A stretch of 64,000 nucleotides of DNA from Gammaproteobacteria bacterium. GTDB lineage: Bacteria > Pseudomonadota > Gammaproteobacteria > Steroidobacterales > UBA11654. Position numbers and translations under genes: made by a program. The notes beneath the pieces were generated by a model. It made no database searches. It had not been told where the DNA came from and worked only from the letters and a program-made list of their open reading frames with translations. The stretch is taken from contig JAPYQN010000004.1 of assembly GCA_029941465.1 (NCBI GenBank), positions 13,111-77,110 of the forward strand. Direction: 5' to 3'. Shown piece after piece: positions 1-64,000 of this stretch (the first letter of the stretch is position 1; the number at the start of each line of letters is the position of its first letter).

Positions 1-168
1 GATGATAATAAATTAATTGCAGATCAATTAGAGGCTTTGTGTCTACACAGCAGGATTGATGGCTGGTTTGCAGAAGTTGGTTACAAGAATGGCAAGCCCA
101 TAAGAAAAGATGTAGAAAAAACAGCAGGAAAGATGACGCTTATTCAGCTAAGAATTGATAAACCTTAA
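1..168 (+). CDS. 3' end of an unidentified CDS (55 codons, runs off the left edge)
   Basis: Frame 1 is open from base 1 to TAA at 166-168 (...GWFAEVGYKNGKPIRKDVEKTAGKMTLIQLRIDKP*). No recognisable motif. Overlaps the convergent 148..897 gene by 21 nt. Confidence 0.3.
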   Translation, partial: DDNKLIADQLEALCLHSRIDGWFAEVGYKNGKPIRKDVEKTAGKMTLIQLRIDKP

Positions 169-897
169 ACTTACTGCTTCCTTTCTTGGGACATTCAATT
201 GATCCAAAGGATGAGGCAAGACAGATCTTTCGCTTAACTTCTCTGGGTCTCTAGCAAATGACATCTCTATTGCCCTCGGATTACCCTGATTATCAACCCT
301 GTTATTGTTTGGGTGTACATGAACTAATTTAAGCTCAAAATTATTTATGAAATTCCTTATTTCACCTATGTGATCAGAAATGTTGTGCAACTCTATAACC
401 ATTCCAGATAAAAGATCTGAATTTAATTTTATTTCATCGAGGATTCGATACTCATAGCCTTCTATATCAATTTTTAAAAAAATAGGTTTTTTATTAATCC
501 GTTCTAATGTTTTTTTTAAATTGGTATGGCCCTCTTCTTCAGTCCCAATTTTTTCATAAAATAGCACTGCTTTATCTCTAAAAAAACGCATAAATTTTTT
601 GTATATTTTAACTGCGTTACATGGGGCCTTCAATCGACCAATTAAAACACTTAAAAACCTTTTAATAAAAAACTTAGGCCAGAAAAATCCTCTCACTGAG
701 TGATCATAAGCATTTATCACTATGTCTTTATGGGTAATAAAATCTTCTTCAAATCTCCAATTTTTTCCAATACCCATGGAAATAAGAGCTTCGGTTTGTT
801 CTATGGATTTTGATTCTACAAGATAACCGCCGTCATTATGACCTCCGATTCTCAGGAGATTGTATTCACCTTGAGGTTTAAAATTTGATGGCAACAT
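148..897 (-). CDS. FkbM-family methyltransferase (family-level call)
   Basis: 249 aa. The block PIFLKIDIEGYEYRILDEI and the overall size resemble FkbM-type SAM methyltransferases. Abuts the upstream gene (stop/start adjacent at 897/898). Confidence 0.55.
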   Translation of the reverse strand: MLPSNFKPQGEYNLLRIGGHNDGGYLVESKSIEQTEALISMGIGKNWRFEEDFITHKDIVINAYDHSVRGFFWPKFFIKRFLSVLIGRLKAPCNAVKIYKKFMRFFRDKAVLFYEKIGTEEEGHTNLKKTLERINKKPIFLKIDIEGYEYRILDEIKLNSDLLSGMVIELHNISDHIGEIRNFINNFELKLVHVHPNNNRVDNQGNPRAIEMSFARDPEKLSERSVLPHPLDQLNVPRKEAVSLRFINS

Positions 898-1962
898 CTA
901 TTTTTTGGATTTTGCTGTGAAGGTTCCTTTAGCCATCAATTTTTTAATTGTTTTTTTAAATACTTCCCCTGCATCTGCATGATTCATAGGAGGAAGGTTT
1001 TTTGGCCAAATCTCTTCTTCGTACATTTTTTTAAATATCTCTGTTTTTAAGTATGGTATCCAATTTTGGAAACGTGCATTTTCTCTATAATGGCGAAGTG
1101 CATCTATATTTATTTCTGAGGCAACATAGCTGTCGCCCACTATTTGATTATGGGCTAGCACTGTCCCTTTATAATCAATGATAGAAGAACGCCCCCCTAG
1201 TGCACCATCAATTACTGTTGGATCCTCTCCTTCACTTCCAGGCATAATTAGCGACCCAGAATTAGGTGCAACCATATAACAGGTATTGTCAATTGCTCTG
1301 GAACGATTTTGAACCTCAAAGATTTCTCTTGAAACCCAAGGCTCAGGAAGAGAAGCTCTATAGAGAATTTCAGCACCATTTAGGGCAAAGGCTCTAAAAG
1401 ATTCTGGGAATGATCCTTCAACACCTACTGTTCCTGCAATGTTACCAATCTTGGTCTTAGCAACAGGAAAAAATGCCTCTAAACTATCTCCGTGTTGCTC
1501 TATCCATTGATCATAAACATCATGTGGTGTTGTGGAGTGCTCAACAAAGACAACAATGTTTTTATGATGTTTATAGATAACATCTCCATTGTCATCAATA
1601 ATAAAAACTGTATTAAAGAAACGGTCTGGATAATCAGGTAACTTTTCCTTTAGTTGGCCAATAATAAAAGTGTTTTTACTCTTTGCGTATTTACCTAAAA
1701 AATCCGTTTCGAACCCTGGAATTTCAGCTGCCATATTCTTAGCATAATCAGCTTGATCCAAATCCATTATTTCATCGACGAAACCTTGGATTGCACCCTC
1801 CCCTAGAGCAATGAGCCTAACAGGCAACTCTAATGAACACATGTGAGTTGCCATATCTATCATGTTGCCAATATGATTTAAATTCCTACTCACTTCTTGG
1901 CGAGATGTAACATGTTTGATCTTAGTTTGGAGTCCTACAGCTAAATATGGATCCATTATCAA
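898..1962 (-). CDS. Carbon-nitrogen hydrolase (nitrilase superfamily, amidase-like) homologue lacking the nucleophile Cys
   Basis: 354 aa. Has the Glu motif LGEGAIQG, the Lys motif YKHHKNI, an FPE block and DNTCYMVAPN, as in aliphatic amidases. The expected C-x-x-x-[FY]-P-E reads GVEGSFPE. Confidence 0.65.
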   Translation of the reverse strand: MIMDPYLAVGLQTKIKHVTSRQEVSRNLNHIGNMIDMATHMCSLELPVRLIALGEGAIQGFVDEIMDLDQADYAKNMAAEIPGFETDFLGKYAKSKNTFIIGQLKEKLPDYPDRFFNTVFIIDDNGDVIYKHHKNIVVFVEHSTTPHDVYDQWIEQHGDSLEAFFPVAKTKIGNIAGTVGVEGSFPESFRAFALNGAEILYRASLPEPWVSREIFEVQNRSRAIDNTCYMVAPNSGSLIMPGSEGEDPTVIDGALGGRSSIIDYKGTVLAHNQIVGDSYVASEINIDALRHYRENARFQNWIPYLKTEIFKKMYEEEIWPKNLPPMNHADAGEVFKKTIKKLMAKGTFTAKSKK

Positions 1963-1977
1963 TACCCTCTTCTATAA

Positions 1978-3372
1978 TTAATCAATGTAATCATCTAAAT
2001 TTATATTATCAATCCCTGGAACAACAGGCCTAACTAAATCATCAACCTGTTCCATGTCTTTTGTTGCATCTATTCCAACTCTTAATGAAGTTTTATCTGA
2101 TAATGCTGCTCTATCAACTTCCCAAGTAATAAAATCTGAGAATAAATAAACTTTTTCTGCTCGACCCATTCTTGTCCATGTTGCCCATTCAACATCATCC
2201 ATATTAGATGGATCCACATCGTCATCAACAATAATTACCCTTTTAGCCATCCAGGATAAATTGAAAAATCCCATATTAATATTAAACGTTTCTTTAATAA
2301 CTTCTTCAGGTTGTAGATCTGATGATTTCTTAATGGCAATAACTAGATGCATTAGTGGGCCTATTTTAGTATCAAAATGAACCACTACATCGGTAACAAA
2401 TGAAAAAACCTCTTTAATTTTCTCTTTAAGCATTTCCGACATTCCATAAACAGTTAGATAACCCAAATTATTATGTTCCTTGGCTCTTCCTGCCATTAAT
2501 GTATAAAACATTGCATCATTCCTTTTAAGGATTGATGTGACCTCGCACATAGGTGCAGTTTCAGTTCCATACTGTGCGCCAAACTCACCCAATGTATTTT
2601 CCACCATATTATCGAGATCAACGACGGTTTCTATGACCATCTCTGCATCTACGGGTATTGGCAATCCAGTTTTAGGGCCTAGGACAACTTTCACCCCATC
2701 TCCTATCATTCCACCGGCTACATCTAATTCAGAGATATGCTCTGGTGATTTTGAAGCAGCTGCCATTAATAAAGCTGGGGGCGCACCCAAAACCATAGCA
2801 ACTTTCATTTCTTTATTATTTTCACGATGCCAATTATAGCTTTTACGCAAGTCGCTCAAACCACTAGCGTTAATTAAGATGTGTTTTTTATCAACAATTA
2901 GGCATCTATAAAAACCAACATTAATTTCTCCTCCGGGTTTTTTGAAAATACCTACTGCTGCTGTAATAAACGGCCCTGTATCTAGCTCGAAAAAAGTAGG
3001 TACAGGTAAATCTAATAAATTAATATCATCATTTATTAAAATATTTTCTGTTATAGGGCCTGTGTCAATTTGAATATAAGGAATAGGATTAGATATTCCT
3101 TGTTGAACTTTTTGACCAGCTTGATCATATGTAAAGTTTTCACTGGCGTCTTCATTAAAAATTAAGCCATAACGATCCATGGAAGTAAATATTCCGCCAA
3201 CTGCTTTATAGTGTGAACCATTAATGTTTTCAAACATGAAGGCCTTACCTTCCTGCTCTAATTTCTTCATTATTGCTGACATTTCAAATTTAGAATTAAC
3301 CTCTTTTTTAATATGTATGAGGCTCCCTTTTTTATCGAGGATTTTAACAATTTCTCTGAACGATCTGTGCAT
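1978..3372 (-). CDS. UbiD-family (prenyl-FMN type) decarboxylase homologue
   Basis: 464 aa. Has FMFENINGS, NVGFYR, SELDVAGG and VIIVDDDVDPSNMDDVEWA blocks collinear with UbiD/Fdc-type decarboxylases. Confidence 0.75.
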   Translation of the reverse strand: MHRSFREIVKILDKKGSLIHIKKEVNSKFEMSAIMKKLEQEGKAFMFENINGSHYKAVGGIFTSMDRYGLIFNEDASENFTYDQAGQKVQQGISNPIPYIQIDTGPITENILINDDINLLDLPVPTFFELDTGPFITAAVGIFKKPGGEINVGFYRCLIVDKKHILINASGLSDLRKSYNWHRENNKEMKVAMVLGAPPALLMAAASKSPEHISELDVAGGMIGDGVKVVLGPKTGLPIPVDAEMVIETVVDLDNMVENTLGEFGAQYGTETAPMCEVTSILKRNDAMFYTLMAGRAKEHNNLGYLTVYGMSEMLKEKIKEVFSFVTDVVVHFDTKIGPLMHLVIAIKKSSDLQPEEVIKETFNINMGFFNLSWMAKRVIIVDDDVDPSNMDDVEWATWTRMGRAEKVYLFSDFITWEVDRAALSDKTSLRVGIDATKDMEQVDDLVRPVVPGIDNINLDDYID

Positions 3373-3496
3373 GCTTAATTTAATTTGATTTGAGGTGATA
3401 GCTTACAATAGGCATCAATAATAATCTAATACGTAGAATATTGATTATCATTATCATACTGATATGCTTAATGTATTAAGTTCATTAGGAGAAGAC

Positions 3497-4603
3497 ATGA
3501 AAACAAAAGCTGCCTTAGCACTTAAAGCTGCAGAAGATTTAGTTATTGAAGAGATAGATTTGGACGGCCCGAAAGAAAACGAAGTTTTAATTGAAGTTAA
3601 AGCAACTGGCGTTTGTCATACCGATGCATTCACGCTCTCAGGAGATGATCCGGAAGGCATATTCCCTGCGGTTCTTGGACATGAAGGAGCTGGTATAGTT
3701 GTAGAGGTAGGTTTAAACGTAACAAGTGTAAAACCAGGTGACCATGTAATTCCTTTGTATACACCAGAATGTCGTGAATGTAATTTTTGTCTAAATCCTA
3801 AAACTAATTTATGTCAGTCAATAAGGGAGACTCAAGGACAAGGCCTCATGCCTGATGGAAGTTCTAGATTTTCTTTTAACGGTGAAAAAATATTTCATTA
3901 CATGGGCTGCTCAACATTCTCAAACTACACCGTATTGCCAGAGATTGCTGTTGCCAAAATTAGAAAAGATGCCCCATTTGATAAAGTTTGTTATATAGGC
4001 TGTGGTGTAACTACAGGTATAGGTGCTGTTGTTTTTGATGCAAAAGTTGAAGCTGGTTCAAACGTTGTCATATTTGGATTAGGTGGCATAGGCCTGAATG
4101 TAATACAAGGAGCAAGTATGGTTGGTGCTAATAAAATAATTGGCGTTGATATCAATGAAAATAAAATTGAATTAGCTAAACAATTTGGGATGACTGATTT
4201 TATAAATCCTAAAACTACAAACAATATAGTAGAAAATATATTAGACCTCACCAATGGTGGGGCAGATTATTCTTTCGAGTGCATAGGGAATGTAGAAACC
4301 ATGAGACAGGCCCTAGAATGCTGTCATAAAGGATGGGGGGAATCAGTGATTATAGGTGTTGCAGGAGCTGGTCAAGAAATCTCAACAAGACCGTTCCAGT
4401 TGGTTACAGGCCGAGTGTGGAGAGGTTCGGCTTTCGGTGGGGCCAGAGGAAGAACCGATGTTCCTAAAATTGTTGACTGGTATATGGAAGACAAAATTAA
4501 TATAGATGATCTGATAACTCATAAAATGCCATTAGAAAATATAAATGATGCATTTCAGTTAATGCATGATGGTAAATCCATAAGGTCAGTTGTTGAATTT
4601 TAA
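3497..4603 (+). CDS. frmA: S-(hydroxymethyl)glutathione dehydrogenase / class III alcohol dehydrogenase
   Basis: MKTKAAL...[37 protein letters not shown], 368 aa. I place the start at ATG 3497 because AGGAG lies 6-7 nt upstream. The ORF-track start at 3464 adds 11 unlikely residues. Confidence 0.9.
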
Positions 4604-4607
4604 TATT

Positions 4608-4622
4608 ATATTATGTTCTATA
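4608..4622. repeat. Left copy of a 15-bp direct repeat atattatgttctata (19 bp with 1 mismatch from 4604)
   Basis: Exact match to 6057-6071. Lies 5 nt after the frmA stop codon. Confidence 0.6.
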
Positions 4623-4694
4623 TTTTTTATTATATATATCAATTATTTATAAGTTATATTGTTTTATTAATATATATAGCATACATAGATTACG

Positions 4695-5963
4695 CTAGAA
4701 TATAAAATCTGTTATTTTAGTTAGCTGCCCAGGTATTAGCATAGGCGCTGCTTTATCTATATTCTCTTGTACATTAATTAATGACCTTTTAAGTTGATTA
4801 ATATCATCCCTATTATCTGGATACGATTGATAGGGGTTGTAAGCTTTTTTTATACCTAATAATTGGTAGAAATGCTCTCTTGGTATGGATGAATAATCAC
4901 AAACTTTAGCAAAAGTTTTTCTAATTGCTTCAGGATATACAATCCATTCAAGATCTTTAGAATATTTTACCAATGTCTTTCTTAAATTATTTATTGGTTT
5001 GCCAGTTTTTATATTAAAAAATAAATATTCATTACCAATAAGATGTTTATTTTTATTTTGATGATCTTTTATATCTTTGAGCAGGAGCTCAATCGAAGGG
5101 GTTATAGGTAACATTTGCTTATAATTCTTTTTCTCGATTAATATATAGCTTTTTCCTGTTATTTGATCCCATTTCATATTTAATACATCTGATTTTTTAA
5201 TGCCTGTAATTAACATTAAGTAAATTGCGTTTCTGCTTAATCTATCTACTTTATTAATATTTAACGGATCCCACATCTGATATATGAATTTTGGAAGCTC
5301 ATTATCAAGGCCTAATTGAGTATCTTTTGATTTAGGCCGATAGCTTAAACCACTATTAAATATACTACTTGTTGGATTGAATGACTTTTCAATTATATTC
5401 TTTGTTCCTGCATATGAAAAAACAGATGACATTAATCTTAAAGCATTATGTCTAGCGGCTGGTGTAGTTTTTTCTTGGTTATACCAATCTTTTATTTTTT
5501 CTTCTGAAATTTGAGAAATATTAATTTTATGAAAATACTTTAGTTTATTATTTAATAAATACTTAGAGGAATGTTTTGCAAAATCATAGGAATATTCTTT
5601 TTTTGCGATTTTGTCTTTTATAAAATATTCTGCAACATTAAAAAAGTTCATTGATGTAGTAAATTGTTTTGATTTACTCTTTTTAATTAAGTTTGGATCA
5701 AATCCCTTTTGTAGTAATTTTAAACAATGAAAATGCTTATCAAGTGCTTTGTCTATTGTTAGATTTTTAGGTGTTCCGTGTGTAATTGTCCTTGGATTAC
5801 CACCAAAATGTATTCTTCCGTATGTAATAAACGAAATTCTTCCCTTTGGATTAACTTTAACCCTAAATCCTGGGTATTGTGTAAATTTAATAAAATACGG
5901 TTGTTCCCTAAATTCTATTGCATCTATAAACTCAGGATTAATTATATTAGAAACCTCTATCAT
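4695..5963 (-). CDS. Tyrosine recombinase / phage-type (P4-like) integrase, possibly catalytically degenerate
   Basis: 422 aa. N-terminal arm-binding-like block (FRVKVNPKGRISFITYGR). C-terminal box I LITGIKKSDVLNMKWDQI and box II EAIRKTF...LLGIKKAYNPY. Very AT-rich (15 G+C in a 60-nt hand count at 5461-5520). Confidence 0.7.
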   Translation of the reverse strand: MIEVSNIINPEFIDAIEFREQPYFIKFTQYPGFRVKVNPKGRISFITYGRIHFGGNPRTITHGTPKNLTIDKALDKHFHCLKLLQKGFDPNLIKKSKSKQFTTSMNFFNVAEYFIKDKIAKKEYSYDFAKHSSKYLLNNKLKYFHKINISQISEEKIKDWYNQEKTTPAARHNALRLMSSVFSYAGTKNIIEKSFNPTSSIFNSGLSYRPKSKDTQLGLDNELPKFIYQMWDPLNINKVDRLSRNAIYLMLITGIKKSDVLNMKWDQITGKSYILIEKKNYKQMLPITPSIELLLKDIKDHQNKNKHLIGNEYLFFNIKTGKPINNLRKTLVKYSKDLEWIVYPEAIRKTFAKVCDYSSIPREHFYQLLGIKKAYNPYQSYPDNRDDINQLKRSLINVQENIDKAAPMLIPGQLTKITDFIF

Positions 5964-6012
5964 GGATATAGCATACTATAAGTTACACTATATTTATATA
6001 ATCTATATTATC

Positions 6013-6033
6013 TATCTATATATCATATAGATA
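6013..6033. repeat. Perfect 9-bp inverted repeat tatctatat-atc-atatagata upstream of the integrase
   Basis: Read directly. Arms are 6013-6021 and 6025-6033, 50-70 nt upstream of the integrase start codon. Confidence 0.5.
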
Positions 6034-6056
6034 TAATAATCATACTATTATGTATA

Positions 6057-6071
6057 ATATTATGTTCTATA
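6057..6071. repeat. Right copy of the 15-bp direct repeat atattatgttctata
   Basis: Exact match to 4608-4622. Overlaps the stop codon (6067-6069) of the SDR gene. Confidence 0.6.
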
Positions 6072-6819
6072 AAAATAGATCGCCACCATTTGGACTAATA
6101 CACTGACCTACAAAATGGTTGCCTGAAGCTGAAGCTAAAAACAAATATGCTGGCGTGACCTCATCAACACTAGCAATATTTCCTTTTGGGATGCTTTGCC
6201 TAATACTGTCTAGAATTTCTTCTGGAACATCGGCTAGCATTCTTGTCTCTGTTGCACCAGGTGCGACACAATTGGCTCTAATATTTTTATCTCCTATCTC
6301 TAACGATAATGATCTAGTAAAAGATATTATTGCTGCTTTTGCTGCTGTGTAATGTGCAAAGCCGGCACTTCCTTTATAAGCTAACTGTGATGCAGTATTA
6401 ATTATCCGTCCATAATTGTTCTTGTACATAATCTTTAAGCACTCTCTTGTGCACATAAATGTTCCATTTAAATGTATTGAGAGCAATTCGTTCCACATTT
6501 GTGATGTCATTTCATGAATAGGGGCACTCGTTGCTATTCCTGCGTTATTAACAAGGATATCAATTGTTCCAAATTCATCTTTTACGTTATTAACCATTTC
6601 AATAACTTCGTTTTCAGCAGAAACGTTAGCCATGTGGGTTATAGAACGGGGAGACACAGCTGCGATTAATCCCAACGTAGTGTTAGCATTTTCTGCCTCT
6701 TCTTGATTGGGATAATTGACCACCACTGTTGCTCCTTCTTGTGCAAAAAGTTTTGCTACACCTTGGCCTATCCCTGATGAAGACCCCGTTATAAGAGCTA
6801 TTTTGTTTTTTAATTTCAT
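6067..6819 (-). CDS. Short-chain dehydrogenase/reductase (FabG-like)
   Basis: TGSSSGIGQG cofactor motif, NNAG, and the YTAAK catalytic Y-x-x-x-K. 250 aa. Confidence 0.85.
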   Translation of the reverse strand: MKLKNKIALITGSSSGIGQGVAKLFAQEGATVVVNYPNQEEAENANTTLGLIAAVSPRSITHMANVSAENEVIEMVNNVKDEFGTIDILVNNAGIATSAPIHEMTSQMWNELLSIHLNGTFMCTRECLKIMYKNNYGRIINTASQLAYKGSAGFAHYTAAKAAIISFTRSLSLEIGDKNIRANCVAPGATETRMLADVPEEILDSIRQSIPKGNIASVDEVTPAYLFLASASGNHFVGQCISPNGGDLFL

Positions 6820-6895
6820 GGTCGACTTCTTATTTTGTAGTTAATATGAAATATTATAATTCATCATCAATTTTAATATGCTTTAAATTAGAAAC

Positions 6896-7912
6896 ATGTT
6901 TAGAAAGAAAAGTCTTGAATCACATCACTATTATGATGAGAAAATTTTTACTCAAGAGATAGAACATATCTTTAAAAAAGAATGGTTGTGGATAGGTAGA
7001 TCAGATCAGCTTAAAAATAGAGGTGACTTCATTACTGCAGATGTGATTCATTTTCCAATAATTGCTCTCAGAGATAATAACGATCAATTAAGAGGCTTTC
7101 ATAATGTTTGCCGACACAGAGCTTCTAAGGTCTTGCTTAGATCATCAGGTAATTGTAAGCATATTGTGTGCCCTTATCATGGATGGAGATATAACCTTAA
7201 AGGTGAACTATCAAACCCCTCTAAATTTTTTGGCTCAGATGACTTTGATCATAAAATTCATTCGCTCTTTCCAATTCATGTTCAGGAAAAATTTGGGCTT
7301 ATTTTTATTAGTCTAAACAAACAGCCAAAGTTCTTAGATGAATGGTTAGGGCCATTTGAGCAAGTAATTAATAATCATTATGAAAGTGAGTTTATTTTCC
7401 ATAATGAACTCAAATTTGATGTTCACGCCAACTGGAAAACCTATGTTGATAACTATCAGGAAGGCTACCATATCCCCATAGTCCACCCCCAGTTAAATAA
7501 AGATGTTATCTGGGAAGAATATGAACTGAATAATACAAATGAGTGCAGTATTCATAAGGTCCCTGAAAAGGCTAGCAGCAGTCAACCAGGGAGTTTTGGT
7601 TGGCACTTCCCTAACTTTATCTTTAATACTTATGGTAGAGGCATAGTCTTCCAGAGGATTGAACCAGTTAAACCTAAGTGGTGCAGAGTTATTTATAATC
7701 TTTTCAGATCGCCTGATATTGCGTATGATGATTTTGAAAATAAAGAAGGAAAGTATCAACTGGAAGTGAGTATAGAAGATCAAAAGCTGATTCCAGATAT
7801 ACAACAAAACCTCCAAGCAGGCATTTATACTTCTGGGCCTCTAAGCACAAAGTATGAAACTGGGGTTGCTTATTTTCACGATTTGATAATTCACAAGTTA
7901 AATATGGAGTAA
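6896..7912 (+). CDS. Rieske [2Fe-2S] non-haem iron oxygenase, alpha subunit (choline-monooxygenase/GbcA-like group)
   Basis: Rieske motif CRHRASKV...CPYHGWRY. Mononuclear iron motif DNYQEGYHIPIVHP. 338 aa. Confidence 0.8.
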   Translation: MFRKKSLESHHYYDEKIFTQEIEHIFKKEWLWIGRSDQLKNRGDFITADVIHFPIIALRDNNDQLRGFHNVCRHRASKVLLRSSGNCKHIVCPYHGWRYNLKGELSNPSKFFGSDDFDHKIHSLFPIHVQEKFGLIFISLNKQPKFLDEWLGPFEQVINNHYESEFIFHNELKFDVHANWKTYVDNYQEGYHIPIVHPQLNKDVIWEEYELNNTNECSIHKVPEKASSSQPGSFGWHFPNFIFNTYGRGIVFQRIEPVKPKWCRVIYNLFRSPDIAYDDFENKEGKYQLEVSIEDQKLIPDIQQNLQAGIYTSGPLSTKYETGVAYFHDLIIHKLNME

Positions 7913-7917
7913 CCAAA

Positions 7918-8775
7918 ATGATTTTACTAACAGGCGCAACTGGTAAAACAGGGTCAGCAACAGCAATAGAATTATCCAATCTAAGTGTTCCCTTTAGGGC
8001 ACTTATAAGGAGCGAAGACAAACGGGGTGAAATAGAAGCATTGGGTGGAGAAGTGATTATTGGATCAGCAGAAGATAGAGAGGCCATTGATCAGGCAATG
8101 ACTGGCATCAATAAATTACTTATTATTTTGCCAAATTGTGAAAATCAATTGGAAATGGAAATGCAATTAGTAGACTCTGCAAAAGATGCAGACGTTGAGC
8201 AAATTGTATACATGTCTTCAGTTGAAGCTGATGAAGAATGCACTAGCCCAATACCTAAGCTTCATTGGGATACAGAGGTTTATATAAAAAATTCTGGCAT
8301 GCAGTGGACTATGATTAAACCTAATTTTTATATGCAAAACTTTATTGGTTCAGCTAAAACAATTGTTGAGCAAAACAAGTTCTTTCTACCTATGAGTGAT
8401 GGGAGAACAGGAATGATTGATACACGTGATGTAGGTAAGGTTATTGCGAAAGTTCTTTCAGAAAAAGGTCATGAAGGTCAAAGTTATCAAATAACCGGTC
8501 CGGAGACTTTATCTTTTTATGATGTTGCTGCTAGATTCAGCTCTGTTTTAGCTAGAGAAATTTTATATGTTGATATGCCTATGGATGCTTATAAAAATAT
8601 CTTATCTCAATTTCTAACTAACCAATGGCACTTGGATTCAGTTATTGATCTTTTTGGTGGAATTGCAGAAGGGGGGATTGAATACAAAACAAATACGTTT
8701 GAAGAACTTATTGGAACCCCTCCTAGATCTTTAGAGGACTTTATTGAAGAGCACAGAAATCTCTATACTTCATAA
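7918..8775 (+). CDS. NmrA-family NAD(P)-binding protein (atypical SDR)
   Basis: MILLTGATGKTGS Rossmann start. 285 aa. Starts 5 nt after the Rieske gene. Confidence 0.7.
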   Translation: MILLTGATGKTGSATAIELSNLSVPFRALIRSEDKRGEIEALGGEVIIGSAEDREAIDQAMTGINKLLIILPNCENQLEMEMQLVDSAKDADVEQIVYMSSVEADEECTSPIPKLHWDTEVYIKNSGMQWTMIKPNFYMQNFIGSAKTIVEQNKFFLPMSDGRTGMIDTRDVGKVIAKVLSEKGHEGQSYQITGPETLSFYDVAARFSSVLAREILYVDMPMDAYKNILSQFLTNQWHLDSVIDLFGGIAEGGIEYKTNTFEELIGTPPRSLEDFIEEHRNLYTS

Positions 8776-8787
8776 ATTAATTGGGTT

Positions 8788-10071
8788 TTAGTCCTGTTCT
8801 TGCCATCCTTTCCTCACTATTATGAAGGAAAAAAGTATTGAAGGGATGCCCATAAAGGCTGCCCATATAAAGAAATTAGACCAGCCATAGTGATCAACAA
8901 GTTGGCCTGAAAAACCACTCAGTATTATTCCTAAAAGAAACATAATTGATGTAAATAAAGCATACTGTGATGCCGCATAATCTCTATTAGTTAGGCTGGA
9001 AAGAAAGGCTATAAAAATAGATCCTGAAAAACCTAATGCAAAATTATCAGCACTAATAGTAAGGATTAAAATCTCTATATTTGGACCCATGCTTTCAAGT
9101 AATAGAAAAAATAGGTTTGTTATTGCCAGTAATATACTGCTTATTATTAAGGGCCTAGATATACCATATCGGACAACTGAAAGCCCTCCAATCAATGTCC
9201 CTAAAACTGTTACTGCAAACCCAAAGACCTTTGTAATTGTTGCAATTTCACTCAAATTAAACCCTATATCCATATAAAAAGGGTTAGCAACAACATTGAC
9301 CAATAGATCGCTCATACGATACACACCAATAAATATAATCAACATTAAAGACCAGCTACCATTTCTCCTAAAAAATTCCATGAAAGGTTCCAAAATAGAC
9401 TTCTGAAATGAGTATCCTTCTCCATCTAAAGATTTTTTATGTATAGGCTCAGGAATTAATAAAACTGTTATTATCCCAATTAACATCAAAGGTGCTAAAG
9501 CTTGATAGGCGATTTTCCAAGAATAGTAATCAGCCAAATACAGAGCGCCTGCAGCAGAAAACAAAAATGAAATTCGATACCCTAATTGATAACTAGCACC
9601 CATCGCTCCCTGATATTTATTACTAATAATCTCAACCCGATACGCATCAATAGCAATATCTTGACTGGCTGATGCAAAAGCTATTGCTATACTTATTATT
9701 GCTAAGAAGCCAAGTTCAGTTTGAGGATCTATACTAGGAATGAAAAGTAACCCAGAAAAAATTAAAATTTGTGTGAGAAGAATCCATGATCTTCTTTGAC
9801 CTAATGTTTTTGATAAATATTGAATTGAAACATTATCTAAAATAGGGGCCCATAAAAATTTAATTGCATAAATAATGCCTACCCATGCAAACATTGTAAG
9901 GTCAGTCATACTGATCTTGGCAGAAGCCAGCCATGCAGAAAGACTGGCAAACAATAATGGGTGAGGCAAGCCAGCAGAAAATCCTAAAAAAGTCATCCTA
10001 ATTACTTCAGGCTTTAAATAAATTTTTAGGCCTAGTTGTATGACTTCTTGCTTACTAGAATTCATAATCAT
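8788..10071 (-). CDS. ampG: AmpG-family muropeptide/MFS permease
   Basis: LGFSAGLP...KFLWAPILD...RRSWILLTQI...ASASQDIAIDAYR are collinear with E. coli AmpG. About 12 TM. The start may be ATG 10065. Confidence 0.75.
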   Translation of the reverse strand: MIMNSSKQEVIQLGLKIYLKPEVIRMTFLGFSAGLPHPLLFASLSAWLASAKISMTDLTMFAWVGIIYAIKFLWAPILDNVSIQYLSKTLGQRRSWILLTQILIFSGLLFIPSIDPQTELGFLAIISIAIAFASASQDIAIDAYRVEIISNKYQGAMGASYQLGYRISFLFSAAGALYLADYYSWKIAYQALAPLMLIGIITVLLIPEPIHKKSLDGEGYSFQKSILEPFMEFFRRNGSWSLMLIIFIGVYRMSDLLVNVVANPFYMDIGFNLSEIATITKVFGFAVTVLGTLIGGLSVVRYGISRPLIISSILLAITNLFFLLLESMGPNIEILILTISADNFALGFSGSIFIAFLSSLTNRDYAASQYALFTSIMFLLGIILSGFSGQLVDHYGWSNFFIWAAFMGIPSILFSFIIVRKGWQEQD

Positions 10072-10828
10072 ACTGATTAACTAATGGAGCATGATCAGAA
10101 AATTTCTGCTCTTTATAAATATAAGAGTCCATTACTTTTCCTTTAAAATCATTTGTTAAAATCTGATAATCAATTCGCCATCCAACATTATTCTGATATG
10201 CATTACCTCTATTTGACCACCAAGTATATTCACTATCGTTTTGATTCACTTCTCTAAAAGTATCAGTACATGACAAATCATTAAAAATAAAATTCAGCCA
10301 AGCCCTCTCTTCGGGCAAACAACCAGAATTCTTTTGATTGGCTTTCCAATTTTTTATATCTATTTCTTTGTGAACTATATTTACATCACCACAAAATATA
10401 TAGGGGGTTTTATTTTTAATTCTCTCTTTTAATAAGTCACTGAATTGATCCAAAAATCGATACTTTAAATCTTGTCTAATTGTGCCGGTAGTGCCTGAAG
10501 GGAAATAAATTGAAGCGATATTGAAGTTCTCAAAAACACACTCAATATAACGACCCTCAGCATCAAACTCTTTACAACCAAGGCCTTCAATAACATTATT
10601 AGGTTTTAATTTAGTGAAGATGGCCACCCCACTATAGCCTTTTCTCATAGCCACATAATGAAAACAGTGATAATTACTTGGCCAAAATGCTTCACTTTTA
10701 ATGTCATCCAACTGAGCTCGGACTTCTTGCAAACAGACAAAATCAGCACTCTCTTTTTTTAACCATTCAAACAACCCTTTTTTTTGAGCTGCACGAATGC
10801 CATTAACATTTAATGTGATTACCTTAAT
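10055..10828 (-). CDS. xth: Exodeoxyribonuclease III family nuclease (paralogue 1), proposed ATT start
   Basis: Has QEVR, the ...SDHAPL C-terminus, and the conserved N-terminal ITLNVNGIRAA. That N-terminal block lies upstream of the ORF-track TTG start. The only candidate initiator after the in-frame stop (10841-10843) is ATT 10826-10828, 6 nt after AAGGAGG. Confidence 0.75.
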   Translation of the reverse strand: MKVITLNVNGIRAAQKKGLFEWLKKESADFVCLQEVRAQLDDIKSEAFWPSNYHCFHYVAMRKGYSGVAIFTKLKPNNVIEGLGCKEFDAEGRYIECVFENFNIASIYFPSGTTGTIRQDLKYRFLDQFSDLLKERIKNKTPYIFCGDVNIVHKEIDIKNWKANQKNSGCLPEERAWLNFIFNDLSCTDTFREVNQNDSEYTWWSNRGNAYQNNVGWRIDYQILTNDFKGKVMDSYIYKEQKFSDHAPLVNQYDYEF

Positions 10829-10913
10829 TAGATCCCTCCTTTAAGCTATGCCTTCATAATCATTTCATTCTATGAGATGCTAGACATATCATGTCGATCT
10901 AAGTGTATATTGT

Positions 10914-11558
10914 ATGGAAAATTACAAACAGAAATTTATCAGATTATCACTAGAAATAGGGGCGCTAAAATTTGGAGAATTTCAACTTAAGTCAGGAAGA
11001 ATTAGTCCTTATTTCTTTAATATGGGCCTTTTCAGCTCAGGCCCTCTAATCAAAAATATAGGTGATTTTTATGCTGCTGCCCTTGTTAGTAGCAATATAA
11101 ATTACGACATAGTTTTTGGACCAGCTTATAAAGGTATTCCAATAGTTACCGCACTTGCTTCTTCACTCTCAACATCTTATCAATTAGATAAGCCTTTTGT
11201 TTACAACAGAAAGGAGATTAAAAACCATGGAGAAGGTGGGGTTACTGTTGGAGAAAAATTAAGGGGAAATGTGGTTATTGTGGATGATGTCATAACAGCT
11301 GGAACAGCAATAAGAGAGGCTGTTGGAATTATCAATAATTCTGGTGCGACCACAACCGGTATAGTGATATCACTTGATAGGCAAGAAAAAGGAACTGGAA
11401 ATTTATCAGCAGCAAAGGAAATAAGTAACGCTCTTAATATCCCTGTTATATCAATAGTAAATCTCGATGAAGTTATTGACTACATAGAAAACAACCCATC
11501 TGATTATGGTCAACATATCGATACAATTAAAAAGTATAGAGAAGAATACGGAGTTTAA
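10914..11558 (+). CDS. pyrE: Orotate phosphoribosyltransferase
   Basis: FGEFQLKSGRISPYFFN and the VVIVDDVITAGTA PRPP motif. 214 aa. Confidence 0.92.
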   Translation: MENYKQKFIRLSLEIGALKFGEFQLKSGRISPYFFNMGLFSSGPLIKNIGDFYAAALVSSNINYDIVFGPAYKGIPIVTALASSLSTSYQLDKPFVYNRKEIKNHGEGGVTVGEKLRGNVVIVDDVITAGTAIREAVGIINNSGATTTGIVISLDRQEKGTGNLSAAKEISNALNIPVISIVNLDEVIDYIENNPSDYGQHIDTIKKYREEYGV

Positions 11559-11560
11559 GG

Positions 11561-12013
11561 TTAGCCTGTATGTCCAAACCCACCTGAACCTCTCTCTGAC
11601 TCATCAAAATCTTCTACCACATTAAAATTAACTTGCTCAACCGGTAAAAAGACCATTTGTGCTATCCTCATCCCAGGCTCAATATCAATCTGCTTGGATC
11701 CTCTGTTCCAACAAGAAATAAAAACTTGGCCTTGATAATCAGAGTCAATTAAACCAACCAAATTACCAAGCACTAAACCTTTTTTATGGCCTAACCCAGA
11801 TCTGGGTAAAAGCACAGCTGCTAGACTAGGGTCTTTAATATGTATTGCAATCCCACTAGGAATTAGCTCAGTATCCCCTGGTTGTAAGGAAACTGTTTGA
11901 TCAATACATGCTTGAAGATCAACCCCAGCTGAACCATCAGTTTGATATTCAGGTAAGCTAAAATTATCACCAATGCGTGGATCAATAATTTTAAGGTCTA
12001 TGGTTTTTTTCAT
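11561..12013 (-). CDS. dut: dUTP diphosphatase
   Basis: [24 protein letters not shown] and [10 protein letters not shown] motifs. 150 aa. Confidence 0.93.
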
Positions 12014-12097
12014 AATATAAAAAAGAATTATTAGAGTAGTTTAATTCTTTTGTCTTCAGGTCACCAGACTGGGTGCATACTTTTTTCTCATAAATTC

Positions 12098-12126
12098 TTG
12101 CTATGTTATGTAGCTATTGGTATAAA
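12098..12126 (+). promoter_or_regulatory. Putative sigma-70 promoter for rpmB-rpmG
   Basis: TTGCTA (12098-12103), a 17-nt spacer, then TATAAA (12121-12126), about 50 nt upstream of the rpmB ATG. Confidence 0.4.
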
Positions 12127-12177
12127 AGCCGTCCTAAATGCAAAAAACATATACAGGTTAACAATAAAAAGAAAGAA

Positions 12178-12414
12178 ATGGCGAAAGTCTGTGAAGTAAC
12201 TGGCAAAAGAACAACAAGTGGAAATAATGTTTCGCATGCAAACAACAGAACGAGACGAAAATTCTTTCCTAATTTGCACACGCATCGTATTTGGGTTGAG
12301 AGTCAAAATAAATACATAAAGCTACGCCTTTCTAAAAAAGGGTTAAGAACAATCGACAAATTAGGGATAGACCATGTTCTTGCTAATTTGAAAGATTTTG
12401 GAGAAAAAGCATAA
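12178..12414 (+). CDS. rpmB: 50S ribosomal protein L28
   Basis: [33 protein letters not shown]..., 78 aa. The ORF-track start at 12103 is a spurious 25-codon extension. Confidence 0.93.
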
Positions 12415-12570
12415 ATGCGTGAAAAAATAAAACTAGTCTCTACTGCTAAAACAGGTCATTACTACACGACCACTAAAAACAAGAAAGAACACCCTGATAA
12501 AATGCAAACAAAAAAGTTTGATCCTAAAATCAGAAAACACGTTCTGTATAAAGAATCTAAAATTAAATAA
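12415..12570 (+). CDS. rpmG: 50S ribosomal protein L33
   Basis: Not in the ORF track (51 aa). ATG 12415 immediately follows the rpmB stop. Translation: [51 protein letters not shown]. Confidence 0.9.
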
Positions 12571-12607
12571 TTTTATTCCATAAAACATGTGGGCATAATT
12601 AAAAACA

Positions 12608-13429
12608 ATGCCTGAGCTACCAGAGGTTGAAGTAACCAAACGATCACTAAAAAGTCACCTGCAAGGTCGGCAGATAGAGCGTATTAATGTTAGAGAAAAG
12701 CGCTTAAGATGGCCATTAAATCTCAACCAACTGAATCACTTACTTAATCAAGATATTTTAAGCCTATCAAGGAGAGGGAAGTATATCTTAATCAATAGTG
12801 AGCGCGGAACTGCTTTAATTCATTTAGGAATGTCAGGCAGTATTGGAATTCTAAAGAATGATAGACCAATAAAAAAACACGATCATTTTGATTTGGTTAC
12901 GGATAACAAGGTAATTATTAGATTCACTGACCCAAGAAGATTTGGTTCGTTTATCTGGGCAGGTAAAAACCCTGAAAAACACAAGCTTCTTAAAAACCTT
13001 GGGCCAGAACCTCTTAACAATGACCAATTAGGCTTACACTTGCACAACTTGAGCAAGGGTCGCAAGACATCAGTTAAGGCATTTATAATGAATGCCAACA
13101 TTGTTGTTGGTGTTGGAAATATTTATGCCAGTGAATCACTATTCATTAGTGGCATTCATCCTAAAAGAAGAGCAAATGCTGTTAGTAAAAATAGATATCT
13201 TAAACTAGCAACCGCTATACAAAACACACTTGAAAAATCTATTAACATGGGTGGAACAACTCTGAGAGACTTTACTTACTCTGATGCTGGACAAAAAGTT
13301 GGTTACTTTAAACAGGAACTTAATGTTTATGGTAGAGGGGGTTCGCAGTGTTCAAAATGTGAGCAGCCAATAAAATCAGTCTTACTTAGTGGTAGAAGCT
13401 CTTTTTATTGTTCTAACTGTCAGCATTAA
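12608..13429 (+). CDS. mutM: Formamidopyrimidine-DNA glycosylase
   Basis: MPELPEVE N-terminus and the C-terminal zinc finger CSKCEQPI...YCSNCQ. 273 aa. Confidence 0.93.
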   Translation: MPELPEVEVTKRSLKSHLQGRQIERINVREKRLRWPLNLNQLNHLLNQDILSLSRRGKYILINSERGTALIHLGMSGSIGILKNDRPIKKHDHFDLVTDNKVIIRFTDPRRFGSFIWAGKNPEKHKLLKNLGPEPLNNDQLGLHLHNLSKGRKTSVKAFIMNANIVVGVGNIYASESLFISGIHPKRRANAVSKNRYLKLATAIQNTLEKSINMGGTTLRDFTYSDAGQKVGYFKQELNVYGRGGSQCSKCEQPIKSVLLSGRSSFYCSNCQH

Positions 13430-15133
13430 TTAATAGTAATCAACTTCACTGTCATCAATCAGTGCTCTAGGATCTGAAGAGGTGTCAACTTTGCCATTTG
13501 ATTTTTGCATTGTGACAATTTGCATGTTCCCATAGTCTGCAATTTCTTCCAGATTGTGCCCTTTAGATTGAAGCTCTTGAATCATATCTTTACTAAACGT
13601 GTCTCTCTCGTATTGTATGACATCTGGTAAATACTGATGATGAAAACGATTTAATGATGTCATTGCATCGGCTGATCCGCCATTCGTCCAATTTAAAATA
13701 GACAGAAGCACCATCGTAATAATTTTAGCTCCTCCAGGAGTCCCTAAAATAGCTATACCTTTATCAGACTCAATAAAAGTAGGTGTCATGCTAGATAGCA
13801 TCCTTTTTTTAGGCTCAATAGAGTTTGCCTCACCGTGCACTAGACCATATCGATTAGGTGCAAAAGGCTTAGCGGAAAAATCATCCATTTCATTGTTTAA
13901 TATAAACCCAGCAGAAGGGACCATATAGCCCGAACCAAACCATGTATTAATCGTTTGAGTTGTGGCAACCCGGTTTCCTTGATTATCTATGATTGAAAAA
14001 TGAGTTGTTTCTGTGCCTTTGTTGGCATTTAAAGCAATCGTCATATTATCTTCAAGGTGGATAGGGGTAGCCTGAGTTAAATCGATCGTTTCTGTGTGCT
14101 TAACCGCATGATCTAACCCAATCAACTTATTAATTGGAATATTAACAAAATCAGGGTCACCAAGATACGCTGCTCGATCTTGATATGCTCTTCGCATAGC
14201 CTCAACTATTAAATGAATTAGGTCAGCTTCTTCCATTTGTTTATAGTCGTATTGGGCAAGGATATTTAAGATGGCAGCTATAGTGGTTCCACCAGATGAC
14301 GGGGGTGGTGCAAGGGTTAGTCTAAATTCTTTAAAGGCTACTGTAATCGGCGAACGTTCCACAACCTGATAATCATAAAAATCTGCTAAAGACCAAATTG
14401 ACCCATCCTTGTTGGTTTCATTGATGATAGTTTTAGTCAGCTCGCTGTCATAAAATCCTTGATGGCCCTGTTCAGCTATGGTTTTTAGTGTAGTGGCGAG
14501 TTCTTTTTGCTTAATCACATAACCAACATCTGGCAGTTTATTATTAGGTAAGAAGATCTCCTTAAACTTGGGAGACATCACATCAACTTTCAGGGCAACC
14601 CTTAAGGCAACCAGCAGCCTTTCATAAACAGGGAAACCCTGTTCGGCAAGCTCAATTGCAGGCCTCAAAACTGTATCTAATGGGAGTCTTCCATAATTTT
14701 CAGAAATGTAGACAAGCGCAGCTGGTAAACCGGGTATACCAGAAGCCAGTGGACCGTCTAGAGAAACCCTAGGTATCACATTTTGCTTCTCATCCAAATA
14801 CATTTCTGAGTAAGATTCAAGTGGGGCAACCTCTCTTGCATCTATAAATGTTGAGAGCTCATCACTACTTCGGTAAAGGAGAAAAAACCCACCACCACCA
14901 AGCCCTGAGCTATATGGCTCTACCACAGAAAGAGCAGCACTAACTGCAACAGCAGCATCAAAAGCATTGCCTCCTTGTTCTAAAATTGTATAACCTGCTT
15001 TAGTTGCTAATGGATGAGCAGAAGCGATGCCAGGTTGTTGTGGTTTGGTTGGTTGACTAAAAGCAATCGGGGTATTGATCAGTGAAATACAAATCAAGAC
15101 TTGTAAGAATGCTTTACTAAACAAATTATGCAT
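13430..15133 (-). CDS. ggt: Gamma-glutamyltranspeptidase (signal peptide)
   Basis: SSGLGGGGFFLLY, the autoprocessing site GTETTHFSIID, and MSSMTPT. 567 aa. Confidence 0.88.
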   Translation of the reverse strand: MHNLFSKAFLQVLICISLINTPIAFSQPTKPQQPGIASAHPLATKAGYTILEQGGNAFDAAVAVSAALSVVEPYSSGLGGGGFFLLYRSSDELSTFIDAREVAPLESYSEMYLDEKQNVIPRVSLDGPLASGIPGLPAALVYISENYGRLPLDTVLRPAIELAEQGFPVYERLLVALRVALKVDVMSPKFKEIFLPNNKLPDVGYVIKQKELATTLKTIAEQGHQGFYDSELTKTIINETNKDGSIWSLADFYDYQVVERSPITVAFKEFRLTLAPPPSSGGTTIAAILNILAQYDYKQMEEADLIHLIVEAMRRAYQDRAAYLGDPDFVNIPINKLIGLDHAVKHTETIDLTQATPIHLEDNMTIALNANKGTETTHFSIIDNQGNRVATTQTINTWFGSGYMVPSAGFILNNEMDDFSAKPFAPNRYGLVHGEANSIEPKKRMLSSMTPTFIESDKGIAILGTPGGAKIITMVLLSILNWTNGGSADAMTSLNRFHHQYLPDVIQYERDTFSKDMIQELQSKGHNLEEIADYGNMQIVTMQKSNGKVDTSSDPRALIDDSEVDYY

Positions 15134-15609
15134 TATTTTTTATAGATTTCTGCTAGGGCGCTTTGAACAATCGGATGAACAAAATCAGATATATTGCCGC
15201 CTTCTTGTGCTATTTGTCGAATCAACGATGATGAGATAAAAGCATTTTGATCACCGCTGCTTAAAAACACTGTTTCAATATCATCGGCAAGTCTTTTGTT
15301 CATGCTGGCCAGCTCAAACTCATACTGGCCGTCAGCTGGTGACCTCAAGCCCCTTACAATAACTCTTGCTTCAATTGATTTTGCAAAGTTTATGGTCAGG
15401 CCATCATAGGCTGCAACTTCAATATTGTTAAAACTATTAAGGACCTCATTAACCATTTCTAGTCTTTGATCGAGTGAAAATAATGGGTTTTTTTCAGGGC
15501 TCTTTGCTACTCCAACAACAAGGTCTCCAAATAATGTTGAAGCTCTTCTGATGATTTCAAAATGTCCGTTTGTGATTGGGTCAAATGTCCCCGGGTACAA
15601 TGCAATCAT
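15133..15609 (-). CDS. coaD: Phosphopantetheine adenylyltransferase
   Basis: YPGTFDPITNGH and ISSSLIR motifs. 158 aa. Confidence 0.92.
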   Translation of the reverse strand: MIALYPGTFDPITNGHFEIIRRASTLFGDLVVGVAKSPEKNPLFSLDQRLEMVNEVLNSFNNIEVAAYDGLTINFAKSIEARVIVRGLRSPADGQYEFELASMNKRLADDIETVFLSSGDQNAFISSSLIRQIAQEGGNISDFVHPIVQSALAEIYKK

Positions 15610-15623
15610 GTTAACTCCGTAAA

Positions 15624-16190
15624 TTAATCTCTGTCAGTCTGTCTAATAAGGCCATAGTATACTTTACCCGCCCTAGATTCTTTATAAATATAGCAACCAA
15701 ATTGGCCTTCAGTAGTTATTGATTGGTTGGTTTCATAATAAACCCATGTTGTTTTAGAGGCCCAATTATTTTTATATAAGAGAGTTATTATCTCTATGAG
15801 ATCACAGGATCCATATGGGGGGTCTATAAAGATAATATCAAAGGAGCCCTTTTTATTTTTGCTGCCAATAAATTTAAATGCATCCATACATAAGTTGGTG
15901 TAATTACAAATACCTATGCTTTCTATTTGTTGTTCAAGACTTCGATGAACGTTGGGTGAACTATCAATTAGGGTTAGGTGTGTACCCCCTCTAGATAGTG
16001 CCTCAATTCCAAGCACACCTGAGCCAGCAAAAAGATCTAATACATTGGAATCATGAATAATGGGGTCCAACCAATTAAACAATGTTTCCCTAACTCTGTC
16101 CGGTGTGGGTTTAACAGCTGGGTCATTCATTGTTAGCTTTCTACCTTTATACTGCCCGCTGATAATTCGAACTTCTTTAGAGGATGACAT
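15624..16190 (-). CDS. rsmD: 16S rRNA (guanine966-N2)-methyltransferase
   Basis: RPTPDRVRETLFNWL, DLFAGSGVLGIEALSRG and IFIDPPY. 188 aa. Confidence 0.85.
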   Translation of the reverse strand: MSSSKEVRIISGQYKGRKLTMNDPAVKPTPDRVRETLFNWLDPIIHDSNVLDLFAGSGVLGIEALSRGGTHLTLIDSSPNVHRSLEQQIESIGICNYTNLCMDAFKFIGSKNKKGSFDIIFIDPPYGSCDLIEIITLLYKNNWASKTTWVYYETNQSITTEGQFGCYIYKESRAGKVYYGLIRQTDRD

Positions 16191-16305
16191 AAGGTTCTTC
16201 TGTGGTTTTTGCGCAATTTTAATGTGAATATATAGTTAATTTTAAACCTAAATAATGATATAATCTATTGATAAATATAGATTTTTAAATATTAGGTGTC
16301 TAATA

Positions 16306-16334
16306 TTTAGCACTCTCGCTATCTGAGTGCTAAA
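16306..16334 (+). promoter_or_regulatory. Perfect 10-bp inverted repeat (tttagcactc-N9-gagtgctaaa) in the rpoH upstream/leader region
   Basis: Read directly. Ends 24 nt before the rpoH ATG. Could be an RNA hairpin or a dimeric operator. Confidence 0.35.
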
Positions 16335-16358
16335 ATCATTGCCCCAATAGGAAAATAT

Positions 16359-17222
16359 ATGACAAACGAATTGGTATTAAAAAATGAATTAGCATTAATG
16401 GGCCCAATGGGCAGCCTAAGTGCTTATATTAATATTGTAAACCAATCCCCAATACTCTCTAGAGAAGAAGAAAGAGAGTTGGCGTATCGTTACAAAAATG
16501 ATAATGATCTCGATGCAGCAAGGCAACTCATTATGTCTCAATTACGATTTGTTGTTCATATTGCAAGAACATACAACGGTTATGGCCTTCCACTTGCTGA
16601 TTTAATTCAAGAAGGAAACATCGGGCTTATGAAAGCTGTTAAAAAATTTAATCCTGATAAAGGCGTAAGACTGGTCACCTATGCTGTCTATTGGATTAGA
16701 TCAGAAATACATGAGTTTGTATTTAACAATTGGAAAATAGTAAAAGTGGCTACAACAAAAGCTCAGAGAAAACTTTTTTTTAAGTTAAGAGGTGCAAAAA
16801 AACGACTTGGTTGGCTCACTAACGATGAAAAAAAATTGATAGCTCAAGATCTAGGCGTTAAATCAACAGATGTAGCAACAATGGAACAAAGGTTTGCGTC
16901 AGTTGACATGTCATATGATCTTGGAAGCACAGATTCAGAAGAAGATTATGTGTCTCCTGCTGGATTTTTACCATCACCGGATCCTGATCCCTCACAAATT
17001 GTAGAAAAAGACAATTGGCTTGAAGGAAAAACAGAAGAGCTGAGCAGGGCGCTTCAATCACTTGACCAAAGAAGTAAAGAAATACTTACACAACGTTGGT
17101 TGACTGATAAAAAAGTAACCCTTAAAAAATTAGCTAAACACTATAAGGTCTCGATAGAGCGGATCAGGCAAATTGAGGTTAATGCCATAAAAGAACTCCG
17201 TGCAAAACTCGAGGAAGCATAA
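16359..17222 (+). CDS. rpoH: RNA polymerase sigma-32 (heat-shock sigma factor)
   Basis: The RpoH-box-like QRKLFFKLRGAKKRLGW plus regions 2 and 4. 287 aa. Confidence 0.92.
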   Translation: MTNELVLKNELALMGPMGSLSAYINIVNQSPILSREEERELAYRYKNDNDLDAARQLIMSQLRFVVHIARTYNGYGLPLADLIQEGNIGLMKAVKKFNPDKGVRLVTYAVYWIRSEIHEFVFNNWKIVKVATTKAQRKLFFKLRGAKKRLGWLTNDEKKLIAQDLGVKSTDVATMEQRFASVDMSYDLGSTDSEEDYVSPAGFLPSPDPDPSQIVEKDNWLEGKTEELSRALQSLDQRSKEILTQRWLTDKKVTLKKLAKHYKVSIERIRQIEVNAIKELRAKLEEA

Positions 17223-17874
17223 TAAAAAATCTATCAGGAGCTTTGTTAAAAGATCTGGACGGTTAACAAAATCCCAAAAAAATGCTCTTCAAGATTATTC
17301 TTCAAATTACATTCTTGATACAAATAATAGTAGCACAGACCTAAAAAGTTGCTTCGATTCAAAACAGCATGGTGTAGTTATAGAAATAGGGTTTGGAGAT
17401 GGAGTAGTACTCATTGAATCTGCTATAAAAAACCCTGATAAGAACTTTATTGGAATAGAGGTTTATGACTCAGGTCTTGGTCAATGCTTAAATGAAATTG
17501 ATAAACATAAGATCGAAAATATACGTTTAATTTATGGTGATGCTGTGGAGGTGTTTGAACAATTCATTACCAAACAAAGTGTTGAAAAAATTAACATACT
17601 TTTTCCTGACCCTTGGCCAAAAAAAAGACATCACAAACGAAGATTAATCAATAAAAGGTTTTTGGCTCTGTTGTCTAAATCTCTTATAAATAAAGGCATT
17701 GTTAATGTTTCCACTGATTGGGAAGATTATGCTCAACAGATTGAGCTTACCTTTAAAGAAAGCAATCAGTTTAAAGAGATTAAAAGTGAATTAAGGGATT
17801 TCAAAACAAAGTTTGAAAAAAGGGGCATTAAACTGGGACACAAAATATTTAATTATTCTTACCAATTAACTTAA
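17200..17874 (+). CDS. trmB: tRNA (guanine46-N7)-methyltransferase
   Basis: IRSFVKRSGRLTKSQKNAL and FPDPWPKKRHHKRR. GTG start overlaps the rpoH end by 23 nt. Confidence 0.85.
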   Translation: MQNSRKHNKKSIRSFVKRSGRLTKSQKNALQDYSSNYILDTNNSSTDLKSCFDSKQHGVVIEIGFGDGVVLIESAIKNPDKNFIGIEVYDSGLGQCLNEIDKHKIENIRLIYGDAVEVFEQFITKQSVEKINILFPDPWPKKRHHKRRLINKRFLALLSKSLINKGIVNVSTDWEDYAQQIELTFKESNQFKEIKSELRDFKTKFEKRGIKLGHKIFNYSYQLT

Positions 17875-17933
17875 ATTCAAACTTTGGTAATGTTGGGTCC
17901 CTGTATGTTTATCTCCAAATGCCAATAAACTGG

Positions 17934-19829
17934 TTAGGATGTTTGTTCCTCCACGGCTCGCCAGGCAGAATCGATTGCTGCATTAACATATGCATAAGCT
18001 TCAGAATCTGAATTTGCGATAGAAATTTTTCCAAATTGCGCTCGACCGATTTCGTGCGGGGCTTGCCCTTCCTTCCATTCAGGATCATACAATGCCATGT
18101 ACTCATAAGCATAACCATGCGGCCATCGATTTAATGTAATGGCTTTAATATCAGTTTCATGATTAAAACCATAATCACCTAAAACCGCCTGTAGTTGATC
18201 ACGAATTTGAGCTTCATAATTTTCAAATGAGGTTGAATATATGATTTGACGACCAATTTTAAATAATTCTCTTGAGGTCTCGCTTCCTGTTGATTTAACT
18301 TTTGGGATCCCCAATAAAAATAGAACCATCGGATCATTTGGTGTTTGTGGTGGCTGATGACCTCCAGTGATTGTAGGGGGAGCAACTGTTATTAAATCGA
18401 AAGGATCCATAGGGCATGAGATCAAACTGGCGCCAATTTTTGAAAATGCGATTCCATCATTTAAATGGATATTAGCTAAAACTAAAGGAGCCTTTTCCGC
18501 ATAACGTATACCCTCTTTTTGGGCATCAGGTAATTCAGGGCATAAATAAGGAATGATGCTGTTATAACAAGCCAAAATACAATGATTACCTTTCACTCTC
18601 ATGGCATCGCCATTTTTTACGTAATCTACCTCTACGCTACCATCGCCGTTTTCTCTTGCACCCACGACTGTGCTATTTAATCTCAGTCGAACAGCATTAT
18701 CGTTTCGATCAAGCATTTTATAATTAAAATAACTGGTCGATATATTTTCAAAATCTGTGCGACCCGCTGTAACTGCAGGTATTAATTTTTTTACCAAAAG
18801 TCTCGGGACTGTTGAATTCCCGTCTGGAAAATATAATGATTCACTGGTATCTAAGAAATTACCCAGTTTCAGCATAATCTTCGCCACACTCCCTACTGAC
18901 TGAAGACCAGGAGCACCTGTAGAAATAGCTTCAAAGAAACTGACGTTTTTTCCATCCACACAAAATATCAGCCTGATCATCGAGTAAAAAATAGCAGCGG
19001 TATCTTCATCAATACCAACCTTTTTGGTTAAAAATTCGCTATAGCTTGTCGATTGAATGTAGTTGTATTTCTCTCGAAGGGAAAGATCTTCCAGATAGTC
19101 ATGCTTTCCTCCTAGAAATTGAATTAATTTTTGTTGTTCACTTTCAGCAAGGGGGAGTGACTCGATTGTGCTCTTAATATCTCCTACACCCTGCATCGTA
19201 TCTAGCCAATTGCCCTTAGTGATCACATGACCATCAGGACCTGGGATTGCAAGAGCATTATTTGCTGAGGGATTACTCAATGGATAATTGTCATCTATAT
19301 TTGCAGCCATTGAATCAAGATCAACACCTAAATCATTTAATAAGTTCCTTGATATCTCACTGTAGTCTTGGGGATTGTCAAGATTTACTGAACCACCAAT
19401 GCCTAACAACAATCGTCCGTCTTGATGAAATTCGTTACGTTTTGCATGACCGCCAAAATCATCATGATTATCCAACAGTAAAATGCGTGCATCTGAACCC
19501 ATTTTTTTTTGATAAAACCAAGCAGTTGCAAGACCACTTATACCTGCACCAACAATTACAAGATCATACTCTTCATCAAGTTTTTCATATTTAGAGGGCT
19601 TTTCTCCAGTCCAAGCCAAAGCATGAGCCACCTCAAAAGAACCTTTGTGACTGCCACGCATTCCGGTAAGTGTTGGAGGGTAATAAGCGAAGGGTTGTTC
19701 TGGGTTTTGAATAGTAAATGCGTTTTGCCCAAATAAATCCATAGGGCTCAAGAGACTGATTCCTGTGCCGATAGCTATACCATTACAGAAATCACGACGT
19801 GTTATTTGTTTACTCATTTTCAAACTCAA
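17934..19829 (-). CDS. Tat-exported FAD-dependent amine oxidoreductase, spermidine dehydrogenase (SpdH)-like
   Basis: Twin-arginine signal ITRRDFCNGIAIG. YPPTLTGMRGSHKGSFEVAH. Dinucleotide fold DLVIVGAGISGL. 631 aa. The function is inferred from remembered SpdH-family features. Confidence 0.55.
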   Translation of the reverse strand: MSLKMSKQITRRDFCNGIAIGTGISLLSPMDLFGQNAFTIQNPEQPFAYYPPTLTGMRGSHKGSFEVAHALAWTGEKPSKYEKLDEEYDLVIVGAGISGLATAWFYQKKMGSDARILLLDNHDDFGGHAKRNEFHQDGRLLLGIGGSVNLDNPQDYSEISRNLLNDLGVDLDSMAANIDDNYPLSNPSANNALAIPGPDGHVITKGNWLDTMQGVGDIKSTIESLPLAESEQQKLIQFLGGKHDYLEDLSLREKYNYIQSTSYSEFLTKKVGIDEDTAAIFYSMIRLIFCVDGKNVSFFEAISTGAPGLQSVGSVAKIMLKLGNFLDTSESLYFPDGNSTVPRLLVKKLIPAVTAGRTDFENISTSYFNYKMLDRNDNAVRLRLNSTVVGARENGDGSVEVDYVKNGDAMRVKGNHCILACYNSIIPYLCPELPDAQKEGIRYAEKAPLVLANIHLNDGIAFSKIGASLISCPMDPFDLITVAPPTITGGHQPPQTPNDPMVLFLLGIPKVKSTGSETSRELFKIGRQIIYSTSFENYEAQIRDQLQAVLGDYGFNHETDIKAITLNRWPHGYAYEYMALYDPEWKEGQAPHEIGRAQFGKISIANSDSEAYAYVNAAIDSAWRAVEEQTS

Positions 19830-19899
19830 TACTGTACATCATTAATGTCATACTATTAATAACTTTAATGAAGGAAAAAGAAATGATTGAGGAAAAATT

Positions 19900-20625
19900 A
19901 TGAGCACGAAAATCACACTAGATTACCAAATCAACCGGTTGGGCTTTTGGTCCGCCATGCTGCTGATCGCTTTGGGGGTGGTCTCCATGTATTTGCCACT
20001 GGATATCCCCGGAGGTTCCACAGCGGAACACGCAGACCGTGTGGCCTGGCTGAGTACCAACCGAGGTGCATTTATCGCGGGCTGGGCAAACCAGATTGTC
20101 GCTATGCTCTGTGGGTCCGGCGTTTTATTTGGGATTGCCTGGCAGATTAGGGGGGGGAATCCGCTGCGCGCAATACTCGCGGCGATGGTGGTTCTGGTGT
20201 CCGTTGTTGCCTATATTATCCCGAAGTTTATGGCGGTGTGGACCATACCTCAGTTAGCAGAGATCGTTTCAAGCGGTGTGACGGGTGCTGGTGCTGAGTT
20301 GGCTGATCCACTACTTCGCATACTGAATGGGGGCGTCGCGTTTTCGCTTTACGAGGCTCTCGAGAATCTTGGTTTCTGGATGTGGGCGGTTTTTGCTCTG
20401 CTGGTGGCGGTTCCACTGTACGGCGATTCAGTGGCTTCAAAAATTGCGGCGGTTACTCTGGGATATATCGGTATCTCCTATCACGTTCTGGTGGGCGCGA
20501 TGCTTATCGGTATTGTAGATCTGCCCGCGATTCACGGCTACCTCGAAGTCACGTTCAATCTCATGGTAATCGTAGTAATCGCAATGGGCTTTCATTTCAA
20601 AGCAGCGCTGGCTGCTGCTCGATAG
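19900..20625 (+). CDS. Hypothetical polytopic membrane protein (about 6-7 TM), compositionally foreign
   Basis: 241 aa, hydrophobic. Codons are G/C-ending (CTG, GTG, GCG, GGC), unlike every other membrane-protein gene in the window. Confidence 0.6.
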   Translation: MSTKITLDYQINRLGFWSAMLLIALGVVSMYLPLDIPGGSTAEHADRVAWLSTNRGAFIAGWANQIVAMLCGSGVLFGIAWQIRGGNPLRAILAAMVVLVSVVAYIIPKFMAVWTIPQLAEIVSSGVTGAGAELADPLLRILNGGVAFSLYEALENLGFWMWAVFALLVAVPLYGDSVASKIAAVTLGYIGISYHVLVGAMLIGIVDLPAIHGYLEVTFNLMVIVVIAMGFHFKAALAAAR

Positions 20626-20640
20626 ATGGCTGGGCTTGTG
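19935..20640. other. GC-rich compositional block coinciding with one gene
   Basis: Hand count gives 131 G+C in 240 nt at 19901-20140, against 35 in 120 nt at 17221-17340 (trmB). Six spurious alternative-frame ORFs of 60 aa or more pile up only here in the ORF track. Confidence 0.7.
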
Positions 20641-20663
20641 ATCAATTTCCAATTTATGATCAC
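20638..20663 (+). terminator. Weak hairpin after the GC-rich gene (gtgatca-N12-tgatcac, then tttcgaaaattt)
   Basis: A 7-bp stem 13 nt after the stop codon. The stem is AT-rich and the T-tract is interrupted. Confidence 0.25.
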
Positions 20664-20799
20664 TTTCGAAAATTTGATGAAAATACTGTTTTAGGGTTAA
20701 TGGATAACAAAGATATGAATGATCCATATTTCTTTATACTTAAGCGTGAAAACATCACGGAATAACTTCTATTAATTCTCAACTGCTTTTTAGATAATT

Positions 20800-21255
20800 T
20801 TATTTTAGAGCAGAACCATCTTCTGTATATATGACCCATACTTTGTTATAGCCATCGGTATCCCATGTGCCTGTCCATTCTTTGGGAATGCTAACTGCTT
20901 CACCTGCATTCATTGTTTGCACAGTTCCATCTGCAGAGGTTAGAGTGATACTTCCTTCAAGGATGTAAAAGAACTCATCGACACCGTAAGGTTCGGTAAT
21001 ATCATAATGAACTTTTCCAGACCGATACATTCCGGTACCAAACTTTCCATCACTGCTGAGCATGGTCATTACGTCTAAAGTGGTGTTTCCATTATTCGTC
21101 TCCTCTACCATATCCGGACGGTTATAAATAGCACCAGCAGCATCCTCTTTACTAATTTTTGCAGGTATCACCACCGTACTTTCTTCATGGTCATCAGACA
21201 TAACTGTCACAGACATAAAGACCCCAATCACTGTAGCCAGAATAATTTTTTTCAT
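20800..21255 (-). CDS. Secreted cupin-domain protein (DUF861/cupin_3-like)
   Basis: Signal peptide MKKIILATVIGVFMSVTVMS. Cupin barrel ...FYILEGSITLTSADGTVQTMNAGEAVSIPKEWTGTW. I place the start at ATG 21255, which is preceded by AGGAG. Confidence 0.6.
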   Translation of the reverse strand: MKKIILATVIGVFMSVTVMSDDHEESTVVIPAKISKEDAAGAIYNRPDMVEETNNGNTTLDVMTMLSSDGKFGTGMYRSGKVHYDITEPYGVDEFFYILEGSITLTSADGTVQTMNAGEAVSIPKEWTGTWDTDGYNKVWVIYTEDGSALK

Positions 21256-21457
21256 CAAAGTTCTCCTAAAAAATAATACATACACATAAAATAAAAAATT
21301 CAATTTATATAACCTGATTTTATACTATTAACCACTCATTAACCGCTAGATCAGCACAAAGTAGGTGAGACCACAGTCGATAATGCCTTCAGCCATTCCA
21401 GCTGAACCGAAGGACAGACGGTTCTTAACTAAAAGCAACCATTTCATTATTGAACCT

Positions 21458-22954
21458 TTAACCTCTTAGAGAACCCAGCTTTAACATCGGGGCTGATAAT
21501 GTGCTTTGACCTTCTAAAAACCGATCAATTGCTAAAGCAGCACCTCTACCTTCATTCATTGCCCAGACAACCAATGATTGTCCTCGTCGACAATCACCGC
21601 TAGCAAAAACACCTTCGATGCTGGTTGAAAAATCTCCATAATCAGCATGAATATTATTTCTATCATTTAATTTAACCTTCATCTTATCTAGCAGGTATTG
21701 TTCTGGGCCTACAAACCCCATAGCTAAAAATATAAGATCAGCCTCCCATATTTCCTCAGTCCCTCTTACCTCTTTCATGCTTTGCTGCCCTAAAGATGTC
21801 TCCTCCCAATCTAAATTAATTGTTTTAAGTCCTGTCAGCTTATTGTGCTCATCAACAAGAAATTCTTTACTCAGGAGTGAAAACTCTCTTGGATCCTTGC
21901 CAAACCTCTCTTGAGACTCTTCGTGACCATAATCGGTTCTGTAAATATGGGGCCATAATGGCCAGGGGTTATTGTGACCTCTATCTACTGGAGGTTTAGG
22001 CATTATCTCCATATTAACTAGACTGCTGCAGCCTTGTCTTATGGCTGTGGCTATACAATCTGTACCTGTGTCGCCTCCACCTATAACAATCACATTTTTA
22101 TCTTTAGCATTTATATAATTACCATCTGTTAATGAAGTGTTGAGCAAGCTTTTTGTGTGTTGTGTTAGAAAATCCATTGCAAAATGAATGTTCTTTCCGT
22201 CTCTACCAGGAATTTCAATATCCCTAGGTATTGTCGAGCCCGTAGCAATTAAGATTGCATCAAAATCATCCATGAGTGCTTGGGGTTCAAGGTTGACCCC
22301 GACATTTGTATTAACTCTAAATTCTATACCAGAGTCCTCAAGTAATTGAAGACGACGCTTAACTAAGCTTTTAGAAAGTTTCATATTAGGTATGCCATAC
22401 ATTAATAGTCCTCCAACCCTGTCCTCACGCTCAAAAACAATAACGGAATGACCGGCTTGGTTTAATTGATCTGCAGCTGTAAGTCCTGCTGGCCCAGAGC
22501 CTATAATTGCAACCCTCTTATTAGTTCTTTTTGTTGTTTGTTGCGACCTAACCCAACCTTCTTCAAAAGCTCTATCAATGATGGAGTTTTCAATATCTTT
22601 AATCGTAACTGCTGGCTCATTAATGCCTAGTACGCAAGCCCCTTCACACGGCGCTGGGCAAACTCGTCCTGTGAATTCAGGAAAATTATTTGTCTTAATG
22701 AGTCTGTTATATGCATCTCTCCATCTATTTTTATAAACTAAGTCATTCCATTCAGGGATAAGGTTATCAATAGGACACCCGTGTTCAGACTCACAAAAAG
22801 GTACGCCACAATTCATGCATCGTGCACCCTGGATTTTTAAGTCATGGTCTTTAGCAGGGGTGTATATTTCATAATAATCAAGCAGTCTTTCCTTGGTATC
22901 ACGCCAAGGTGTTTTCCGCCTAGGGTATTCCATAAAACCTGTTGGCTTACCCAT
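21458..22954 (-). CDS. gltD: Glutamate synthase small subunit
   Basis: MGKPTGFMEY..., Fe-S Cys clusters and GSGPAGL. 498 aa. Start ATG 22954 lies 1 nt after the gltB stop. Confidence 0.92.
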   Translation of the reverse strand: MGKPTGFMEYPRRKTPWRDTKERLLDYYEIYTPAKDHDLKIQGARCMNCGVPFCESEHGCPIDNLIPEWNDLVYKNRWRDAYNRLIKTNNFPEFTGRVCPAPCEGACVLGINEPAVTIKDIENSIIDRAFEEGWVRSQQTTKRTNKRVAIIGSGPAGLTAADQLNQAGHSVIVFEREDRVGGLLMYGIPNMKLSKSLVKRRLQLLEDSGIEFRVNTNVGVNLEPQALMDDFDAILIATGSTIPRDIEIPGRDGKNIHFAMDFLTQHTKSLLNTSLTDGNYINAKDKNVIVIGGGDTGTDCIATAIRQGCSSLVNMEIMPKPPVDRGHNNPWPLWPHIYRTDYGHEESQERFGKDPREFSLLSKEFLVDEHNKLTGLKTINLDWEETSLGQQSMKEVRGTEEIWEADLIFLAMGFVGPEQYLLDKMKVKLNDRNNIHADYGDFSTSIEGVFASGDCRRGQSLVVWAMNEGRGAALAIDRFLEGQSTLSAPMLKLGSLRG

Positions 22955-22955
22955 C

Positions 22956-25900
22956 TTAAACTCCTGGCCTCTCAGATTGCCTATCTTTAACCTCAAAAAT
23001 AGATTCAATTTCCTCATTATGTTCGCGTCGCTCTGTCATAACTCGCTTATAATCTTGTGGCATAACTTTGACAAAGTTCTCTAGGCTGTTTTCCCAGTCA
23101 TTGAGGAGTAATGCAGCGACCTCTGACTGGGTATATCTCTGATGTAGTTCCACCATTCTAAGAAGCTCAGCAACACTCTCTTTGTCTTCTACTGTTTCAA
23201 GTTCAACCATACCTGTGTTGCATTTGGGTTCAAATTCATTATGTGGATCATAAACATAAGCAATGCCCCCTGACATTCCTGCAGCAAAATTTACCCCCGT
23301 TGATCCCAAGATCACCACGCGTCCACCGGTCATGTATTCACAAGCATGGTCTCCAACCCCTTCAACCACTGCTCTTGCCCCACTGTTTCTCACACAAAAT
23401 CGTTCTGCTGCAATGCCTTTAAAAAAACCAGAGCCCGAGGTAGCTCCATAAAGTGCTACATTGCCAATAATTATGTTCTTTTGTGCTACAAAACCATCCA
23501 TCTCTGGAGGAGCAACAATTATCTTTCCCCCTGACAACCCTTTACCAACATAATCATTGGCATCACCAACTAAATTAAAAGTAATACCTTTTGATAAAAA
23601 AGCCCCAAAACTCTGACCTGCAGATCCCTTAAAATCAATTTTAATAGTGTCATTTGGTAAGCCGTCTTCGCCCCATAAGGAGACCACCTTATGGCTCAAC
23701 ATGGCGCCTGTTGTTCGGTTTGTGTTTGTGATCGGATATTGTAAATTAATTGGTTCTTTAGTTTTTATTGACTCTTTTGCATCCTTGATGAGTTGTCGGT
23801 CTAAAACATTCTTAATTCCATGATTTTGTGGAACTGTCTTCCTAATTACCGCACCTTTACGAAGTTCTGAGGCATTAACTAATAAAGCCTTTAAATCTAT
23901 CTTGTTTGATTTCCAGTGCTTCACAGCCTTACGAGCATTTAATAAATCAACACGACCAATTAATTCATCAATTGACTTAATCCCCAAGTCGGCCATGATT
24001 TCTCTAGCCTCTTCGGCCACCATAAATAAATAATTAATAATGTGTTCTGGCTGCCCAGCAAACTTTTCCCTTAGTATTTTATCCTGTGTGGCTATACCTA
24101 CTGGGCATGTATTCATATGACACTTTCTCATCATAATGCAACCCATGGTTATGAGGGGTGCGGTTGAGAAGCCAAACTCTTCTGCACCAAGTAACGCCGC
24201 TATAACAACATCTCTCCCAGTCTTCAGCCCACCATCAGTTTGTAAAGTAACTCTGCCTCTAAGATCATTAAGTACCAAGGTTTGATGTACTTCTGCAATG
24301 CCTAACTCCCAAGGCATGCCGGCATGCTTAATACTGGTTAGGGGTGAAGCTCCCGTGCCTCCAACATCCCCAGAAATAACGATGTGGTCTGCATGTGCTT
24401 TAACAACCCCAGCTGATATTGTACCCACACCCGTTTCAGCAACTAATTTGACGCTTATTTCAGCTTTTGGATTGGCGTTCTTAAGATCAAAAATTAATTG
24501 GGACAAATCCTCAATTGAATAAATATCATGATGTGGTGGTGGGCTAATTAAACCTACACCAGGTGTTGAATGTCTTATTGATGCAATTTTTTCATCTACT
24601 TTTCTGCCGGGTAACTCGCCACCTTCACCTGGTTTTGCTCCTTGTGCAATCTTGATTTGTAGTTGTTTTGCGTTTGCAATGTAATTAGCTGTAACGCCAA
24701 AACGGCCTGAAGCGATTTGTTTAATCGCTGAGGATTTAGAATCACCATTCTTCATCGGCTTGAAGCGTTCTGGGTCTTCACCTCCTTCTCCGCTATTACT
24801 TCTCCCGCCTATTCTATTCATAGCAATAGCTAGTGTTTCATGCGCTTCTGATGAGATGGAGCCGAAGCTCATAGCTCCGGTGCAAAAGCGTTGAATAATT
24901 TGGCTTGCAGGTTCTACTTTATTGATATCTATTTTTTTATTCTTAGAGGTATTAAATCCTAGTAATCCCCTTAGAGATAATGATTCTTCAGCTGTGCGGT
25001 TAGCGTTGGATGCGAATTGTTGATACGCGTTTTTATCATTTTTACGTGCAGCATATTGTAATGACCAAACAGTTTCTGGGTCCCAAGCTTTCTTTTCTCC
25101 TTGGCTTCTCCAGTGAAATTCTCCAGGGTTTGGAAGGCTGTCTATGTTTAAATTACTATCTTGTGGCCACCCAAGACTATGGCGTTGCTTTGCTTCTTCT
25201 TCTAATAACGAAAAATCGGCGCCTTCTATCCGATTTGTTGTGCCAGCAAAACAAAGATCAATTACCTCTTGAGCTAAACCAAGGGCTTCAAAAATTTGTG
25301 CGCCTTTATAAGACTGAAGAGTGGATATTCCCATTTTACCCATAACTTTAAGCACGCCTTTAATAATAGCTTGGCGATAAGCATCCACAACTTCTTCGTT
25401 GTTATCCAATACAATCCTGTTTTCTTTGCCACGCCGCTGGTGCGAGTGTTTCACTAACCCTTCATCTTTTGCATGGATGAGTGCTTCATAGGCTAAATAC
25501 GGGTTGATAGCATCTGCTCCATAACCAAATAGAAGACAAAAATGATGAACCTCTCTGGCCTCAGCCGTTTCAAGCACAATCGCTGTTTTTGTTCGTTTTG
25601 CTACCTTAATTAAATGATGATGTACGGCCCCACAAGCCATTAAACTGCTTATAGCTGCTAATTCATGATTAACATTTCTATCTGAAAGAACCAAGAAACC
25701 CACACCATTATCAACAGCCGCTTCTGCTTGCTTACAAACCCTGATAACAGCGGTTTTTAAATCTTCTGGTGACGAGTCTGAAATATTGAAGGTTATATCT
25801 ATCACTTTGCTTTTATGACCCTCATGATCAAGATGCTTCAAGGCATATAAAGCAGTATTGGTTAGAATTGGATGATCAACTAATAATCGATGTGTGTGGC

Positions 25901-27587
25901 CTTCTCCAGGGTTTAGTATGTTTTTTTCTGGGCCAATATAACACTCTAGAGACATTATGATTTTTTCTCTTATGGAGTCAATTGCAGGGTTTGAAACTTG
26001 AGCAAATAATTGTTTAAAGTAATCATATAACATGCGTTGTTTGTCGCTTAAAACAGCCAACGCAGAGTCATTACCCATTGACCCTAAAGGGTCCCTTAAG
26101 TCATGCACCATGGGTAACAGCATAAACTCTAAAGTTTCTGAGGTATAGCCAAATGCTCTCATCCTTCGAGTAAGCTCCTCAAGTGAAAACATGGGATCTG
26201 ATCTTGATTGTTTTATTTTTCTAAAAATTAGTCGGTTATCATGGAGCCATTCTCTATATGGTTTGGCATTTATTAGGGGTTCTTTTACCTCATCATCTGA
26301 AAGCACTTGGCCTTTTTTAAAATCAATAAGAAATATTTTTCCAGGCGCTAACCTTCCTTTAATCAAAATATTGTCGTCAGAGATTGGTAAGACACCAACC
26401 TCACTCGCCATAATTACTTTATTATCTTTGGTTATATAGTATCGACTAGGCCTTAACCCATTTCTATCAAGAACTGCTCCGACAACATCTCCATTAGTAA
26501 ATGTAATTGATGCTGGTCCGTCCCATGGCTCCATTAGATTAGAATTAAACGCATAATATGCCTTTCTATCTTTAGACAGTGTTTTCTTGTTCTGCCATGC
26601 CTCCGGTACCATCATTAAGACTGATTCTTCCAGGCTTCTTCCTGTCATAGTCAGAAACTCTAGGACATTATCAAAATTACCAGAGTCTGAGCAGTCTTCC
26701 TCTATCACGGGAAATAGCTCTTTGATTTTTTCACCATATAAATCAGACTTAATAGTGCCTTCTCTTGCTCTCATCCAATTAATATTCCCTTTGATGGTAT
26801 TAATTTCACCATTATGGGACATCATCCTGTTCGGCATCGCTCTATCCCAACTTGGAAATGTGTTGGTTGAGAATCTGGAGTGGACCATGGCTAAATGTGA
26901 CTCAAACTCCTCAGCCCTAAGATCCAGATAAAAAGCTGCTAATTGGTTACAAGTTAACATGCCTTTATAAACAATTGTTTTAGATGACAGACTATTAATA
27001 TAGAAGAGGCTTGAATCTTTTAAAGTTCCGTCATTCCTAAGATCGTTACTGAGCTTTTTTCTAGTTAAATAAAGTTTTCTTTCAAGGTCTTCTTGGTTGT
27101 TAATATTTGTGCTGTCTTGAATAAACACTTGTTCGATAACAGGCATTGCTTGTATGGCAGATGGTCCTATGTTTGAGCCTTTAGGGTCAATTGGTACCTG
27201 TCTCCATCCTAATAATTTTAGATCATTTTTCTGGCAGATTTTTTTGAAATAATTCCTACAATAATTTTGTTCTTTTTTATTTTTTGGTAGAAAAATATTT
27301 CCTACTGCATAGGTGCCCTTTTGCAATACAGCGTCATCAAATAATTCTGCAGCAATGTTTTTAAAAAACTGATGAGGGATGCCTGTGATAATTCCTGCTC
27401 CATCACCTGTATTTGGTTCAGAGCCTCTAGCTCCTCTATGGTCCATATTACAAAGAATGGTCAGGGCATCTCTAACTATTTGTCTGCTCTCTATTCCCTT
27501 GATATCAGCAACAAAACCAACCCCACAACTGTCATGCTCAAATTGAGCATCATATAATCCAACTTTTAGTTTTGGTCTAAAAGACAT
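22956..27587 (-). CDS. gltB: Glutamate synthase large subunit
   Basis: 1543 aa. N-terminal amidotransferase region (FEHDSCGVGF, containing the nucleophile Cys), FMN/Fe-S domain and GXGXG C-terminal domain. Confidence 0.95.
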   Translation of the reverse strand: MSFRPKLKVGLYDAQFEHDSCGVGFVADIKGIESRQIVRDALTILCNMDHRGARGSEPNTGDGAGIITGIPHQFFKNIAAELFDDAVLQKGTYAVGNIFLPKNKKEQNYCRNYFKKICQKNDLKLLGWRQVPIDPKGSNIGPSAIQAMPVIEQVFIQDSTNINNQEDLERKLYLTRKKLSNDLRNDGTLKDSSLFYINSLSSKTIVYKGMLTCNQLAAFYLDLRAEEFESHLAMVHSRFSTNTFPSWDRAMPNRMMSHNGEINTIKGNINWMRAREGTIKSDLYGEKIKELFPVIEEDCSDSGNFDNVLEFLTMTGRSLEESVLMMVPEAWQNKKTLSKDRKAYYAFNSNLMEPWDGPASITFTNGDVVGAVLDRNGLRPSRYYITKDNKVIMASEVGVLPISDDNILIKGRLAPGKIFLIDFKKGQVLSDDEVKEPLINAKPYREWLHDNRLIFRKIKQSRSDPMFSLEELTRRMRAFGYTSETLEFMLLPMVHDLRDPLGSMGNDSALAVLSDKQRMLYDYFKQLFAQVSNPAIDSIREKIIMSLECYIGPEKNILNPGEGHTHRLLVDHPILTNTALYALKHLDHEGHKSKVIDITFNISDSSPEDLKTAVIRVCKQAEAAVDNGVGFLVLSDRNVNHELAAISSLMACGAVHHHLIKVAKRTKTAIVLETAEAREVHHFCLLFGYGADAINPYLAYEALIHAKDEGLVKHSHQRRGKENRIVLDNNEEVVDAYRQAIIKGVLKVMGKMGISTLQSYKGAQIFEALGLAQEVIDLCFAGTTNRIEGADFSLLEEEAKQRHSLGWPQDSNLNIDSLPNPGEFHWRSQGEKKAWDPETVWSLQYAARKNDKNAYQQFASNANRTAEESLSLRGLLGFNTSKNKKIDINKVEPASQIIQRFCTGAMSFGSISSEAHETLAIAMNRIGGRSNSGEGGEDPERFKPMKNGDSKSSAIKQIASGRFGVTANYIANAKQLQIKIAQGAKPGEGGELPGRKVDEKIASIRHSTPGVGLISPPPHHDIYSIEDLSQLIFDLKNANPKAEISVKLVAETGVGTISAGVVKAHADHIVISGDVGGTGASPLTSIKHAGMPWELGIAEVHQTLVLNDLRGRVTLQTDGGLKTGRDVVIAALLGAEEFGFSTAPLITMGCIMMRKCHMNTCPVGIATQDKILREKFAGQPEHIINYLFMVAEEAREIMADLGIKSIDELIGRVDLLNARKAVKHWKSNKIDLKALLVNASELRKGAVIRKTVPQNHGIKNVLDRQLIKDAKESIKTKEPINLQYPITNTNRTTGAMLSHKVVSLWGEDGLPNDTIKIDFKGSAGQSFGAFLSKGITFNLVGDANDYVGKGLSGGKIIVAPPEMDGFVAQKNIIIGNVALYGATSGSGFFKGIAAERFCVRNSGARAVVEGVGDHACEYMTGGRVVILGSTGVNFAAGMSGGIAYVYDPHNEFEPKCNTGMVELETVEDKESVAELLRMVELHQRYTQSEVAALLLNDWENSLENFVKVMPQDYKRVMTERREHNEEIESIFEVKDRQSERPGV

Positions 27588-27808
27588 AATTTTAATTTTG
27601 TTTGTTTGTTAAAAACTTTTATCGAGCAAGCTGTTGATCTTAACCAGACATGGGTATAAAAAAGATTTCGACGCAGCTGATAAAAGTAGATTATAGCAAT
27701 TTTTGATTAATTTTTCTGCTGGCACCGGTATTATATGAGGTCATTGCTATTATTCTATATAAATACCCAATACTTGAACGCTATTAAAAGAAACAAATAA
27801 GGAAAACT

Positions 27809-29476
27809 ATGATGGAATTTAAACTGCTGATTGAAACCATCGGCAACATACTTTGGAATAATTACACCTTATATGCTGTATTACTCACAGGGGTAGTGTT
27901 TACCTTATGGAGTGGGTTTTCACAATATTATGCTTTAACCCATGGGGTTAAAGTCACCAGAGGTGATTTTGATAAACAGGATGACCCGGGTGCAATCACT
28001 CATTTTCAAGCTCTATCGACTGCTTTGTCGGCAACAGTGGGTCTGGGAAATATTGGTGGTGTGGCCCTCGCAATCTCATTGGGTGGACCTGGCGCCGTTT
28101 TTTGGATGTGGGTAGTCGGGTTCTTAGGTATGGCCATAAAGCTGACCGAAGTTTCATTGGCTATGATCCATAGAGACACTTCAGATAGTGACAATCCAAG
28201 CGGGGGTCCTATGTGGGTGGTTGAAAGAAATATGTCGAACAAGGGTCCCGTCCTTAAATACATCGGTAAATTAATTGCTGGTGTTTTTTGTATAGCGTTA
28301 ATAGTTAATACGATTACAGCTGGAAATATGTTTCAAGCTTGGAATGTAGCAGACTTAACACAAACTTATTTTGGTGTTCCTACTATGGTTACCGGGCTTA
28401 TCTTAGCTATTATAGTTGGTGCGGTTATCATCGGTGGAATTAAGCGAATTGGGGCTGTGGCATCAAAACTAGTTCCTTTTATGCTGATTCTGTATGTCCT
28501 TGCTTGCATATTTGTTCTTTTGATTAACATTGAGAGCATACCTAAAATGCTAGCCTTAATAGTAACCTCAGCTTTTTCACCCCTAGAATCAAGCAATGCT
28601 TTTCTAGGTGGCACAGCTGGGTATGCTTTTATGTATGGCATGCAAAGAGCTTTGTTTTCAAATGAAGCCGGCCAAGGTTCGTCTGCTATTGCCCATTCTG
28701 CTGCAAAAACTGATGAGCCAATTAGAGAGGGGGTTGTGGCAGGTCTGGAGCCTTTTATTGATACTATTGTTGTCTGTACAATGAGCGCCTTGGTAATTTT
28801 AGTTACAGGAATATGGAATAGGCCTGGCGAACTTATCGCCGAAGAAGTTAATTTTTCTCAAGCCCCAGAGTCATCCTCATGGGTATTATCCACCACTTCT
28901 AAAAATGTGGATGATTTACAACAAGGGCAAAGAGTTTACATGATTTATGAAGGAACATTAAACCTGGAAACAGGAAATAACCTAAATAAAATCTATGGAA
29001 CAACTCTTACAACTAACCAAAATTCAGTCATCGAGTGGGAAACTATTAATGTCACACAAACCCCTGTGATAAATAATAGGTTCATCTATTTAGACTATGT
29101 TGGGGCAACCCTTACAGCAGCTGCTTTTGATAAGGCCCTTCCCGGATTAGGTAAGTGGCTTGTAACACTAGCTTCCTGGCTATTTGCAATTTCAACAATG
29201 ATATCGTGGAGTTATTACGGTGAAAAAGGAGTGGTGTTTCTTGTTGGAGAAAAATGGGTTATTTTATATAAGGTTGGGTTTTGTGCTCTTGCTGTATTAG
29301 CAACAACAGGTTTTATTGAGACTGATGCTGAGCTAAATATGTTTGCAAATTTAGGTACCGGTCTTTGTATTATTGCTAACCTCCCTATAATCTGGTTATT
29401 CGGATATCAAGCGATGAAAGAATACAAAATCTATATAACAAAACTTAAAAGAGGGGAATTTAATACTAATAATTAA
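27809..29476 (+). CDS. Alanine/glycine:cation symporter (AGCS) family transporter with an extra extracytoplasmic insertion
   Basis: ALSTALSATVGLGNIGGVA and QRALFSNEAGQGS family motifs. 555 aa, versus roughly 450-480 aa for typical members. Confidence 0.8.
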   Translation: MMEFKLLIETIGNILWNNYTLYAVLLTGVVFTLWSGFSQYYALTHGVKVTRGDFDKQDDPGAITHFQALSTALSATVGLGNIGGVALAISLGGPGAVFWMWVVGFLGMAIKLTEVSLAMIHRDTSDSDNPSGGPMWVVERNMSNKGPVLKYIGKLIAGVFCIALIVNTITAGNMFQAWNVADLTQTYFGVPTMVTGLILAIIVGAVIIGGIKRIGAVASKLVPFMLILYVLACIFVLLINIESIPKMLALIVTSAFSPLESSNAFLGGTAGYAFMYGMQRALFSNEAGQGSSAIAHSAAKTDEPIREGVVAGLEPFIDTIVVCTMSALVILVTGIWNRPGELIAEEVNFSQAPESSSWVLSTTSKNVDDLQQGQRVYMIYEGTLNLETGNNLNKIYGTTLTTNQNSVIEWETINVTQTPVINNRFIYLDYVGATLTAAAFDKALPGLGKWLVTLASWLFAISTMISWSYYGEKGVVFLVGEKWVILYKVGFCALAVLATTGFIETDAELNMFANLGTGLCIIANLPIIWLFGYQAMKEYKIYITKLKRGEFNTNN

Positions 29477-29489
29477 ATTATTATAAATT

Positions 29490-30314
29490 ATGAAAACAGA
29501 AATAAAAATTAAGCCTTTTTGGTATTCGGATATTTGGTTATGGCCAAAACTCATTACCATTATTACAACATTGGATAAAGAAGGTGTTGTTAATGCGGGC
29601 CCTTATTCACACATCATGCAATATGATGTTATGACAAAAAATCCAAGAATGATTGTAGGCTTTAGACAAGAGTCTCATACTTTTGTGAATATTTGTGACA
29701 CTGGTGAATTTGTAGTTAATTGCCCTAGCGCCTCACATTTAGACGACATGATGGAAACCGCTAAATTTTACCCTGAAGGTGTTAATGAGTTAGAGTTTAC
29801 GAACTTTACATCAATCCCCTCAAAAAAAGTGAAGCCTCCAAGCCTCAAAGAGTGCCCTCAGATAGCAGAATGCACTGTTGATGAAATAATTAAACTGGAA
29901 AAAAGCACAGGCATTGTTATCGGGACAATAGAGGCTATCGTTGTTGATGAAAAGTTAGTAGAAATGGGCAGAGAAGAAAGAATCCGTACTATGGATCTAC
30001 CAATAGGCATGGGGGATGAAGCAAGGCAAATCTATTACCACACAACTATAGGGGACCTTACTCAACATAATCTTGGACAGCCTAAGAATGCCATGCAAGG
30101 TGCGGATGCAGTAACATCTATGGATTGGGACAAAAAAGCAATGACAATGTTAATGAATGTTCCACCCCCCTTAAGAAAAATGGTGATTGAAAACACTGAA
30201 GAATTTACACAAGAAAATAATGCAACTGTTGTTACCGCTGAACTATTTACTGAATTAGCTAAATCGGTAGGAATGGACCCTGAAGTAATGGAGAGATTTA
30301 GAAGTGGGGGTTAA
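29490..30314 (+). CDS. Flavin-reductase-like (FMN-binding split barrel) domain fused to a PCP_red-like C-terminal domain
   Basis: The N-terminal 190 aa fit a Flavin_Reduct-type pattern (ITIITTLDKEGVVNAGPYS...GEFVVNCP). The C-terminal MDWDKKAMTMLMNVPPPLRKMVIENTEEFTQENNATVVTAELF resembles the protochlorophyllide-reductase 57-kDa C-terminal module. Confidence 0.55.
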   Translation: MKTEIKIKPFWYSDIWLWPKLITIITTLDKEGVVNAGPYSHIMQYDVMTKNPRMIVGFRQESHTFVNICDTGEFVVNCPSASHLDDMMETAKFYPEGVNELEFTNFTSIPSKKVKPPSLKECPQIAECTVDEIIKLEKSTGIVIGTIEAIVVDEKLVEMGREERIRTMDLPIGMGDEARQIYYHTTIGDLTQHNLGQPKNAMQGADAVTSMDWDKKAMTMLMNVPPPLRKMVIENTEEFTQENNATVVTAELFTELAKSVGMDPEVMERFRSGG

Positions 30315-30355
30315 AATTTTTGAGGTATTGATCATTTGTAAATCAAGCGAGGCTT

Positions 30356-31819
30356 ATGAAACTTGAAATAAAAAATCAGAGCTTATTCATAGAAAAAGCA
30401 TACATCAACGGTCAATGGGTTGACGCTGATGATAGCTCAACTTTGGATGTCCTCAACCCAGTAAACCAAGAAATTATAGGCCGCGTGCCAAATTGTGGTG
30501 CAACAGAAACCAATGTTGCGATAAATGCTGCTGCAGAAGCACAAAAAAAATGGCAAAAATCTCATGCAAAAGAGAAAGCTTCTATTCTGAGAGATTTTTA
30601 TAATCTGATTTGCTCCAATCAGGACGATTTAGCAAGAATTCTTACCTATGAACAAGGCAAACCTCTAGCAGAAGCTATAGGAGAAATTGCATACTCAGCA
30701 TCATTTATTGAATGGTTTTCAGAGGAAACAAAACGCATCTATGGAGATGTAATACCTGGACACATGCATGATAGGAGAACTATAGTTATCAAGCAACCTG
30801 TTGGAGTTGTGGCTGCAATCACACCTTGGAATTTTCCCTCAGCAATGCTGGCAAGAAAAGTTGGTCCTGCGCTTGCAGCAGGCTGCTCGCTTGTCTGTAA
30901 ACCAGCAAAACAGACTCCTTTTTCAGCGTTGGCCTTTGCTTATTTGGCAGAGGAAGCAGGCTTGCCCAAAGGTTTGTTAAATGTATTAACCGGCAATGCC
31001 CAGACCATTGGTAAAGCATTAACTGACAGTACCCTAGTCCGTAAATTAACGTTTACTGGGTCAACTGAGATAGGAAAAATGCTTCTAAAAGAGTGTGCAA
31101 AAACAGTGAAAAGAGTGTCTATGGAGCTGGGAGGGCACGCCCCATTTATCGTTTTTGAAGATGCAGATATAGAGGCTGCTATTGCGGGAGCAATTGCGGC
31201 AAAATATAGAAATACAGGCCAGACCTGTGTTTGTGCTAATCGAATATATGTTCACCAAGATATTTATGAACAGTTTTCTGAAGGGTTTGTTAAAGAAGCT
31301 AGGAAACTTCAAACAAGCCAAGGTTTTGACCCTTTAGCAGATCAAGGTCCTCTTATTGATGAAGCTGCCTTAGCCAAAGTTGAAGAACATGTTGCAGATG
31401 CAAAAAATCATGGGGGTCAGGTTGTTCTGGGCGGTCAGCCTCATGAGCTTGGAGGGTTGTTTTATGAGCCCACTGTTATCAAGAATGCTAATGATGAAAT
31501 GCTCGTGTCATATGAGGAAACATTTGGACCGGTAGCACCTTTATTTTCGTTTTCAACAGAAGAGGAAGTGATAGAGAGGGCAAATAACACACCTTTTGGC
31601 CTAGCCTCATATTTCTACACCAGTGATTTAGCAAAAAGTTGGAGGGTTTCTGAACAGCTTGAATATGGAATAGTTGGCTTGAACACCGGAATTATTTCTA
31701 CTGAAATGGCTCCGTTTGGTGGTGTTAAAGAATCAGGCATGGGCAGAGAGGGTTCAAAATATGGGATAGATGATTATTTAGAAATAAAATACATCTCTCT
31801 AGCTGGCATAGAAGAATAA
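30356..31819 (+). CDS. gabD: Succinate-semialdehyde dehydrogenase (aldehyde dehydrogenase family)
   Basis: FTGSTEIGK, ELGGHAP and the QTCVCANRIYV catalytic Cys block. 487 aa. Confidence 0.8.
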   Translation: MKLEIKNQSLFIEKAYINGQWVDADDSSTLDVLNPVNQEIIGRVPNCGATETNVAINAAAEAQKKWQKSHAKEKASILRDFYNLICSNQDDLARILTYEQGKPLAEAIGEIAYSASFIEWFSEETKRIYGDVIPGHMHDRRTIVIKQPVGVVAAITPWNFPSAMLARKVGPALAAGCSLVCKPAKQTPFSALAFAYLAEEAGLPKGLLNVLTGNAQTIGKALTDSTLVRKLTFTGSTEIGKMLLKECAKTVKRVSMELGGHAPFIVFEDADIEAAIAGAIAAKYRNTGQTCVCANRIYVHQDIYEQFSEGFVKEARKLQTSQGFDPLADQGPLIDEAALAKVEEHVADAKNHGGQVVLGGQPHELGGLFYEPTVIKNANDEMLVSYEETFGPVAPLFSFSTEEEVIERANNTPFGLASYFYTSDLAKSWRVSEQLEYGIVGLNTGIISTEMAPFGGVKESGMGREGSKYGIDDYLEIKYISLAGIEE

Positions 31820-31870
31820 TTGTAATTAATATTCCCCCCTGTATTATTCAGCAATACTGAAACCACAGCC

Positions 31871-33223
31871 ATGCAAGACGACACCCCCAAACTCACCAAA
31901 GGCCCCCCTTCAAAAGCCATAATCTCAATGATGGCGCCAATGGTTATTGGTTTATTTGTCATTATTGGAAATGGGCTAGTTGACGCTTATTTTATAGGTC
32001 AACTGGGGTATGCTCAATTAGCTGCTGTGAGTTATGCTTTTCCTGTTTGGTTTGTTTTAGGCGGTATTGTAATGGGGCTAGGGATTGGCACTGCCTCGTT
32101 GGCTTCAAGGGCAATTGGATCAGGAAACAAAGAGGTTGTTAGAGAGATCGCAACCCACGCAATGTTTCTGTCTATCGTGGTAGGAATTATTGTAATAGCT
32201 GTTGGTTTGTCGTCAATTGATATGGTTTTTGGATTATTAGGCGCCAATGAAGAAACGATGCCTTATGTAAGGGAGTATATGGAGATCTACTATTGGGGTG
32301 GACTTTTTATGGCAGTTCCTATGATAGGCAACTCTGTAATGAGAGCATCTGGTGATGCAACAACACCTTCTATTTTAATGGCCTCTTCAGCAATTGTTAA
32401 TGCGGTATTGGATCCGATACTGATATTTGGATGGTTTGGCTTTCCTGCTATGGGTGTCAGAGGTGCGGCATTAGCAAGCGTTCTTGCTAATGTTTTATTT
32501 TTAATAGCAGCATTAAGCATTCTCATTTTTCGAGATAACTTAATACAATTTACTAACCATAGCTTGAAGTCAATTACTGCATCTTGGAAAAAAATCCTTC
32601 ATGTTGGTTTGCCGGCTATAGCCAGCAATCTTATTGCTCCATTATCAACCGCTCTGGTTACAGCGCTTATAAGTAGTTATGGCCAAGCAGCTGTTGCGGC
32701 GTTTGGGCTGGCTGGCCGACTAGAGGCTTTTATTATTGTCATTTTAATGGCTCTTGGGGGGGCGCTGTCTCCTTATGTTGGGCAAAACTTTGGAGCAAAA
32801 AGATTCGACCGCTTGGAAGCAGGCTTTCAATTCTCTATAAGGTTCATATTAGTTTATTCAGTTTTTTGTATTGTATTCTTATATCTCTCGGCTGAATTTT
32901 TCTTAGGTTTTTTTACCTCTGACCCTGAGGTTATTAGAATTGCTAAAATGCAATTGCTTTATTGCCCATGGGGTTATGGCTTTCTTGGTGTAGCCGCTAT
33001 TTGTAATGGCTCATTTAATGCTTTTGGTAAACCCATGCCAGCCATGACAATTTCAATTGCCAGGACATTAGTTGTTTATGTTCCGATGGCTTATTTATTT
33101 GCTTCATTCATTGGTATTAGGGGGATTTTTGTAGCTCAAGTGGTTGCGAATATTCTCGCTGGAATAGCTGGAATAATTTGGTATAAATTACTTTTCAAAC
33201 AACTATCAAACCAAAACACATAG
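31871..33223 (+). CDS. MATE-family efflux transporter
   Basis: 450 aa, 12 TM. Has ...MRASGDATTP... and a typical MATE repeat architecture. Confidence 0.75.
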   Translation: MQDDTPKLTKGPPSKAIISMMAPMVIGLFVIIGNGLVDAYFIGQLGYAQLAAVSYAFPVWFVLGGIVMGLGIGTASLASRAIGSGNKEVVREIATHAMFLSIVVGIIVIAVGLSSIDMVFGLLGANEETMPYVREYMEIYYWGGLFMAVPMIGNSVMRASGDATTPSILMASSAIVNAVLDPILIFGWFGFPAMGVRGAALASVLANVLFLIAALSILIFRDNLIQFTNHSLKSITASWKKILHVGLPAIASNLIAPLSTALVTALISSYGQAAVAAFGLAGRLEAFIIVILMALGGALSPYVGQNFGAKRFDRLEAGFQFSIRFILVYSVFCIVFLYLSAEFFLGFFTSDPEVIRIAKMQLLYCPWGYGFLGVAAICNGSFNAFGKPMPAMTISIARTLVVYVPMAYLFASFIGIRGIFVAQVVANILAGIAGIIWYKLLFKQLSNQNT

Positions 33224-33229
33224 CTTAGA

Positions 33230-35194
33230 TTAATCTGTTCCTTGGAGTTGCTTAATAATACCTTCATCTTCAAGTGTTGAGATATCTTGAGTAATTTCCT
33301 CACCTCTTGCAATTGCTCTGAGTAGACGCCTCATAATTTTTCCTGATCTAGTCTTAGGAAGATTCTCTAAATATCTAATATCATCAGGTTTTGCAATGGG
33401 GCCAACTTGCTCAGCAACCCAATTCCTTAGTTCTTTTGTTGCCTTAGGCTCTTTATCCTCAGTCGGTCGCTCTCCTTTGGTGACAACAAAAGCAAAGATT
33501 CCCTCACCTTTTATATCATGTGGCTTTCCTACCACTGCAGCCTCAACAACATTTGGGTGCGAAACCAATGCAGATTCTACTTCCATCGTTCCTAGACGAT
33601 GGCCTGAAACATTTAAGACATCATCTATTCTCCCCATAATCCAAAAAAACTCATCTTCATCTTGGTTGGCGCTGTCCCCAGCAACATAGAGCCTATTGTT
33701 GAATTTTGCCCAATATGTTTCTATGTATCGATCGTTGTCGCCCCAAATCGTTCTTAACATTGAAGGCCATGGTTTTGTTACGACCAAATAACCACCTTTG
33801 TTAGGTTGGTCAACTGTGTTTCCCCTATCATCAACAATATCCATCATAATTCCTGGTAAGGACTGTGTGCATGACCCGGGTTTAGTTGAAATGACTCCGG
33901 GCAATGGGCTAATCATGGCTGCTCCTGTTTCAGTTTGCCACCAAGTATCTACGATCGGACATTTTTCTTTACCAATTACTGAGTGATACCACATCCATGC
34001 TTCTGGATTAATGGGTTCACCAACAGTCCCCAGTAGTCTAAGTGTGGATAAATCATACTGGTTTGGAATATTGTCGCCAAACTTCATTAACGCTCTAATT
34101 GCAGTTGGTGCCGTGTAAAATAGTGTGACCTTGTGTCGCTCACAGATCTCCCAGAACCGTCCAGGATGAGGGTAGGTTGGAGCCCCTTCATAAATTAAAA
34201 TAGTTGCTCCAGCCGCTAAGGGTCCATACGCAACATAGGAATGGCCTGTAATCCAACCCACATCAGCTGTGCACCAAAAAACATCCGAATCTTTGATGTC
34301 AAAAATCCATTGGAATGTAGTTTTTGCGTGTAACAGGTAACCCCCTGACGAATGCTGTATCCCTTTTGGTTTTCCTGTTGAGCCTGAGGTATAGAGGATA
34401 AATAAAGGGTGTTCTGAATTTAATGCTAGGGCTTTTGACTCTCTGTCTTGGTCTTTAGTGAGATCATGCCACCATATGTCTCTTTGGTTGGACATATTGA
34501 TAGGCTCACCTGTTCTTTGGAACACCACCACATTTTTAACCGGAGTTTCCCAACCCTCCAATGCTTTATCAGTAGAGTCTTTTAATGGAATTATTTTACC
34601 CCCGCGAAAGGCCCCATCTGCGGTAATAACAACCTTAGCTGCGGCATCCTCAATACGATCTTTAAGGGCGTTGGATGAGAAACCACCAAAAACAACTGAG
34701 TGCACTGCACCAATTCGTGCGCATGCCTGCATTGCTATAACTGCCTCAGGCACCATTGGCATATATATAACCACCCTATCCAAGGCCTGAACCCCAAGAT
34801 CTAACAAGCCATTAGAAAGCTTGGAGACTTCATCCAGCAACTCTTGGTATGTAATAGTTTTTGTCTCTCCGTTTTCAGCCTCAAAAATGATCGCTTTTTT
34901 GTTTGGAAATTTTTGTGCATTCAAGTCGAGGCAATTATAGGAAACATTAATTTCTCCATCAGTAAACCATTGATAGTTTGGTGCGTTTGTATCATCTAAG
35001 ACAGTAGAAAAATCTTTAAACCAATAAAGATTTTCTTGTGCTAGTTTCGCCCAATACCCTTGGTAATCTTCTTCCGCATGTTTTTTTAATGCTTCCAGTT
35101 CTGTTGGGGTAATATTTGCTTGCTGGCTAAAAGTTTCTGATGGAGGGAATTGTCGCTTTTCGTTTAAGATAGACTCAATGGTTTTTTCACTCAT
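33230..35194 (-). CDS. acs: Acetyl-CoA synthetase
   Basis: [18 protein letters not shown]-like WWQTETG, and the C-terminal [10 protein letters not shown]. 654 aa. Confidence 0.93.
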
Positions 35195-35220
35195 AATCGT
35201 TAGTAATCTCTTTGGTTAGA

Positions 35221-35832
35221 TTAGGAAATCTTGGTTTTCTTTTCTAAACCAATACGATGGTGAATTGGGCTTGATTTGGATATATAGCCTAATAAAAAGT
35301 CCATTTGATCTGCAAGAATATTTCTTCCTTGAAGGTAGATATATTCTGCATAATTAGGCACAAAAGGTATTGCTAAAAGCTCTATTCTTGCTTGTTCAGG
35401 AGTTCTTCCCCCTTTGTGATGGTTGCACCTTTTACATGCAGAAATGACATTCTTCCAATGATCCCTTCCGCCCTGGCTAATAGGTGTGATGTGGTCGCGT
35501 GTTAGCTCTCTCTTATTGAAGCGGTTACCGCAATACATACACAAATGCCCGTCTCGTTTGAACAATGTTTGGTTATTTAAAGGAGGAGTGTATCGGCTCA
35601 TTTTCGCTTGAAAATGCTTTGTTCTTCCATATGTAGCAATAATAGAATTCACTGTGATTGAGCTTCTCTCTCCTGAGGCTGAGTTAATCCCTCCATATAT
35701 CGTATAAAGATCATTGCCCAACGTGTACACCACTTGATCGACTGCATAGAGCTTCACAGCTTCTTTGTAGCCTACCCACTCTAATGGCAACCCTGTTGTG
35801 TCTATTCTTAATGACTGATTGTAATAACTCAT
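35221..35832 (-). CDS. HNH endonuclease-domain protein
   Basis: CMYCGNRF...DHITPISQGGRDHWKNVISACKRCNHHKG (Cys4 plus H-N-H). 203 aa. The N-terminal 90 aa are uncharacterised. Confidence 0.75.
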   Translation of the reverse strand: MSYYNQSLRIDTTGLPLEWVGYKEAVKLYAVDQVVYTLGNDLYTIYGGINSASGERSSITVNSIIATYGRTKHFQAKMSRYTPPLNNQTLFKRDGHLCMYCGNRFNKRELTRDHITPISQGGRDHWKNVISACKRCNHHKGGRTPEQARIELLAIPFVPNYAEYIYLQGRNILADQMDFLLGYISKSSPIHHRIGLEKKTKIS

Positions 35833-35940
35833 AATCTTTTGTCTCTGTTATCTAGAGACAGTATTAAACAATTTTTACAAAAATTAAATTGATAAAAAAC
35901 TCTTTTTAATAAAAGTTCTTAATATGCAGATGAAGAGGCT

Positions 35941-37359
35941 CTAGCTCTTAAACTCAGAAACTAATGCTGTAATAGAGTCCTTAGCATCCCCAAAAAGCAT
36001 TCGGGTATTGGTTTTAAAAAATAAAGGGTTTTGAATACCTGCAAAACCTGAAGCCATTGATCTTTTAAGAACAAAGGTTGTGATGGCTTTATCTACATCA
36101 ATTATTGGCATTCCATATATTGGGCTCTCATTATCTTCTCGTGCAGCTGGGTTAACCACATCGTTTGCGCCAATAACAATACATACATCTACAGATTCAA
36201 TAATTGGGTTAATATCGCCAGGTTCGATCAACTGGTCATAGGGAACGTTCGCTTCTGCTAGCAACACATTCATATGTCCTGGCATTCTTCCAGCTACTGG
36301 GTGAATAACATATTGCACAGTTGTTCCATTCCCTTCTAATAATTCACCTAATTCTCTAACTGCGTGTTGTGCTTGTGCAACAGCCATACCATATCCTGGA
36401 ACTATAGCCACCGATGAGGCGGCTTCCAATATTAAATAGGCGTCTCCCGTCACAATAGGTCTTACCTCTCCTTGTTCACCCTTGCTTGTTCCTGAGGCGA
36501 CGATGGCTCCAAATCCACTGAACAATACATTTGCTAAGGATCTGTTCATAGCTTTACACATTATATTTGTCAGAATTAGTCCGCTTGCTCCAACTAGGGC
36601 GCCAGCCACAATTAGGACATTATTTTGAATAACAAAACCTGCTGCACAGGCTGCTAGTCCTGAATAACTGTTCAATAATGCAATAACAACTGGCATGTCA
36701 CCGCCACCGATTGGAATAACTAAAAGGATACCTAACAAAAAAGATAAACAGATAATTGCAGTTAAAACTTGCCAATTTAATGTAAAAACAAGCCCTTGAT
36801 TAACAATCATCTCAAACCCAAAGAACAGCAACAAAAGAACTAGCAGTCCATTGATCCATTGTTGCCCTTTGTACAAAATTGGGTTTCCATTCATCCTGCC
36901 AGAAAGCTTGCCATAAGCAATAATGCTACCTGTAAACGTTAAGCCGCCAATAACCACTGTAAGAAATATTGGTATTAGAATACCCAAACTATCAGTGCTT
37001 GATAAAATATGTTCTGACGACCCAACAAGTAAACTAGCAATCCCACCAAAGCCATTAAAGATTGCAACCATTTCTGGCATTGATGTCATCTCAATCTTGA
37101 GGGCTGCAATTGCACCGATGAATGCTCCTAAGAACATGGCAAGAAAAATCCATTGGAAGTTAGTAACGCTTTGATCTAACAAAGTCACCACCACTGCAAC
37201 CAACATGCCCAGGGCTGAAATCAGGTTACCTTTGGCAGCTGTTTCAGGTGAGCCCAACATTTTCAATCCAATAATAAAGAGCGCTGAAGAAAATATATAA
37301 ATTAAATTAACCACTGCTTCATTTGCGGTTGGGGAAAAAATTGTGTTAAGAAATTCCAT
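35941..37359 (-). CDS. pntB: NAD(P) transhydrogenase subunit beta
   Basis: 472 aa. N-terminal TM bundle plus the C-terminal dIII domain (PGYGMAVAQAQH, HPVAGRMPGHMNVLLAEA). Confidence 0.92.
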   Translation of the reverse strand: MEFLNTIFSPTANEAVVNLIYIFSSALFIIGLKMLGSPETAAKGNLISALGMLVAVVVTLLDQSVTNFQWIFLAMFLGAFIGAIAALKIEMTSMPEMVAIFNGFGGIASLLVGSSEHILSSTDSLGILIPIFLTVVIGGLTFTGSIIAYGKLSGRMNGNPILYKGQQWINGLLVLLLLFFGFEMIVNQGLVFTLNWQVLTAIICLSFLLGILLVIPIGGGDMPVVIALLNSYSGLAACAAGFVIQNNVLIVAGALVGASGLILTNIMCKAMNRSLANVLFSGFGAIVASGTSKGEQGEVRPIVTGDAYLILEAASSVAIVPGYGMAVAQAQHAVRELGELLEGNGTTVQYVIHPVAGRMPGHMNVLLAEANVPYDQLIEPGDINPIIESVDVCIVIGANDVVNPAAREDNESPIYGMPIIDVDKAITTFVLKRSMASGFAGIQNPLFFKTNTRMLFGDAKDSITALVSEFKS

Positions 37360-37647
37360 CTACTTCTTCTTGAACATACTCAGCATTCTATTTGTAACTA
37401 AATAACCACCAACAACATTAACTGTCGCAAAGAAGACGGCCAACATCCCTAAGATAAAGGTGATTTCAACATTAACTGACTCTGTTCTTGAGGTCAGGAT
37501 TGCTCCAACAATAGTAATGCCTGAGATTGCATTAGCACCAGACATTAATGGCGTGTGTAAAGTTGAAGGTACTTTTGAAATCAATTCAAAACCTAAAAAA
37601 ATAGATAAGACCAATACAAACAATAATAAAATAAATGTTGGCTCCAT
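37360..37647 (-). CDS. pntAB: NAD(P) transhydrogenase alpha subunit part 2 (membrane part)
   Basis: 95 aa, 3 TM (HTPLMSGANAISGI). True start ATG 37647. The ORF-track start at 37710 is an extension. Confidence 0.85.
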   Translation of the reverse strand: MEPTFILLLFVLVLSIFLGFELISKVPSTLHTPLMSGANAISGITIVGAILTSRTESVNVEITFILGMLAVFFATVNVVGGYLVTNRMLSMFKKK

Positions 37648-37661
37648 TTGGTTTCTCTCCT

Positions 37662-38780
37662 TTATTTGCTTAGTGGATCGATTGATTCCCCAGAGTGAGA
37701 AATAACACATCCAGATAATATTTCGTCATTAATGTCGATGTTCATAATTTTGTTTTCTTTATCCCAAAACTCTTCAATCATATTATAAAGGTTGTTAGCA
37801 TATACTTGGCTTGCGTGTGTAGCCACAGAAGCAGGTAAGTTCTCATTACCTATAATGATCACTCCATTTGAGATCACTGTTTTTCCGGCAACAGAGCCCT
37901 CTACATTCCCCCCTGTGCTAACCGCCATATCTATAATAACGCTACCAGGCTGCATTGCATCAATCATGTCTTGGGTGATAATCAAAGGGGCTTTTTTTCC
38001 AAACACTTGTGCTGTTGTAATGATGACATCAGAATAACCGCACACCTTAATCATGCCTTGTCTTTGCAATTCCAGTTGCTCTGCATTCAGTTCTTTGGCA
38101 TAACCTTGTTCTGTTTCCTCTAATTGACCAATATCAATTTTTACAAATTTAGCTCCTAAGGATAAAACCTGTTCTTCAACAGTTGGTCTGGTATCAAATG
38201 CCTCAACCCTGGCGCCAAGTCTTTTCGCTGTTGCAATTGCTTGTAATCCAGCTACCCCAACTCCTACAACAAATACTTTGGCTGGTGAAATAGTTCCAGC
38301 TGGAGTCATCATCATTGGAAAAACCTTATTAAGCTTTTCTGCAGCCTCTATAACAGCACTATATCCAGCAAGGCTAGCCTGTGAGCTAAGTGCATCCATT
38401 TTTTGGGCTCTTGTGACTCTAGGAACCATCTCCATGCTAATAGCAGTAACTGATTGTTTAGCAAAAGCATCAATCAACTCCTTTTGGTTAAATGGATCAA
38501 GAAAGCTGATGTGTATAGAGTTATGTTTTAAGTGTTGGGTTTCTTCTATATTTGGAACATTGAGACGACAAACAATGTCTGCTGTGGAAAAAGCTTCGAC
38601 ACGATTTTTTATTATTTTAGCGCCGGCCTTAAGGTATGCATCATCGTTTAAAGAGACTGTTTCTCCAATACCTTCTTCAACTAAAATATCAAATTCTAAA
38701 GACCTGAATTTTTGCACCACCAAAGGAACAATGGGTGTTCTTAATTCGTTATCAGGTTCTTTTGGAAAGAAGATTTTCAT
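37662..38780 (-). CDS. pntAA: NAD(P) transhydrogenase alpha subunit part 1 (dI, NAD(H)-binding)
   Basis: MKIFFPKE...VFVVGVGVAGLQAIATAKRLGA. 372 aa. The ORF-track start at 38969 adds 63 implausible residues that overlap the divergent gene. Confidence 0.9.
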   Translation of the reverse strand: MKIFFPKEPDNELRTPIVPLVVQKFRSLEFDILVEEGIGETVSLNDDAYLKAGAKIIKNRVEAFSTADIVCRLNVPNIEETQHLKHNSIHISFLDPFNQKELIDAFAKQSVTAISMEMVPRVTRAQKMDALSSQASLAGYSAVIEAAEKLNKVFPMMMTPAGTISPAKVFVVGVGVAGLQAIATAKRLGARVEAFDTRPTVEEQVLSLGAKFVKIDIGQLEETEQGYAKELNAEQLELQRQGMIKVCGYSDVIITTAQVFGKKAPLIITQDMIDAMQPGSVIIDMAVSTGGNVEGSVAGKTVISNGVIIIGNENLPASVATHASQVYANNLYNMIEEFWDKENKIMNIDINDEILSGCVISHSGESIDPLSK

Positions 38781-38903
38781 TCGGTAATAAGTTTTAGCTG
38801 TATAGGTTCTGTGAGGAAGATATATTGACAAGATTAAGATGTCAAGATTGAAAAAGAATATACAGTTTATGTTATTCTCAGCATTATGTTTGTAAGGTTT
38901 GAA

Positions 38904-39998
38904 ATGGAACGTTTTCAGTCCATCTATGAAAATGAGGTGGACTTTAATCTTAGTGACAGTGGTAATCACCCAATGTCTATTAATGATTTGCTTGATAAAG
39001 ACGAAATAGAGAAGTTTTTATCAATGGAGATCTACTATGGCTATACACAGGGTGACCCTCGTTTGCTTAAGGTAATTAAAGATTGGTACCCCAACACCAA
39101 TGAATCAAACATTCTGTTAACCAACGGCTCTGCTGAGGCTAATTTTATAATGGCTTGGACCTTAATTAAGCCTGGTGATGAGGTGGTTCTAGTGTTGCCA
39201 ACCTATATGCAAGTACCCGGTTTAGCCAAAAATTTTGGTGCTGAAATAAAAACCATAAATCTCAAAGAAGAATTAGATTGGCACCTTGATTTAAATGAGT
39301 TAGAAGAACTTGTTACCCCTAACACTAAATTAATTTCAATCTGCAATCCCAACAACCCAACTGGGGCGGTAATGACAGATGAAGAAATGACCGCCATTGC
39401 ATCGATTGCAAGAACTAATAACGCTTATATTCATTCAGATGAAGTTTATCGTGGTTCAGAGCTTGGCGGTAAAGAAACCAGAAGCTTTATAGAGTTTTAT
39501 GAAAAAACGATTGTGTGCTGTGGGCTCTCGAAATCTTTTGCCCACCCGGGCCTAAGAATAGGATGGTTGGTTGCCAATGAAGAATTAATTGAAGAAATAT
39601 GGGCCCATAAAGATTACACATCACTGTGTGCTTCTGTTTTATCTCAAGAAATAGCAATAAAAATTATGGAGAAAAAAACCAGGAGCCAAGTCTTATCAAG
39701 GTCAAGTGAAATGTTGAAAAACAACTTAAAATTATTTCAGTCCTGGTTAGATTCTCACACTGGTTTATTTACTTTTGTTCCGCCACAAGCAGGGGGGATG
39801 GCTTTTGTGGGTTATGCGATGAACATTAACAGTATGGAGCTTGCTCACAAACTAAGAACTGAGCAAAGTGTTTTGATTGTGCCTGGAGACTGTTATGGCA
39901 TGGACGGTTATTTAAGGTTTGGTATTGGTTCGCATGCTGATTATTTATCGCAAGGCTTAGAGCTGGTTAGTAAAGGGATAAAGTCTATAGGGTGTTGA
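38904..39998 (+). CDS. Class I/II pyridoxal-phosphate aminotransferase
   Basis: NPNNPTG and the SKSFAHPGLRIGW PLP-Lys block. About 364 aa. The start is uncertain (38886 or 38904). Confidence 0.75.
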   Translation: MERFQSIYENEVDFNLSDSGNHPMSINDLLDKDEIEKFLSMEIYYGYTQGDPRLLKVIKDWYPNTNESNILLTNGSAEANFIMAWTLIKPGDEVVLVLPTYMQVPGLAKNFGAEIKTINLKEELDWHLDLNELEELVTPNTKLISICNPNNPTGAVMTDEEMTAIASIARTNNAYIHSDEVYRGSELGGKETRSFIEFYEKTIVCCGLSKSFAHPGLRIGWLVANEELIEEIWAHKDYTSLCASVLSQEIAIKIMEKKTRSQVLSRSSEMLKNNLKLFQSWLDSHTGLFTFVPPQAGGMAFVGYAMNINSMELAHKLRTEQSVLIVPGDCYGMDGYLRFGIGSHADYLSQGLELVSKGIKSIGC

Positions 39999-41983
39999 AA
40001 AAATCAATACTAAACGTTGCTATACCAACGCCAGTTAAATCACTTTTTGACTATAGCGTCAACTCAGAATCTAAGATAAAACCACAAATTGGTCAACGCA
40101 TCCAAGTACCTTTTGGGAACAAAAAAAGGCTGGGGTTTATACATGATATTAGTTCTTCGTCCAAAGTAAGTAAAAGCAAGTTAAAGCCTTTTTTAGAAAT
40201 TATTGATGAGGCACCAATTGTCGACAGTGAGACAAGAGAACTAATTAAATGGTGTTCCAATTACTATCATTATCCTATTGGCAGCGTTTATTCAACCGCT
40301 GTTCCCAAGTACTTAAGAGACCTCAAATATCCAAACAACATTGAACACAAGGCTTTTATGGGGGTGGCGGAAGAAAGAAAAATCTTAACTAAAGCACAGA
40401 AAAAAGCCCTGAAAGAATCTGAGAAATACCTCAAAAATAACAACGTTCTTCTCCTTAATGGCATCACAGGCAGCGGCAAAACAGAAATATATATGCGCTT
40501 AATTGAAAAAGAGTTGGAGCTTGGTCGTCAGGCGTTATTTCTTGTTCCAGAAATTGGCTTAACCCCACAAACTGCCAATGTGTTAACTGCTCGTTTTGGT
40601 GACTTAGTTAATATCATACATTCGGGGACTAGCCCAAAGACCAGAGCAGCAGTTTGGGTTGCTGCACAAAAAGGGCTTGCACAATTAGTTGTGGGGACAA
40701 GATCTGCTGTTTTTACTCCTTTTTCATCATTAGGAATTATTGTAGTTGATGAAGAGCATGATCAATCCTATAAACAGCAAAATGGTTTAATGTACTCAGC
40801 CAGAGACCTTGCTGTAGTAAAAGCAAAAAAACTCAAGGCAAAACTGATTTTAGGTTCAGCCACGCCATCATTTGAGAGTTTTTTTAATGTAAAAAATAAA
40901 AAATACAATACTGTTGAAATTAATAAAAGAGTGTTTTCAACGCCTTTACCTGAAAATAAAATAATAGACCTGAGGTTACACCCAATAACCAAAGGCCTAA
41001 CCAAACCATTAATTAAAGACATAACCAAACAACTTGGCAAGAACAAACAAGTATTAATTTATTTAAACAGAAGAGGGTATGCCCCGCTAACTATGTGTGA
41101 AGATTGTGGGCATATAGAAGACTGCCCAAGATGTGACACGAGTTTAGTTTTGCATAAAAAAATTAATCTTCTAAAGTGTCATCATTGTGCCTATCAAAAA
41201 ACACAGCCTCCCCTATGTAGTGAATGTGGCTGTAATAATGTGATTGTTGGTAAAGGAACGCAACAACTTGAAGAAGGTTTAAGGGACCAGTTTCCCAATG
41301 AAGAGATATTACGAATAGACAGAGACACAACAAGATCCCAAAAAAAACGGGAGCTTGCGATGGAGCTTGCACATTCAGGCGAGGCAAAGATTTTGATAGG
41401 CACTCAAATGCTAACAAAAGGTCATGATTTTCCAAATCTATCTATGGTGGCAATTATAAATGCTGATCAAGGTTTGTTTGGAAGTGATTTTAGAAGCAGC
41501 GAATTGTTTGCCCAACATTATTTGCAAGCCTCTGGTAGGTCAGGCAGAAGAAATGAAAGGGGGTTGGTGGTTGTTCAAACACACAACCCAAACCATCCTT
41601 TATTGAAAAAAATTATCAATAATAACTATAAGTCTTTTTTTGATGACTCTATTAAAGAAAGGATTAATCATTTATGGCCACCTTTTTATGGTGCAGCTTT
41701 ACTCAGGGCAGAAGCCACCAACAAAACAAAGGTTTTTGAGTTTCTCTCTAAAATAAGCCGCTTTGGAGAAACGCTAAAAAATCAAAAAACTTTATTATTA
41801 GGCCCTGTTTCTTCGCCTATTGAAAGAAAACTAGGAAAACATAGGGGTCAAATATTACTATTGAATAAAAATAGAAAAAAACTTCACTCCACGCTTAATC
41901 AAGTAATATTGTTTATTGAGAAAAATGACATTAATAAAGGTGTAAGGTGGATTATTGATGTAGACCCAATCGACATGTCTTGA
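39992..41983 (+). CDS. priA: Primosomal protein N' (replication restart helicase)
   Basis: GITGSGKTE, DEEHD and the Cys-rich zinc module CEDCGH..CPRCD...CHHC...CSECG. 663 aa. GTG start overlaps the upstream gene by 7 nt. Confidence 0.9.
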   Translation: MLKKSILNVAIPTPVKSLFDYSVNSESKIKPQIGQRIQVPFGNKKRLGFIHDISSSSKVSKSKLKPFLEIIDEAPIVDSETRELIKWCSNYYHYPIGSVYSTAVPKYLRDLKYPNNIEHKAFMGVAEERKILTKAQKKALKESEKYLKNNNVLLLNGITGSGKTEIYMRLIEKELELGRQALFLVPEIGLTPQTANVLTARFGDLVNIIHSGTSPKTRAAVWVAAQKGLAQLVVGTRSAVFTPFSSLGIIVVDEEHDQSYKQQNGLMYSARDLAVVKAKKLKAKLILGSATPSFESFFNVKNKKYNTVEINKRVFSTPLPENKIIDLRLHPITKGLTKPLIKDITKQLGKNKQVLIYLNRRGYAPLTMCEDCGHIEDCPRCDTSLVLHKKINLLKCHHCAYQKTQPPLCSECGCNNVIVGKGTQQLEEGLRDQFPNEEILRIDRDTTRSQKKRELAMELAHSGEAKILIGTQMLTKGHDFPNLSMVAIINADQGLFGSDFRSSELFAQHYLQASGRSGRRNERGLVVVQTHNPNHPLLKKIINNNYKSFFDDSIKERINHLWPPFYGAALLRAEATNKTKVFEFLSKISRFGETLKNQKTLLLGPVSSPIERKLGKHRGQILLLNKNRKKLHSTLNQVILFIEKNDINKGVRWIIDVDPIDMS

Positions 41984-42008
41984 TTAGACTTAGAGCAGGA
42001 ACCAAAGA

Positions 42009-43748
42009 TTGAAAGATAAGCTAAAAAAACTATTAAGAAAAACTATTGCTTCAGAAAAGATCATTGCTAACAACAGTGTTAAAAATCTTCAAATAGAAAT
42101 CAGCAGGTCGTCTAAACCTGACCATGGTGATTTTTCATCTAATATTGCTTTAAAACTTAGCAAACAAGCTGGTTTAAACCCTTTTGAGCTTGCAACATCA
42201 CTCTCTAGCTCTATAGACAAACCAAATTGGCTAAAAAAAATTGAGGTTGTGCAGCCAGGTTTTATTAATTTTTTTATTGGGTCTGGGGTTAAAGCCGATG
42301 TTTTGATATCAATTATAAACAAACAAAATGACTTTGGGTCTCAAGACCCAGGCTCAAAAGAATCTATACTGTTAGAGTTTGTTTCTTCAAATCCTACGGG
42401 GCCCTTGCATGTTGGCCATGGTCGCCACGCTGCTTTTGGTGATTCATTGGCTAAACTCTTAAAAAAAGCAGGCCATTTAGTTGAAACAGAATATTATATA
42501 AATGACGCCGGAAGACAAATTGATATCTTGGCTTTAAGTGCTTTAATTGAAGGTGCAAACCTATCTGGAGGGAATATACACCCTCCTAAAGCTTGCTACC
42601 AAGGTCAATATATAAAAGGTATGGCTAAATCTATTGATGAAAAATATCTTTTAAAGATAAATAACTTATCTTTAATAAACACAGACACCAAAGACCCAGA
42701 TGCAGACGAAGAAACAGATGCTTTAATTTCAATGGTTAAAGACTCTATAGGAGAGGATGCTTTTGAGGATGTAGCAGAAATTATTTGTAGGCATGTCTTA
42801 AAAACAATCAAACAAGATTTGGGAGATTTTGGCGTGGAGTATGATCACTGGTTTTCGGAAAAAGAGATGATTAAATCAGCAAAAATTAATCAGGTGGTAA
42901 CCCATTTAGAAGACACAAACTCTTTAGTAAAAAAAGATGGTGCGACCTGGTTAAAAACAACAAATTACGGAGACGACAAAGATAGAGTTATCATAAGAGA
43001 GGACGGAAGAAGCACCTATTTTGCTTCTGATATCGGATACCATGCTGACAAAAAAGCCAGGGGTTTTGATAAGCTTATTAACATACTTGGGTCTGATCAT
43101 CATGGTTATATTTCCAGACTTAAGGCAGGGCTTGCATCAATGGGATACAAGCCTGATGATTTAGAGGTAGTGCTCATGCAATTTGTAGCTCTTTATAGAG
43201 GTAAAGAAAAGATACAAATGTCAACTCGCTCAGGTAATTTTGTTCCAATGAGAGACCTTTATGAAGAGGTTGGGGTTGATGCTGCTAGATTTTTTTATGT
43301 TAGCAGATCACATGAACAACATTTAGATTTTGATCTAGAATTAGCAGCACAACAAAACAATCAAAATCCTGTCTACTACATTCAATATGCAAACGCTAGA
43401 ATATGCAGTGTTCTCCAAGAAATAAAAAACAAGGGGTTTAAAAACAACCCTGTACTTGGAACAAAAAATCTAGACAAACTTAACAACAGGCATGAGTTGG
43501 AACTGATCTCTTTATTGCAAAACTACCCAGATGTTATTAATCAGGCAGCTGAAAAAAGGGCTGTACACCAACTGTCTAATTACTTGAAAGACCTTGCTCA
43601 GGTTTTTCACTCATATTATGGAGTACAAAAGTTTGTTGTTGCTGATGATGAAACAAGAAACCCAATGATTCTATTGCTCCAATGTGTTTCCATTGTTATT
43701 GTTGATGGATTAAAAATACTTGGGGTTTCAGCCCCAAAAACAATGTAG
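42009..43748 (+). CDS. argS: Arginine-tRNA ligase
   Basis: SSNPTGPLHVGHGR (HIGH) and the MSTRSG (KMSKS-like) motif. 579 aa. TTG start. Confidence 0.92.
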   Translation: MKDKLKKLLRKTIASEKIIANNSVKNLQIEISRSSKPDHGDFSSNIALKLSKQAGLNPFELATSLSSSIDKPNWLKKIEVVQPGFINFFIGSGVKADVLISIINKQNDFGSQDPGSKESILLEFVSSNPTGPLHVGHGRHAAFGDSLAKLLKKAGHLVETEYYINDAGRQIDILALSALIEGANLSGGNIHPPKACYQGQYIKGMAKSIDEKYLLKINNLSLINTDTKDPDADEETDALISMVKDSIGEDAFEDVAEIICRHVLKTIKQDLGDFGVEYDHWFSEKEMIKSAKINQVVTHLEDTNSLVKKDGATWLKTTNYGDDKDRVIIREDGRSTYFASDIGYHADKKARGFDKLINILGSDHHGYISRLKAGLASMGYKPDDLEVVLMQFVALYRGKEKIQMSTRSGNFVPMRDLYEEVGVDAARFFYVSRSHEQHLDFDLELAAQQNNQNPVYYIQYANARICSVLQEIKNKGFKNNPVLGTKNLDKLNNRHELELISLLQNYPDVINQAAEKRAVHQLSNYLKDLAQVFHSYYGVQKFVVADDETRNPMILLLQCVSIVIVDGLKILGVSAPKTM

Positions 43749-43750
43749 GC

Positions 43751-45025
43751 TTATTTCTTTTTGTAGTTAATCCCAAGTGATTGAAGTTTTCTATAAAGGT
43801 TTGTTCGCTCCATATCGACCCTTCGTGCAAGTTCACTTATTTTTCCACCCACCAACTCTAACTGTCTAGTAAGGAAAGCTCTTTCAAATTGTTTTTTAGC
43901 CTCTTTCATGCTTAATGTCATAACACTGCTTTCAATCAATAAATTTCCTTTGGGGCCTTGTAGAGTTAGTGTTTCCTCAATCTCCTCAACATTGATTATT
44001 TCTTTATCTTTTCTCACTAAAAGCGCATGGACCATATCAATTAGCTGTTTTAGATTTCCCGGCCATGAATACTTGGTCAGCATGTTTTGAGCAGCCAAAC
44101 TAAACCTCCTGTAAGCAAGGTCTTCATTCTGTGCAAAATACTGAACACAAACATCTAATAACTCTGGAATATCATGAAGATAACGCCTTAAAGGAGGTAT
44201 ATTAATTGTTTGATTATTGGTTGACTGAAGCCCTTCGACTAACTCTTTGTTGTTTAAGCTTATATAGTAATTTAAACCTCTGTCTTTATCCTTTGTTAGT
44301 ATTGATTTAACTATCTCTTGTTCAGATGGTCCTAATAAATGAAGCCCTTCAAAAAAAATACCTGCGCTTGATAGTTTGTTAATCTGCTGTATTAATTGAA
44401 ACTCTAACTCTTCCTCATCTTTAAAATCAATGTTAAGTAGGTTTAACTGAAAAACATAAAAATTAGAGTAGCTATTGAATTGCTTAAAGTGGAGATACTT
44501 AGCCCAAGCCTCTTTTTCTGTGCCCTCTTCTCCGATTAGAAGCGTGGTGTCTGTTTTTGTTATATCAACGATTGTAGATCTAAAAATATCAGAGAATTTT
44601 TTATTGTTATTGATTATGTAACTCAAGATGTCAGCGTACTCTTCTTGGTTTTGTTCAGAAAAAACCTTATCAATAGCGTTAAACAAATTCTCTATCGATA
44701 TTGGCTTTTCTATAAAATCAGCCGCTCCAAGCTTAGTGGCCTTTATTGCTGTCTCTATTGTTGCGTGACCTGAAATCATGATCACAGGAAATTGTTTGCT
44801 TTGGTCTTCAGCCCATTCTTTTAACAACGTTATTCCGTCTTCGTCTGGCATCCATATATCTAAAAACACTAAATCAGGTGTGTGACTTGTTAGGAGCTGC
44901 CTAGCTTCATTGGCAGATGAAGCTACTATAGACTTATAGCCTTCTTCAACCAGAATGTCGTTGATAATACTTCTAATCTCCATTTCATCATCTACAACCA
45001 TTATTAATTTTTGTTTCTTATTCAT
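43751..45025 (-). CDS. ntrX: NtrX-like response regulator (REC + degenerate sigma-54-type AAA+ core + Fis-type HTH)
   Basis: REC domain with DDEMEIR...DLVFLDIWMPDEDG. The central Walker A position reads GEEGTEKE. C-terminal HTH ELARRVDMERTNLYRKLQSLGI. 424 aa. Confidence 0.7.
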   Translation of the reverse strand: MNKKQKLIMVVDDEMEIRSIINDILVEEGYKSIVASSANEARQLLTSHTPDLVFLDIWMPDEDGITLLKEWAEDQSKQFPVIMISGHATIETAIKATKLGAADFIEKPISIENLFNAIDKVFSEQNQEEYADILSYIINNNKKFSDIFRSTIVDITKTDTTLLIGEEGTEKEAWAKYLHFKQFNSYSNFYVFQLNLLNIDFKDEEELEFQLIQQINKLSSAGIFFEGLHLLGPSEQEIVKSILTKDKDRGLNYYISLNNKELVEGLQSTNNQTINIPPLRRYLHDIPELLDVCVQYFAQNEDLAYRRFSLAAQNMLTKYSWPGNLKQLIDMVHALLVRKDKEIINVEEIEETLTLQGPKGNLLIESSVMTLSMKEAKKQFERAFLTRQLELVGGKISELARRVDMERTNLYRKLQSLGINYKKK

Positions 45026-46778
45026 TTGGTCGGTCCTTTCTTGGTTGTAATACGGGCAATGTAATAATTACAGAAGCTCCTTGTGCTTTTTTATTTTTTA
45101 GTTCTATGTGACCCTTATGTTCTTCAATAATATGTTTTACTATTGCTAAACCCAGGCCTTTGCCTTTGGTTTTAGTGGTAACATAAGGCTCAAACGCATT
45201 GCCTACTATGTCAGGCTCAAAGCCTTGTCCATTGTCGCTTATTGTTAACTCAATATAGGCTTTGTTGTTGATTTTTAAATTGCTCGTTTTAATGTTTATT
45301 ATTGGTGCCGTGGAATTGGCAGTTGCATCAAGTGCGTTTTTTATTAGGTTATTAAAAACTTGTCTAAGTTTTTGCTCATCAGCCTGAACGATAAAGCTTT
45401 CGGAATGAAAGCTTAGTTTAAATGTTTTTTTATTGTCTTTTTTTGAATATAGGCTTACAGACTCTTTAATTACACTTATGATGTTAAAGCTTTCTATTGT
45501 CAATGCCGGCTCTTCAGCAAACTTACCAAATGCATTTACCATCCCCCTTAAAACCTCAACCTGATTTACTATGGTTTCTGTTGAATGTGTGATGAAATCT
45601 AAATCCTCACCCTTAAACACCGAAGAATATCTTTTTTTGATTCGCTCAGCCGAGAGTTGAATTGGGGTTAATGGATTATTAATTTCATGTGCCATTCTTT
45701 TAGCAACATCGCTCCAAGCAGCTTCTTTCTGGGCTTGCATAAAAGATTGAACAAGGGTTGTGATTTCATCTGCTTCATCTTTAGCTTCAGGTAATCTAAT
45801 TTTATTTTTAGCTGCTCCTGTTTGTTTCTCAAGCGCTTCAATAGGCTTTACTAATCTTTCTGCGAACTCTATAGATCCATAAATCGCTAATAATAAAGCC
45901 AACAAAACAACAATAGCTAAAGTTAAAATATAACTGTATTGGATGGGCGCCTTCATAAAGCTTAACGTTCCATATCGAGCATATGCTTCTTCAACAGAGT
46001 CAGCCATCATGCTTAATTTTGGGTCAACACTGAAGAATGCTAGCAAATACAGTGGTTTTTGGTTTGAGGAAAAACTCAACACCGGGACCAAAACACGAAT
46101 AAGATAAGAGCCATTAGGGCTTGAGTCTAAACTCGTCCAAGACTGCTTAAGATTGGCCTGCTCAATTTCTAGGCGTGTCGGTATCCTTGGGTTAAACCGA
46201 TTGATTTGATTAGAGCTAGAGGACAAAATTTGGAGGTCTGAGTCTAAAACAACCAACTGTTCTGCGTTGGATGTTTTAACTACTTGTTGTAGTTGTTGAT
46301 CAATGCTCTCTATGCCTGTTAATCCTAGAGCTATATTTGAGGTTTCAAATAATCCTTGCTGTATTTTCTCATCAAGAGCAGATCTTCCAAGCATTAATGC
46401 GTTATTTAGTCCTTGCTCCACACCTGCATCAGACCAAACACTGATTCCTTTATTCATAAAACTAATAGCAAAAAAGAAAAGGACAATCGCTGGAACAACT
46501 GCCAAACCTCCAAACGCTAAAGCCATTCTTAAACGAAGTTTTGCCCCTAATTTATTTTGCTTATAATCCACAATAAGTTTTTTAGCGCTCAAAGACACAA
46601 GAAAAAGAAAGACTATAAAAGAAACAACATTAACCGCTATTAATGGGAATTGTATTTTGTTGAGCTCGTTGGGATTATCTGCTGAAAACATAAGCGCCAA
46701 CAATGAACTGGAGCTTAAAAAAATAAGAGAAAATATTATTTTCTTGGTTGTTTTAGGGTTTAGTTGAATAATTGCCAT
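45018..46778 (-). CDS. ntrY: NtrY-like sensor histidine kinase
   Basis: TM segments plus HAMP. H-box AHEINNPLTPIQLSAERIKKR. The ATPase N and G boxes are present. 586 aa. Overlaps ntrX by 8 nt. Confidence 0.75.
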   Translation of the reverse strand: MAIIQLNPKTTKKIIFSLIFLSSSSLLALMFSADNPNELNKIQFPLIAVNVVSFIVFLFLVSLSAKKLIVDYKQNKLGAKLRLRMALAFGGLAVVPAIVLFFFAISFMNKGISVWSDAGVEQGLNNALMLGRSALDEKIQQGLFETSNIALGLTGIESIDQQLQQVVKTSNAEQLVVLDSDLQILSSSSNQINRFNPRIPTRLEIEQANLKQSWTSLDSSPNGSYLIRVLVPVLSFSSNQKPLYLLAFFSVDPKLSMMADSVEEAYARYGTLSFMKAPIQYSYILTLAIVVLLALLLAIYGSIEFAERLVKPIEALEKQTGAAKNKIRLPEAKDEADEITTLVQSFMQAQKEAAWSDVAKRMAHEINNPLTPIQLSAERIKKRYSSVFKGEDLDFITHSTETIVNQVEVLRGMVNAFGKFAEEPALTIESFNIISVIKESVSLYSKKDNKKTFKLSFHSESFIVQADEQKLRQVFNNLIKNALDATANSTAPIINIKTSNLKINNKAYIELTISDNGQGFEPDIVGNAFEPYVTTKTKGKGLGLAIVKHIIEEHKGHIELKNKKAQGASVIITLPVLQPRKDRPNE

Positions 46779-47314
46779 TGTATTTGCTCTAAATCAGAAT
46801 CAAGACTCTCCCTCCAAAAAGAAAGTGTTTTCATCCATTGGGATACGTCTCTTGCCTTAAGGTTAGAATTTAAAAATACTCTGTAGTTTGCCTCGAGAGA
46901 TAATAATGAGTCATCAACCAAGGGTAGTTTTTTGATTTTACTTAAATAACCACTTACCTCATTAATTGTCGACATTGAGACTTGCCTGCCGGTATTGTTA
47001 TTAGTCACTGAGTAACGCCTTGTAAAAGCATTAAATTCAATTGTATACGTTTGTGTTAATGCTCCAATACTTCTGTCTGGCCGCCAATTTCTAACATTTA
47101 TAATTTGAAATCTTAGTTCTAAATTAAACACTATGCCGGACTCTAAAGCCTTTATTTGCTCTTGTGCAAAACTTAGAGGCAATTCAATATCACTATAATA
47201 AACTCCTGCATCAAGATAAGAGGATCCTTTGCCAACTTCTGCGTTTACCGTCATTGATAAACCAAAAAAAAGGTTGGCTACCAGAAAAATAGATCTTATT
47301 TTTATTCTGTTCAT
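46760..47314 (-). CDS. DUF4390-like periplasmic protein
   Basis: 184 aa with a signal peptide. Sits between fmt and ntrY, as DUF4390 genes do in other proteobacteria. The call rests mainly on synteny and size. Confidence 0.5.
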   Translation of the reverse strand: MNRIKIRSIFLVANLFFGLSMTVNAEVGKGSSYLDAGVYYSDIELPLSFAQEQIKALESGIVFNLELRFQIINVRNWRPDRSIGALTQTYTIEFNAFTRRYSVTNNNTGRQVSMSTINEVSGYLSKIKKLPLVDDSLLSLEANYRVFLNSNLKARDVSQWMKTLSFWRESLDSDLEQIQWQLFN

Positions 47315-47316
47315 AA

Positions 47317-48258
47317 CTAGTTGAGCGTTTTATTTAAAATGTTAAACCCTTTTCCAAAATCCCCTCCACTTATGGCTTTTTTACCTTCTAATTGGATTGT
47401 TTTTATTAATAAATTACCCTTGCCTGTTGACACCACTATGCCATTATCATCACAATCAAGCACGACTCCTGGTTCATTATGGGTGTTTGTGTCAGTAGAC
47501 ACTTCGGCTTCCCAAATTCTTACGTAGCGGCCATCAATATAAGTGAATGCTACAGGCCATGGGTTATAGGCCCTTATTTGTTGATCAATACTCTTTGCTC
47601 TTTTTTGCCAACTAATTTTACCGTCCTGTTTTGTGATCTTTTTAGAAATTGTTGCTTTATCATGATTTTGATCTTTAGCTTTTAATGTACCCTCCAATAT
47701 TTTTCCTAACGATGTTGTCAATATATTGGCGGCTAATAACGAGAGTTTTTCAGTCAGGTTTTCTGAGTTATCTCTTTTGTCAATTTGTAGCCTTTTTGAA
47801 ATAAAAACAGGGCCTTCATCTAAAGCTGGTGTCATTCTCATAATTGAGACGCCTGTTGTTTTATCCCCATTTAATATTGCCGACTGGACTGGTGAGGCGC
47901 CTCTCCATAAAGGCAGCAATGATGGGTGAATGTTTAAAACATCATGACTAAATAAATTAAGGATTTTTTTTGGTATTGTTTGCCCATAAGAAACGGTTAG
48001 CAGGACATTGGGCGACAAACCTATAATATCTTGCTCAACACTTCGTTCTTTGAGTGACTCATACGAAAAAATCTCTAAACCCATATCAAGAGCTGTTCCC
48101 ATAAGTGGGTTAACTTTATGTTCCAAGCCCCTGCCTTGTTTCTTTTTTGGTTGTGTTAAAACGCTAACTGATTTGAAGCCAAGTTCCATAATTGCTTCAA
48201 GCGGGTGTAATGAAAACAAAGAAGAGCCAGCAAAGATAATGTTTTGTTGGGACATCAT
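47317..48258 (-). CDS. fmt: Methionyl-tRNA formyltransferase
   Basis: NIHPSLLPLWRGASPVQSAILNGD. 313 aa. Lies downstream of def. Confidence 0.92.
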   Translation of the reverse strand: MMSQQNIIFAGSSLFSLHPLEAIMELGFKSVSVLTQPKKKQGRGLEHKVNPLMGTALDMGLEIFSYESLKERSVEQDIIGLSPNVLLTVSYGQTIPKKILNLFSHDVLNIHPSLLPLWRGASPVQSAILNGDKTTGVSIMRMTPALDEGPVFISKRLQIDKRDNSENLTEKLSLLAANILTTSLGKILEGTLKAKDQNHDKATISKKITKQDGKISWQKRAKSIDQQIRAYNPWPVAFTYIDGRYVRIWEAEVSTDTNTHNEPGVVLDCDDNGIVVSTGKGNLLIKTIQLEGKKAISGGDFGKGFNILNKTLN

Positions 48259-48273
48259 TACTGTGGCTCCATC

Positions 48274-48816
48274 CTAAACAATGCTTACTGTAGTCCCTTG
48301 TGGGGCCTGGTTGTTTGATAGCTTTTTTTGTTTTGCAATTTGTTTTCTTAGTCTTTGTAGTTTAATACTTGGTATATAGTCAATGAAGAGTTTCCCGTCC
48401 AAATGATCAATTTCATGTTGGATGCAAATTGATAGTAAGTCACCTGCCTCTATATTAATTTTCGATCCATCAAGATTTTGGGCCAACAAGCTAATGGTCT
48501 TGTGTCTCTTAACTATGGTCCGAATCTCGGGCACAGAAAGGCACCCTTCATTACTTTCTACATTACCTTTGAATGAGGTTAGTTTAGGGTTAACAAAGAC
48601 TAAGGGGCTATTCCTATCTTCACTAATGTCTATAACAATCATTCTAGTTGGGTGGTTAATCTGTGGGGCAGCTAGCCCAATTCCTTTAGACTCATACATA
48701 ACCCTCAACATACTCTCTGCTAAAGCTGTTAATCCTGCATCAAACCTCTCTACGGGTTTTGATACCTTTCTTAACCTTTCATCTGGAAACTGTAACAACT
48801 CCAAATCTTGTTCCAT
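48274..48816 (-). CDS. def: Peptide deformylase
   Basis: GIGLAAPQ, EGCLSVP and HEIDHLDG. 180 aa from ATG 48816. The ORF-track start at 48954 is an extension. Confidence 0.92.
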   Translation of the reverse strand: MEQDLELLQFPDERLRKVSKPVERFDAGLTALAESMLRVMYESKGIGLAAPQINHPTRMIVIDISEDRNSPLVFVNPKLTSFKGNVESNEGCLSVPEIRTIVKRHKTISLLAQNLDGSKINIEAGDLLSICIQHEIDHLDGKLFIDYIPSIKLQRLRKQIAKQKKLSNNQAPQGTTVSIV

Positions 48817-48986
48817 TTGCTCTATCCTCAATTTTAAAGTGACAAAAAACGGGAGAAATATAATATCACGATGTTGTTGTTTTTTTCCAAAACATCTGTT
48901 TTTAGTATTGCTTTTTTTGAAGAAAAAAGAATTTGACCTTGGCGATCTTTTCATACATCCTCAACCTATAAACTACTTTCTATCAA

Positions 48987-49475
48987 ATGAATCAAAACCT
49001 GAAAGAAGACTTCCTAGACGTACTACTTTATCTTTTTGAGTACTACTCAGAAGATCCAGTTAGGGAAACAGGAAGCAATTTTGAAATAAAAAAGCACCTT
49101 AAGGGTGCTGGCTTTGAAGATGATGTTATCAATCATGCAATGGACTGGGTAGCAATTTTTAAAGGCCCTGCTGAGAGCGCTGAGATCACAATCCCTCAGT
49201 CATTATCCGTTAGGATTTTTTCAAATGAAGAAAAATCTTTGTTGGATAATGAGTGTCAAAATTACATTATCAGGTTAGAAAAATTTGGCTTGTTAACCCC
49301 CCAAAAAAGAGAATTATTAATCGATAAACTTACCTCTATAGGGTTTGAACCAATGGATATTGAGGTTGTTAAAGCGCTTAGTATTTTAATGCTGTTCCAA
49401 GAGCCCTCTGTCGAGGTTAGACTCCATGCGTATGATGGGGAAGGCGCTTTTGATAAACCAAAAACATTGAATTAA
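48987..49475 (+). CDS. smg: Smg (DUF494) protein
   Basis: FLDVLLYLFEYY N-terminus. 162 aa. Lies upstream of topA, as in many proteobacteria. Confidence 0.8.
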   Translation: MNQNLKEDFLDVLLYLFEYYSEDPVRETGSNFEIKKHLKGAGFEDDVINHAMDWVAIFKGPAESAEITIPQSLSVRIFSNEEKSLLDNECQNYIIRLEKFGLLTPQKRELLIDKLTSIGFEPMDIEVVKALSILMLFQEPSVEVRLHAYDGEGAFDKPKTLN

Positions 49476-49540
49476 TAAATCTTTTGTATTTATAATCACA
49501 GCCTCGTGGACTAGTTCCATTATTAGAAACAATTATTTTT

Positions 49541-52015
49541 ATGAATAAACTCGTCATAGTTGAATCGCCAGCAAAGGCAAAAACAATTCAAAAGTATTTG
49601 GGCGAAGGTTACCAAGTGCTGCCAACTATTGGTCATATCAGAGAGCTTCCTAAAAAAGATGCTATAGACCCCCTCAATGACTACGCTATGAACTATATTA
49701 TTAGCCCTGGTAAAGAAGCCGCTGTAAAAAAAATTAAATCCTGCGCAAAAAGTTGTGAAGAGATTATTTTAGCAACTGACCCTGATAGAGAGGGAGAAGC
49801 AATAGCTTGGCATGTGGCTGACATACTAACATCAGGTAAAAACTCGCCCGCAAACAATAAAAAAATAAGTCGTGCTGTTTTTTATGAAATAAGTAAAGAA
49901 GCTGTTAACAACGCTATTTCTAACCCTGGTGAGATTGCTATGGACCTTGTTTTATCACAAGAAACAAGAAGAGCTCTGGATAGACATTTTGGATTTACTC
50001 TGTCTCCACTGTTATGGAGGCTTTTTCCAAGCAATAACCATTCAGCTGGTCGCGTACAAAGCCCCGCTCTTAGAATGATTGTTGAAAGAGAAGGAGAAAT
50101 AGAGGCTTTTGTTCCTCAAGAATACTGGACTATTTCTGCTGAGCTAATGGCTGCCACTGTGTTTACTGCAAAATTATCCAAACTTAATGGTGAGCCTTTA
50201 AAGAAATTTACTTTATCTTCACAGTCAATGGTGGAAGAAGTAACAAAAAAAATAGAAGCGGCTTCAACAGAAGGCCTTTTAACAAGCAGTATTGAAAAAA
50301 AGAAAATTAAGCGCTCGCCTAAATCACCACTAAGAACCTCTGTCTTACAGCAACAGGCTTCTAATAAATTTGGACTTACCCCAAAGAGAACAATGCAAAT
50401 AGCTCAATCTTTGTACGCAAGAGAAGGCGGGGGTTTAATCACCTATATAAGAACAGATTCAATAGAAATAGATGAAGGAAAGCTTCCAAGCATCAGAAAA
50501 AAAGTTGTAGGCCTGTATGGCGAAGAATACTTAGAAAGTAGAAATTTTAAAAACAAAAAAGAGTCAAAAAATATCCAGGAAGCACATGGGGCCATTACCC
50601 CTGTTGATATCGGTGTGCTGCCCAGCAACACAAAAGAACTACTAAATGGTGATGAGCAAAAAATATACCGTTTAATTTGGGAGCGCACCATTGCTTCCCA
50701 AATGAAGGATGCTGTGTTTGAAAGAACCTCTGTTGAGTTTGTTCCTAGAAAAGAGAGAGGGTTGGCCACTTTTTTGTTTTCAGACCAGCAACTTATTTTT
50801 CCTGGCTACCTTTCAGCAACTAATGAAGAGGTTACGGATAATCCACCACCAAATATAAAAGAAGAAAGCTTGGTTGATTTAAAAAATATCAATAAAGATC
50901 AACATTTTACAGACCCCCCACCAAGATATAACGATGCGAGCATGATCAAAACATTAGAAGAAAAAGGCATAGGCAGGCCATCAACTTATGCTGATATTTT
51001 ATCTAAACTAACTGACAGATCATATATTTTACTTAAACAAAAGAGATACGAGCCCTCTGATATGGGGCGGTTGGTGAGTAATTTTTTAAATAAAAGTTTT
51101 TGTGATTATGTGAGTGATGAGTTTACATCACAGATGGAAAACAACTTGGATGCTATTTCCAATGGGCAAAAAACAAAAAAAGCGGTTCTTGATGAGTTTT
51201 GGGAGCCCTTAGTCAATGGGGTCTCAGTAGTAAGTGAAACCATCACAAGAAAAGATGTGAACCCACAACGTTATTTGGGAGACCACCCTGAGTTAGTTAG
51301 GCCGATTTTTGCAAGAATGACAAAAAATGGGCCGGCGGTTCAAATGGGGGACATGGATAGTGGAGAAAAGCTTGAGTGGGCTGCTTTAAAAGAGGGGCAA
51401 TCATTATTTGTTGTTAACCTTGAAGACGCGTGTGAGTTATTTAAAAAGCCTGAAGATAATATTTTAGGTTATCACCCTGATACCAATGAACCTGTTATCG
51501 CAAGATTGGCCCGGTATGGCCCCACAATACAATTGGGCAGCAAAGAAGACGGGAATAAACCAAGGTATGTAGGACTTCTGCCCTCTGAATCACTTGAAGA
51601 TATAACTCTAGACAGAGCCTTACAGTATCTTGATCTACCTAGAGAAGTTGGTAAAGACCCTGAGTCAGGAGAAAGCATTCTAGCAACCATAGGTCCTTAT
51701 GGCCCCTACCTAAAAAAAGGCTCAAAAAACTTCAAAGTTAGAAAGGGTGCGGACCCATTTACTATTGATATAGAGGAGGCCCTTAACTCTATTGCAAATA
51801 CCAAGGGCACCGGAGCAATCAAAACCTTTGAAGGCTCTGGTATAAAAATTGTTGACGGAAGGTGGGGCCCTTATATCACTAATGGCAAAAAAAATGCCTC
51901 TGTACCCAAAGATAAAGACCCAGAAAGCCTAGAGTTAAGTGATTGTTTGTCGCTACTAGAAAAAGCGCCTGCTAAAAAAAGGAGGACCAAAAAATCCAAG
52001 GCCACAAAGAATTAA
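49541..52015 (+). CDS. topA: DNA topoisomerase I (zinc-finger-free C-terminal repeat type)
   Basis: Toprim LVIVESPAKAKTI, DPDREGEAI and the active-site region. The C-terminus has four G-P-x repeats and a Lys-rich tail. 824 aa. Confidence 0.92.
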   Translation: MNKLVIVESPAKAKTIQKYLGEGYQVLPTIGHIRELPKKDAIDPLNDYAMNYIISPGKEAAVKKIKSCAKSCEEIILATDPDREGEAIAWHVADILTSGKNSPANNKKISRAVFYEISKEAVNNAISNPGEIAMDLVLSQETRRALDRHFGFTLSPLLWRLFPSNNHSAGRVQSPALRMIVEREGEIEAFVPQEYWTISAELMAATVFTAKLSKLNGEPLKKFTLSSQSMVEEVTKKIEAASTEGLLTSSIEKKKIKRSPKSPLRTSVLQQQASNKFGLTPKRTMQIAQSLYAREGGGLITYIRTDSIEIDEGKLPSIRKKVVGLYGEEYLESRNFKNKKESKNIQEAHGAITPVDIGVLPSNTKELLNGDEQKIYRLIWERTIASQMKDAVFERTSVEFVPRKERGLATFLFSDQQLIFPGYLSATNEEVTDNPPPNIKEESLVDLKNINKDQHFTDPPPRYNDASMIKTLEEKGIGRPSTYADILSKLTDRSYILLKQKRYEPSDMGRLVSNFLNKSFCDYVSDEFTSQMENNLDAISNGQKTKKAVLDEFWEPLVNGVSVVSETITRKDVNPQRYLGDHPELVRPIFARMTKNGPAVQMGDMDSGEKLEWAALKEGQSLFVVNLEDACELFKKPEDNILGYHPDTNEPVIARLARYGPTIQLGSKEDGNKPRYVGLLPSESLEDITLDRALQYLDLPREVGKDPESGESILATIGPYGPYLKKGSKNFKVRKGADPFTIDIEEALNSIANTKGTGAIKTFEGSGIKIVDGRWGPYITNGKKNASVPKDKDPESLELSDCLSLLEKAPAKKRRTKKSKATKN

Positions 52016-52539
52016 GGTCTATACTTCTTGATGGTGGAATAATCGCTTACCCAACTGAGTCAATTTACGGCTTGGGCTGTGACCCAAAAAATGAGCAGGC
52101 TGTAAATAAATTATTGAAAATTAAAAATCGTTCCATAGAGATGGGTTTAATTTTATTGGGCTCTAGCACAAAAGGGATAGATGGCTGGTTAAATATATCA
52201 AACCATCAAAAGAAAACCCTTTTAACACCAACAGAAAAACCGACAACTTATTTAATCCCTATTACTAATGAGGCACCCCCTTGGGTTATCGGTAAACATG
52301 CGTCATTAGCGTTGCGAATATCAACAATGCCAATCATACAAACTCTCAATGAAATACTGGGTTGTCCCATTGTGTCCACTAGTGCGAATGTTCATGGAAA
52401 ACAACCACTCCAAACAAAAAAACAGGTTGAAGGGGAGTTTTTAGAAACGCTGGATTATATAGTGGGAGGTGATTGTGGCACATTTAATAGGCCTTCATCC
52501 ATTATAGATATAGTAACCGGCAAAGAAATTAGGTCTTAA
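51994..52539 (+). CDS. tsaC: L-threonylcarbamoyladenylate synthase type 1 (YrdC/TsaC); start uncertain (proposed ATC)
   Basis: GGIIAYPTESIYGLGCDP, KNRSIEMGLILL and STSANVHG. The conserved N-terminal part lies upstream of the ORF-track TTG at 52072. There is no ATG, GTG or TTG between the in-frame stop (51973-51975) and that motif. Confidence 0.75.
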   Translation: MQGHKELRSILLDGGIIAYPTESIYGLGCDPKNEQAVNKLLKIKNRSIEMGLILLGSSTKGIDGWLNISNHQKKTLLTPTEKPTTYLIPITNEAPPWVIGKHASLALRISTMPIIQTLNEILGCPIVSTSANVHGKQPLQTKKQVEGEFLETLDYIVGGDCGTFNRPSSIIDIVTGKEIRS

Positions 52540-52580
52540 AAACCGTTATACTAATGGTCTAACCATTCGCAAAAATTACA

Positions 52581-53396
52581 ATGGATCATTACGCAATAAT
52601 TGGGAACCCTGTAGAGCATAGCCGGTCGCCAAAAATACACCGGTTATTTGCTGAACAACTACAGCATGTATTAGCTTATGAAAAAATAGAAGCCACCGAA
52701 AAAACATTTCAAGAAAAGGTTGAAGAATTTTTTACTAAAGGCGGCAAAGGAATAAATATCACTGTTCCCTTTAAGCGTTTAGCTTTTTCAATAAGCGACA
52801 AGCTTGGAGCTTGTGCCTCAAGTTGTGGAGCGGTTAACACTTTAAGTTTTTCAGAGGATGGTAGGGTTTATGGTGAAAGCACAGATGGAAATGGTTTAGT
52901 TGAGGACCTGAAGAACAACAACATTGCTATTAACAACAAATCTATTTTGATTGTTGGAGCTGGGGGCACTGCACAGAGTATTATCCCATCTCTGCTCGCA
53001 AACAATGTAGGTCAACTTTCCGTAACAAACCGCACCCCAAACAATGCATTTAAATTAAAAGAACAGTATCTACATCTGGCTGAGATTGTTTGTTTGGATG
53101 GAGAATCAATCAATAGAAATTTTGATTTAGTCATTAATACTACCTCGGCTCATTTATCAGGAGAGCTGCCAGAAATTGAGCCAATTGCAGTAGAAAAAGC
53201 TACCTCGTATGATGTTAATTACAGTTATGGTGAAACATTGTTTCAAAGCTGGGCTACAAACCATGGTGCAACAAAGTCCCTTCAGGGTTGGGGGATGCTG
53301 GTTGAGCAGGCTGCGGAGTCCTTCTATATTTGGCGAGGTGTCCGCCCAAAAACAAGGGTGGTTATTGATCGCTTAAGTTCAGAGCCTGAAAACTAA
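52581..53396 (+). CDS. aroE: Shikimate dehydrogenase
   Basis: IGNPVEHSRSPKIH, NITVPFK and GAGGTA. 271 aa. Confidence 0.9.
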   Translation: MDHYAIIGNPVEHSRSPKIHRLFAEQLQHVLAYEKIEATEKTFQEKVEEFFTKGGKGINITVPFKRLAFSISDKLGACASSCGAVNTLSFSEDGRVYGESTDGNGLVEDLKNNNIAINNKSILIVGAGGTAQSIIPSLLANNVGQLSVTNRTPNNAFKLKEQYLHLAEIVCLDGESINRNFDLVINTTSAHLSGELPEIEPIAVEKATSYDVNYSYGETLFQSWATNHGATKSLQGWGMLVEQAAESFYIWRGVRPKTRVVIDRLSSEPEN

Positions 53397-53399
53397 GAG

Positions 53400-53690
53400 T
53401 TAATCACACCACACATCATACATAATGGAATAATTTGCTGCTTGTTGTGACATAAACCCAGCAGCAGCATAAAGCTCTTGTTCTGCTGCTTTTCGCTCAT
53501 TTTCTGGTTGGTCTTTAGCATTATTTTTTTCTATTTCTTTAAAAAGATAGTCTGCAATACCCATAGCCTCACCAATGCCTTGCTTCATCTCTTCACAATT
53601 TGATTCATTTAACAAAGAATCATTGTGTCCGTCAGCCCATGTCATGCTTCCGGGTAATAACAACAAACCAATTAAAATAATTTTTTTCAT
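53400..53690 (-). CDS. Small secreted protein of unknown function
   Basis: 96 aa. Signal peptide MKKIILIGLLLLPGSMTWA. Two Cys (one is the penultimate residue). No recognisable family. Confidence 0.45.
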   Translation of the reverse strand: MKKIILIGLLLLPGSMTWADGHNDSLLNESNCEEMKQGIGEAMGIADYLFKEIEKNNAKDQPENERKAAEQELYAAAGFMSQQAANYSIMYDVWCD

Positions 53691-53701
53691 CTTCCTTCTC
53701 C

Positions 53702-53938
53702 TTATTGGTTATTTTTTTGCTCAAGTAAAGCAGAAAAGTCATCATAACCACCAACATGTTTTCCACCAACAATAATTTGTGGAAATGTTTTTGCCCCCGG
53801 AAACTTTTCTAAAATAAACCCCATTTCAAAGTCTTTGCCTAGCTCTTGATAGCTATAACCAATACCTTTCTGTTTACATAAAAATTTAGCTTTCTCACAA
53901 TGGATGCAATCTGGTTTTCCAAAAATTTCTGCGTTCAT
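53702..53938 (-). CDS. Glutaredoxin-family protein with an atypical C-I-H-C active site
   Basis: 78 aa. KPDCIHCEKAK...TFPQIIVGGKHVGGYDDF (glutaredoxin fold signature). Confidence 0.75.
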   Translation of the reverse strand: MNAEIFGKPDCIHCEKAKFLCKQKGIGYSYQELGKDFEMGFILEKFPGAKTFPQIIVGGKHVGGYDDFSALLEQKNNQ

Positions 53939-54020
53939 TTTATTTTTTCAAGAAACAATTCATTTTAATTTCTATTACACTGCACTTATTATATTCCAAA
54001 ATAAATAATTTAAATTAAAT

Positions 54021-54785
54021 ATGAAAATAGCGAGCTGGAACGTTAATGGTATAAGAGCCAGGCTAGATCATGTATCAGACTGGCTGCAAATCAATCAACC
54101 CGATGTTTTAACCCTTCAAGAAACTAAAGTAATGGACGAGATGTTTCCACTTGATGCCTTTAAACCCTTAGGCTATCAAGTAAATATTTATGGACAAAAA
54201 TCTTATAATGGGGTCGCTGTATTGACCAAAAAACCACTAACGGAGATAAAAAAAGGGATAAGTGGGTTTAAAGATGACCAGACTAGGGTCATTACTGGCA
54301 CTTATAACGGCGTCCTGATAATTAATGTTTATGTTCCTAACGGACAATCTGTAGGGTCTGAAAAATTTGACTATAAAATGAGGTGGTTAAAGCACTTTTA
54401 TGCCTATTTACAAACACTTCTTAAGGCCCATCAGAAGATAGTTATATTAGGAGATTTTAATATAGCTCCTGCTGATATAGATGTGCATGATCCTGAGCTA
54501 TGGAAGAATAAAGTCTTGTGTAGTGAAAATGAAAGAGAGTGGTTAAATCAAATCCTGGGTTTAGGTTTTGCAGATAGTTTTAGGTTGTTTGAACAACAAG
54601 AAAGATTGTATAGCTGGTGGGATTATCGAGCTGCGGCCTATAGAAGAAAAATGGGCATGAGAATAGATTTAATTTTGATATCTGAGGCTCTAAAAAAGGA
54701 CTGCATGAAGAGTTATATTGATGAAACCCCAAGAGGGCAAGACAAGCCTTCCGATCATGCTCCTGTTCTTATTGAGTTAAGTTAA
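54021..54785 (+). CDS. xth: Exodeoxyribonuclease III (paralogue 2)
   Basis: MKIASWNVNGIRARL, LQETK and SDHAPV. 254 aa. Confidence 0.9.
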   Translation: MKIASWNVNGIRARLDHVSDWLQINQPDVLTLQETKVMDEMFPLDAFKPLGYQVNIYGQKSYNGVAVLTKKPLTEIKKGISGFKDDQTRVITGTYNGVLIINVYVPNGQSVGSEKFDYKMRWLKHFYAYLQTLLKAHQKIVILGDFNIAPADIDVHDPELWKNKVLCSENEREWLNQILGLGFADSFRLFEQQERLYSWWDYRAAAYRRKMGMRIDLILISEALKKDCMKSYIDETPRGQDKPSDHAPVLIELS

Positions 54786-54791
54786 TTTACT

Positions 54792-56018
54792 TTATGCCTC
54801 AAGGGTTAAGGCTTTTTTTATGCCTTGGATGGCGATGTCAGCATGCTCTTTTTTAAATGTAATCGGTGGTCTTAATTTTAATACCTTGTTATCAGGCCCA
54901 GTTTGTCCAACCAAAATGCCCTCGTCTAACAACCTCTCTAAGGCCTCTGAAGCTTCATTGTTTGATCTCATCTCAATGCCAATAAAAAGACCGCTGCCTC
55001 TAACATCTTCAATCGTATTTAAGCTGCTTGCTAATTGTTCTAACTCCTCTTTAAAGTAGCTCCCAACTGACTGTGCGTGTTCTATTAATCCATGTTTATG
55101 TATATATTTTATAACCGCTAAGCCAGCTGCTGCTGCAACAGGGTTCCCCCCAAAGGTATTAAAATAGCCATACTTTTTGTTGAATGTTTGCGCTATCTCA
55201 TGGGTTGTTATTACCGCAGCTAACGGATGGCCGTTGCCCATAGGTTTACCCAAGGTCACGATATCAGGAACAACATCGTCATGCTGAAACCCCCACATAT
55301 GTTTACCTGTTCGCCCAAACCCTGATTGCACCTCATCTGCAATGGTTAGCCCATTGAACGACCTAACTAAGTCATACATATTTTTAAGATAACCCTCTGG
55401 CACTGAGAAAATACCGTCGCTGCTGAAAATATTATCTGCGATAAAGGCAGCCGGGGCTTGGCCTTCTTTTTTTAGTTCTTCGGCTACTTTAAAGCTGTCG
55501 GATAAGTGTTTTTCTTTATTATCTAAATACTCTCTTGGCCCACCAACCAGTCCCACCCAACCTTCTCTAAACTCTAAAGAGCAATCCTCTGGGCTCATTT
55601 GAAAAACCACTGAGGTGTTGCCATGATAAGCATTCTTTGTAACCAAACATCCTTTTTGTTGGGTGTAATTTCTAGCTAATTGCAAAGCTAAATCGTTTGC
55701 TTCACTGCCGCTACAACAAAAATAGCAAACCTCCAAACCCTTATCCATGGTGGCTGTTAGCTGTTCGGCTAACTGAATAATGCTCTCATGAATGTATCGC
55801 GTGTTGGTGTTAAGGGTTGCTGCTTGTTTAGAGATTGCGTCTACAACCTCCGGGTTAGAGTGTCCGATATGGGCTACATTATTATAAACATCGAGATACC
55901 TTTTGCCATTACTGTCTATTAGCCAAACGTCCTCTCCCTTAACAATATGCAGAGGTTGTTTGTAAAAGAATGAGCTTGCATTGCCCAAGTGTTTTTTTCT
56001 TCGCTGTCTTAAGTTCAT
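54792..56018 (-). CDS. Class-III PLP enzyme of the ETNPPL/PHYKPL (AGXT2L) ammonia/phosphate-lyase type
   Basis: The blocks [72 protein letters not shown] (PLP Lys), [10 protein letters not shown] and [10 protein letters not shown] closely parallel my recollection of mammalian ETNPPL/PHYKPL. 408 aa. Confidence 0.7.
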
Positions 56019-56024
56019 TAAATA

Positions 56025-57113
56025 TTAAAATTTATTTTCACTTTCGCTTAAAAACCTTATTAATTGGTTTGCCATTTCTTTGGGTTGTTCTTGATGTGCT
56101 TGCCTCAATACATCCCATGTTTTTTCAATAGAGCCTAAAATATACTCTTTGTTTTCAGGGTGTGTTGTTGCTCTCCATTCAGCAATAATTAACCCCATAG
56201 CTATGCGATTAACCACCAAACCTGGGAGCAATGCTATTTCATTTTTTGTTAAAGGGTATTCTTTTTGATAGCCCTCTAACAAATAACAAGTTCCGGTTAA
56301 CAGGTCTTGTTGTGTAACCGTTTGGTAAGAGGCCGCCACAGCCAAATCGTTAACCAAAGGGGCAAACACCATGTCTCCAAAATCAATCATCCCAGAAACG
56401 CTGTCTAAAGAGTCACGGGTTACCAAAACATTGTCTGGGTTCATGTCGTTATGAATAACTTGGGATCGCAGTTTTTTTAAGGGTTCTTTAATGTGTTCAA
56501 CAAAATACTCTAAAGACTTTTTAACTAGGTCTTTCTTTTTTTTATCCTTAATAAACTCTATTATTTCAAACAGGCTTTCGGTCTCTTTAACATCCCATAA
56601 AAGCCGATGGTTAGAGTTATCGTGTGTAAACCCTTTTAAACCTTGGCCCAAGAGCCCTAAAAATGAGCCCATATTAAAATATAACACTTTAAAATCTTTT
56701 GGTTGCTTGGCGTCGCCCATAGGAATTCCATCAACATAAGAGACCATCCTAATATAGTGCTTACTCTCATTTACCTCCTCTTGACGAATTAGTTTGCTGC
56801 TGCTATCAGGGATAACTTTAGGAAGAATTAGGTTGGTGGATAATGCAAGATGTTCCAATGCTTTGTTTTGTAGATCCAAGACACCAAAGGGTTCTTTAGC
56901 GTTGGCAACTTTTAAAACAAATTTTTTTTCGTTTTGATCTTTGAATAAGAAGTTTTGGTCGCGCTCGCTCGCTAAGGGTTTTATAAAGGCGGGTTCACTG
57001 AACCAAGCTGATGAAAATAACTCTGCTTGCTTATTGGTTAGTTGTGGAGCTGGGTGCTCTAGGACAGGGTATGAAAAGGGTTGTTTAGTCATTGTTTTGC
57101 CAAATTGTTTCAA
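56025..57113 (-). CDS. APH-fold small-molecule kinase, hydroxylysine kinase (HYKK/AGPHD1)-like
   Basis: SERDQNFLF, VLKVANAKE, the catalytic loop IHNDMNPDNVLV, the metal site MIDFGDM and the C-terminal HPENKEYI. The start may be ATG 57092. Confidence 0.65.
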   Translation of the reverse strand: MKQFGKTMTKQPFSYPVLEHPAPQLTNKQAELFSSAWFSEPAFIKPLASERDQNFLFKDQNEKKFVLKVANAKEPFGVLDLQNKALEHLALSTNLILPKVIPDSSSKLIRQEEVNESKHYIRMVSYVDGIPMGDAKQPKDFKVLYFNMGSFLGLLGQGLKGFTHDNSNHRLLWDVKETESLFEIIEFIKDKKKKDLVKKSLEYFVEHIKEPLKKLRSQVIHNDMNPDNVLVTRDSLDSVSGMIDFGDMVFAPLVNDLAVAASYQTVTQQDLLTGTCYLLEGYQKEYPLTKNEIALLPGLVVNRIAMGLIIAEWRATTHPENKEYILGSIEKTWDVLRQAHQEQPKEMANQLIRFLSESENKF

Positions 57114-57921
57114 TCCAAGACTTTATAATTAAAGCTTCTTGCCAACGATCTGATAACTCTAACTGTGTTGCATCCGTAATGGCGTATCCAGGAGGTCCTA
57201 GCTCACATAAAAAATACAGTGTCTTATTTTCCCCATTTCTCTCTCTCCATTTTTGGATACCCTCTGCCCACCATTTTTTAAAAATATCTACCCAAACTTG
57301 GTGTTGTGGGAAGTTAAGCTGTATTTGTATTTGTTCGCGGCTAGCTACCCTGCCTTGAAAACAATCTGAACGCTCTAATATGGTGGTAATATATTGTTGG
57401 TCTGACTTGCTGATTGGAGTCCACATTTCCCTATCAACCACAAAGTGGGATAGGTCTGCACACAATCTCATCTCTGGAACCGCATCAATTAATTGGAGCG
57501 TGTAGTAGAGGTCATTCAGCAGGCTGTCCCTATGTGTCTCAAATAGAATCTTTATATTGGCTTTGTCTGCCTCTTCCATCCATGTATAAACTAATGGCAC
57601 AGCATCCTTATAATCTATCGGCATTACCCCCCCAATAATATTGACAAAACAAGCATCAAACTCTTTGGCTAGATTTAAAATAGGTCCGAGATCCCCCACC
57701 TTATAGGGAAATGCATTAACCATGCACCCCAAATTGTTCTCAATAAAATGGTGTTTTTTTGCACGGAAAGCTTTTATTTCGTGGGCGGCTAAATCAATGG
57801 TGGCGCCACTAAAGCCAGCCTTCTTTATTTTCTTAAAGTTATGTTCGTCGCTAGGTTCTTTTTTTGTTGGGTGCCGCTGCTCCATTGCCCAAAGAGATTG
57901 ATACACTTTTAATTGTTGCAC
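57085..57921 (-). CDS. Xylose-isomerase-like TIM-barrel protein (sugar-phosphate isomerase/epimerase family)
   Basis: 278 aa. The pattern ...LFETHRDSL...CADLSHFVV... is typical of the AP-endonuclease-2/xylose-isomerase-like fold. GTG start. Family-level call only. Confidence 0.5.
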   Translation of the reverse strand: MQQLKVYQSLWAMEQRHPTKKEPSDEHNFKKIKKAGFSGATIDLAAHEIKAFRAKKHHFIENNLGCMVNAFPYKVGDLGPILNLAKEFDACFVNIIGGVMPIDYKDAVPLVYTWMEEADKANIKILFETHRDSLLNDLYYTLQLIDAVPEMRLCADLSHFVVDREMWTPISKSDQQYITTILERSDCFQGRVASREQIQIQLNFPQHQVWVDIFKKWWAEGIQKWRERNGENKTLYFLCELGPPGYAITDATQLELSDRWQEALIIKSWIETIWQNND

Positions 57922-57926
57922 GCCGC

Positions 57927-58952
57927 TTACTCCAAAAACTTTAATAGGCCTGCTGATTTGAGGATATCATTTAGCTCGGTTTTATCTGGGATTGCTGCAT
58001 ATTCTTCTAACAATGCTAAAAATGATTTGGTGTGATATTTTTGGACTGCGGTCACTTTATGCTCAAAAATATTGCCATTAATAATTATAGACAAACTGTC
58101 CTCTCCGTTCTGTATGGCTTTGTTGTTAGCGCTTAACCATGGCATGAAGACTTGGGCCATTTCTGTGATTAATATTGGCATTATTGTATTTTCCAAGCTG
58201 CTCCATTGTTCAAAATCTCCTTCGTTTTTAGGGCTCAACATGCGGGCTATCCATTGTTTTACATTGGGGTAGCCGCCTTCAATGATTCTTTTTCCACTAA
58301 CATCAGTCCAGGCGTTATACACCTGCCCCCAAAGACCAAAATCTGCTAAAGATGGTCTCGCGCCAAAAAGGTATGGCCTGTGGTGTAAGTGGTTATCCAA
58401 CAATCCCAATAGGTTAGTGAATGACCTCTCAATTTCTCCCTCAGTTATAGGGTTTGACCCTATAACCCAAAGCCTTGTCTTCATTCTTTTTTTAAATATT
58501 TTAGCGGCTTGGTTTTTTAATATTTTATGTAAGATTGGCAGCCTTTTAGCCCAACCAGGAACAAATAACTCACCAAAGCGCTTGCTTGCAGCGGTTTGAT
58601 CTGCTTTGTATCGCCAACGGTAATGAAACATTGGTTTCACAACCCATTCGTCAGCATACTCTTCAAAAAATCTGCTGATAAAGGCTGTGTGTATTTCGTT
58701 TGGAATTATGCTGTTTTGGGGAAATTTTTCTTCTAACGATTGTATGATTGGCGTTGAGTCCTGGAGTACCTCTCTCTCGGGGGTTAGCACCAAAGGGATA
58801 ACCTGAATTTTTGCGAGTTTATTAAACTCTTTTTGTGTTTGTTGGTTTCTTATAATCCATTGATGAGGGATTTCCTTGTAACGAAAATAAGACCTCACCT
58901 TAACAGAGTAAGGTGACAACTCAGCACCATATATTAAATAGTCTTTGGTCAT
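57927..58952 (-). CDS. Glutathione S-transferase-like protein (thioredoxin-fold N-domain, long C-terminal domain)
   Basis: LSPYSVKVRSYFRYKEIPH...VIPLVLTPEREVLQDSTPIIQSLEEKF. 341 aa, about 120 aa longer than canonical GSTs. Confidence 0.55.
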   Translation of the reverse strand: MTKDYLIYGAELSPYSVKVRSYFRYKEIPHQWIIRNQQTQKEFNKLAKIQVIPLVLTPEREVLQDSTPIIQSLEEKFPQNSIIPNEIHTAFISRFFEEYADEWVVKPMFHYRWRYKADQTAASKRFGELFVPGWAKRLPILHKILKNQAAKIFKKRMKTRLWVIGSNPITEGEIERSFTNLLGLLDNHLHHRPYLFGARPSLADFGLWGQVYNAWTDVSGKRIIEGGYPNVKQWIARMLSPKNEGDFEQWSSLENTIMPILITEMAQVFMPWLSANNKAIQNGEDSLSIIINGNIFEHKVTAVQKYHTKSFLALLEEYAAIPDKTELNDILKSAGLLKFLE

Positions 58953-60247
58953 AATTCGTTTTTGTTTTTATAAAGAGCGCTCATTAACTCAAAGACCACC
59001 GGCGTTAATTTTGTTTCGCTCATTTGTTTGTCTTTAAAATAACTGTTCCACACCACCACATAGTCCTCAGTGGGGTTTACTATTAACCCTTGTCCAGCCC
59101 AACCTCCTTTATAAATATTGCCATTCTCAAAAACCATATCCCACTGATCTATATTGTGTTTAAGCCCGGGAATGAGACTAGGAACACCTGGTTTTGTTAT
59201 AAGGGATGGCCGTCCTGAGTAGAGCAATTTATTAATATACTTTTCTGAGATCAGCCGCTTATCAGATACCTTATTAAAGCTAGGGGTAAACAATAACCCA
59301 AAACGGGCAACATCTTTTGGTCTAGCTAAAAACCCGCCATGCGTGACTGGGACGCCAAACCTGGGTGCAAAAAAAGCGGCGTCTGCCTCGGCACCAATTT
59401 TGGTCCAAATCATTTCACTTAGAGCGTCTTGGAACTGAAGCCCTGTTATTTTTTCAACCATCCACCCAAGAATAAATGTGTTAACCCCTGAGTAATCAAA
59501 TTGTTTTCCTTGTTCGGTAAACTTACCAACCTTTAGTTTTGCAACAAACTCATATGGATTGTCTGGAGACTCTGCGGTCCAAAAACCGTCTCCTATTGCA
59601 GAAGAATACACATAGTAACAAGCTTGTTTGTTTTCATACTCCTCGGAACATTTAATGCCTGTTGCCATATCGAGAATATTTTGCACCAGGATCCCTTCAA
59701 AATCTGAGCCTTTTAATTCTGGTAAATACAGATCGATTGGGAGCATTGTGTCAATCTTGCCTTGCTCCTCCAACATCGCCACCAGCGTTGCTACAAAGAC
59801 TTTTGCAACTGACCAAAAAATGGGCTTTTCATGGGGTTTCATTCGCGGATAGCTCTCATAAACTATTTCACCCTTATGAACAATGATCATTGATATTGCA
59901 GTTGAAAGATCGCTGTGCAGAAAACTCTCAAATGCCATCGGTCCTTTAGGTGTTTGTATTTTAGTGTTAGCGATACGTTTAGAGATATTTAGAGGCAAGT
60001 TTTTTACTGGCCCGTTTCTGTAAACGGTGTTTGTTGGAAAAATTTTATTAAGGTTTTTAAAGTTCCACAACATATCCTCACCATAAACAGTCCACCATAT
60101 GTCATCGGTGGGTAATTTTTTGATTTGCTCCCTTGTGATATCAACTTCCGCGTTAACAGAAATGTCAGCAACACTGTGCTGCATAGAAAGCAATACCATT
60201 ATATAAAAACAATATTGAGTTTTTTTGTTAAGCATGTGATTAAACAT
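58949..60247 (-). CDS. Secreted beta-lactamase-fold serine hydrolase (class C/EstB/aminopeptidase-like)
   Basis: N-terminal signal-like segment. S-x-x-K motif in FWSVAKVFVATL. 432 aa. Start overlaps the upstream stop (TAATG). Confidence 0.6.
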   Translation of the reverse strand: MFNHMLNKKTQYCFYIMVLLSMQHSVADISVNAEVDITREQIKKLPTDDIWWTVYGEDMLWNFKNLNKIFPTNTVYRNGPVKNLPLNISKRIANTKIQTPKGPMAFESFLHSDLSTAISMIIVHKGEIVYESYPRMKPHEKPIFWSVAKVFVATLVAMLEEQGKIDTMLPIDLYLPELKGSDFEGILVQNILDMATGIKCSEEYENKQACYYVYSSAIGDGFWTAESPDNPYEFVAKLKVGKFTEQGKQFDYSGVNTFILGWMVEKITGLQFQDALSEMIWTKIGAEADAAFFAPRFGVPVTHGGFLARPKDVARFGLLFTPSFNKVSDKRLISEKYINKLLYSGRPSLITKPGVPSLIPGLKHNIDQWDMVFENGNIYKGGWAGQGLIVNPTEDYVVVWNSYFKDKQMSETKLTPVVFELMSALYKNKNEL

Positions 60248-61191
60248 TATATTTGTTGTGTTGTTTCAGTCCTAAAAAATTTGAAAAAGCACCATGTAGA
60301 AAACGCGCTTAACAGGTGCCATATTGCGTGGGGTTGCAACCAAGCATCAGGGTTGCAGAGCATCTCTGACCATTGATTTAACCAAATGGTAAAGGCGGTT
60401 ATGTATGACGCCATACCCAAGAAAAACCAAGGGTTATAGGTTCTTTTAATTCTTGGTGCGTGGGGCGCAAAAACAGCTGGGAGCCAAAATAAAACCACCC
60501 ACCAATACTCGGCAGGATTGGACAGAATTTCACTGGGCAGCGTTCCAAACATTGCTGCAACCACAAACCCCACTAACCCAGAAACCCACCTAAAAACTGG
60601 TGTCCAAAAATTAAATAGTGTTTCTGAAATTATCCATAGTCCTATTGATAAACCAAATAAATCTAAACCAATTCCAAGGTCATCCCCGTACACCCATCTT
60701 GCATACCCATAAAGAACAACGATGGAAAAATAAATTACAAGAAAGCGCTCTGAGCTCCAGCGCCCCATTTCTTTTAGGTTATAAAGCCATGGGAAGATGA
60801 TGTACATAACCATACTTAGGTTGTCTGCCCATTGCCCCCATTCAGTGTGGGTTCCATGCATCAACATTGAGCCAGGACCCAAGTAAATGGCAGCCCCTGC
60901 ATAAAGCATGCTTAATTTATTTAACCCACTGAATGTGTTTTGTTGTTGGTTGGTTGGGCCTATGCTTAAAGCTCTAAACATATAAAGACCGGCAATCATA
61001 AACCCTAGGTTGCTGAGTGCATTTGAGGGCTCCCTAAAGATTCCATCACTAACTCTTTCACACCACCTAGAAACATCTCCAGCTGATAATCCAGGCTCAA
61101 ATGACAAAATCAGTCCGCTTGAGGCCAGTATGAAATAGGCCAGCAAAAACAACGCGCTTAAAATAACGGCTATTGGGAAAGCTTTATTCAT
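60247..61191 (-). CDS. 7-TM alkaline-ceramidase-family (PF05875-like) membrane hydrolase
   Basis: RWCE...REPSNALSNLGF, GSMLMHGTHTEWGQWADNLSM and PHAIWHLLSA are collinear with the DWCE/NTxSNL, His-81 and HxxWH zinc-site blocks I recall from human ACER3. About 7 TM. 314 aa. Confidence 0.65.
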   Translation of the reverse strand: MNKAFPIAVILSALFLLAYFILASSGLILSFEPGLSAGDVSRWCERVSDGIFREPSNALSNLGFMIAGLYMFRALSIGPTNQQQNTFSGLNKLSMLYAGAAIYLGPGSMLMHGTHTEWGQWADNLSMVMYIIFPWLYNLKEMGRWSSERFLVIYFSIVVLYGYARWVYGDDLGIGLDLFGLSIGLWIISETLFNFWTPVFRWVSGLVGFVVAAMFGTLPSEILSNPAEYWWVVLFWLPAVFAPHAPRIKRTYNPWFFLGMASYITAFTIWLNQWSEMLCNPDAWLQPHAIWHLLSAFSTWCFFKFFRTETTQQI

Positions 61192-61225
61192 TTTTTACTC
61201 ACCGTTACTATAAAGGCTTGGGGCT

Positions 61226-61585
61226 TTATTGGTGCGTTCGGTTGCCATCAAAAACACAAACAAAATACAGCTCGTCTTCGGAGTCATTAACAACTCTGTG
61301 GAATTTGCCGTCCTCTATTAAAACAACATCCCCTTGCCTGACTGCAAAATCTTCATTGATGGTAATGTCGTCGGCATCTTGGGTTCCAAGGAGCATTCTA
61401 CCCATGCCCTTAACAAAAATATAAACCTCTTCTTGTCCCGCATGGAAGTGCCCTGTGGTTTGTTTTCCTGGGTTTAGGTTGGTGCTGCTCACTACTAGAT
61501 TCTGTAAATCTGTATTGTCTTTTACAATATAGCGGTCATCTTCTTTAACTAAAGCGCCACCTACATCGTTGATATTAATTTTCAT
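61226..61585 (-). CDS. Small cupin protein with a cupin-type phosphoglucose-isomerase-like metal motif
   Basis: 119 aa. TTGHFHAGQEEVYIFVKGMGRMLL...FHRVVN (His/Glu metal ligands). Confidence 0.55.
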   Translation of the reverse strand: MKININDVGGALVKEDDRYIVKDNTDLQNLVVSSTNLNPGKQTTGHFHAGQEEVYIFVKGMGRMLLGTQDADDITINEDFAVRQGDVVLIEDGKFHRVVNDSEDELYFVCVFDGNRTHQ

Positions 61586-61679
61586 GTTTCTCCTTTTCTT
61601 CTTTGGTCTCTTCTAAAAACAAATTCTATATATATTTTACATGATCATTAACATGTTGATAAACAAACTGTGCTGAGGC

Positions 61680-63788
61680 TCACCATAATCTAGGAACCTC
61701 TTCTTGCCATTCTTTTTCTCTAATCACCTCTCCGTTTTTTTCCAGTATCCTCTTGAATTTATAATAGAATGTTTTTTCATCGCTACTGAAATCGAGTATT
61801 CCGGTCCATTTTAAGCCTTGGTCTTTTTGTTCTTCTTTTAGTTGAACGGTAGTGGTGTAGGTGCTTAGAACGCTGGACAGCGCTGGCGTAACATCATTCG
61901 CTGTGTAGGTGACTAACTCCTTATAACTGCGAACGCCCCAGGGGTATTGGTCACTGCCCGAATTTCTGGCCAGTATCGTTGTGGTTCCGGTGCGTTCGTC
62001 TCGCTGAGTGTCTGACAATTCCGGATAGCCAGAGATGGTGCCAGAGGCGATGGAATTATAGTTGGGTAATTTCGGCGGGGGCGCTACAGGATTGGGGAAA
62101 GGATTTGCCATTGGTGTTGGATTGATAGGCACCGGTAATGTCAAAAATGACTTCAATTGGTTGTTCGATCTGATTGAGGTCGTCATGGGGTAGGGAGAGG
62201 GCCAGATCATGGGCCATTGGGCGTTGTTGACTGACACTCGTATCTTATGTCCTTTTTCAAACGTCCAAGAGGTGGCATGTAACTCGACATTAAGTGTATA
62301 AACTTTGTCCTCGGTCAAGCGAATTGGTTTTTCCGAAGATTCCACATGGTTGGCATTGAAGCCGGCTCCAGTGATGAAAGTAACCATGCCGTTGGGAGCG
62401 ACGTCGGATAATCGTACAAACCAGTTGGCTGCTGCTGCATCAGCGGTGGTTTGCAAAGTCACCTGAGGCATACCAATGATGGCCAATCTTTCGATGATAG
62501 GTTCTGAGTCGTAGACCAGACTGTGTGCATCTACAATTTTTTGATCCGGTTTTAAATCGCCCCACCACATCGCTGTGCCAGTGGCGTCTGGGGTAGTGGG
62601 ATAGTAAGTTAGTGAATGCTCAAATTGTGCGGGTGTGGCGACTAAATGGTGGTTCTGGTTGAAATACAACACTGAATTCCTGGTTTCTGGCCACTGAGCC
62701 GAGGTGTACCAACGACCGGGAATATTCGTCAGATCCTCTCCCGGCTCGTGCCAATCGCGTTGGTAGTAATAGACGGACGGTTCATTCAAAATGCCTGTGT
62801 CTTTGCCCTTCATCCAATGGTCCAACCAACGCACGGCCATCTCTCTCCACTCGATAGCAGGCTCTGGATAAGCGTTGTGTGGGAAAGTATGATTCCAGGG
62901 GCCTAGTAGCGCCTTATAAGGTACATCAGCATTCTGAGCCATTCTGGGCACGATATCCCGATAACCATCATAGTAACCGCCGATTACGAAAACAGGGATA
63001 TCTATCAAGGAGTAATCTGTGTTTAAAGACGCTCTGTTCCAGAAAGGACCATCCACTTGTTGTTTCTTATACTTCAATAGCCAAGGGGCTGTATCAAAAC
63101 GGTCGCTAAAGTAACTTCCTCCAATATCAAAATCAGGCGACCCGGGTATTATGTTATCTATGTCCATCATCAGCTCATAGGTATCAATGTGGTGCATTCC
63201 ATCAATGAAATGGACGTCATCTTCATAGATATCGTCGGTAGACATTAACGATATAATGGTTTTTAACGCAGGAGGGTGACGCATCGCCATGTGGAGTCCG
63301 TTGAACCCACCCCACGAAATTCCAAGCATTGCTATGTTGCCATTAGAAAAATGCTGTTTGGACAACCAATCAATTACCTGTAAGCCGTCTAATTGTTCTC
63401 GTTCCGAATACTCTCCATCCACCAATTTCCCTTCACTGCGCCCAGTTCCTCTGATATCAACTCGGGCAACAATGTAGCCGCGCTTAACAAAATAATGGAA
63501 AGTGTCAAGTCGGGAAGGTCTGCTCTCATCCTTACGATACGGCAGATATTCCAGTATCACCGGAAGGCGTTCGTTATTTTTCAGGTTAATGGGCACATAA
63601 AGATCGGCAGCCAATTTGATGCCATCTTTCATAGGTATTAAGATTTCTTTAATTTGTACGTCCCCCGCTACAACTGCGCTTGTTTGTCCGTATAGTGCTT
63701 TTGGAATCAACAATACGAACAGCAGTACGAACGAAAATGCGAGCTTTGTCAGAATCTTTTTTTTGCCGATAAAAATGGTATAAAACAT
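61680..63788 (-). CDS. CocE/NonD-family hydrolase (S15 X-Pro dipeptidyl-peptidase family), N-terminal signal/anchor
   Basis: 702 aa. Nucleophile elbow MLGISWGGF. The layout is an alpha/beta hydrolase domain followed by a C-terminal jelly-roll. Confidence 0.7.
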   Translation of the reverse strand: MFYTIFIGKKKILTKLAFSFVLLFVLLIPKALYGQTSAVVAGDVQIKEILIPMKDGIKLAADLYVPINLKNNERLPVILEYLPYRKDESRPSRLDTFHYFVKRGYIVARVDIRGTGRSEGKLVDGEYSEREQLDGLQVIDWLSKQHFSNGNIAMLGISWGGFNGLHMAMRHPPALKTIISLMSTDDIYEDDVHFIDGMHHIDTYELMMDIDNIIPGSPDFDIGGSYFSDRFDTAPWLLKYKKQQVDGPFWNRASLNTDYSLIDIPVFVIGGYYDGYRDIVPRMAQNADVPYKALLGPWNHTFPHNAYPEPAIEWREMAVRWLDHWMKGKDTGILNEPSVYYYQRDWHEPGEDLTNIPGRWYTSAQWPETRNSVLYFNQNHHLVATPAQFEHSLTYYPTTPDATGTAMWWGDLKPDQKIVDAHSLVYDSEPIIERLAIIGMPQVTLQTTADAAAANWFVRLSDVAPNGMVTFITGAGFNANHVESSEKPIRLTEDKVYTLNVELHATSWTFEKGHKIRVSVNNAQWPMIWPSPYPMTTSIRSNNQLKSFLTLPVPINPTPMANPFPNPVAPPPKLPNYNSIASGTISGYPELSDTQRDERTGTTTILARNSGSDQYPWGVRSYKELVTYTANDVTPALSSVLSTYTTTVQLKEEQKDQGLKWTGILDFSSDEKTFYYKFKRILEKNGEVIREKEWQEEVPRLW

Positions 63789-63794
63789 AATTTG

Positions 63795-64000
63795 TTAATT
63801 CTTCTGTTGAAGGGTAGCTGTAAATTCATTTTTTCCATCAAAATAAACTATATTTTTTATTTCGGGTGGTTCCTCTACACATTTTAGATTAATGCTGTAT
63901 GAATCGGGATGTGAACGAGGTTGATAAAAACTTTTTATTCCGCATTTTTTACAAAATAAATGCTTTGCTTTTTTAGTTCCAAAAGAATACTCGGTAATTA
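63795..64000 (-). CDS. GFA/CENP-V-family protein, C-terminal 67 codons (runs off the right edge)
   Basis: Not in the ORF track. The minus-strand frame reads ...ITEYSFGTKKAKHLFCKKCGIKSFYQPRSHPDSYSINLKCVEE...QQKN* with the stop at 63795-63797. FC-x-x-CG is typical of glutathione-dependent formaldehyde-activating-like proteins. Confidence 0.55.
   Translation of the reverse strand, partial: ITEYSFGTKKAKHLFCKKCGIKSFYQPRSHPDSYSINLKCVEEPPEIKNIVYFDGKNEFTATLQQKN

Follow-up and report, generated by a model that had tools for sequence, protein, structure and literature searches.

Organization of the locus

The window, a stretch of 64,000 nucleotides, carries seven co-oriented open reading frames on its minus strand, running from 61585 to 54792. 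An ORF check reproduced the gene set and junctions of an initial annotation made from the same DNA, and its domain families also hold (Cupin_2, PF05875, PF00144, GST_N_3 with GST_C_2, xylose-isomerase-like TIM, APH and Aminotran_3). Together with two upstream features, the genes are as follows:

61680..63788, minus strand: CocE/NonD (S15) hydrolase, 702 aa, on the same strand as the cupin gene and upstream of it after a 94-nt gap
61634..61662, minus strand: sigma-70-like hexamer pair TTATCA-17-TAAAAT, between the CocE/NonD and cupin genes
61226..61585, minus strand: Cupin_2 protein, 119 aa (Pfam Cupin_2)
60247..61191, minus strand: 7-TM CREST-superfamily zinc-hydrolase homologue, 314 aa (PF05875 'Ceramidase'; cer)
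58949..60247, minus strand: secreted beta-lactamase-fold serine hydrolase, 432 aa, or 428 aa if it starts at 60235, as is likelier (PF00144; blac)
57927..58952, minus strand: GST-like protein, 341 aa (GST_N_3 and GST_C_2; gst)
57085..57921, minus strand: xylose-isomerase-like TIM-barrel enzyme, 278 aa (AP_endonuc_2, Foldseek; tim)
56025..57113, minus strand: APH-family kinase, HYKK-like, 362 aa, or 355 aa if it starts with the ATG at 57092 (PF01636; kin)
54792..56018, minus strand: class-III PLP phospho-lyase-subfamily enzyme, 408 aa, ETNPPL/A1RDF1-like (Aminotran_3; plp)

The computed junctions are, in gene order, a 34-nt gap, a 1-nt overlap, a 4-nt overlap, a 5-nt gap, a 29-nt overlap and a 6-nt gap. 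Gene callers applied to identical contigs start blac at Met5 (428 aa), which replaces the 1-nt overlap by an 11-nt gap, and the kinase at Met8 (355 aa); if the kinase begins at this ATG of codon 8, it overlaps tim by 8 nt rather than 29. Spacing is tight under either set of start codons. It is also kept across approximately 30 related loci, in agreement with the earlier description of a conserved, tightly spaced unit: cupin and cer are 21 to 36 nt apart in 24 of 25 loci, cer overlaps the next gene (blac or gst) or lies within 24 nt of it in almost all loci (at most 12 nt in 36 loci), 23 of 31 loci have blac and gst at -4 nt, and gst to tim ranges from -8 to +5 nt. An overlap of tim and kin is seen in every related locus measured, and kin and plp are separated by 4 to 9 nt in most.

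The hexamer pair is followed by an AAGGAG ribosome-binding site and is a possible, if weak, candidate for the operon promoter; promoter and terminator scans of the region gave counts no higher than in shuffled sequence. The ORFs of the operon include neither a transporter gene nor an aldehyde dehydrogenase gene.

Properties of the encoded proteins

Judged by homology, the kinase and the PLP enzyme are solidly placed in the kinase/phospho-lyase type, as had been proposed. The kinase scores 69.6 bits against PF01636 (APH), has intact APH catalytic motifs (HNDMNPDN and IDFGD) and aligns to PRK06148, a fused family, over its N-terminal third (242 bits); the PLP enzyme matches the C-terminal part of that family (467 bits). 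The PLP enzyme keeps the catalytic Lys258 and is 43% identical to each of 5g4i and 6tor over approximately 400 residues, with the motif GKPMGNGHP in common. Its scores against these two phospho-lyases (348 and 329 bits, respectively) are about twice those for any transaminase (179 bits at best). In distant lineages outside the clade, kinase homologues adjoin an Aminotran_3 gene as a bare kinase and lyase pair, with no ceramidase, GST or TIM gene alongside.

In the GST-like protein the glutathione-site signature (S13-P14, P53, D65-S66-T67) is conserved and the C-terminus is extended by approximately 100 aa; the protein is predicted to be a serine-type, glutathione-binding protein. The TIM protein scores 24.6 bits against AP_endonuc_2, under the Pfam cut-off of 31.1, and its fold was confirmed with Foldseek on an AF2 model (pLDDT 87.8): the top match is 3cqj UlaE (E 1e-8, TMq 0.65), followed by D-psicose, D-allulose and L-ribulose 3-epimerases. 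The family alignment (A1) has 97 invariant columns, and the acidic and histidine residues E128, D156, H159 and E240 are kept at the ends of the strands, the metal-binding positions of ketose 3-epimerases. Enzymes with the xylose-isomerase-like TIM fold are metal-dependent and enolising, as in ketose 3-epimerases. Members at approximately 60% identity are found in two other gene contexts, unrelated to this one, beside a fatty-acid-desaturase-family gene and next to a GcvT/amine-oxidase cluster, so the family need not be tied to amino-alcohol chemistry.

For the cer protein, membership of the ceramidase family is borne out. It scores 47.8 bits against PF05875 (cut-off 32.5), its catalytic motifs S108xxxH112, D123 and H288xxxH292 are invariant among 22 homologues, and its AF2 model (pLDDT 88.5) matches the CREST folds SID1, ACER3 and AdipoR at TMq 0.4-0.5. 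An additional helix at the N-terminus, taken with the positive-inside pattern, predicts an active site facing the periplasm. In the literature we found no demonstrated substrate for any bacterial PF05875 protein.

The cupin protein has both metal-binding cupin motifs (GHFHAGQEEVY and GKFHRVVN). The translation of blac contains the S-V-A-K motif, which like the GHFH...EEVY site of the cupin had been noted before, and its N-terminus reads as a signal peptide. Its best solved relative is the 6-aminohexanoate-dimer hydrolase (136 bits, E 1.6e-38).

A fixed core behind a variable front end

Among approximately 170 related loci, gst-tim-kin-plp is the sole set of genes that is always together, with gst present in every core locus; the GST-like protein, TIM enzyme, kinase and lyase are thus the invariant core. 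The core-bearing loci all fall within a single clade whose flanking synteny is conserved, with exoIII convergently downstream of the core, so their co-occurrence amounts to roughly one evolutionary event followed by retention. Co-occurrence beyond this genome, which the initial annotation had proposed as a check, was indeed found, within this one clade only. The arrangement, with cer in the operon, has been kept while the kinase diverged to approximately 47% identity. A published account of the cluster was not found in the literature, in line with the suggestion that the combination is undescribed.

The genes ahead of the core vary. The front end consists of cer with blac, cer alone, blac alone, cer with an M20 peptidase gene or M20 with blac; M20 insertions in the cluster are recurrent, and cer and the other amide hydrolases replace one another in the same position. 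At least one of cer, blac and M20 lies directly upstream of gst in 11 of 11 species-representative core loci, these being the ones with upstream sequence. blac, by homology a NylB-like amidase gene, is frequent yet dispensable: it is absent from ten loci (L022, L103, L104, L106, L108, L109, L112, L114, L117 and L123). The cupin gene accompanies cer in many, not all, related loci (it is absent from L015-L018 and L019-L021) and is accessory as well.

The proposed pathway starts from the ceramidase-family gene, whose place as a necessary or defining partner is not supported. The gene is missing in 5 of the 12 core-bearing species. Where it is present, the in-operon copies group as one clade; the link between cer and the operon hence arose once, in a single vertically inherited lineage. 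Finally, at least 20 homologues with 58-66% identity, as diverged as the in-operon copies, stand alone without kinase, lyase or any other operon gene nearby (counting only cases with at least 5 kb of downstream sequence). The neighbours of cer outside the operon are small VOC/glyoxalase, GFA and MerC genes, and they suggest that cer serves a separate role. We conclude that cer is an accessory front-end gene, neither a necessary nor a defining partner.

Further upstream, the CocE/NonD gene is a strain-lineage-specific, recently acquired gene outside the conserved cluster. It is found only in contigs whose cer is identical to that of the window (L001-L006, L093 and L094), is absent from L096 and L098 (96% identical) and from L011, and has a G+C content of 0.44-0.49 against approximately 0.39-0.42 in the cluster. 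Other neighbours are an acyl-CoA synthetase and an SDR gene upstream in two loci without cer (L061 and L032) and a CoA-transferase downstream in L019, with a matching ORF layout in L020; these are consistent with the handling of an acid product.

Proposed function and alternatives

We interpret the locus as a catabolic operon on the chromosome of a pelagic gammaproteobacterium of the Woeseiaceae type, with a fixed four-gene back end and a variable amide-hydrolase front end, a reading in which we place moderate confidence. The hydrolases (7-TM zinc hydrolase, NylB-like amidase, M20 metallopeptidase and, in this strain, also CocE/NonD) would act outside the cytoplasm and free an amino alcohol from conjugates that hold it by an amide bond. 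By homology, the kinase would then phosphorylate the hydroxyl of the vicinal amino alcohol in the cytoplasm, and elimination of phosphate and ammonia by the lyase would give an aldehyde or ketone, as in HYKK/PHYKPL and ETNPPL chemistry. The TIM enzyme and the GST-like protein might handle the carbonyl product or a precursor by isomerisation or a glutathione-dependent step; both roles are guesses. Since the amide hydrolases differ between species ahead of the fixed core, the ceramidase-like gene is an optional extra.

The initial annotation had instead proposed a lipid-degrading pathway, in which the acyl chain of a ceramide, a sphingoid lipid, an N-acylethanolamine or a similar lipid is removed in the membrane by the 7-TM enzyme, the freed amino alcohol, long-chain or small, is phosphorylated and then destroyed by the phospho-lyase, and the other proteins treat head groups or reactive carbonyls. 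The intact catalytic motifs and CREST fold of the cer protein agree with this, as does its tight junction, kept throughout the divergence of the kinase; a membrane-permeant lipid base would need no transporter, and a 2-amino-1,3-diol would chemically give rise to an alpha-hydroxy-ketone, on which an epimerase-like TIM enzyme could plausibly act. The acyl-CoA synthetase of L061 and L032 would also fit, yet these loci are among those lacking cer. The absence of cer from 5 of the 12 core-bearing species, the single origin of its association, the stand-alone homologues with their different neighbours and the kinase/lyase pairs without cer all argue against such a pathway, and characterised class-III phospho-lyases use terminal amines of small soluble molecules (PMC8154272). 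A further point against it is that we found no demonstrated substrate for a bacterial PF05875 protein, and we consider this pathway quite improbable. What stands of the proposal is the observed gene cluster and the recurrence of amide-hydrolase genes ahead of those for kinase and lyase, not the requirement for a ceramidase-family gene. As the deacylating step, the secreted NylB-like amidase and M20 are equally good candidates, and more often ones for soluble substrates. A lipid substrate is possible but not indicated by the evidence, none of which identifies a ceramide, sphingoid lipid or N-acylethanolamine.

Alternatively, peptides or omega-aminoacyl amides could be cleaved by peptidase-type enzymes that are secreted or periplasmic (NylB-like amidase, M20 and S15), setting free a hydroxylated omega-amino acid, for instance 5-hydroxylysine, 4-hydroxyornithine, GABOB or isoserine, which the HYKK-like kinase and PHYKPL-like lyase would convert to a semialdehyde. 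This would suit the omega-aminoacyl amidase as nearest solved relative of the blac protein, the recurrent M20 insertions, the upstream CocE/NonD hydrolase and the peptidase enrichment reported for planktonic Woeseiaceae (PMC12175321). Kinase relatives at 36-41% identity are labelled 'hydroxylysine kinase' by JGI, albeit through automatic annotation. The idea is nonetheless doubtful: the operon has no amino-acid transporter, hydroxylysine catabolism as known offers no role for the GST-like and TIM proteins of the invariant core, and many loci retain cer alone, without blac. It is likewise unlikely that GFA-cupin-cer is a small module in its own right, with a possible function in membrane or metal/aldehyde homeostasis, that happens to precede an unrelated gst-tim-kin-plp operon in this lineage and is read through with it. 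Stand-alone cer genes typically have small GFA or VOC/glyoxalase genes in front, and in the clade of the window cupin-cer is preceded by a GFA gene; cupin and cer were lost jointly in L019-L021, L032 and L061 while the core was retained, and a single in-operon clade is what simple vertical synteny would give. Against this, the junction of cer is tight whether blac or gst follows, the arrangement has survived deep divergence, and cer interchanges with other amide hydrolases in one position.

Comparison with known systems

In Pseudomonas aeruginosa, a sphingosine-responsive system with the secreted neutral ceramidase CerN, SphR and sphBCD reportedly links a ceramidase to the handling of sphingoid bases. 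CerN is a soluble neutral ceramidase unrelated to the PF05875 protein, and that system has no kinase/phospho-lyase pair. The alkaline ceramidases ACER1-3 and Ypc1/Ydc1 (PF05875, CREST) share with the cer protein a Pfam score over the gathering threshold, a multi-pass helical fold and the zinc-site motifs. Structural likeness to ACER3 is moderate (TMq 0.41) and no better than to SID1 (0.51), a PDB sequence search with the cer protein gave no direct ACER3 match, and the cer protein differs in its extra N-terminal helix and the predicted periplasmic side of its active site.

The NylB/EII 6-aminohexanoate-dimer hydrolase and the blac protein align over approximately 350 residues and have the S-x-x-K nucleophile motif in common, whereas the latter carries a signal peptide and its gene is part of a putative operon for amino-alcohol catabolism. 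UlaE (L-xylulose-5-phosphate 3-epimerase) and the ketose 3-epimerases are the closest folds to the TIM protein, yet at only 10-13% sequence identity, and no sugar genes lie near tim.

Further close parallels are HYKK/AGPHD1 with PHYKPL/AGXT2L2, ETNPPL/AGXT2L1, A1RDF1 (5g4i) and PRK06148, in which an APH-family kinase likewise adjoins a class-III PLP enzyme. The structurally characterised phospho-lyases share the catalytic lysine with the PLP enzyme of the window, and PRK06148 is a fusion of what are here two separate genes. Known HYKK/PHYKPL-type systems, like the bacterial homologues outside the clade, consist of the two genes alone or fused, whereas the cluster of the window is a larger operon with invariant GST-like and TIM genes and variable amide hydrolases.

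Organization and chromosomal setting of the cluster

The window sequence contains seven consecutive minus-strand open reading frames (61585-54792): a cupin, cer (a seven-transmembrane 'Ceramidase' protein, PF05875), blac (a secreted NylB-like beta-lactamase-fold serine hydrolase), gst (GST-like), tim (a xylose-isomerase-like TIM barrel), kin (an APH kinase) and plp (a class-III PLP phospho-lyase). This layout had been proposed in the initial annotation, and the junctions read from the sequence agree with it: 34 nt separate the cupin gene from cer, cer and blac overlap by 1 nt (TAATG), blac and gst by 4 nt (ATGA), tim follows 5 nt after gst, kin overlaps tim by 29 nt (8 nt if started at its codon-8 ATG), and 6 nt lie between kin and plp. 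Pfam upholds its family calls (Cupin_2, PF05875, Beta-lactamase, GST_N_3 with GST_C_2, AP_endonuc_2 below the cut-off, APH and Aminotran_3), and the motifs it cited are present in the translations. Gene calls of identical metagenome contigs use later starts for blac (Met5) and the kinase (Met8), so that two junctions shift by a few bases. The spacing of gst-tim-kin-plp is tight and conserved in related loci, where ORF boundaries are projections from tblastn alignments. Promoter and terminator scans of the cluster gave counts not above those of shuffled controls and are therefore uninformative about the transcription unit. No riboswitch or other Rfam RNA element was found in 53000-64000 at E <= 1, and there is no transporter gene in the operon.

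The remainder of the window is ordinary chromosome, encoding glutamate synthase, PriA, ArgRS, Fmt, Def, TopA, AroE and exonuclease III. Housekeeping flanks with conserved synteny rule out a mobile-element or island origin of the cluster. At least six marine metagenome contigs encode an identical cer protein within the same gene order; among named genomes, the nearest come from MAGs bearing the label uncultured Woeseia or Woeseiaceae and from open-ocean gammaproteobacterial single cells.

Other genes of the window mentioned in the text
61680-63788: CocE/NonD (S15) hydrolase, immediately upstream of the cluster; G+C 0.44-0.49, against approximately 0.39-0.42 in the cluster
53700-54000 (approximate), minus strand: gene for a small glutaredoxin (called as 78 aa on identical contigs), adjoining the 96-aa ORF
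53400-53690, minus strand: 96-aa ORF without a Pfam family, its N-terminus resembling a signal peptide
30356-31819: aldehyde dehydrogenase, unlinked to the operon
33230-35194: acetyl-CoA synthetase, unlinked to the operon

The CocE/NonD gene is found only in contigs whose cer is identical to that of the window; it is absent where cer is 96% identical and from the related locus L011. Given this strain-level restriction and the deviant G+C, the gene appears to have been inserted recently at the upstream end of the cluster, possibly through horizontal acquisition, and on the same grounds it is rejected as a member of the conserved cluster. The 96-aa ORF and the glutaredoxin gene keep their place beside the downstream exonuclease III gene in all related contigs examined. 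Should the lyase yield an aldehyde or acetate, the aldehyde dehydrogenase and acetyl-CoA synthetase encoded some 20-25 kb away could process it.

A conserved four-gene core behind a variable front end

Using tim as a probe in GTDB species-representative genomes we obtained 80 loci, 13 of which have gst directly upstream of tim; one (L023) is too short to judge, leaving 12 core-bearing species. Among these phylogenetically non-independent loci, blac is present in 11 of 12 (missing from L022 only) and cer in seven, being absent from L019-L021, L032 and L061. The invariant unit is gst-tim-kin-plp. We also considered blac as part of this core, but many metagenome loci without blac rule this out.

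The genes ahead of gst differ between loci, as do some accessory genes.

Gene content ahead of gst in core-bearing loci
cer and blac: window, L014-L018 (L013 as far as the contig reaches)
cer, M20 peptidase, blac: L011, L012
cer, M20 peptidase: L103, L114
cer abutting gst directly: L022, L104, L117, L123
cer and two small ORFs: L109, L112
divergent IclR regulator and blac, with a CoA-transferase after plp: L019 (L020 has the same ORF layout, L021 the same gene matches)
SDR, acyl-CoA synthetase, M20 peptidase, blac: L061, L032

At least one of these amide hydrolases lies directly upstream of gst in all 11 species-representative core loci with upstream sequence. The general logic of the initial annotation, in which amide hydrolysis precedes the kinase and lyase, is thus supported by three unrelated amide hydrolases substituting for each other in the same position. 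Hydrolases that take one another's place would be expected to liberate one and the same amine, so this either/or pattern offers a practical handle on the substrate.

The L019 locus carries its IclR-family regulator at 6788-7585 (minus strand) and, past the lyase gene, a CoA-transferase of family III at 13159-14319 (plus strand); the regulator is a possible experimental route to the inducer. A 303-aa upstream ORF in L019 was considered as a divergent replacement of cer and discarded, since it matches no Pfam family and does not resemble cer. In L061 the SDR and AMP-forming acyl-CoA synthetase genes occupy 1139-3594 upstream of the core, and L032 is arranged likewise.

A second survey, with cer as a probe on metagenome contigs, also yielded 80 loci. 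The operon accompanies cer down to approximately 65% cer identity (kinase approximately 47%). At least 16 cer loci (62-66% identity, at least 5 kb of downstream sequence) are without any operon gene, as are four individually examined homologues with 58-66% identity. In a neighbour-joining tree all in-operon cer proteins form one clade and all stand-alone ones fall outside it. Together with a convergent exonuclease III gene downstream, common to all core loci, this single clade indicates one origin for the link between cer and the operon, followed by vertical inheritance and later losses. The neighbourhood of ceramidase-family, kinase and lyase genes, which the initial annotation took as its first check, is kept within the clade, but cer is optional there, it has stand-alone homologues, and outside the clade the kinase/lyase pairs are bare.

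Kinase and phospho-lyase

The assignment of the last two genes in the initial annotation is supported by homology and by recurrence of the pair. The plp protein scores 348 bits against A1RDF1 (5g4i) and 329 bits against human ETNPPL (6tor), compared to 179 bits for the best transaminase; in sequence it is thus closer to these two characterised phospho-lyases than to any transaminase sharing the fold. Its identity to 5g4i and to 6tor is 43% in each case over approximately 400 residues, and its K258 aligns with the PLP-binding catalytic lysine in GKPMGNGHP of these two proteins. The kinase gene adjoins plp, 6 nt upstream, and the two products match the N- and C-terminal parts, respectively, of the fused bacterial family PRK06148 (242 bits for kin). 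PF01636 is recognized in kin at 69.6 bits, and its translation contains the HxDxxxxN loop as HNDMNPDN and a DFG-like metal motif as IDFGD. Relatives with 36-41% identity carry the automatic JGI label hydroxylysine kinase; the sole PDB match of kin is a weak one to homoserine kinase.

Outside the clade, kinase homologues (36-43% identity) occur as a bare APH and Aminotran_3 pair or alone, the pair being kept in L173, L174 and L176. None of the GST, TIM, cer or blac genes was found beside these homologues. On this sequence basis kin and plp are well supported as a predicted amino-alcohol kinase and phospho-lyase that eliminates phosphate and ammonia.

GST-like, TIM-barrel and beta-lactamase-fold proteins

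Both GST_N_3 and GST_C_2 exceed their cut-offs in gst, and the glutathione-site signature (S13-P14, P53 and D65-S66-T67) is fully or almost fully conserved among 26 family members, in keeping with the catalytic residue, cis-Pro and gamma-glutamyl-binding Ser expected of the superfamily. We assign the protein to the glutathione transferase superfamily, with a predicted thioredoxin-like N-domain and helical C-domain. Its profile matches span many GST classes with none close (best 4jed, 50 bits), and no close characterised relative was found. The family of approximately 340-aa proteins is modest in size, with 156 representative clusters at E <= 1e-30.

PDB sequence and profile searches gave no match for tim and no meaningful one for cer; we therefore used structure prediction for both. 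The tim sequence misses the PF01261 gathering threshold (24.6 against 31.1 bits). Its model (pLDDT 87.8) has UlaE and ketose 3-epimerases as best Foldseek matches (E 1e-8 to 1e-5, TMq 0.55-0.65), and the protein is predicted to adopt the TIM-barrel fold of the xylose-isomerase-like superfamily. The family (window 57085-57921) shows 58-66% identity across Woeseiaceae, Halieaceae and Cellvibrionales, with 97 invariant columns. Besides the 13 loci with the GST-TIM-kinase-lyase core, the other 60-odd homologues, at approximately 60% identity (loci L024-L092), fall into two contexts. In 31 loci the gene comes straight after that of a membrane protein of the fatty-acid-desaturase family; in 19 it closes a cluster comprising a class-III aminotransferase, two FAD oxidoreductases, GcvT and an ADP-forming acyl-CoA synthetase. 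The occurrence in three gene contexts suggests one reaction on an intermediate common to several pathways. Given their invariance, gst and tim, rather than cer, are the distinctive feature of the operon.

The beta-lactamase-fold protein matches PF00144 at 80.5 bits, has S-V-A-K as its S-x-x-K nucleophile motif and starts with a signal-peptide-like N-terminus. Its nearest solved relatives are 6-aminohexanoate-dimer hydrolases (NylB; 1wyb and others, E 1.6e-38), which are amidases, and we regard blac as a putative NylB-type beta-lactamase-fold amidase.

The ceramidase-family protein

Against a PF05875 gathering threshold of 32.5, cer scores 47.8 bits over residues 43-307. CREST proteins are defined by SxxxH ending core TM2, an Asp opening TM3 and HxxxH opening TM7 (PMC3146951); with S108, H112, D123, H288 and H292 invariant in 22 homologues, all three motifs are present. 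The AlphaFold model (pLDDT 88.5) gives TM-scores of 0.4-0.5 alike to SID1, ACER3 and adiponectin receptors; as predicted, it shows a member of the CREST superfamily, without singling out ACER3 over the other branches. In the predicted topology, which builds on an additional N-terminal helix and the positive-inside pattern, the active site would face the periplasm, and two invariant cysteines lie in predicted periplasmic loops. A search of the literature returned neither a function nor a characterised bacterial member of PF05875.

Stand-alone homologues (L007-L010, L126-L172) occur widely among marine Gamma- and Alphaproteobacteria and show an unusual degree of conservation, with 58-67% identity to the window protein. 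Most often they are preceded by a small VOC/glyoxalase-family gene of approximately 130 aa (15 of 36 loci), GFA and MerC genes being also recurrent. In L007 the gene adjoins a proteorhodopsin/carotenoid cluster. In L009 (9001-11439) it is followed by a 366-aa Exo_endo_phos gene, and BNR/sialidase-like genes flank the pair. The Exo_endo_phos fold family includes bacterial sphingomyelinases, which makes this single occurrence a suggestive, more sphingolipid-like neighbourhood than that of the window.

Is the substrate a membrane lipid?

The initial annotation has an N-acyl amino-alcohol lipid deacylated at the membrane by the ceramidase-family protein. Taken as the specific claim of a committed first step, this is not supported. 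The operon can do without cer, the two became linked in one event in one lineage, and most cer homologues occur elsewhere; soluble amides or peptides are suggested at least as strongly by the NylB-like and M20 enzymes. In its most specific form, the lipid reading holds that the operon is a previously undescribed bacterial route for the breakdown of long-chain 2-amino-alcohol lipid bases, of sphingoid or capnoid type, set free from algal or bacterial N-acyl lipids; we consider this improbable. The periplasm-facing PF05875 hydrolase would take off the acyl chain, the APH-type kinase and class-III phospho-lyase would strip phosphate and ammonia, and the epimerase-like TIM and GST-like proteins would process the resulting alpha-substituted ketone. 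From general chemistry, a 2-amino-1,3-diol would give an alpha-hydroxy-ketone, a plausible substrate for an epimerase-like TIM barrel, and the lack of a transporter in the operon fits as well. An acyl-CoA synthetase upstream in two loci also speaks for lipids, but both of these loci (L061 and L032) are without cer.

If true, this route would assign a function to bacterial alkaline-ceramidase homologues for the first time and, besides S1P lyase, would be a third means of degrading sphingoid bases. The sphingolipid idea would be the more striking one, yet the evidence does not favour it.

Relation to known systems

Our literature search found no description of this gene combination or of a pathway joining ceramidase, kinase and phospho-lyase, and the cluster genes are not mentioned in the paper on planktonic Woeseiaceae. 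The host lineage is common in open-ocean and deep-water metagenomes. Identification of the substrate would add a route to the turnover of marine dissolved organic nitrogen and give first functions to three families: bacterial PF05875, the conserved TIM family and the 340-aa GST-like family. As chemistry, the kinase/lyase sequence is already known; such pairs are a little-studied means by which amino alcohols are made to yield nitrogen and phosphate-neutral carbon. In this cluster the pair is part of a conserved four-gene core with gst and tim, behind interchangeable amide hydrolases.

Follow-up and report, generated by a model that had tools for sequence, protein, structure and literature searches.

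A bacterial membrane protein of the alkaline ceramidase family retains the putative zinc catalytic centre of human ACER3

We analysed a 64,000-nucleotide stretch of DNA from a gammaproteobacterium (assembly GCA_029941465.1, contig JAPYQN010000004.1; hereafter the window) and conclude that the product of one of its genes is likely a lipid hydrolase that is embedded in the membrane, depends on zinc and belongs to the alkaline ceramidase (PF05875) branch of the CREST superfamily. In alignment with human ACER3, the protein retains the complete set of candidate catalytic residues of the PF05875 family, and this residue set suggests that it is probably an active hydrolase. The most likely form of such an enzyme is an outward-facing zinc lipid amidase, and its substrate would most likely be an N-acyl (amide-linked) lipid, for instance ceramide. 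The gene, the protein segments discussed below and the neighbouring genes are listed in Table 1.

Table 1. Position of the ceramidase-family gene, of segments of its product and of neighbouring genes in the window
Feature	Position	Strand	Basis
Class-III PLP enzyme, 408 aa, distal end of gene string	54792-56018	minus	NCBIfam PRK06148, other half
APH-type kinase, 362 aa, distal end of gene string	56025-57113	minus	NCBIfam PRK06148, one half
Secreted serine hydrolase of the beta-lactamase fold, most similar to 6-aminohexanoate-dimer hydrolase NylB, downstream	58949..60247	minus	Pfam PF00144; PDB 1wyb E 1.6e-38
PF05875 (alkaline-ceramidase family) membrane-protein gene, 314 aa	60247..61191	minus	ORF, ATG to TAA; Pfam match
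QPHAIWHLLSA (residues 286-296), start of last helix: H288/H292 aligned with ACER3 H217/H221	60304..60336	minus	Alignment; model helix 287-306
Cys279, candidate partner of Cys44, aligned with ACER3 C196	60355..60357	minus	Alignment A2
Insertion specific to the subfamily, about 50 residues (195-245), two helices	60457..60609	minus	Model helices 198-214, 219-240
GPGSMLMHGTHTEWGQWADNLSM (residues 105-127): S108, H112 and D123 aligned with ACER3 Ser77 (oxyanion), H81 and D92	60811..60879	minus	ACER3 alignment; model helices 92-114, 117-143
RWCE...REPSNALSN loop (residues 42-61)	61009..61068	minus	Alignment A2, conservation counts
Extra N-terminal TM helix (residues 4-24)	61120..61182	minus	Model helix, pLDDT 92-98; no counterpart in ACER3 (A2)
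Cupin gene, 119 aa, upstream, 34 nt from ceramidase start	61226..61585	minus	Pfam Cupin_2

Results

Assignment to the alkaline ceramidase family

The protein matched the Pfam profile PF05875 (Ceramidase) with 47.8 bits (E 1.6e-12; gathering score 32.5) over residues 43-307, corresponding to profile positions 9-231 of 259. A Pfam scan of the single protein with E values up to 10 returned no HlyIII or SID-1 match and no family rivalling PF05875. The profile also matched every one of the 21 sequences in a mixed alignment with human ACER3 among them, and precomputed PF05875 annotation was present on 120/120 homologues among the matches listed, out of 1,942 homologues found. HlyIII or SID-1 matches in alignment A2 were weak and confined to single members (E about 1e-4). 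No NCBIfam model matched the protein.

Direct similarity to ACER3 was remote. As reference we used an ACER3 sequence that was identical to PDB entry 6g7o over residues 2-244. Identity to this sequence in alignment A2 was 19%, BLASTP of the protein against ACER3 alone was not significant (E = 0.23), and hhalign with ACER3 as a single sequence covered the N-terminal half only, at a probability of 6.5% (E 0.0056). Searches of PDB sequences recovered no CREST structure with the protein as query, and neither ACER3 nor any other CREST structure with the subfamily profile. Since the pairwise BLASTP comparison was not significant, the collinearity of motifs is statistically meaningful only via the family profile, and by the PF05875 profile the resemblance to the ACER family is beyond chance.

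An earlier, sequence-only reading had placed the protein in the alkaline ceramidase/CREST family, and the profile search together with the structural comparison described below bore this out. That reading had quoted three blocks collinear with ACER3. All three are present, namely RWCERVSDGIFREPSNALSNLGF (42-64), GSMLMHGTHTEWGQWADNLSM (107-127) and PHAIWHLLSA (287-296), with the correction that the spacer between RWCE and REPSN measures 7 residues instead of 8; the ACER3 strings that it had given agreed with the verified sequence. The protein is a correctly recognised homologue that is already catalogued, under the database label 'ceramidase domain-containing'.

Putative zinc catalytic centre

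In the ACER3 structure, zinc is bound by H81, H217 and H221, a water molecule is held by S77 and D92, and C21 and C196 form a disulfide (PMC6303388). Five of six point mutants of ACER3 were dead, and S77A was reduced 600-fold (PMC9436119). We took residue equivalences from alignment A2, which was built with the verified human ACER3 sequence, and counted conservation over 207 full-length relatives (120 close and 87 distant).

H112, H288 and H292 aligned with the zinc ligands H81 (TM2), H217 and H221 (both TM7) of ACER3, and S108 and D123 aligned with S77 and D92. The spacings from Ser to His (+4) and from His to Asp (+11) were those of ACER3. Among the 207 relatives, H112 and D123 occurred in every sequence, H288 in 206, H292 in 204 and S108 in 203; in alignment A2, E45, N57, H112, D123, H288 and H292 were invariant, and C44, S108 and C279 nearly so. 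The candidate catalytic residues lay on model helices equivalent to TM2, TM3 and TM7, and the CREST signature was found as S108-x3-H112, D123 and H288-x3-H292 on these core helices. The suggestion that all three zinc histidines are retained therefore held, and it extends to the catalytic Ser and Asp positions.

N-terminal loop, cysteine pair and calcium site

The N-terminal loop could be equated with that of ACER3 through W43 (W20), C44 (C21), E45 (E22), E54 (E33) and N57 (N36). C44 and C279 were both present in 203/207 relatives, and both were lost together in two of the four exceptions (Fisher p = 0.0016). From their alignment and conservation we read C44 and C279 as a cysteine pair equivalent to C21-C196, predicted to tie the N-terminal loop to the core. 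A conserved Cys pair is consistent with an oxidising compartment.

The calcium site of the ACER enzymes (D19-W-C-E-x-N24 together with A32-E-F34) is reported to be strictly conserved between yeast and human (PMC6303388). In the window protein it is kept only in part: W43, C44, E45 and E54 are present, whereas the ligands D19 and N24 are not. The D19 position is occupied by R42 (R, G, S or K across the subfamily), the N24 position has no conserved Asn, and the equivalent of E54 is Gln in 70 of the 87 distant bacterial relatives. The partial retention of this site makes calcium dependence doubtful.

Helices and predicted topology

The AlphaFold model (pLDDT 91.3, pTM 0.88) has 10 helices, made up of a 7-TM core, an additional N-terminal helix and a two-helix insertion. 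The protein had previously been described as a 7-TM protein; the 7-TM core exists, but the confident model departs from that description in its helix number. A hydrophobic N-terminal helix occurred in 82 of the 87 distant relatives. The two-helix insertion corresponds to a gap in ACER3 and in bacterial relatives of ~270 aa; among the 87 distant representatives it was present in 9, and 63 had none. An interpretation of residues 4-24 as a signal peptide only was rejected: the hydrophobic stretch is ~20 residues long, Y19 is invariant and pLDDT is above 90. With either a signal peptide or a TM helix at 4-24, the loop that follows would be extracytoplasmic.

Mean loop net charge alternated along the chain, with +1.3, +2.1, +1.4, +2.6 and +1.4 for loops predicted inside and -1.6, -0.2, -2.0 and -1.5 for those predicted outside; this topology follows from the charge rule, with the loop at 78-91 as one misfit. 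The extra N-terminal helix would place the catalytic loop that follows it outside the cytoplasm. Together with the positive-inside rule, it suggests that both termini are probably cytoplasmic and the catalytic face periplasmic, the reverse of ACER3.

A Foldseek comparison with PDB structures ranked ACER3 (6g7o) first (E 5.4e-4), and ranks 2-29 were all SID1/SIDT proteins or adiponectin receptors, so that the top 29 matches were all CREST. ACER3 is hence the best structural match in the PDB for the modelled protein. The TM-scores of these matches were low (0.36-0.40, rmsd 15 A), which the BRIL fusion and the additional helices partly explain.

Distribution of the family

At 50% identity, the family falls into 2,456 clusters. 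Those close relatives that we retrieved came from pelagic marine bacteria of several phyla, including SAR86, OM182, PS1, OCS116, SAR202/Chloroflexota, Acidobacteria and Acidimicrobiia, a spread across phyla that is bound to this habitat. Neither a bacterial PF05875 protein with a characterised function nor a ceramidase from marine sources turned up in the literature searched. The earlier remark that bacterial members are uncharacterised therefore stands; among the papers searched, PF05875 is mentioned only in a CREST survey of 2011, where the bacterial groups are hypothetical.

Gene neighbourhood

In the window, the ceramidase-family gene belongs to a closely spaced, unidirectional string of genes whose junctions measure -1, -4, +5, -29 and +6 nt. 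The ATG of the NylB-like gene overlaps the ceramidase stop codon (TAATG, junction -1 nt). At the distal end, the kinase and the PLP enzyme (54792..57113) correspond to the N- and C-terminal halves of the PRK06148 kinase/aminotransferase fusion, here split into two genes. The solved structures nearest to the PLP enzyme were phospho-lyases (5g4i, E 4e-103; human ETNPPL 6tor, E 3e-97), compared with 1e-51 or worse for transaminases.

We called and clustered genes in 89 loci and the window region. The kinase/phospho-lyase block accompanied the ceramidase gene only in the window and in loci L001-L003 and L011-L015, which form one Woeseia-like clade, and kinase, TIM-barrel protein and phospho-lyase were absent within 10 kb of the gene in 78/78 loci outside this clade. 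Downstream, the loci with the block have the housekeeping genes xthA, aroE and topA in common as well, and inherited gene order accounts for the linkage. Apart from the Woeseia-like clade, L034 was the one locus with a NylB-like homologue near the ceramidase gene. The cupin gene (cluster 32) adjoins the ceramidase gene in 7 loci, and its position is conserved in the Woeseia-like clade.

When family-wide neighbours were sought by Pfam (117 immediate neighbours in 30 dereplicated lineages), no family occurred in more than 4 lineages; beta-lactamase-fold proteins reached this number, and ETF alpha/beta recurred within one SAR86 group. Across the family, the gene behaves as a stand-alone gene. Promoter and terminator scans gave results no richer than shuffled sequence. 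At L009, the gene neighbours an Exo_endo_phos protein that has BNR-repeat proteins on its flanks; an interpretation of this neighbour as a sphingomyelinase, which would point to glycosphingolipid breakdown, was rejected, as neither PDB nor NCBIfam supported it. The sequence-only reading had presented the gene context as a functional handle. This was overstated: in the comparison of loci the linkage proved clade-specific, and the kinase/phospho-lyase operon is a weak handle on function.

Discussion

Our findings suggest that the window protein is likely a zinc-dependent lipid hydrolase. By analogy with ACER3, a zinc-bound water positioned by D123 and S108 would attack the carbonyl between the fatty acyl chain and the polar head group, and S108 would stabilise the oxyanion. 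The products would be a free fatty acid and the deacylated head group, which would be an amino alcohol if the substrate were ceramide-like. The catalytic centre and the Cys44-Cys279 pair would be located on the periplasmic side of the inner membrane, and from this side the enzyme would act on outer-leaflet lipids or on lipids arriving from outside. CREST also includes esterases such as Per1 and proteins with disputed activities, and the term amidase is therefore not guaranteed.

The tight packing of same-strand genes in the window raises the question of whether the enzyme opens an operon-encoded pathway by cleaving a ceramide, an N-acylethanolamine or a similar N-acylated amino alcohol. The APH-type kinase would phosphorylate the amino alcohol set free, and the PLP phospho-lyase would then remove its amino and phosphate groups. 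The match of the two proteins to the two ends of PRK06148, the far closer relationship of the PLP enzyme to phospho-lyases than to transaminases, and the recurrence of the block in L014 and L015, whose ceramidase is only 65-67% identical, are consistent with such a pathway. However, for a block limited to one clade the inheritance of synteny suffices as an explanation, its genes are missing from every locus of the other lineages, and no neighbour family is shared widely. The content between ceramidase and kinase also varies: L001-L003 and L012 have an additional M20 peptidase gene, and L013 lacks the NylB-like gene. The kinase/lyase pair also occurs elsewhere as a self-contained fusion. We consider a pathway of this kind rather improbable. 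The stand-alone position of the gene in variable chromosomal contexts, with no transporter or regulator attached and with a GC content resembling its surroundings, would fit a housekeeping role on the cell's own lipids, by remodelling or turnover of amide-linked aminolipids, of bacterial ceramides or, as in Per1/PGAP3, of ester-linked lipids. CREST does contain the lipid-remodelling esterase Per1, and bacterial ceramide biosynthesis includes a periplasmic step, with sphingolipids formed in Caulobacter under phosphate limitation (PMC11087976). Against this role, presence of the gene tracks the pelagic marine habitat in no fewer than five phyla, among them lineages of monoderm type whose envelopes differ, a pattern more often seen with niche-related functions; genes of lipid synthesis were not linked to it at any locus examined, and the closest profile is that of the ceramidase family and not Per1. 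On balance we regard a role in the cell's own lipids as unlikely.

A protein with only the fold of the superfamily, acting as a receptor, channel or haemolysin-III-like pore, would be in keeping with the non-hydrolytic roles reported for some CREST families (SID-1, myomaker/TMEM8, haemolysin III) and with a Foldseek query TM-score of SID-1 proteins (0.52) slightly above that of ACER3. Such a protein is very improbable, given that H112 and D123 are kept in all 207 sequences from many phyla, that the counts for H288, H292 and S108 do not fall below 203, and that Pfam returns Ceramidase with no HlyIII or SID-1 match even at E up to 10. A hydrolase of the alkaline ceramidase branch is the reading that we prefer.

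With human ACER3 (6g7o) and the ACER, Ypc1 and Ydc1 enzymes the protein shares PF05875, the zinc-ligand triad, the Ser and Asp residues, the W-C-E loop with its Cys partner, and equivalent helices. It differs from ACER3 in having 10 predicted helices instead of 7 at about 19% identity, in an active site predicted to face the periplasm whereas that of ACER3 (with cytosolic N-terminus) faces the cytosol, in the two missing calcium ligands, and in a loop of 9 instead of 21 residues between the Cys partner and HxxxH. Bacterial PF05875 proteins of ~270 aa have the N-terminal helix, the xCE loop, GxGSxxxH, the Asp, the Cys partner and QxHxxWH in common with it, but lack the two-helix insertion and mostly carry Gln in place of E54 and Tyr or Phe in place of W43. 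Adiponectin receptors, SIDT1/2 and SID-1 have the same 7-TM zinc-hydrolase core, and in SID-1, too, an additional pair of helices lies between helices of the core; these proteins belong to other Pfam families and have large extra domains or receptor roles.

To our knowledge, intramembrane alkaline ceramidases are known biochemically from eukaryotes only. A bacterial branch was flagged in 2011 (PMC3146951): Pei et al. described CREST 'hypothetical groups 1 and 2' as mainly proteobacterial, clustering with alkaline ceramidases and carrying SxxxH and HxxxH, and these groups, annotated as hypothetical, were put forward for ceramidase testing. Compared by description, the ~315-aa marine subfamily is in the same situation as these groups, and the 10-TM architecture, the orientation and the marine distribution are not part of that survey (PMC3146951).

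The window gene is well conserved and lends itself to modelling, and the bacterial family that it represents is very large; among the abundant ocean bacteria in which close relatives of the gene are common are SAR86, SAR202 and PS1. We venture, as a quite improbable scenario, that an inverted intramembrane zinc amidase has spread among pelagic oligotrophs of several phyla and would let them recover the fatty acid and the nitrogen of N-acyl lipids in seawater (e.g. algal or viral sphingolipids), and that in the Woeseia-like lineage the amino alcohol would pass to the kinase and phospho-lyase. If true, this would amount to a degradation pathway for sphingoid bases or amino alcohols separate from the sphingosine-1-phosphate lyase route. 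If the protein is active, the family would represent an unrecognised enzyme of marine lipid turnover and a compact prokaryotic model for the mechanism of CREST hydrolases. The predicted inversion of orientation, if true, would mean that one catalytic core can work at either face of a membrane.

Relation to alkaline ceramidases

The ceramidase-like protein (the query) is encoded by a single ORF running from ATG to TAA, the start of which is backed by full-length alignment with 50 homologues. The GC content of the gene (~0.40) is the same as that of adjoining genes, and the window otherwise consists of unremarkable chromosomal core (gltBD, ggt, acs, priA, argS, topA, aroE, xthA). The closest genome records were marine MAGs named 'uncultured Woeseia sp.', with 89-90% protein identity.

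The Pfam family Ceramidase (PF05875) matched residues 43-307 with 47.8 bits (E 1.6e-12; gathering score: 32.5), and no other credible Pfam family was found at E up to 10. An AlphaFold2 model built from 51 sequences was confident (pLDDT 91.3, pTM 0.88). When this model was compared with the PDB by Foldseek, human alkaline ceramidase 3 (ACER3; 6g7o) ranked first (E 5.4e-4), followed at ranks 2-29 exclusively by SID-1/SIDT proteins and adiponectin receptors, all of the CREST superfamily; unrelated 7-TM proteins appeared only past E 0.2. The TM-scores were low (0.36-0.53) because of remoteness, fusion partners and extra helices. Pairwise BLASTP against ACER3 was not significant, and a subfamily profile searched against the PDB did not retrieve ACER3. 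The resemblance to alkaline ceramidases is thus real but remote.

The observation made in an earlier, sequence-only reading is confirmed, and the family membership it proposed is sound. Its three sequence blocks were found at residues 42-64, 107-127 and 287-296, with a spacer of seven rather than eight residues after RWCE. The '7-TM' topology it proposed requires revision, as the model has ten helices: a core, an N-terminal helix and an inserted pair (table). The N-terminal helix is missing from ACER3, but 82 of 87 distant bacterial relatives have it, whereas the inserted pair, a gap in ACER3, is largely or wholly missing from 63 of the 87.

Features of the query and its gene neighbourhood. 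A2, alignment of the query, ACER3 and 19 close and distant bacterial relatives; genes are numbered along the string.
Feature	Position	Length	Remark
E45	residue 45		ACER3 E22; invariant in A2
N57	residue 57		ACER3 N36; invariant in A2
H112	residue 112		ACER3 H81; invariant in A2
D123	residue 123		ACER3 D92; invariant in A2
H288	residue 288		ACER3 H217; invariant in A2
H292	residue 292		ACER3 H221; invariant in A2
C44	residue 44		ACER3 C21; nearly invariant in A2
S108	residue 108		ACER3 S77; nearly invariant in A2
C279	residue 279		ACER3 C196; nearly invariant in A2
N-terminal helix	residues 4-24		model
Core helices, first set	residues 62-77, 92-114, 117-143, 147-171, 178-194		model
Inserted helix pair	residues 198-214, 219-240		model
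Core helices, last two	residues 254-272, 287-306		model
1 Cupin			34-nt gap to 2
2 Ceramidase-like (query)	60247-61191 (-)	314 aa	1-nt overlap (TAATG) with 3
3 Secreted NylB-like serine hydrolase	58949-60247 (-)	432 aa	4-nt overlap with 4
4 GST-like protein		341 aa	5-nt gap to 5
5 TIM-barrel protein			29-nt overlap with 6
6 APH-type kinase	with 7: 54792-57113 (-)	362 aa	6-nt gap to 7
7 Class-III PLP enzyme	with 6: 54792-57113 (-)	408 aa	string end
CocE/NonD (S15) hydrolase	61680-63788 (-)	702 aa	signal-like N-terminus

Predicted catalytic residues and membrane orientation

In the ACER3 structure, H81, H217 and H221 are the Zn2+ ligands, S77 and D92 keep the catalytic water in place and a disulfide links C21 to C196 (PMC6303388); according to mutagenesis, ACER3 activity requires these residues (PMC9436119). 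We aligned the query with ACER3 (sequence identical to 6g7o over residues 2-244) and bacterial relatives, all 21 sequences matching PF05875, and found the three zinc histidines retained, as the sequence-only reading had held. Among 207 full-length relatives (120 close, 87 distant), H112 and D123 were retained in all, H288 in 206, H292 in 204 and S108 in 203. The C44/C279 pair was kept in 203, and two of the four exceptions had lost both cysteines (Fisher p = 0.0016). A further Cys precedes the aromatic-Cys-Glu motif (e.g. CYCE) in 40 of the 87 distant relatives (P0165-P0270); it is missing from the query subfamily and ACER3.

The authors of the ACER3 structure describe the ACER Ca2+ motif (D19-W-C-E-x-N24 and A-E33-F) as showing strict conservation between yeast and human (PMC6303388). 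It is only partly present in the query, which retains W, C, E and E54. The position of D19 is taken by R42, a variable residue (R/G/S/K), the Asn corresponding to N24 is not conserved, and E54 is replaced by Gln in 70 of the 87 distant relatives. Because of this partial conservation, calcium regulation is unlikely as a family property.

Loop net charges, averaged over the 51 sequences, alternate. Predicted cytoplasmic segments were positive (N-terminus +1.3, loop 140-150 +2.1, loop 195-201 +1.4, loop 241-253 +2.6, C-terminus +1.4) and predicted periplasmic loops negative (25-61, -1.6; 165-177, -0.2; 215-229, -2.0; 273-286, -1.5); only loop 78-91 (-0.6) was out of line. By the positive-inside rule, this pattern suggests that both termini are cytoplasmic, which would place the WCE loop, H112, D123, C279 and H288/H292 at the periplasmic face. 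The catalytic face would then be inverted relative to that of ACER3, which looks into the cytosol. The authors of the ACER3 structure located its disulfide in a reducing compartment (PMC6303388), whereas for the conserved bacterial Cys pair the compartment would be an oxidising one. The ACER-like calcium site and the ACER-like orientation implied by the sequence-only reading both require revision.

Gene context

The query gene lies inside a tight same-strand string from a cupin through a class-III PLP enzyme (table). The NylB-like protein has a beta-lactamase fold and a signal-peptide-like N-terminus, and in the PDB it most resembles 6-aminohexanoate-dimer hydrolases (NylB, E 1.6e-38). The PLP enzyme is nearest to solved phospho-lyases (5g4i, 4e-103; human ethanolamine-phosphate phospho-lyase ETNPPL, 6tor, 3e-97) and much farther from transaminases. 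Together, kinase and PLP enzyme correspond to the N- and C-terminal parts of the ~1015-aa fusion model PRK06148, and are predicted to be a split kinase/ammonio-phospho-lyase pair for a putative amino alcohol. The CocE/NonD gene has no counterpart in any related locus sharing the rest of the block and lies where GC content climbs to 0.49 (62-63 kb), against ~0.40 on either side; it may have been gained in this lineage alone.

Among the loci compared (the window and homologue loci L001-L089), the kinase/phospho-lyase block adjoins the ceramidase-like gene only in the window, L001-L003 and L011-L015. Downstream, these loci have xthA, aroE and topA in common as well, so the linkage is explained by descent. 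The block is modular, since an M20 peptidase gene (~456 aa) separates the ceramidase-like and NylB-like genes in L001 (10990-12360), L002, L003 and L012, and the NylB-like gene is missing from L013. In the 78 other loci, kinase, TIM-barrel protein and phospho-lyase were never found within 10 kb. The only NylB-like gene there was a 50%-identical homologue in the unrelated locus L034, two genes away from the ceramidase-like gene; L070 and L089 each have a distant GST-like gene. Neighbours in other lineages were thiolase/DUF35 genes, proteorhodopsin, ETF, TonB receptors and unrelated genes, and no Pfam family recurred in more than four lineages (117 immediate neighbours, 30 dereplicated lineages). 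The PF05875 gene behaves as a stand-alone gene.

In L004 (3485-10963) and L005, the gene of a 67%-identical homologue lies directly downstream of a proteorhodopsin gene, itself preceded by a carotenoid/retinal cluster (polyprenyl synthase, phytoene desaturase and synthase, lycopene cyclase, BCD). Beyond the ceramidase-like gene come an alpha/beta hydrolase and PQQ dehydrogenases. In L009 (2597-15072), three BNR-repeat (sialidase-like) proteins flank a 57-58%-identical homologue, and a 366-aa Exo_endo_phos protein follows it. Identity of the latter as a sphingomyelinase, which would point to glycosphingolipid breakdown, found no PDB or NCBIfam support. In alphaproteobacterial loci (PS1, OCS116, Rhodobiaceae-type; L008, L018, L022, L035, L036, L039, L043, L048, L053), a conserved set comes after the gene, made up of a DUF35/ACP_syn_III_C protein, a thiolase, a DUF6285 protein and an APH kinase of a different family from the window kinase. 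This set is probably lineage synteny, though lipid-related.

Distribution and proposed function

A word-indexed search yielded 1,942 homologues. PF05875 is annotated on all of the 120 best listed, and the handful with a name appear as 'hypothetical protein', 'ceramidase' or 'ceramidase domain-containing protein'. An exhaustive profile search (E of 1e-3 or better) gave 2,456 clusters at 50% identity, and species-representative genomes 227 confirmed matches. The best 80 of these 227 were almost all from uncultured MAGs or single-cell genomes of marine bacterioplankton (SAR86, OM182, PS1, OCS116, Rhodobiaceae, SAR202/Chloroflexota, Acidobacteria, Acidimicrobiia). The family is already labelled in databases, and the query is a further member. 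A 2011 CREST survey, the sole paper naming PF05875 in the literature searched, set two bacterial groups ('hypothetical groups 1 and 2') next to the alkaline ceramidases and suggested that they be tested (PMC3146951); no characterised bacterial member was found in that literature.

We consider the query to be probably a zinc-dependent intramembrane lipid hydrolase working like ACER3. Zinc would be held by H112, H288 and H292, D123 would activate water and S108 would stabilise the oxyanion, with the active site opening to the outer leaflet or periplasm. As substrate, an amide-linked acyl lipid (ceramide-like) would best match the nearest family, and the habitat-bound, cross-phylum spread may favour a pelagic-niche substrate. 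The predicted catalytic inventory is complete. A non-enzymatic role is very improbable. That the protein remodels lipids of its own cell, perhaps as an esterase, is unlikely, if the least unlikely of the alternatives. The local order of amide hydrolysis, amino-alcohol kinase and phospho-lyase reads coherently, and the sequence-only reading had offered the gene context as a functional handle. That handle is weak, with the block limited to one syntenic group, and a first step in a local amino-alcohol pathway is somewhat more doubtful still than lipid remodelling. For the hydrolase that we favour, the apparent inversion of orientation and the abundance of the family in ocean bacteria are points worth experiment.
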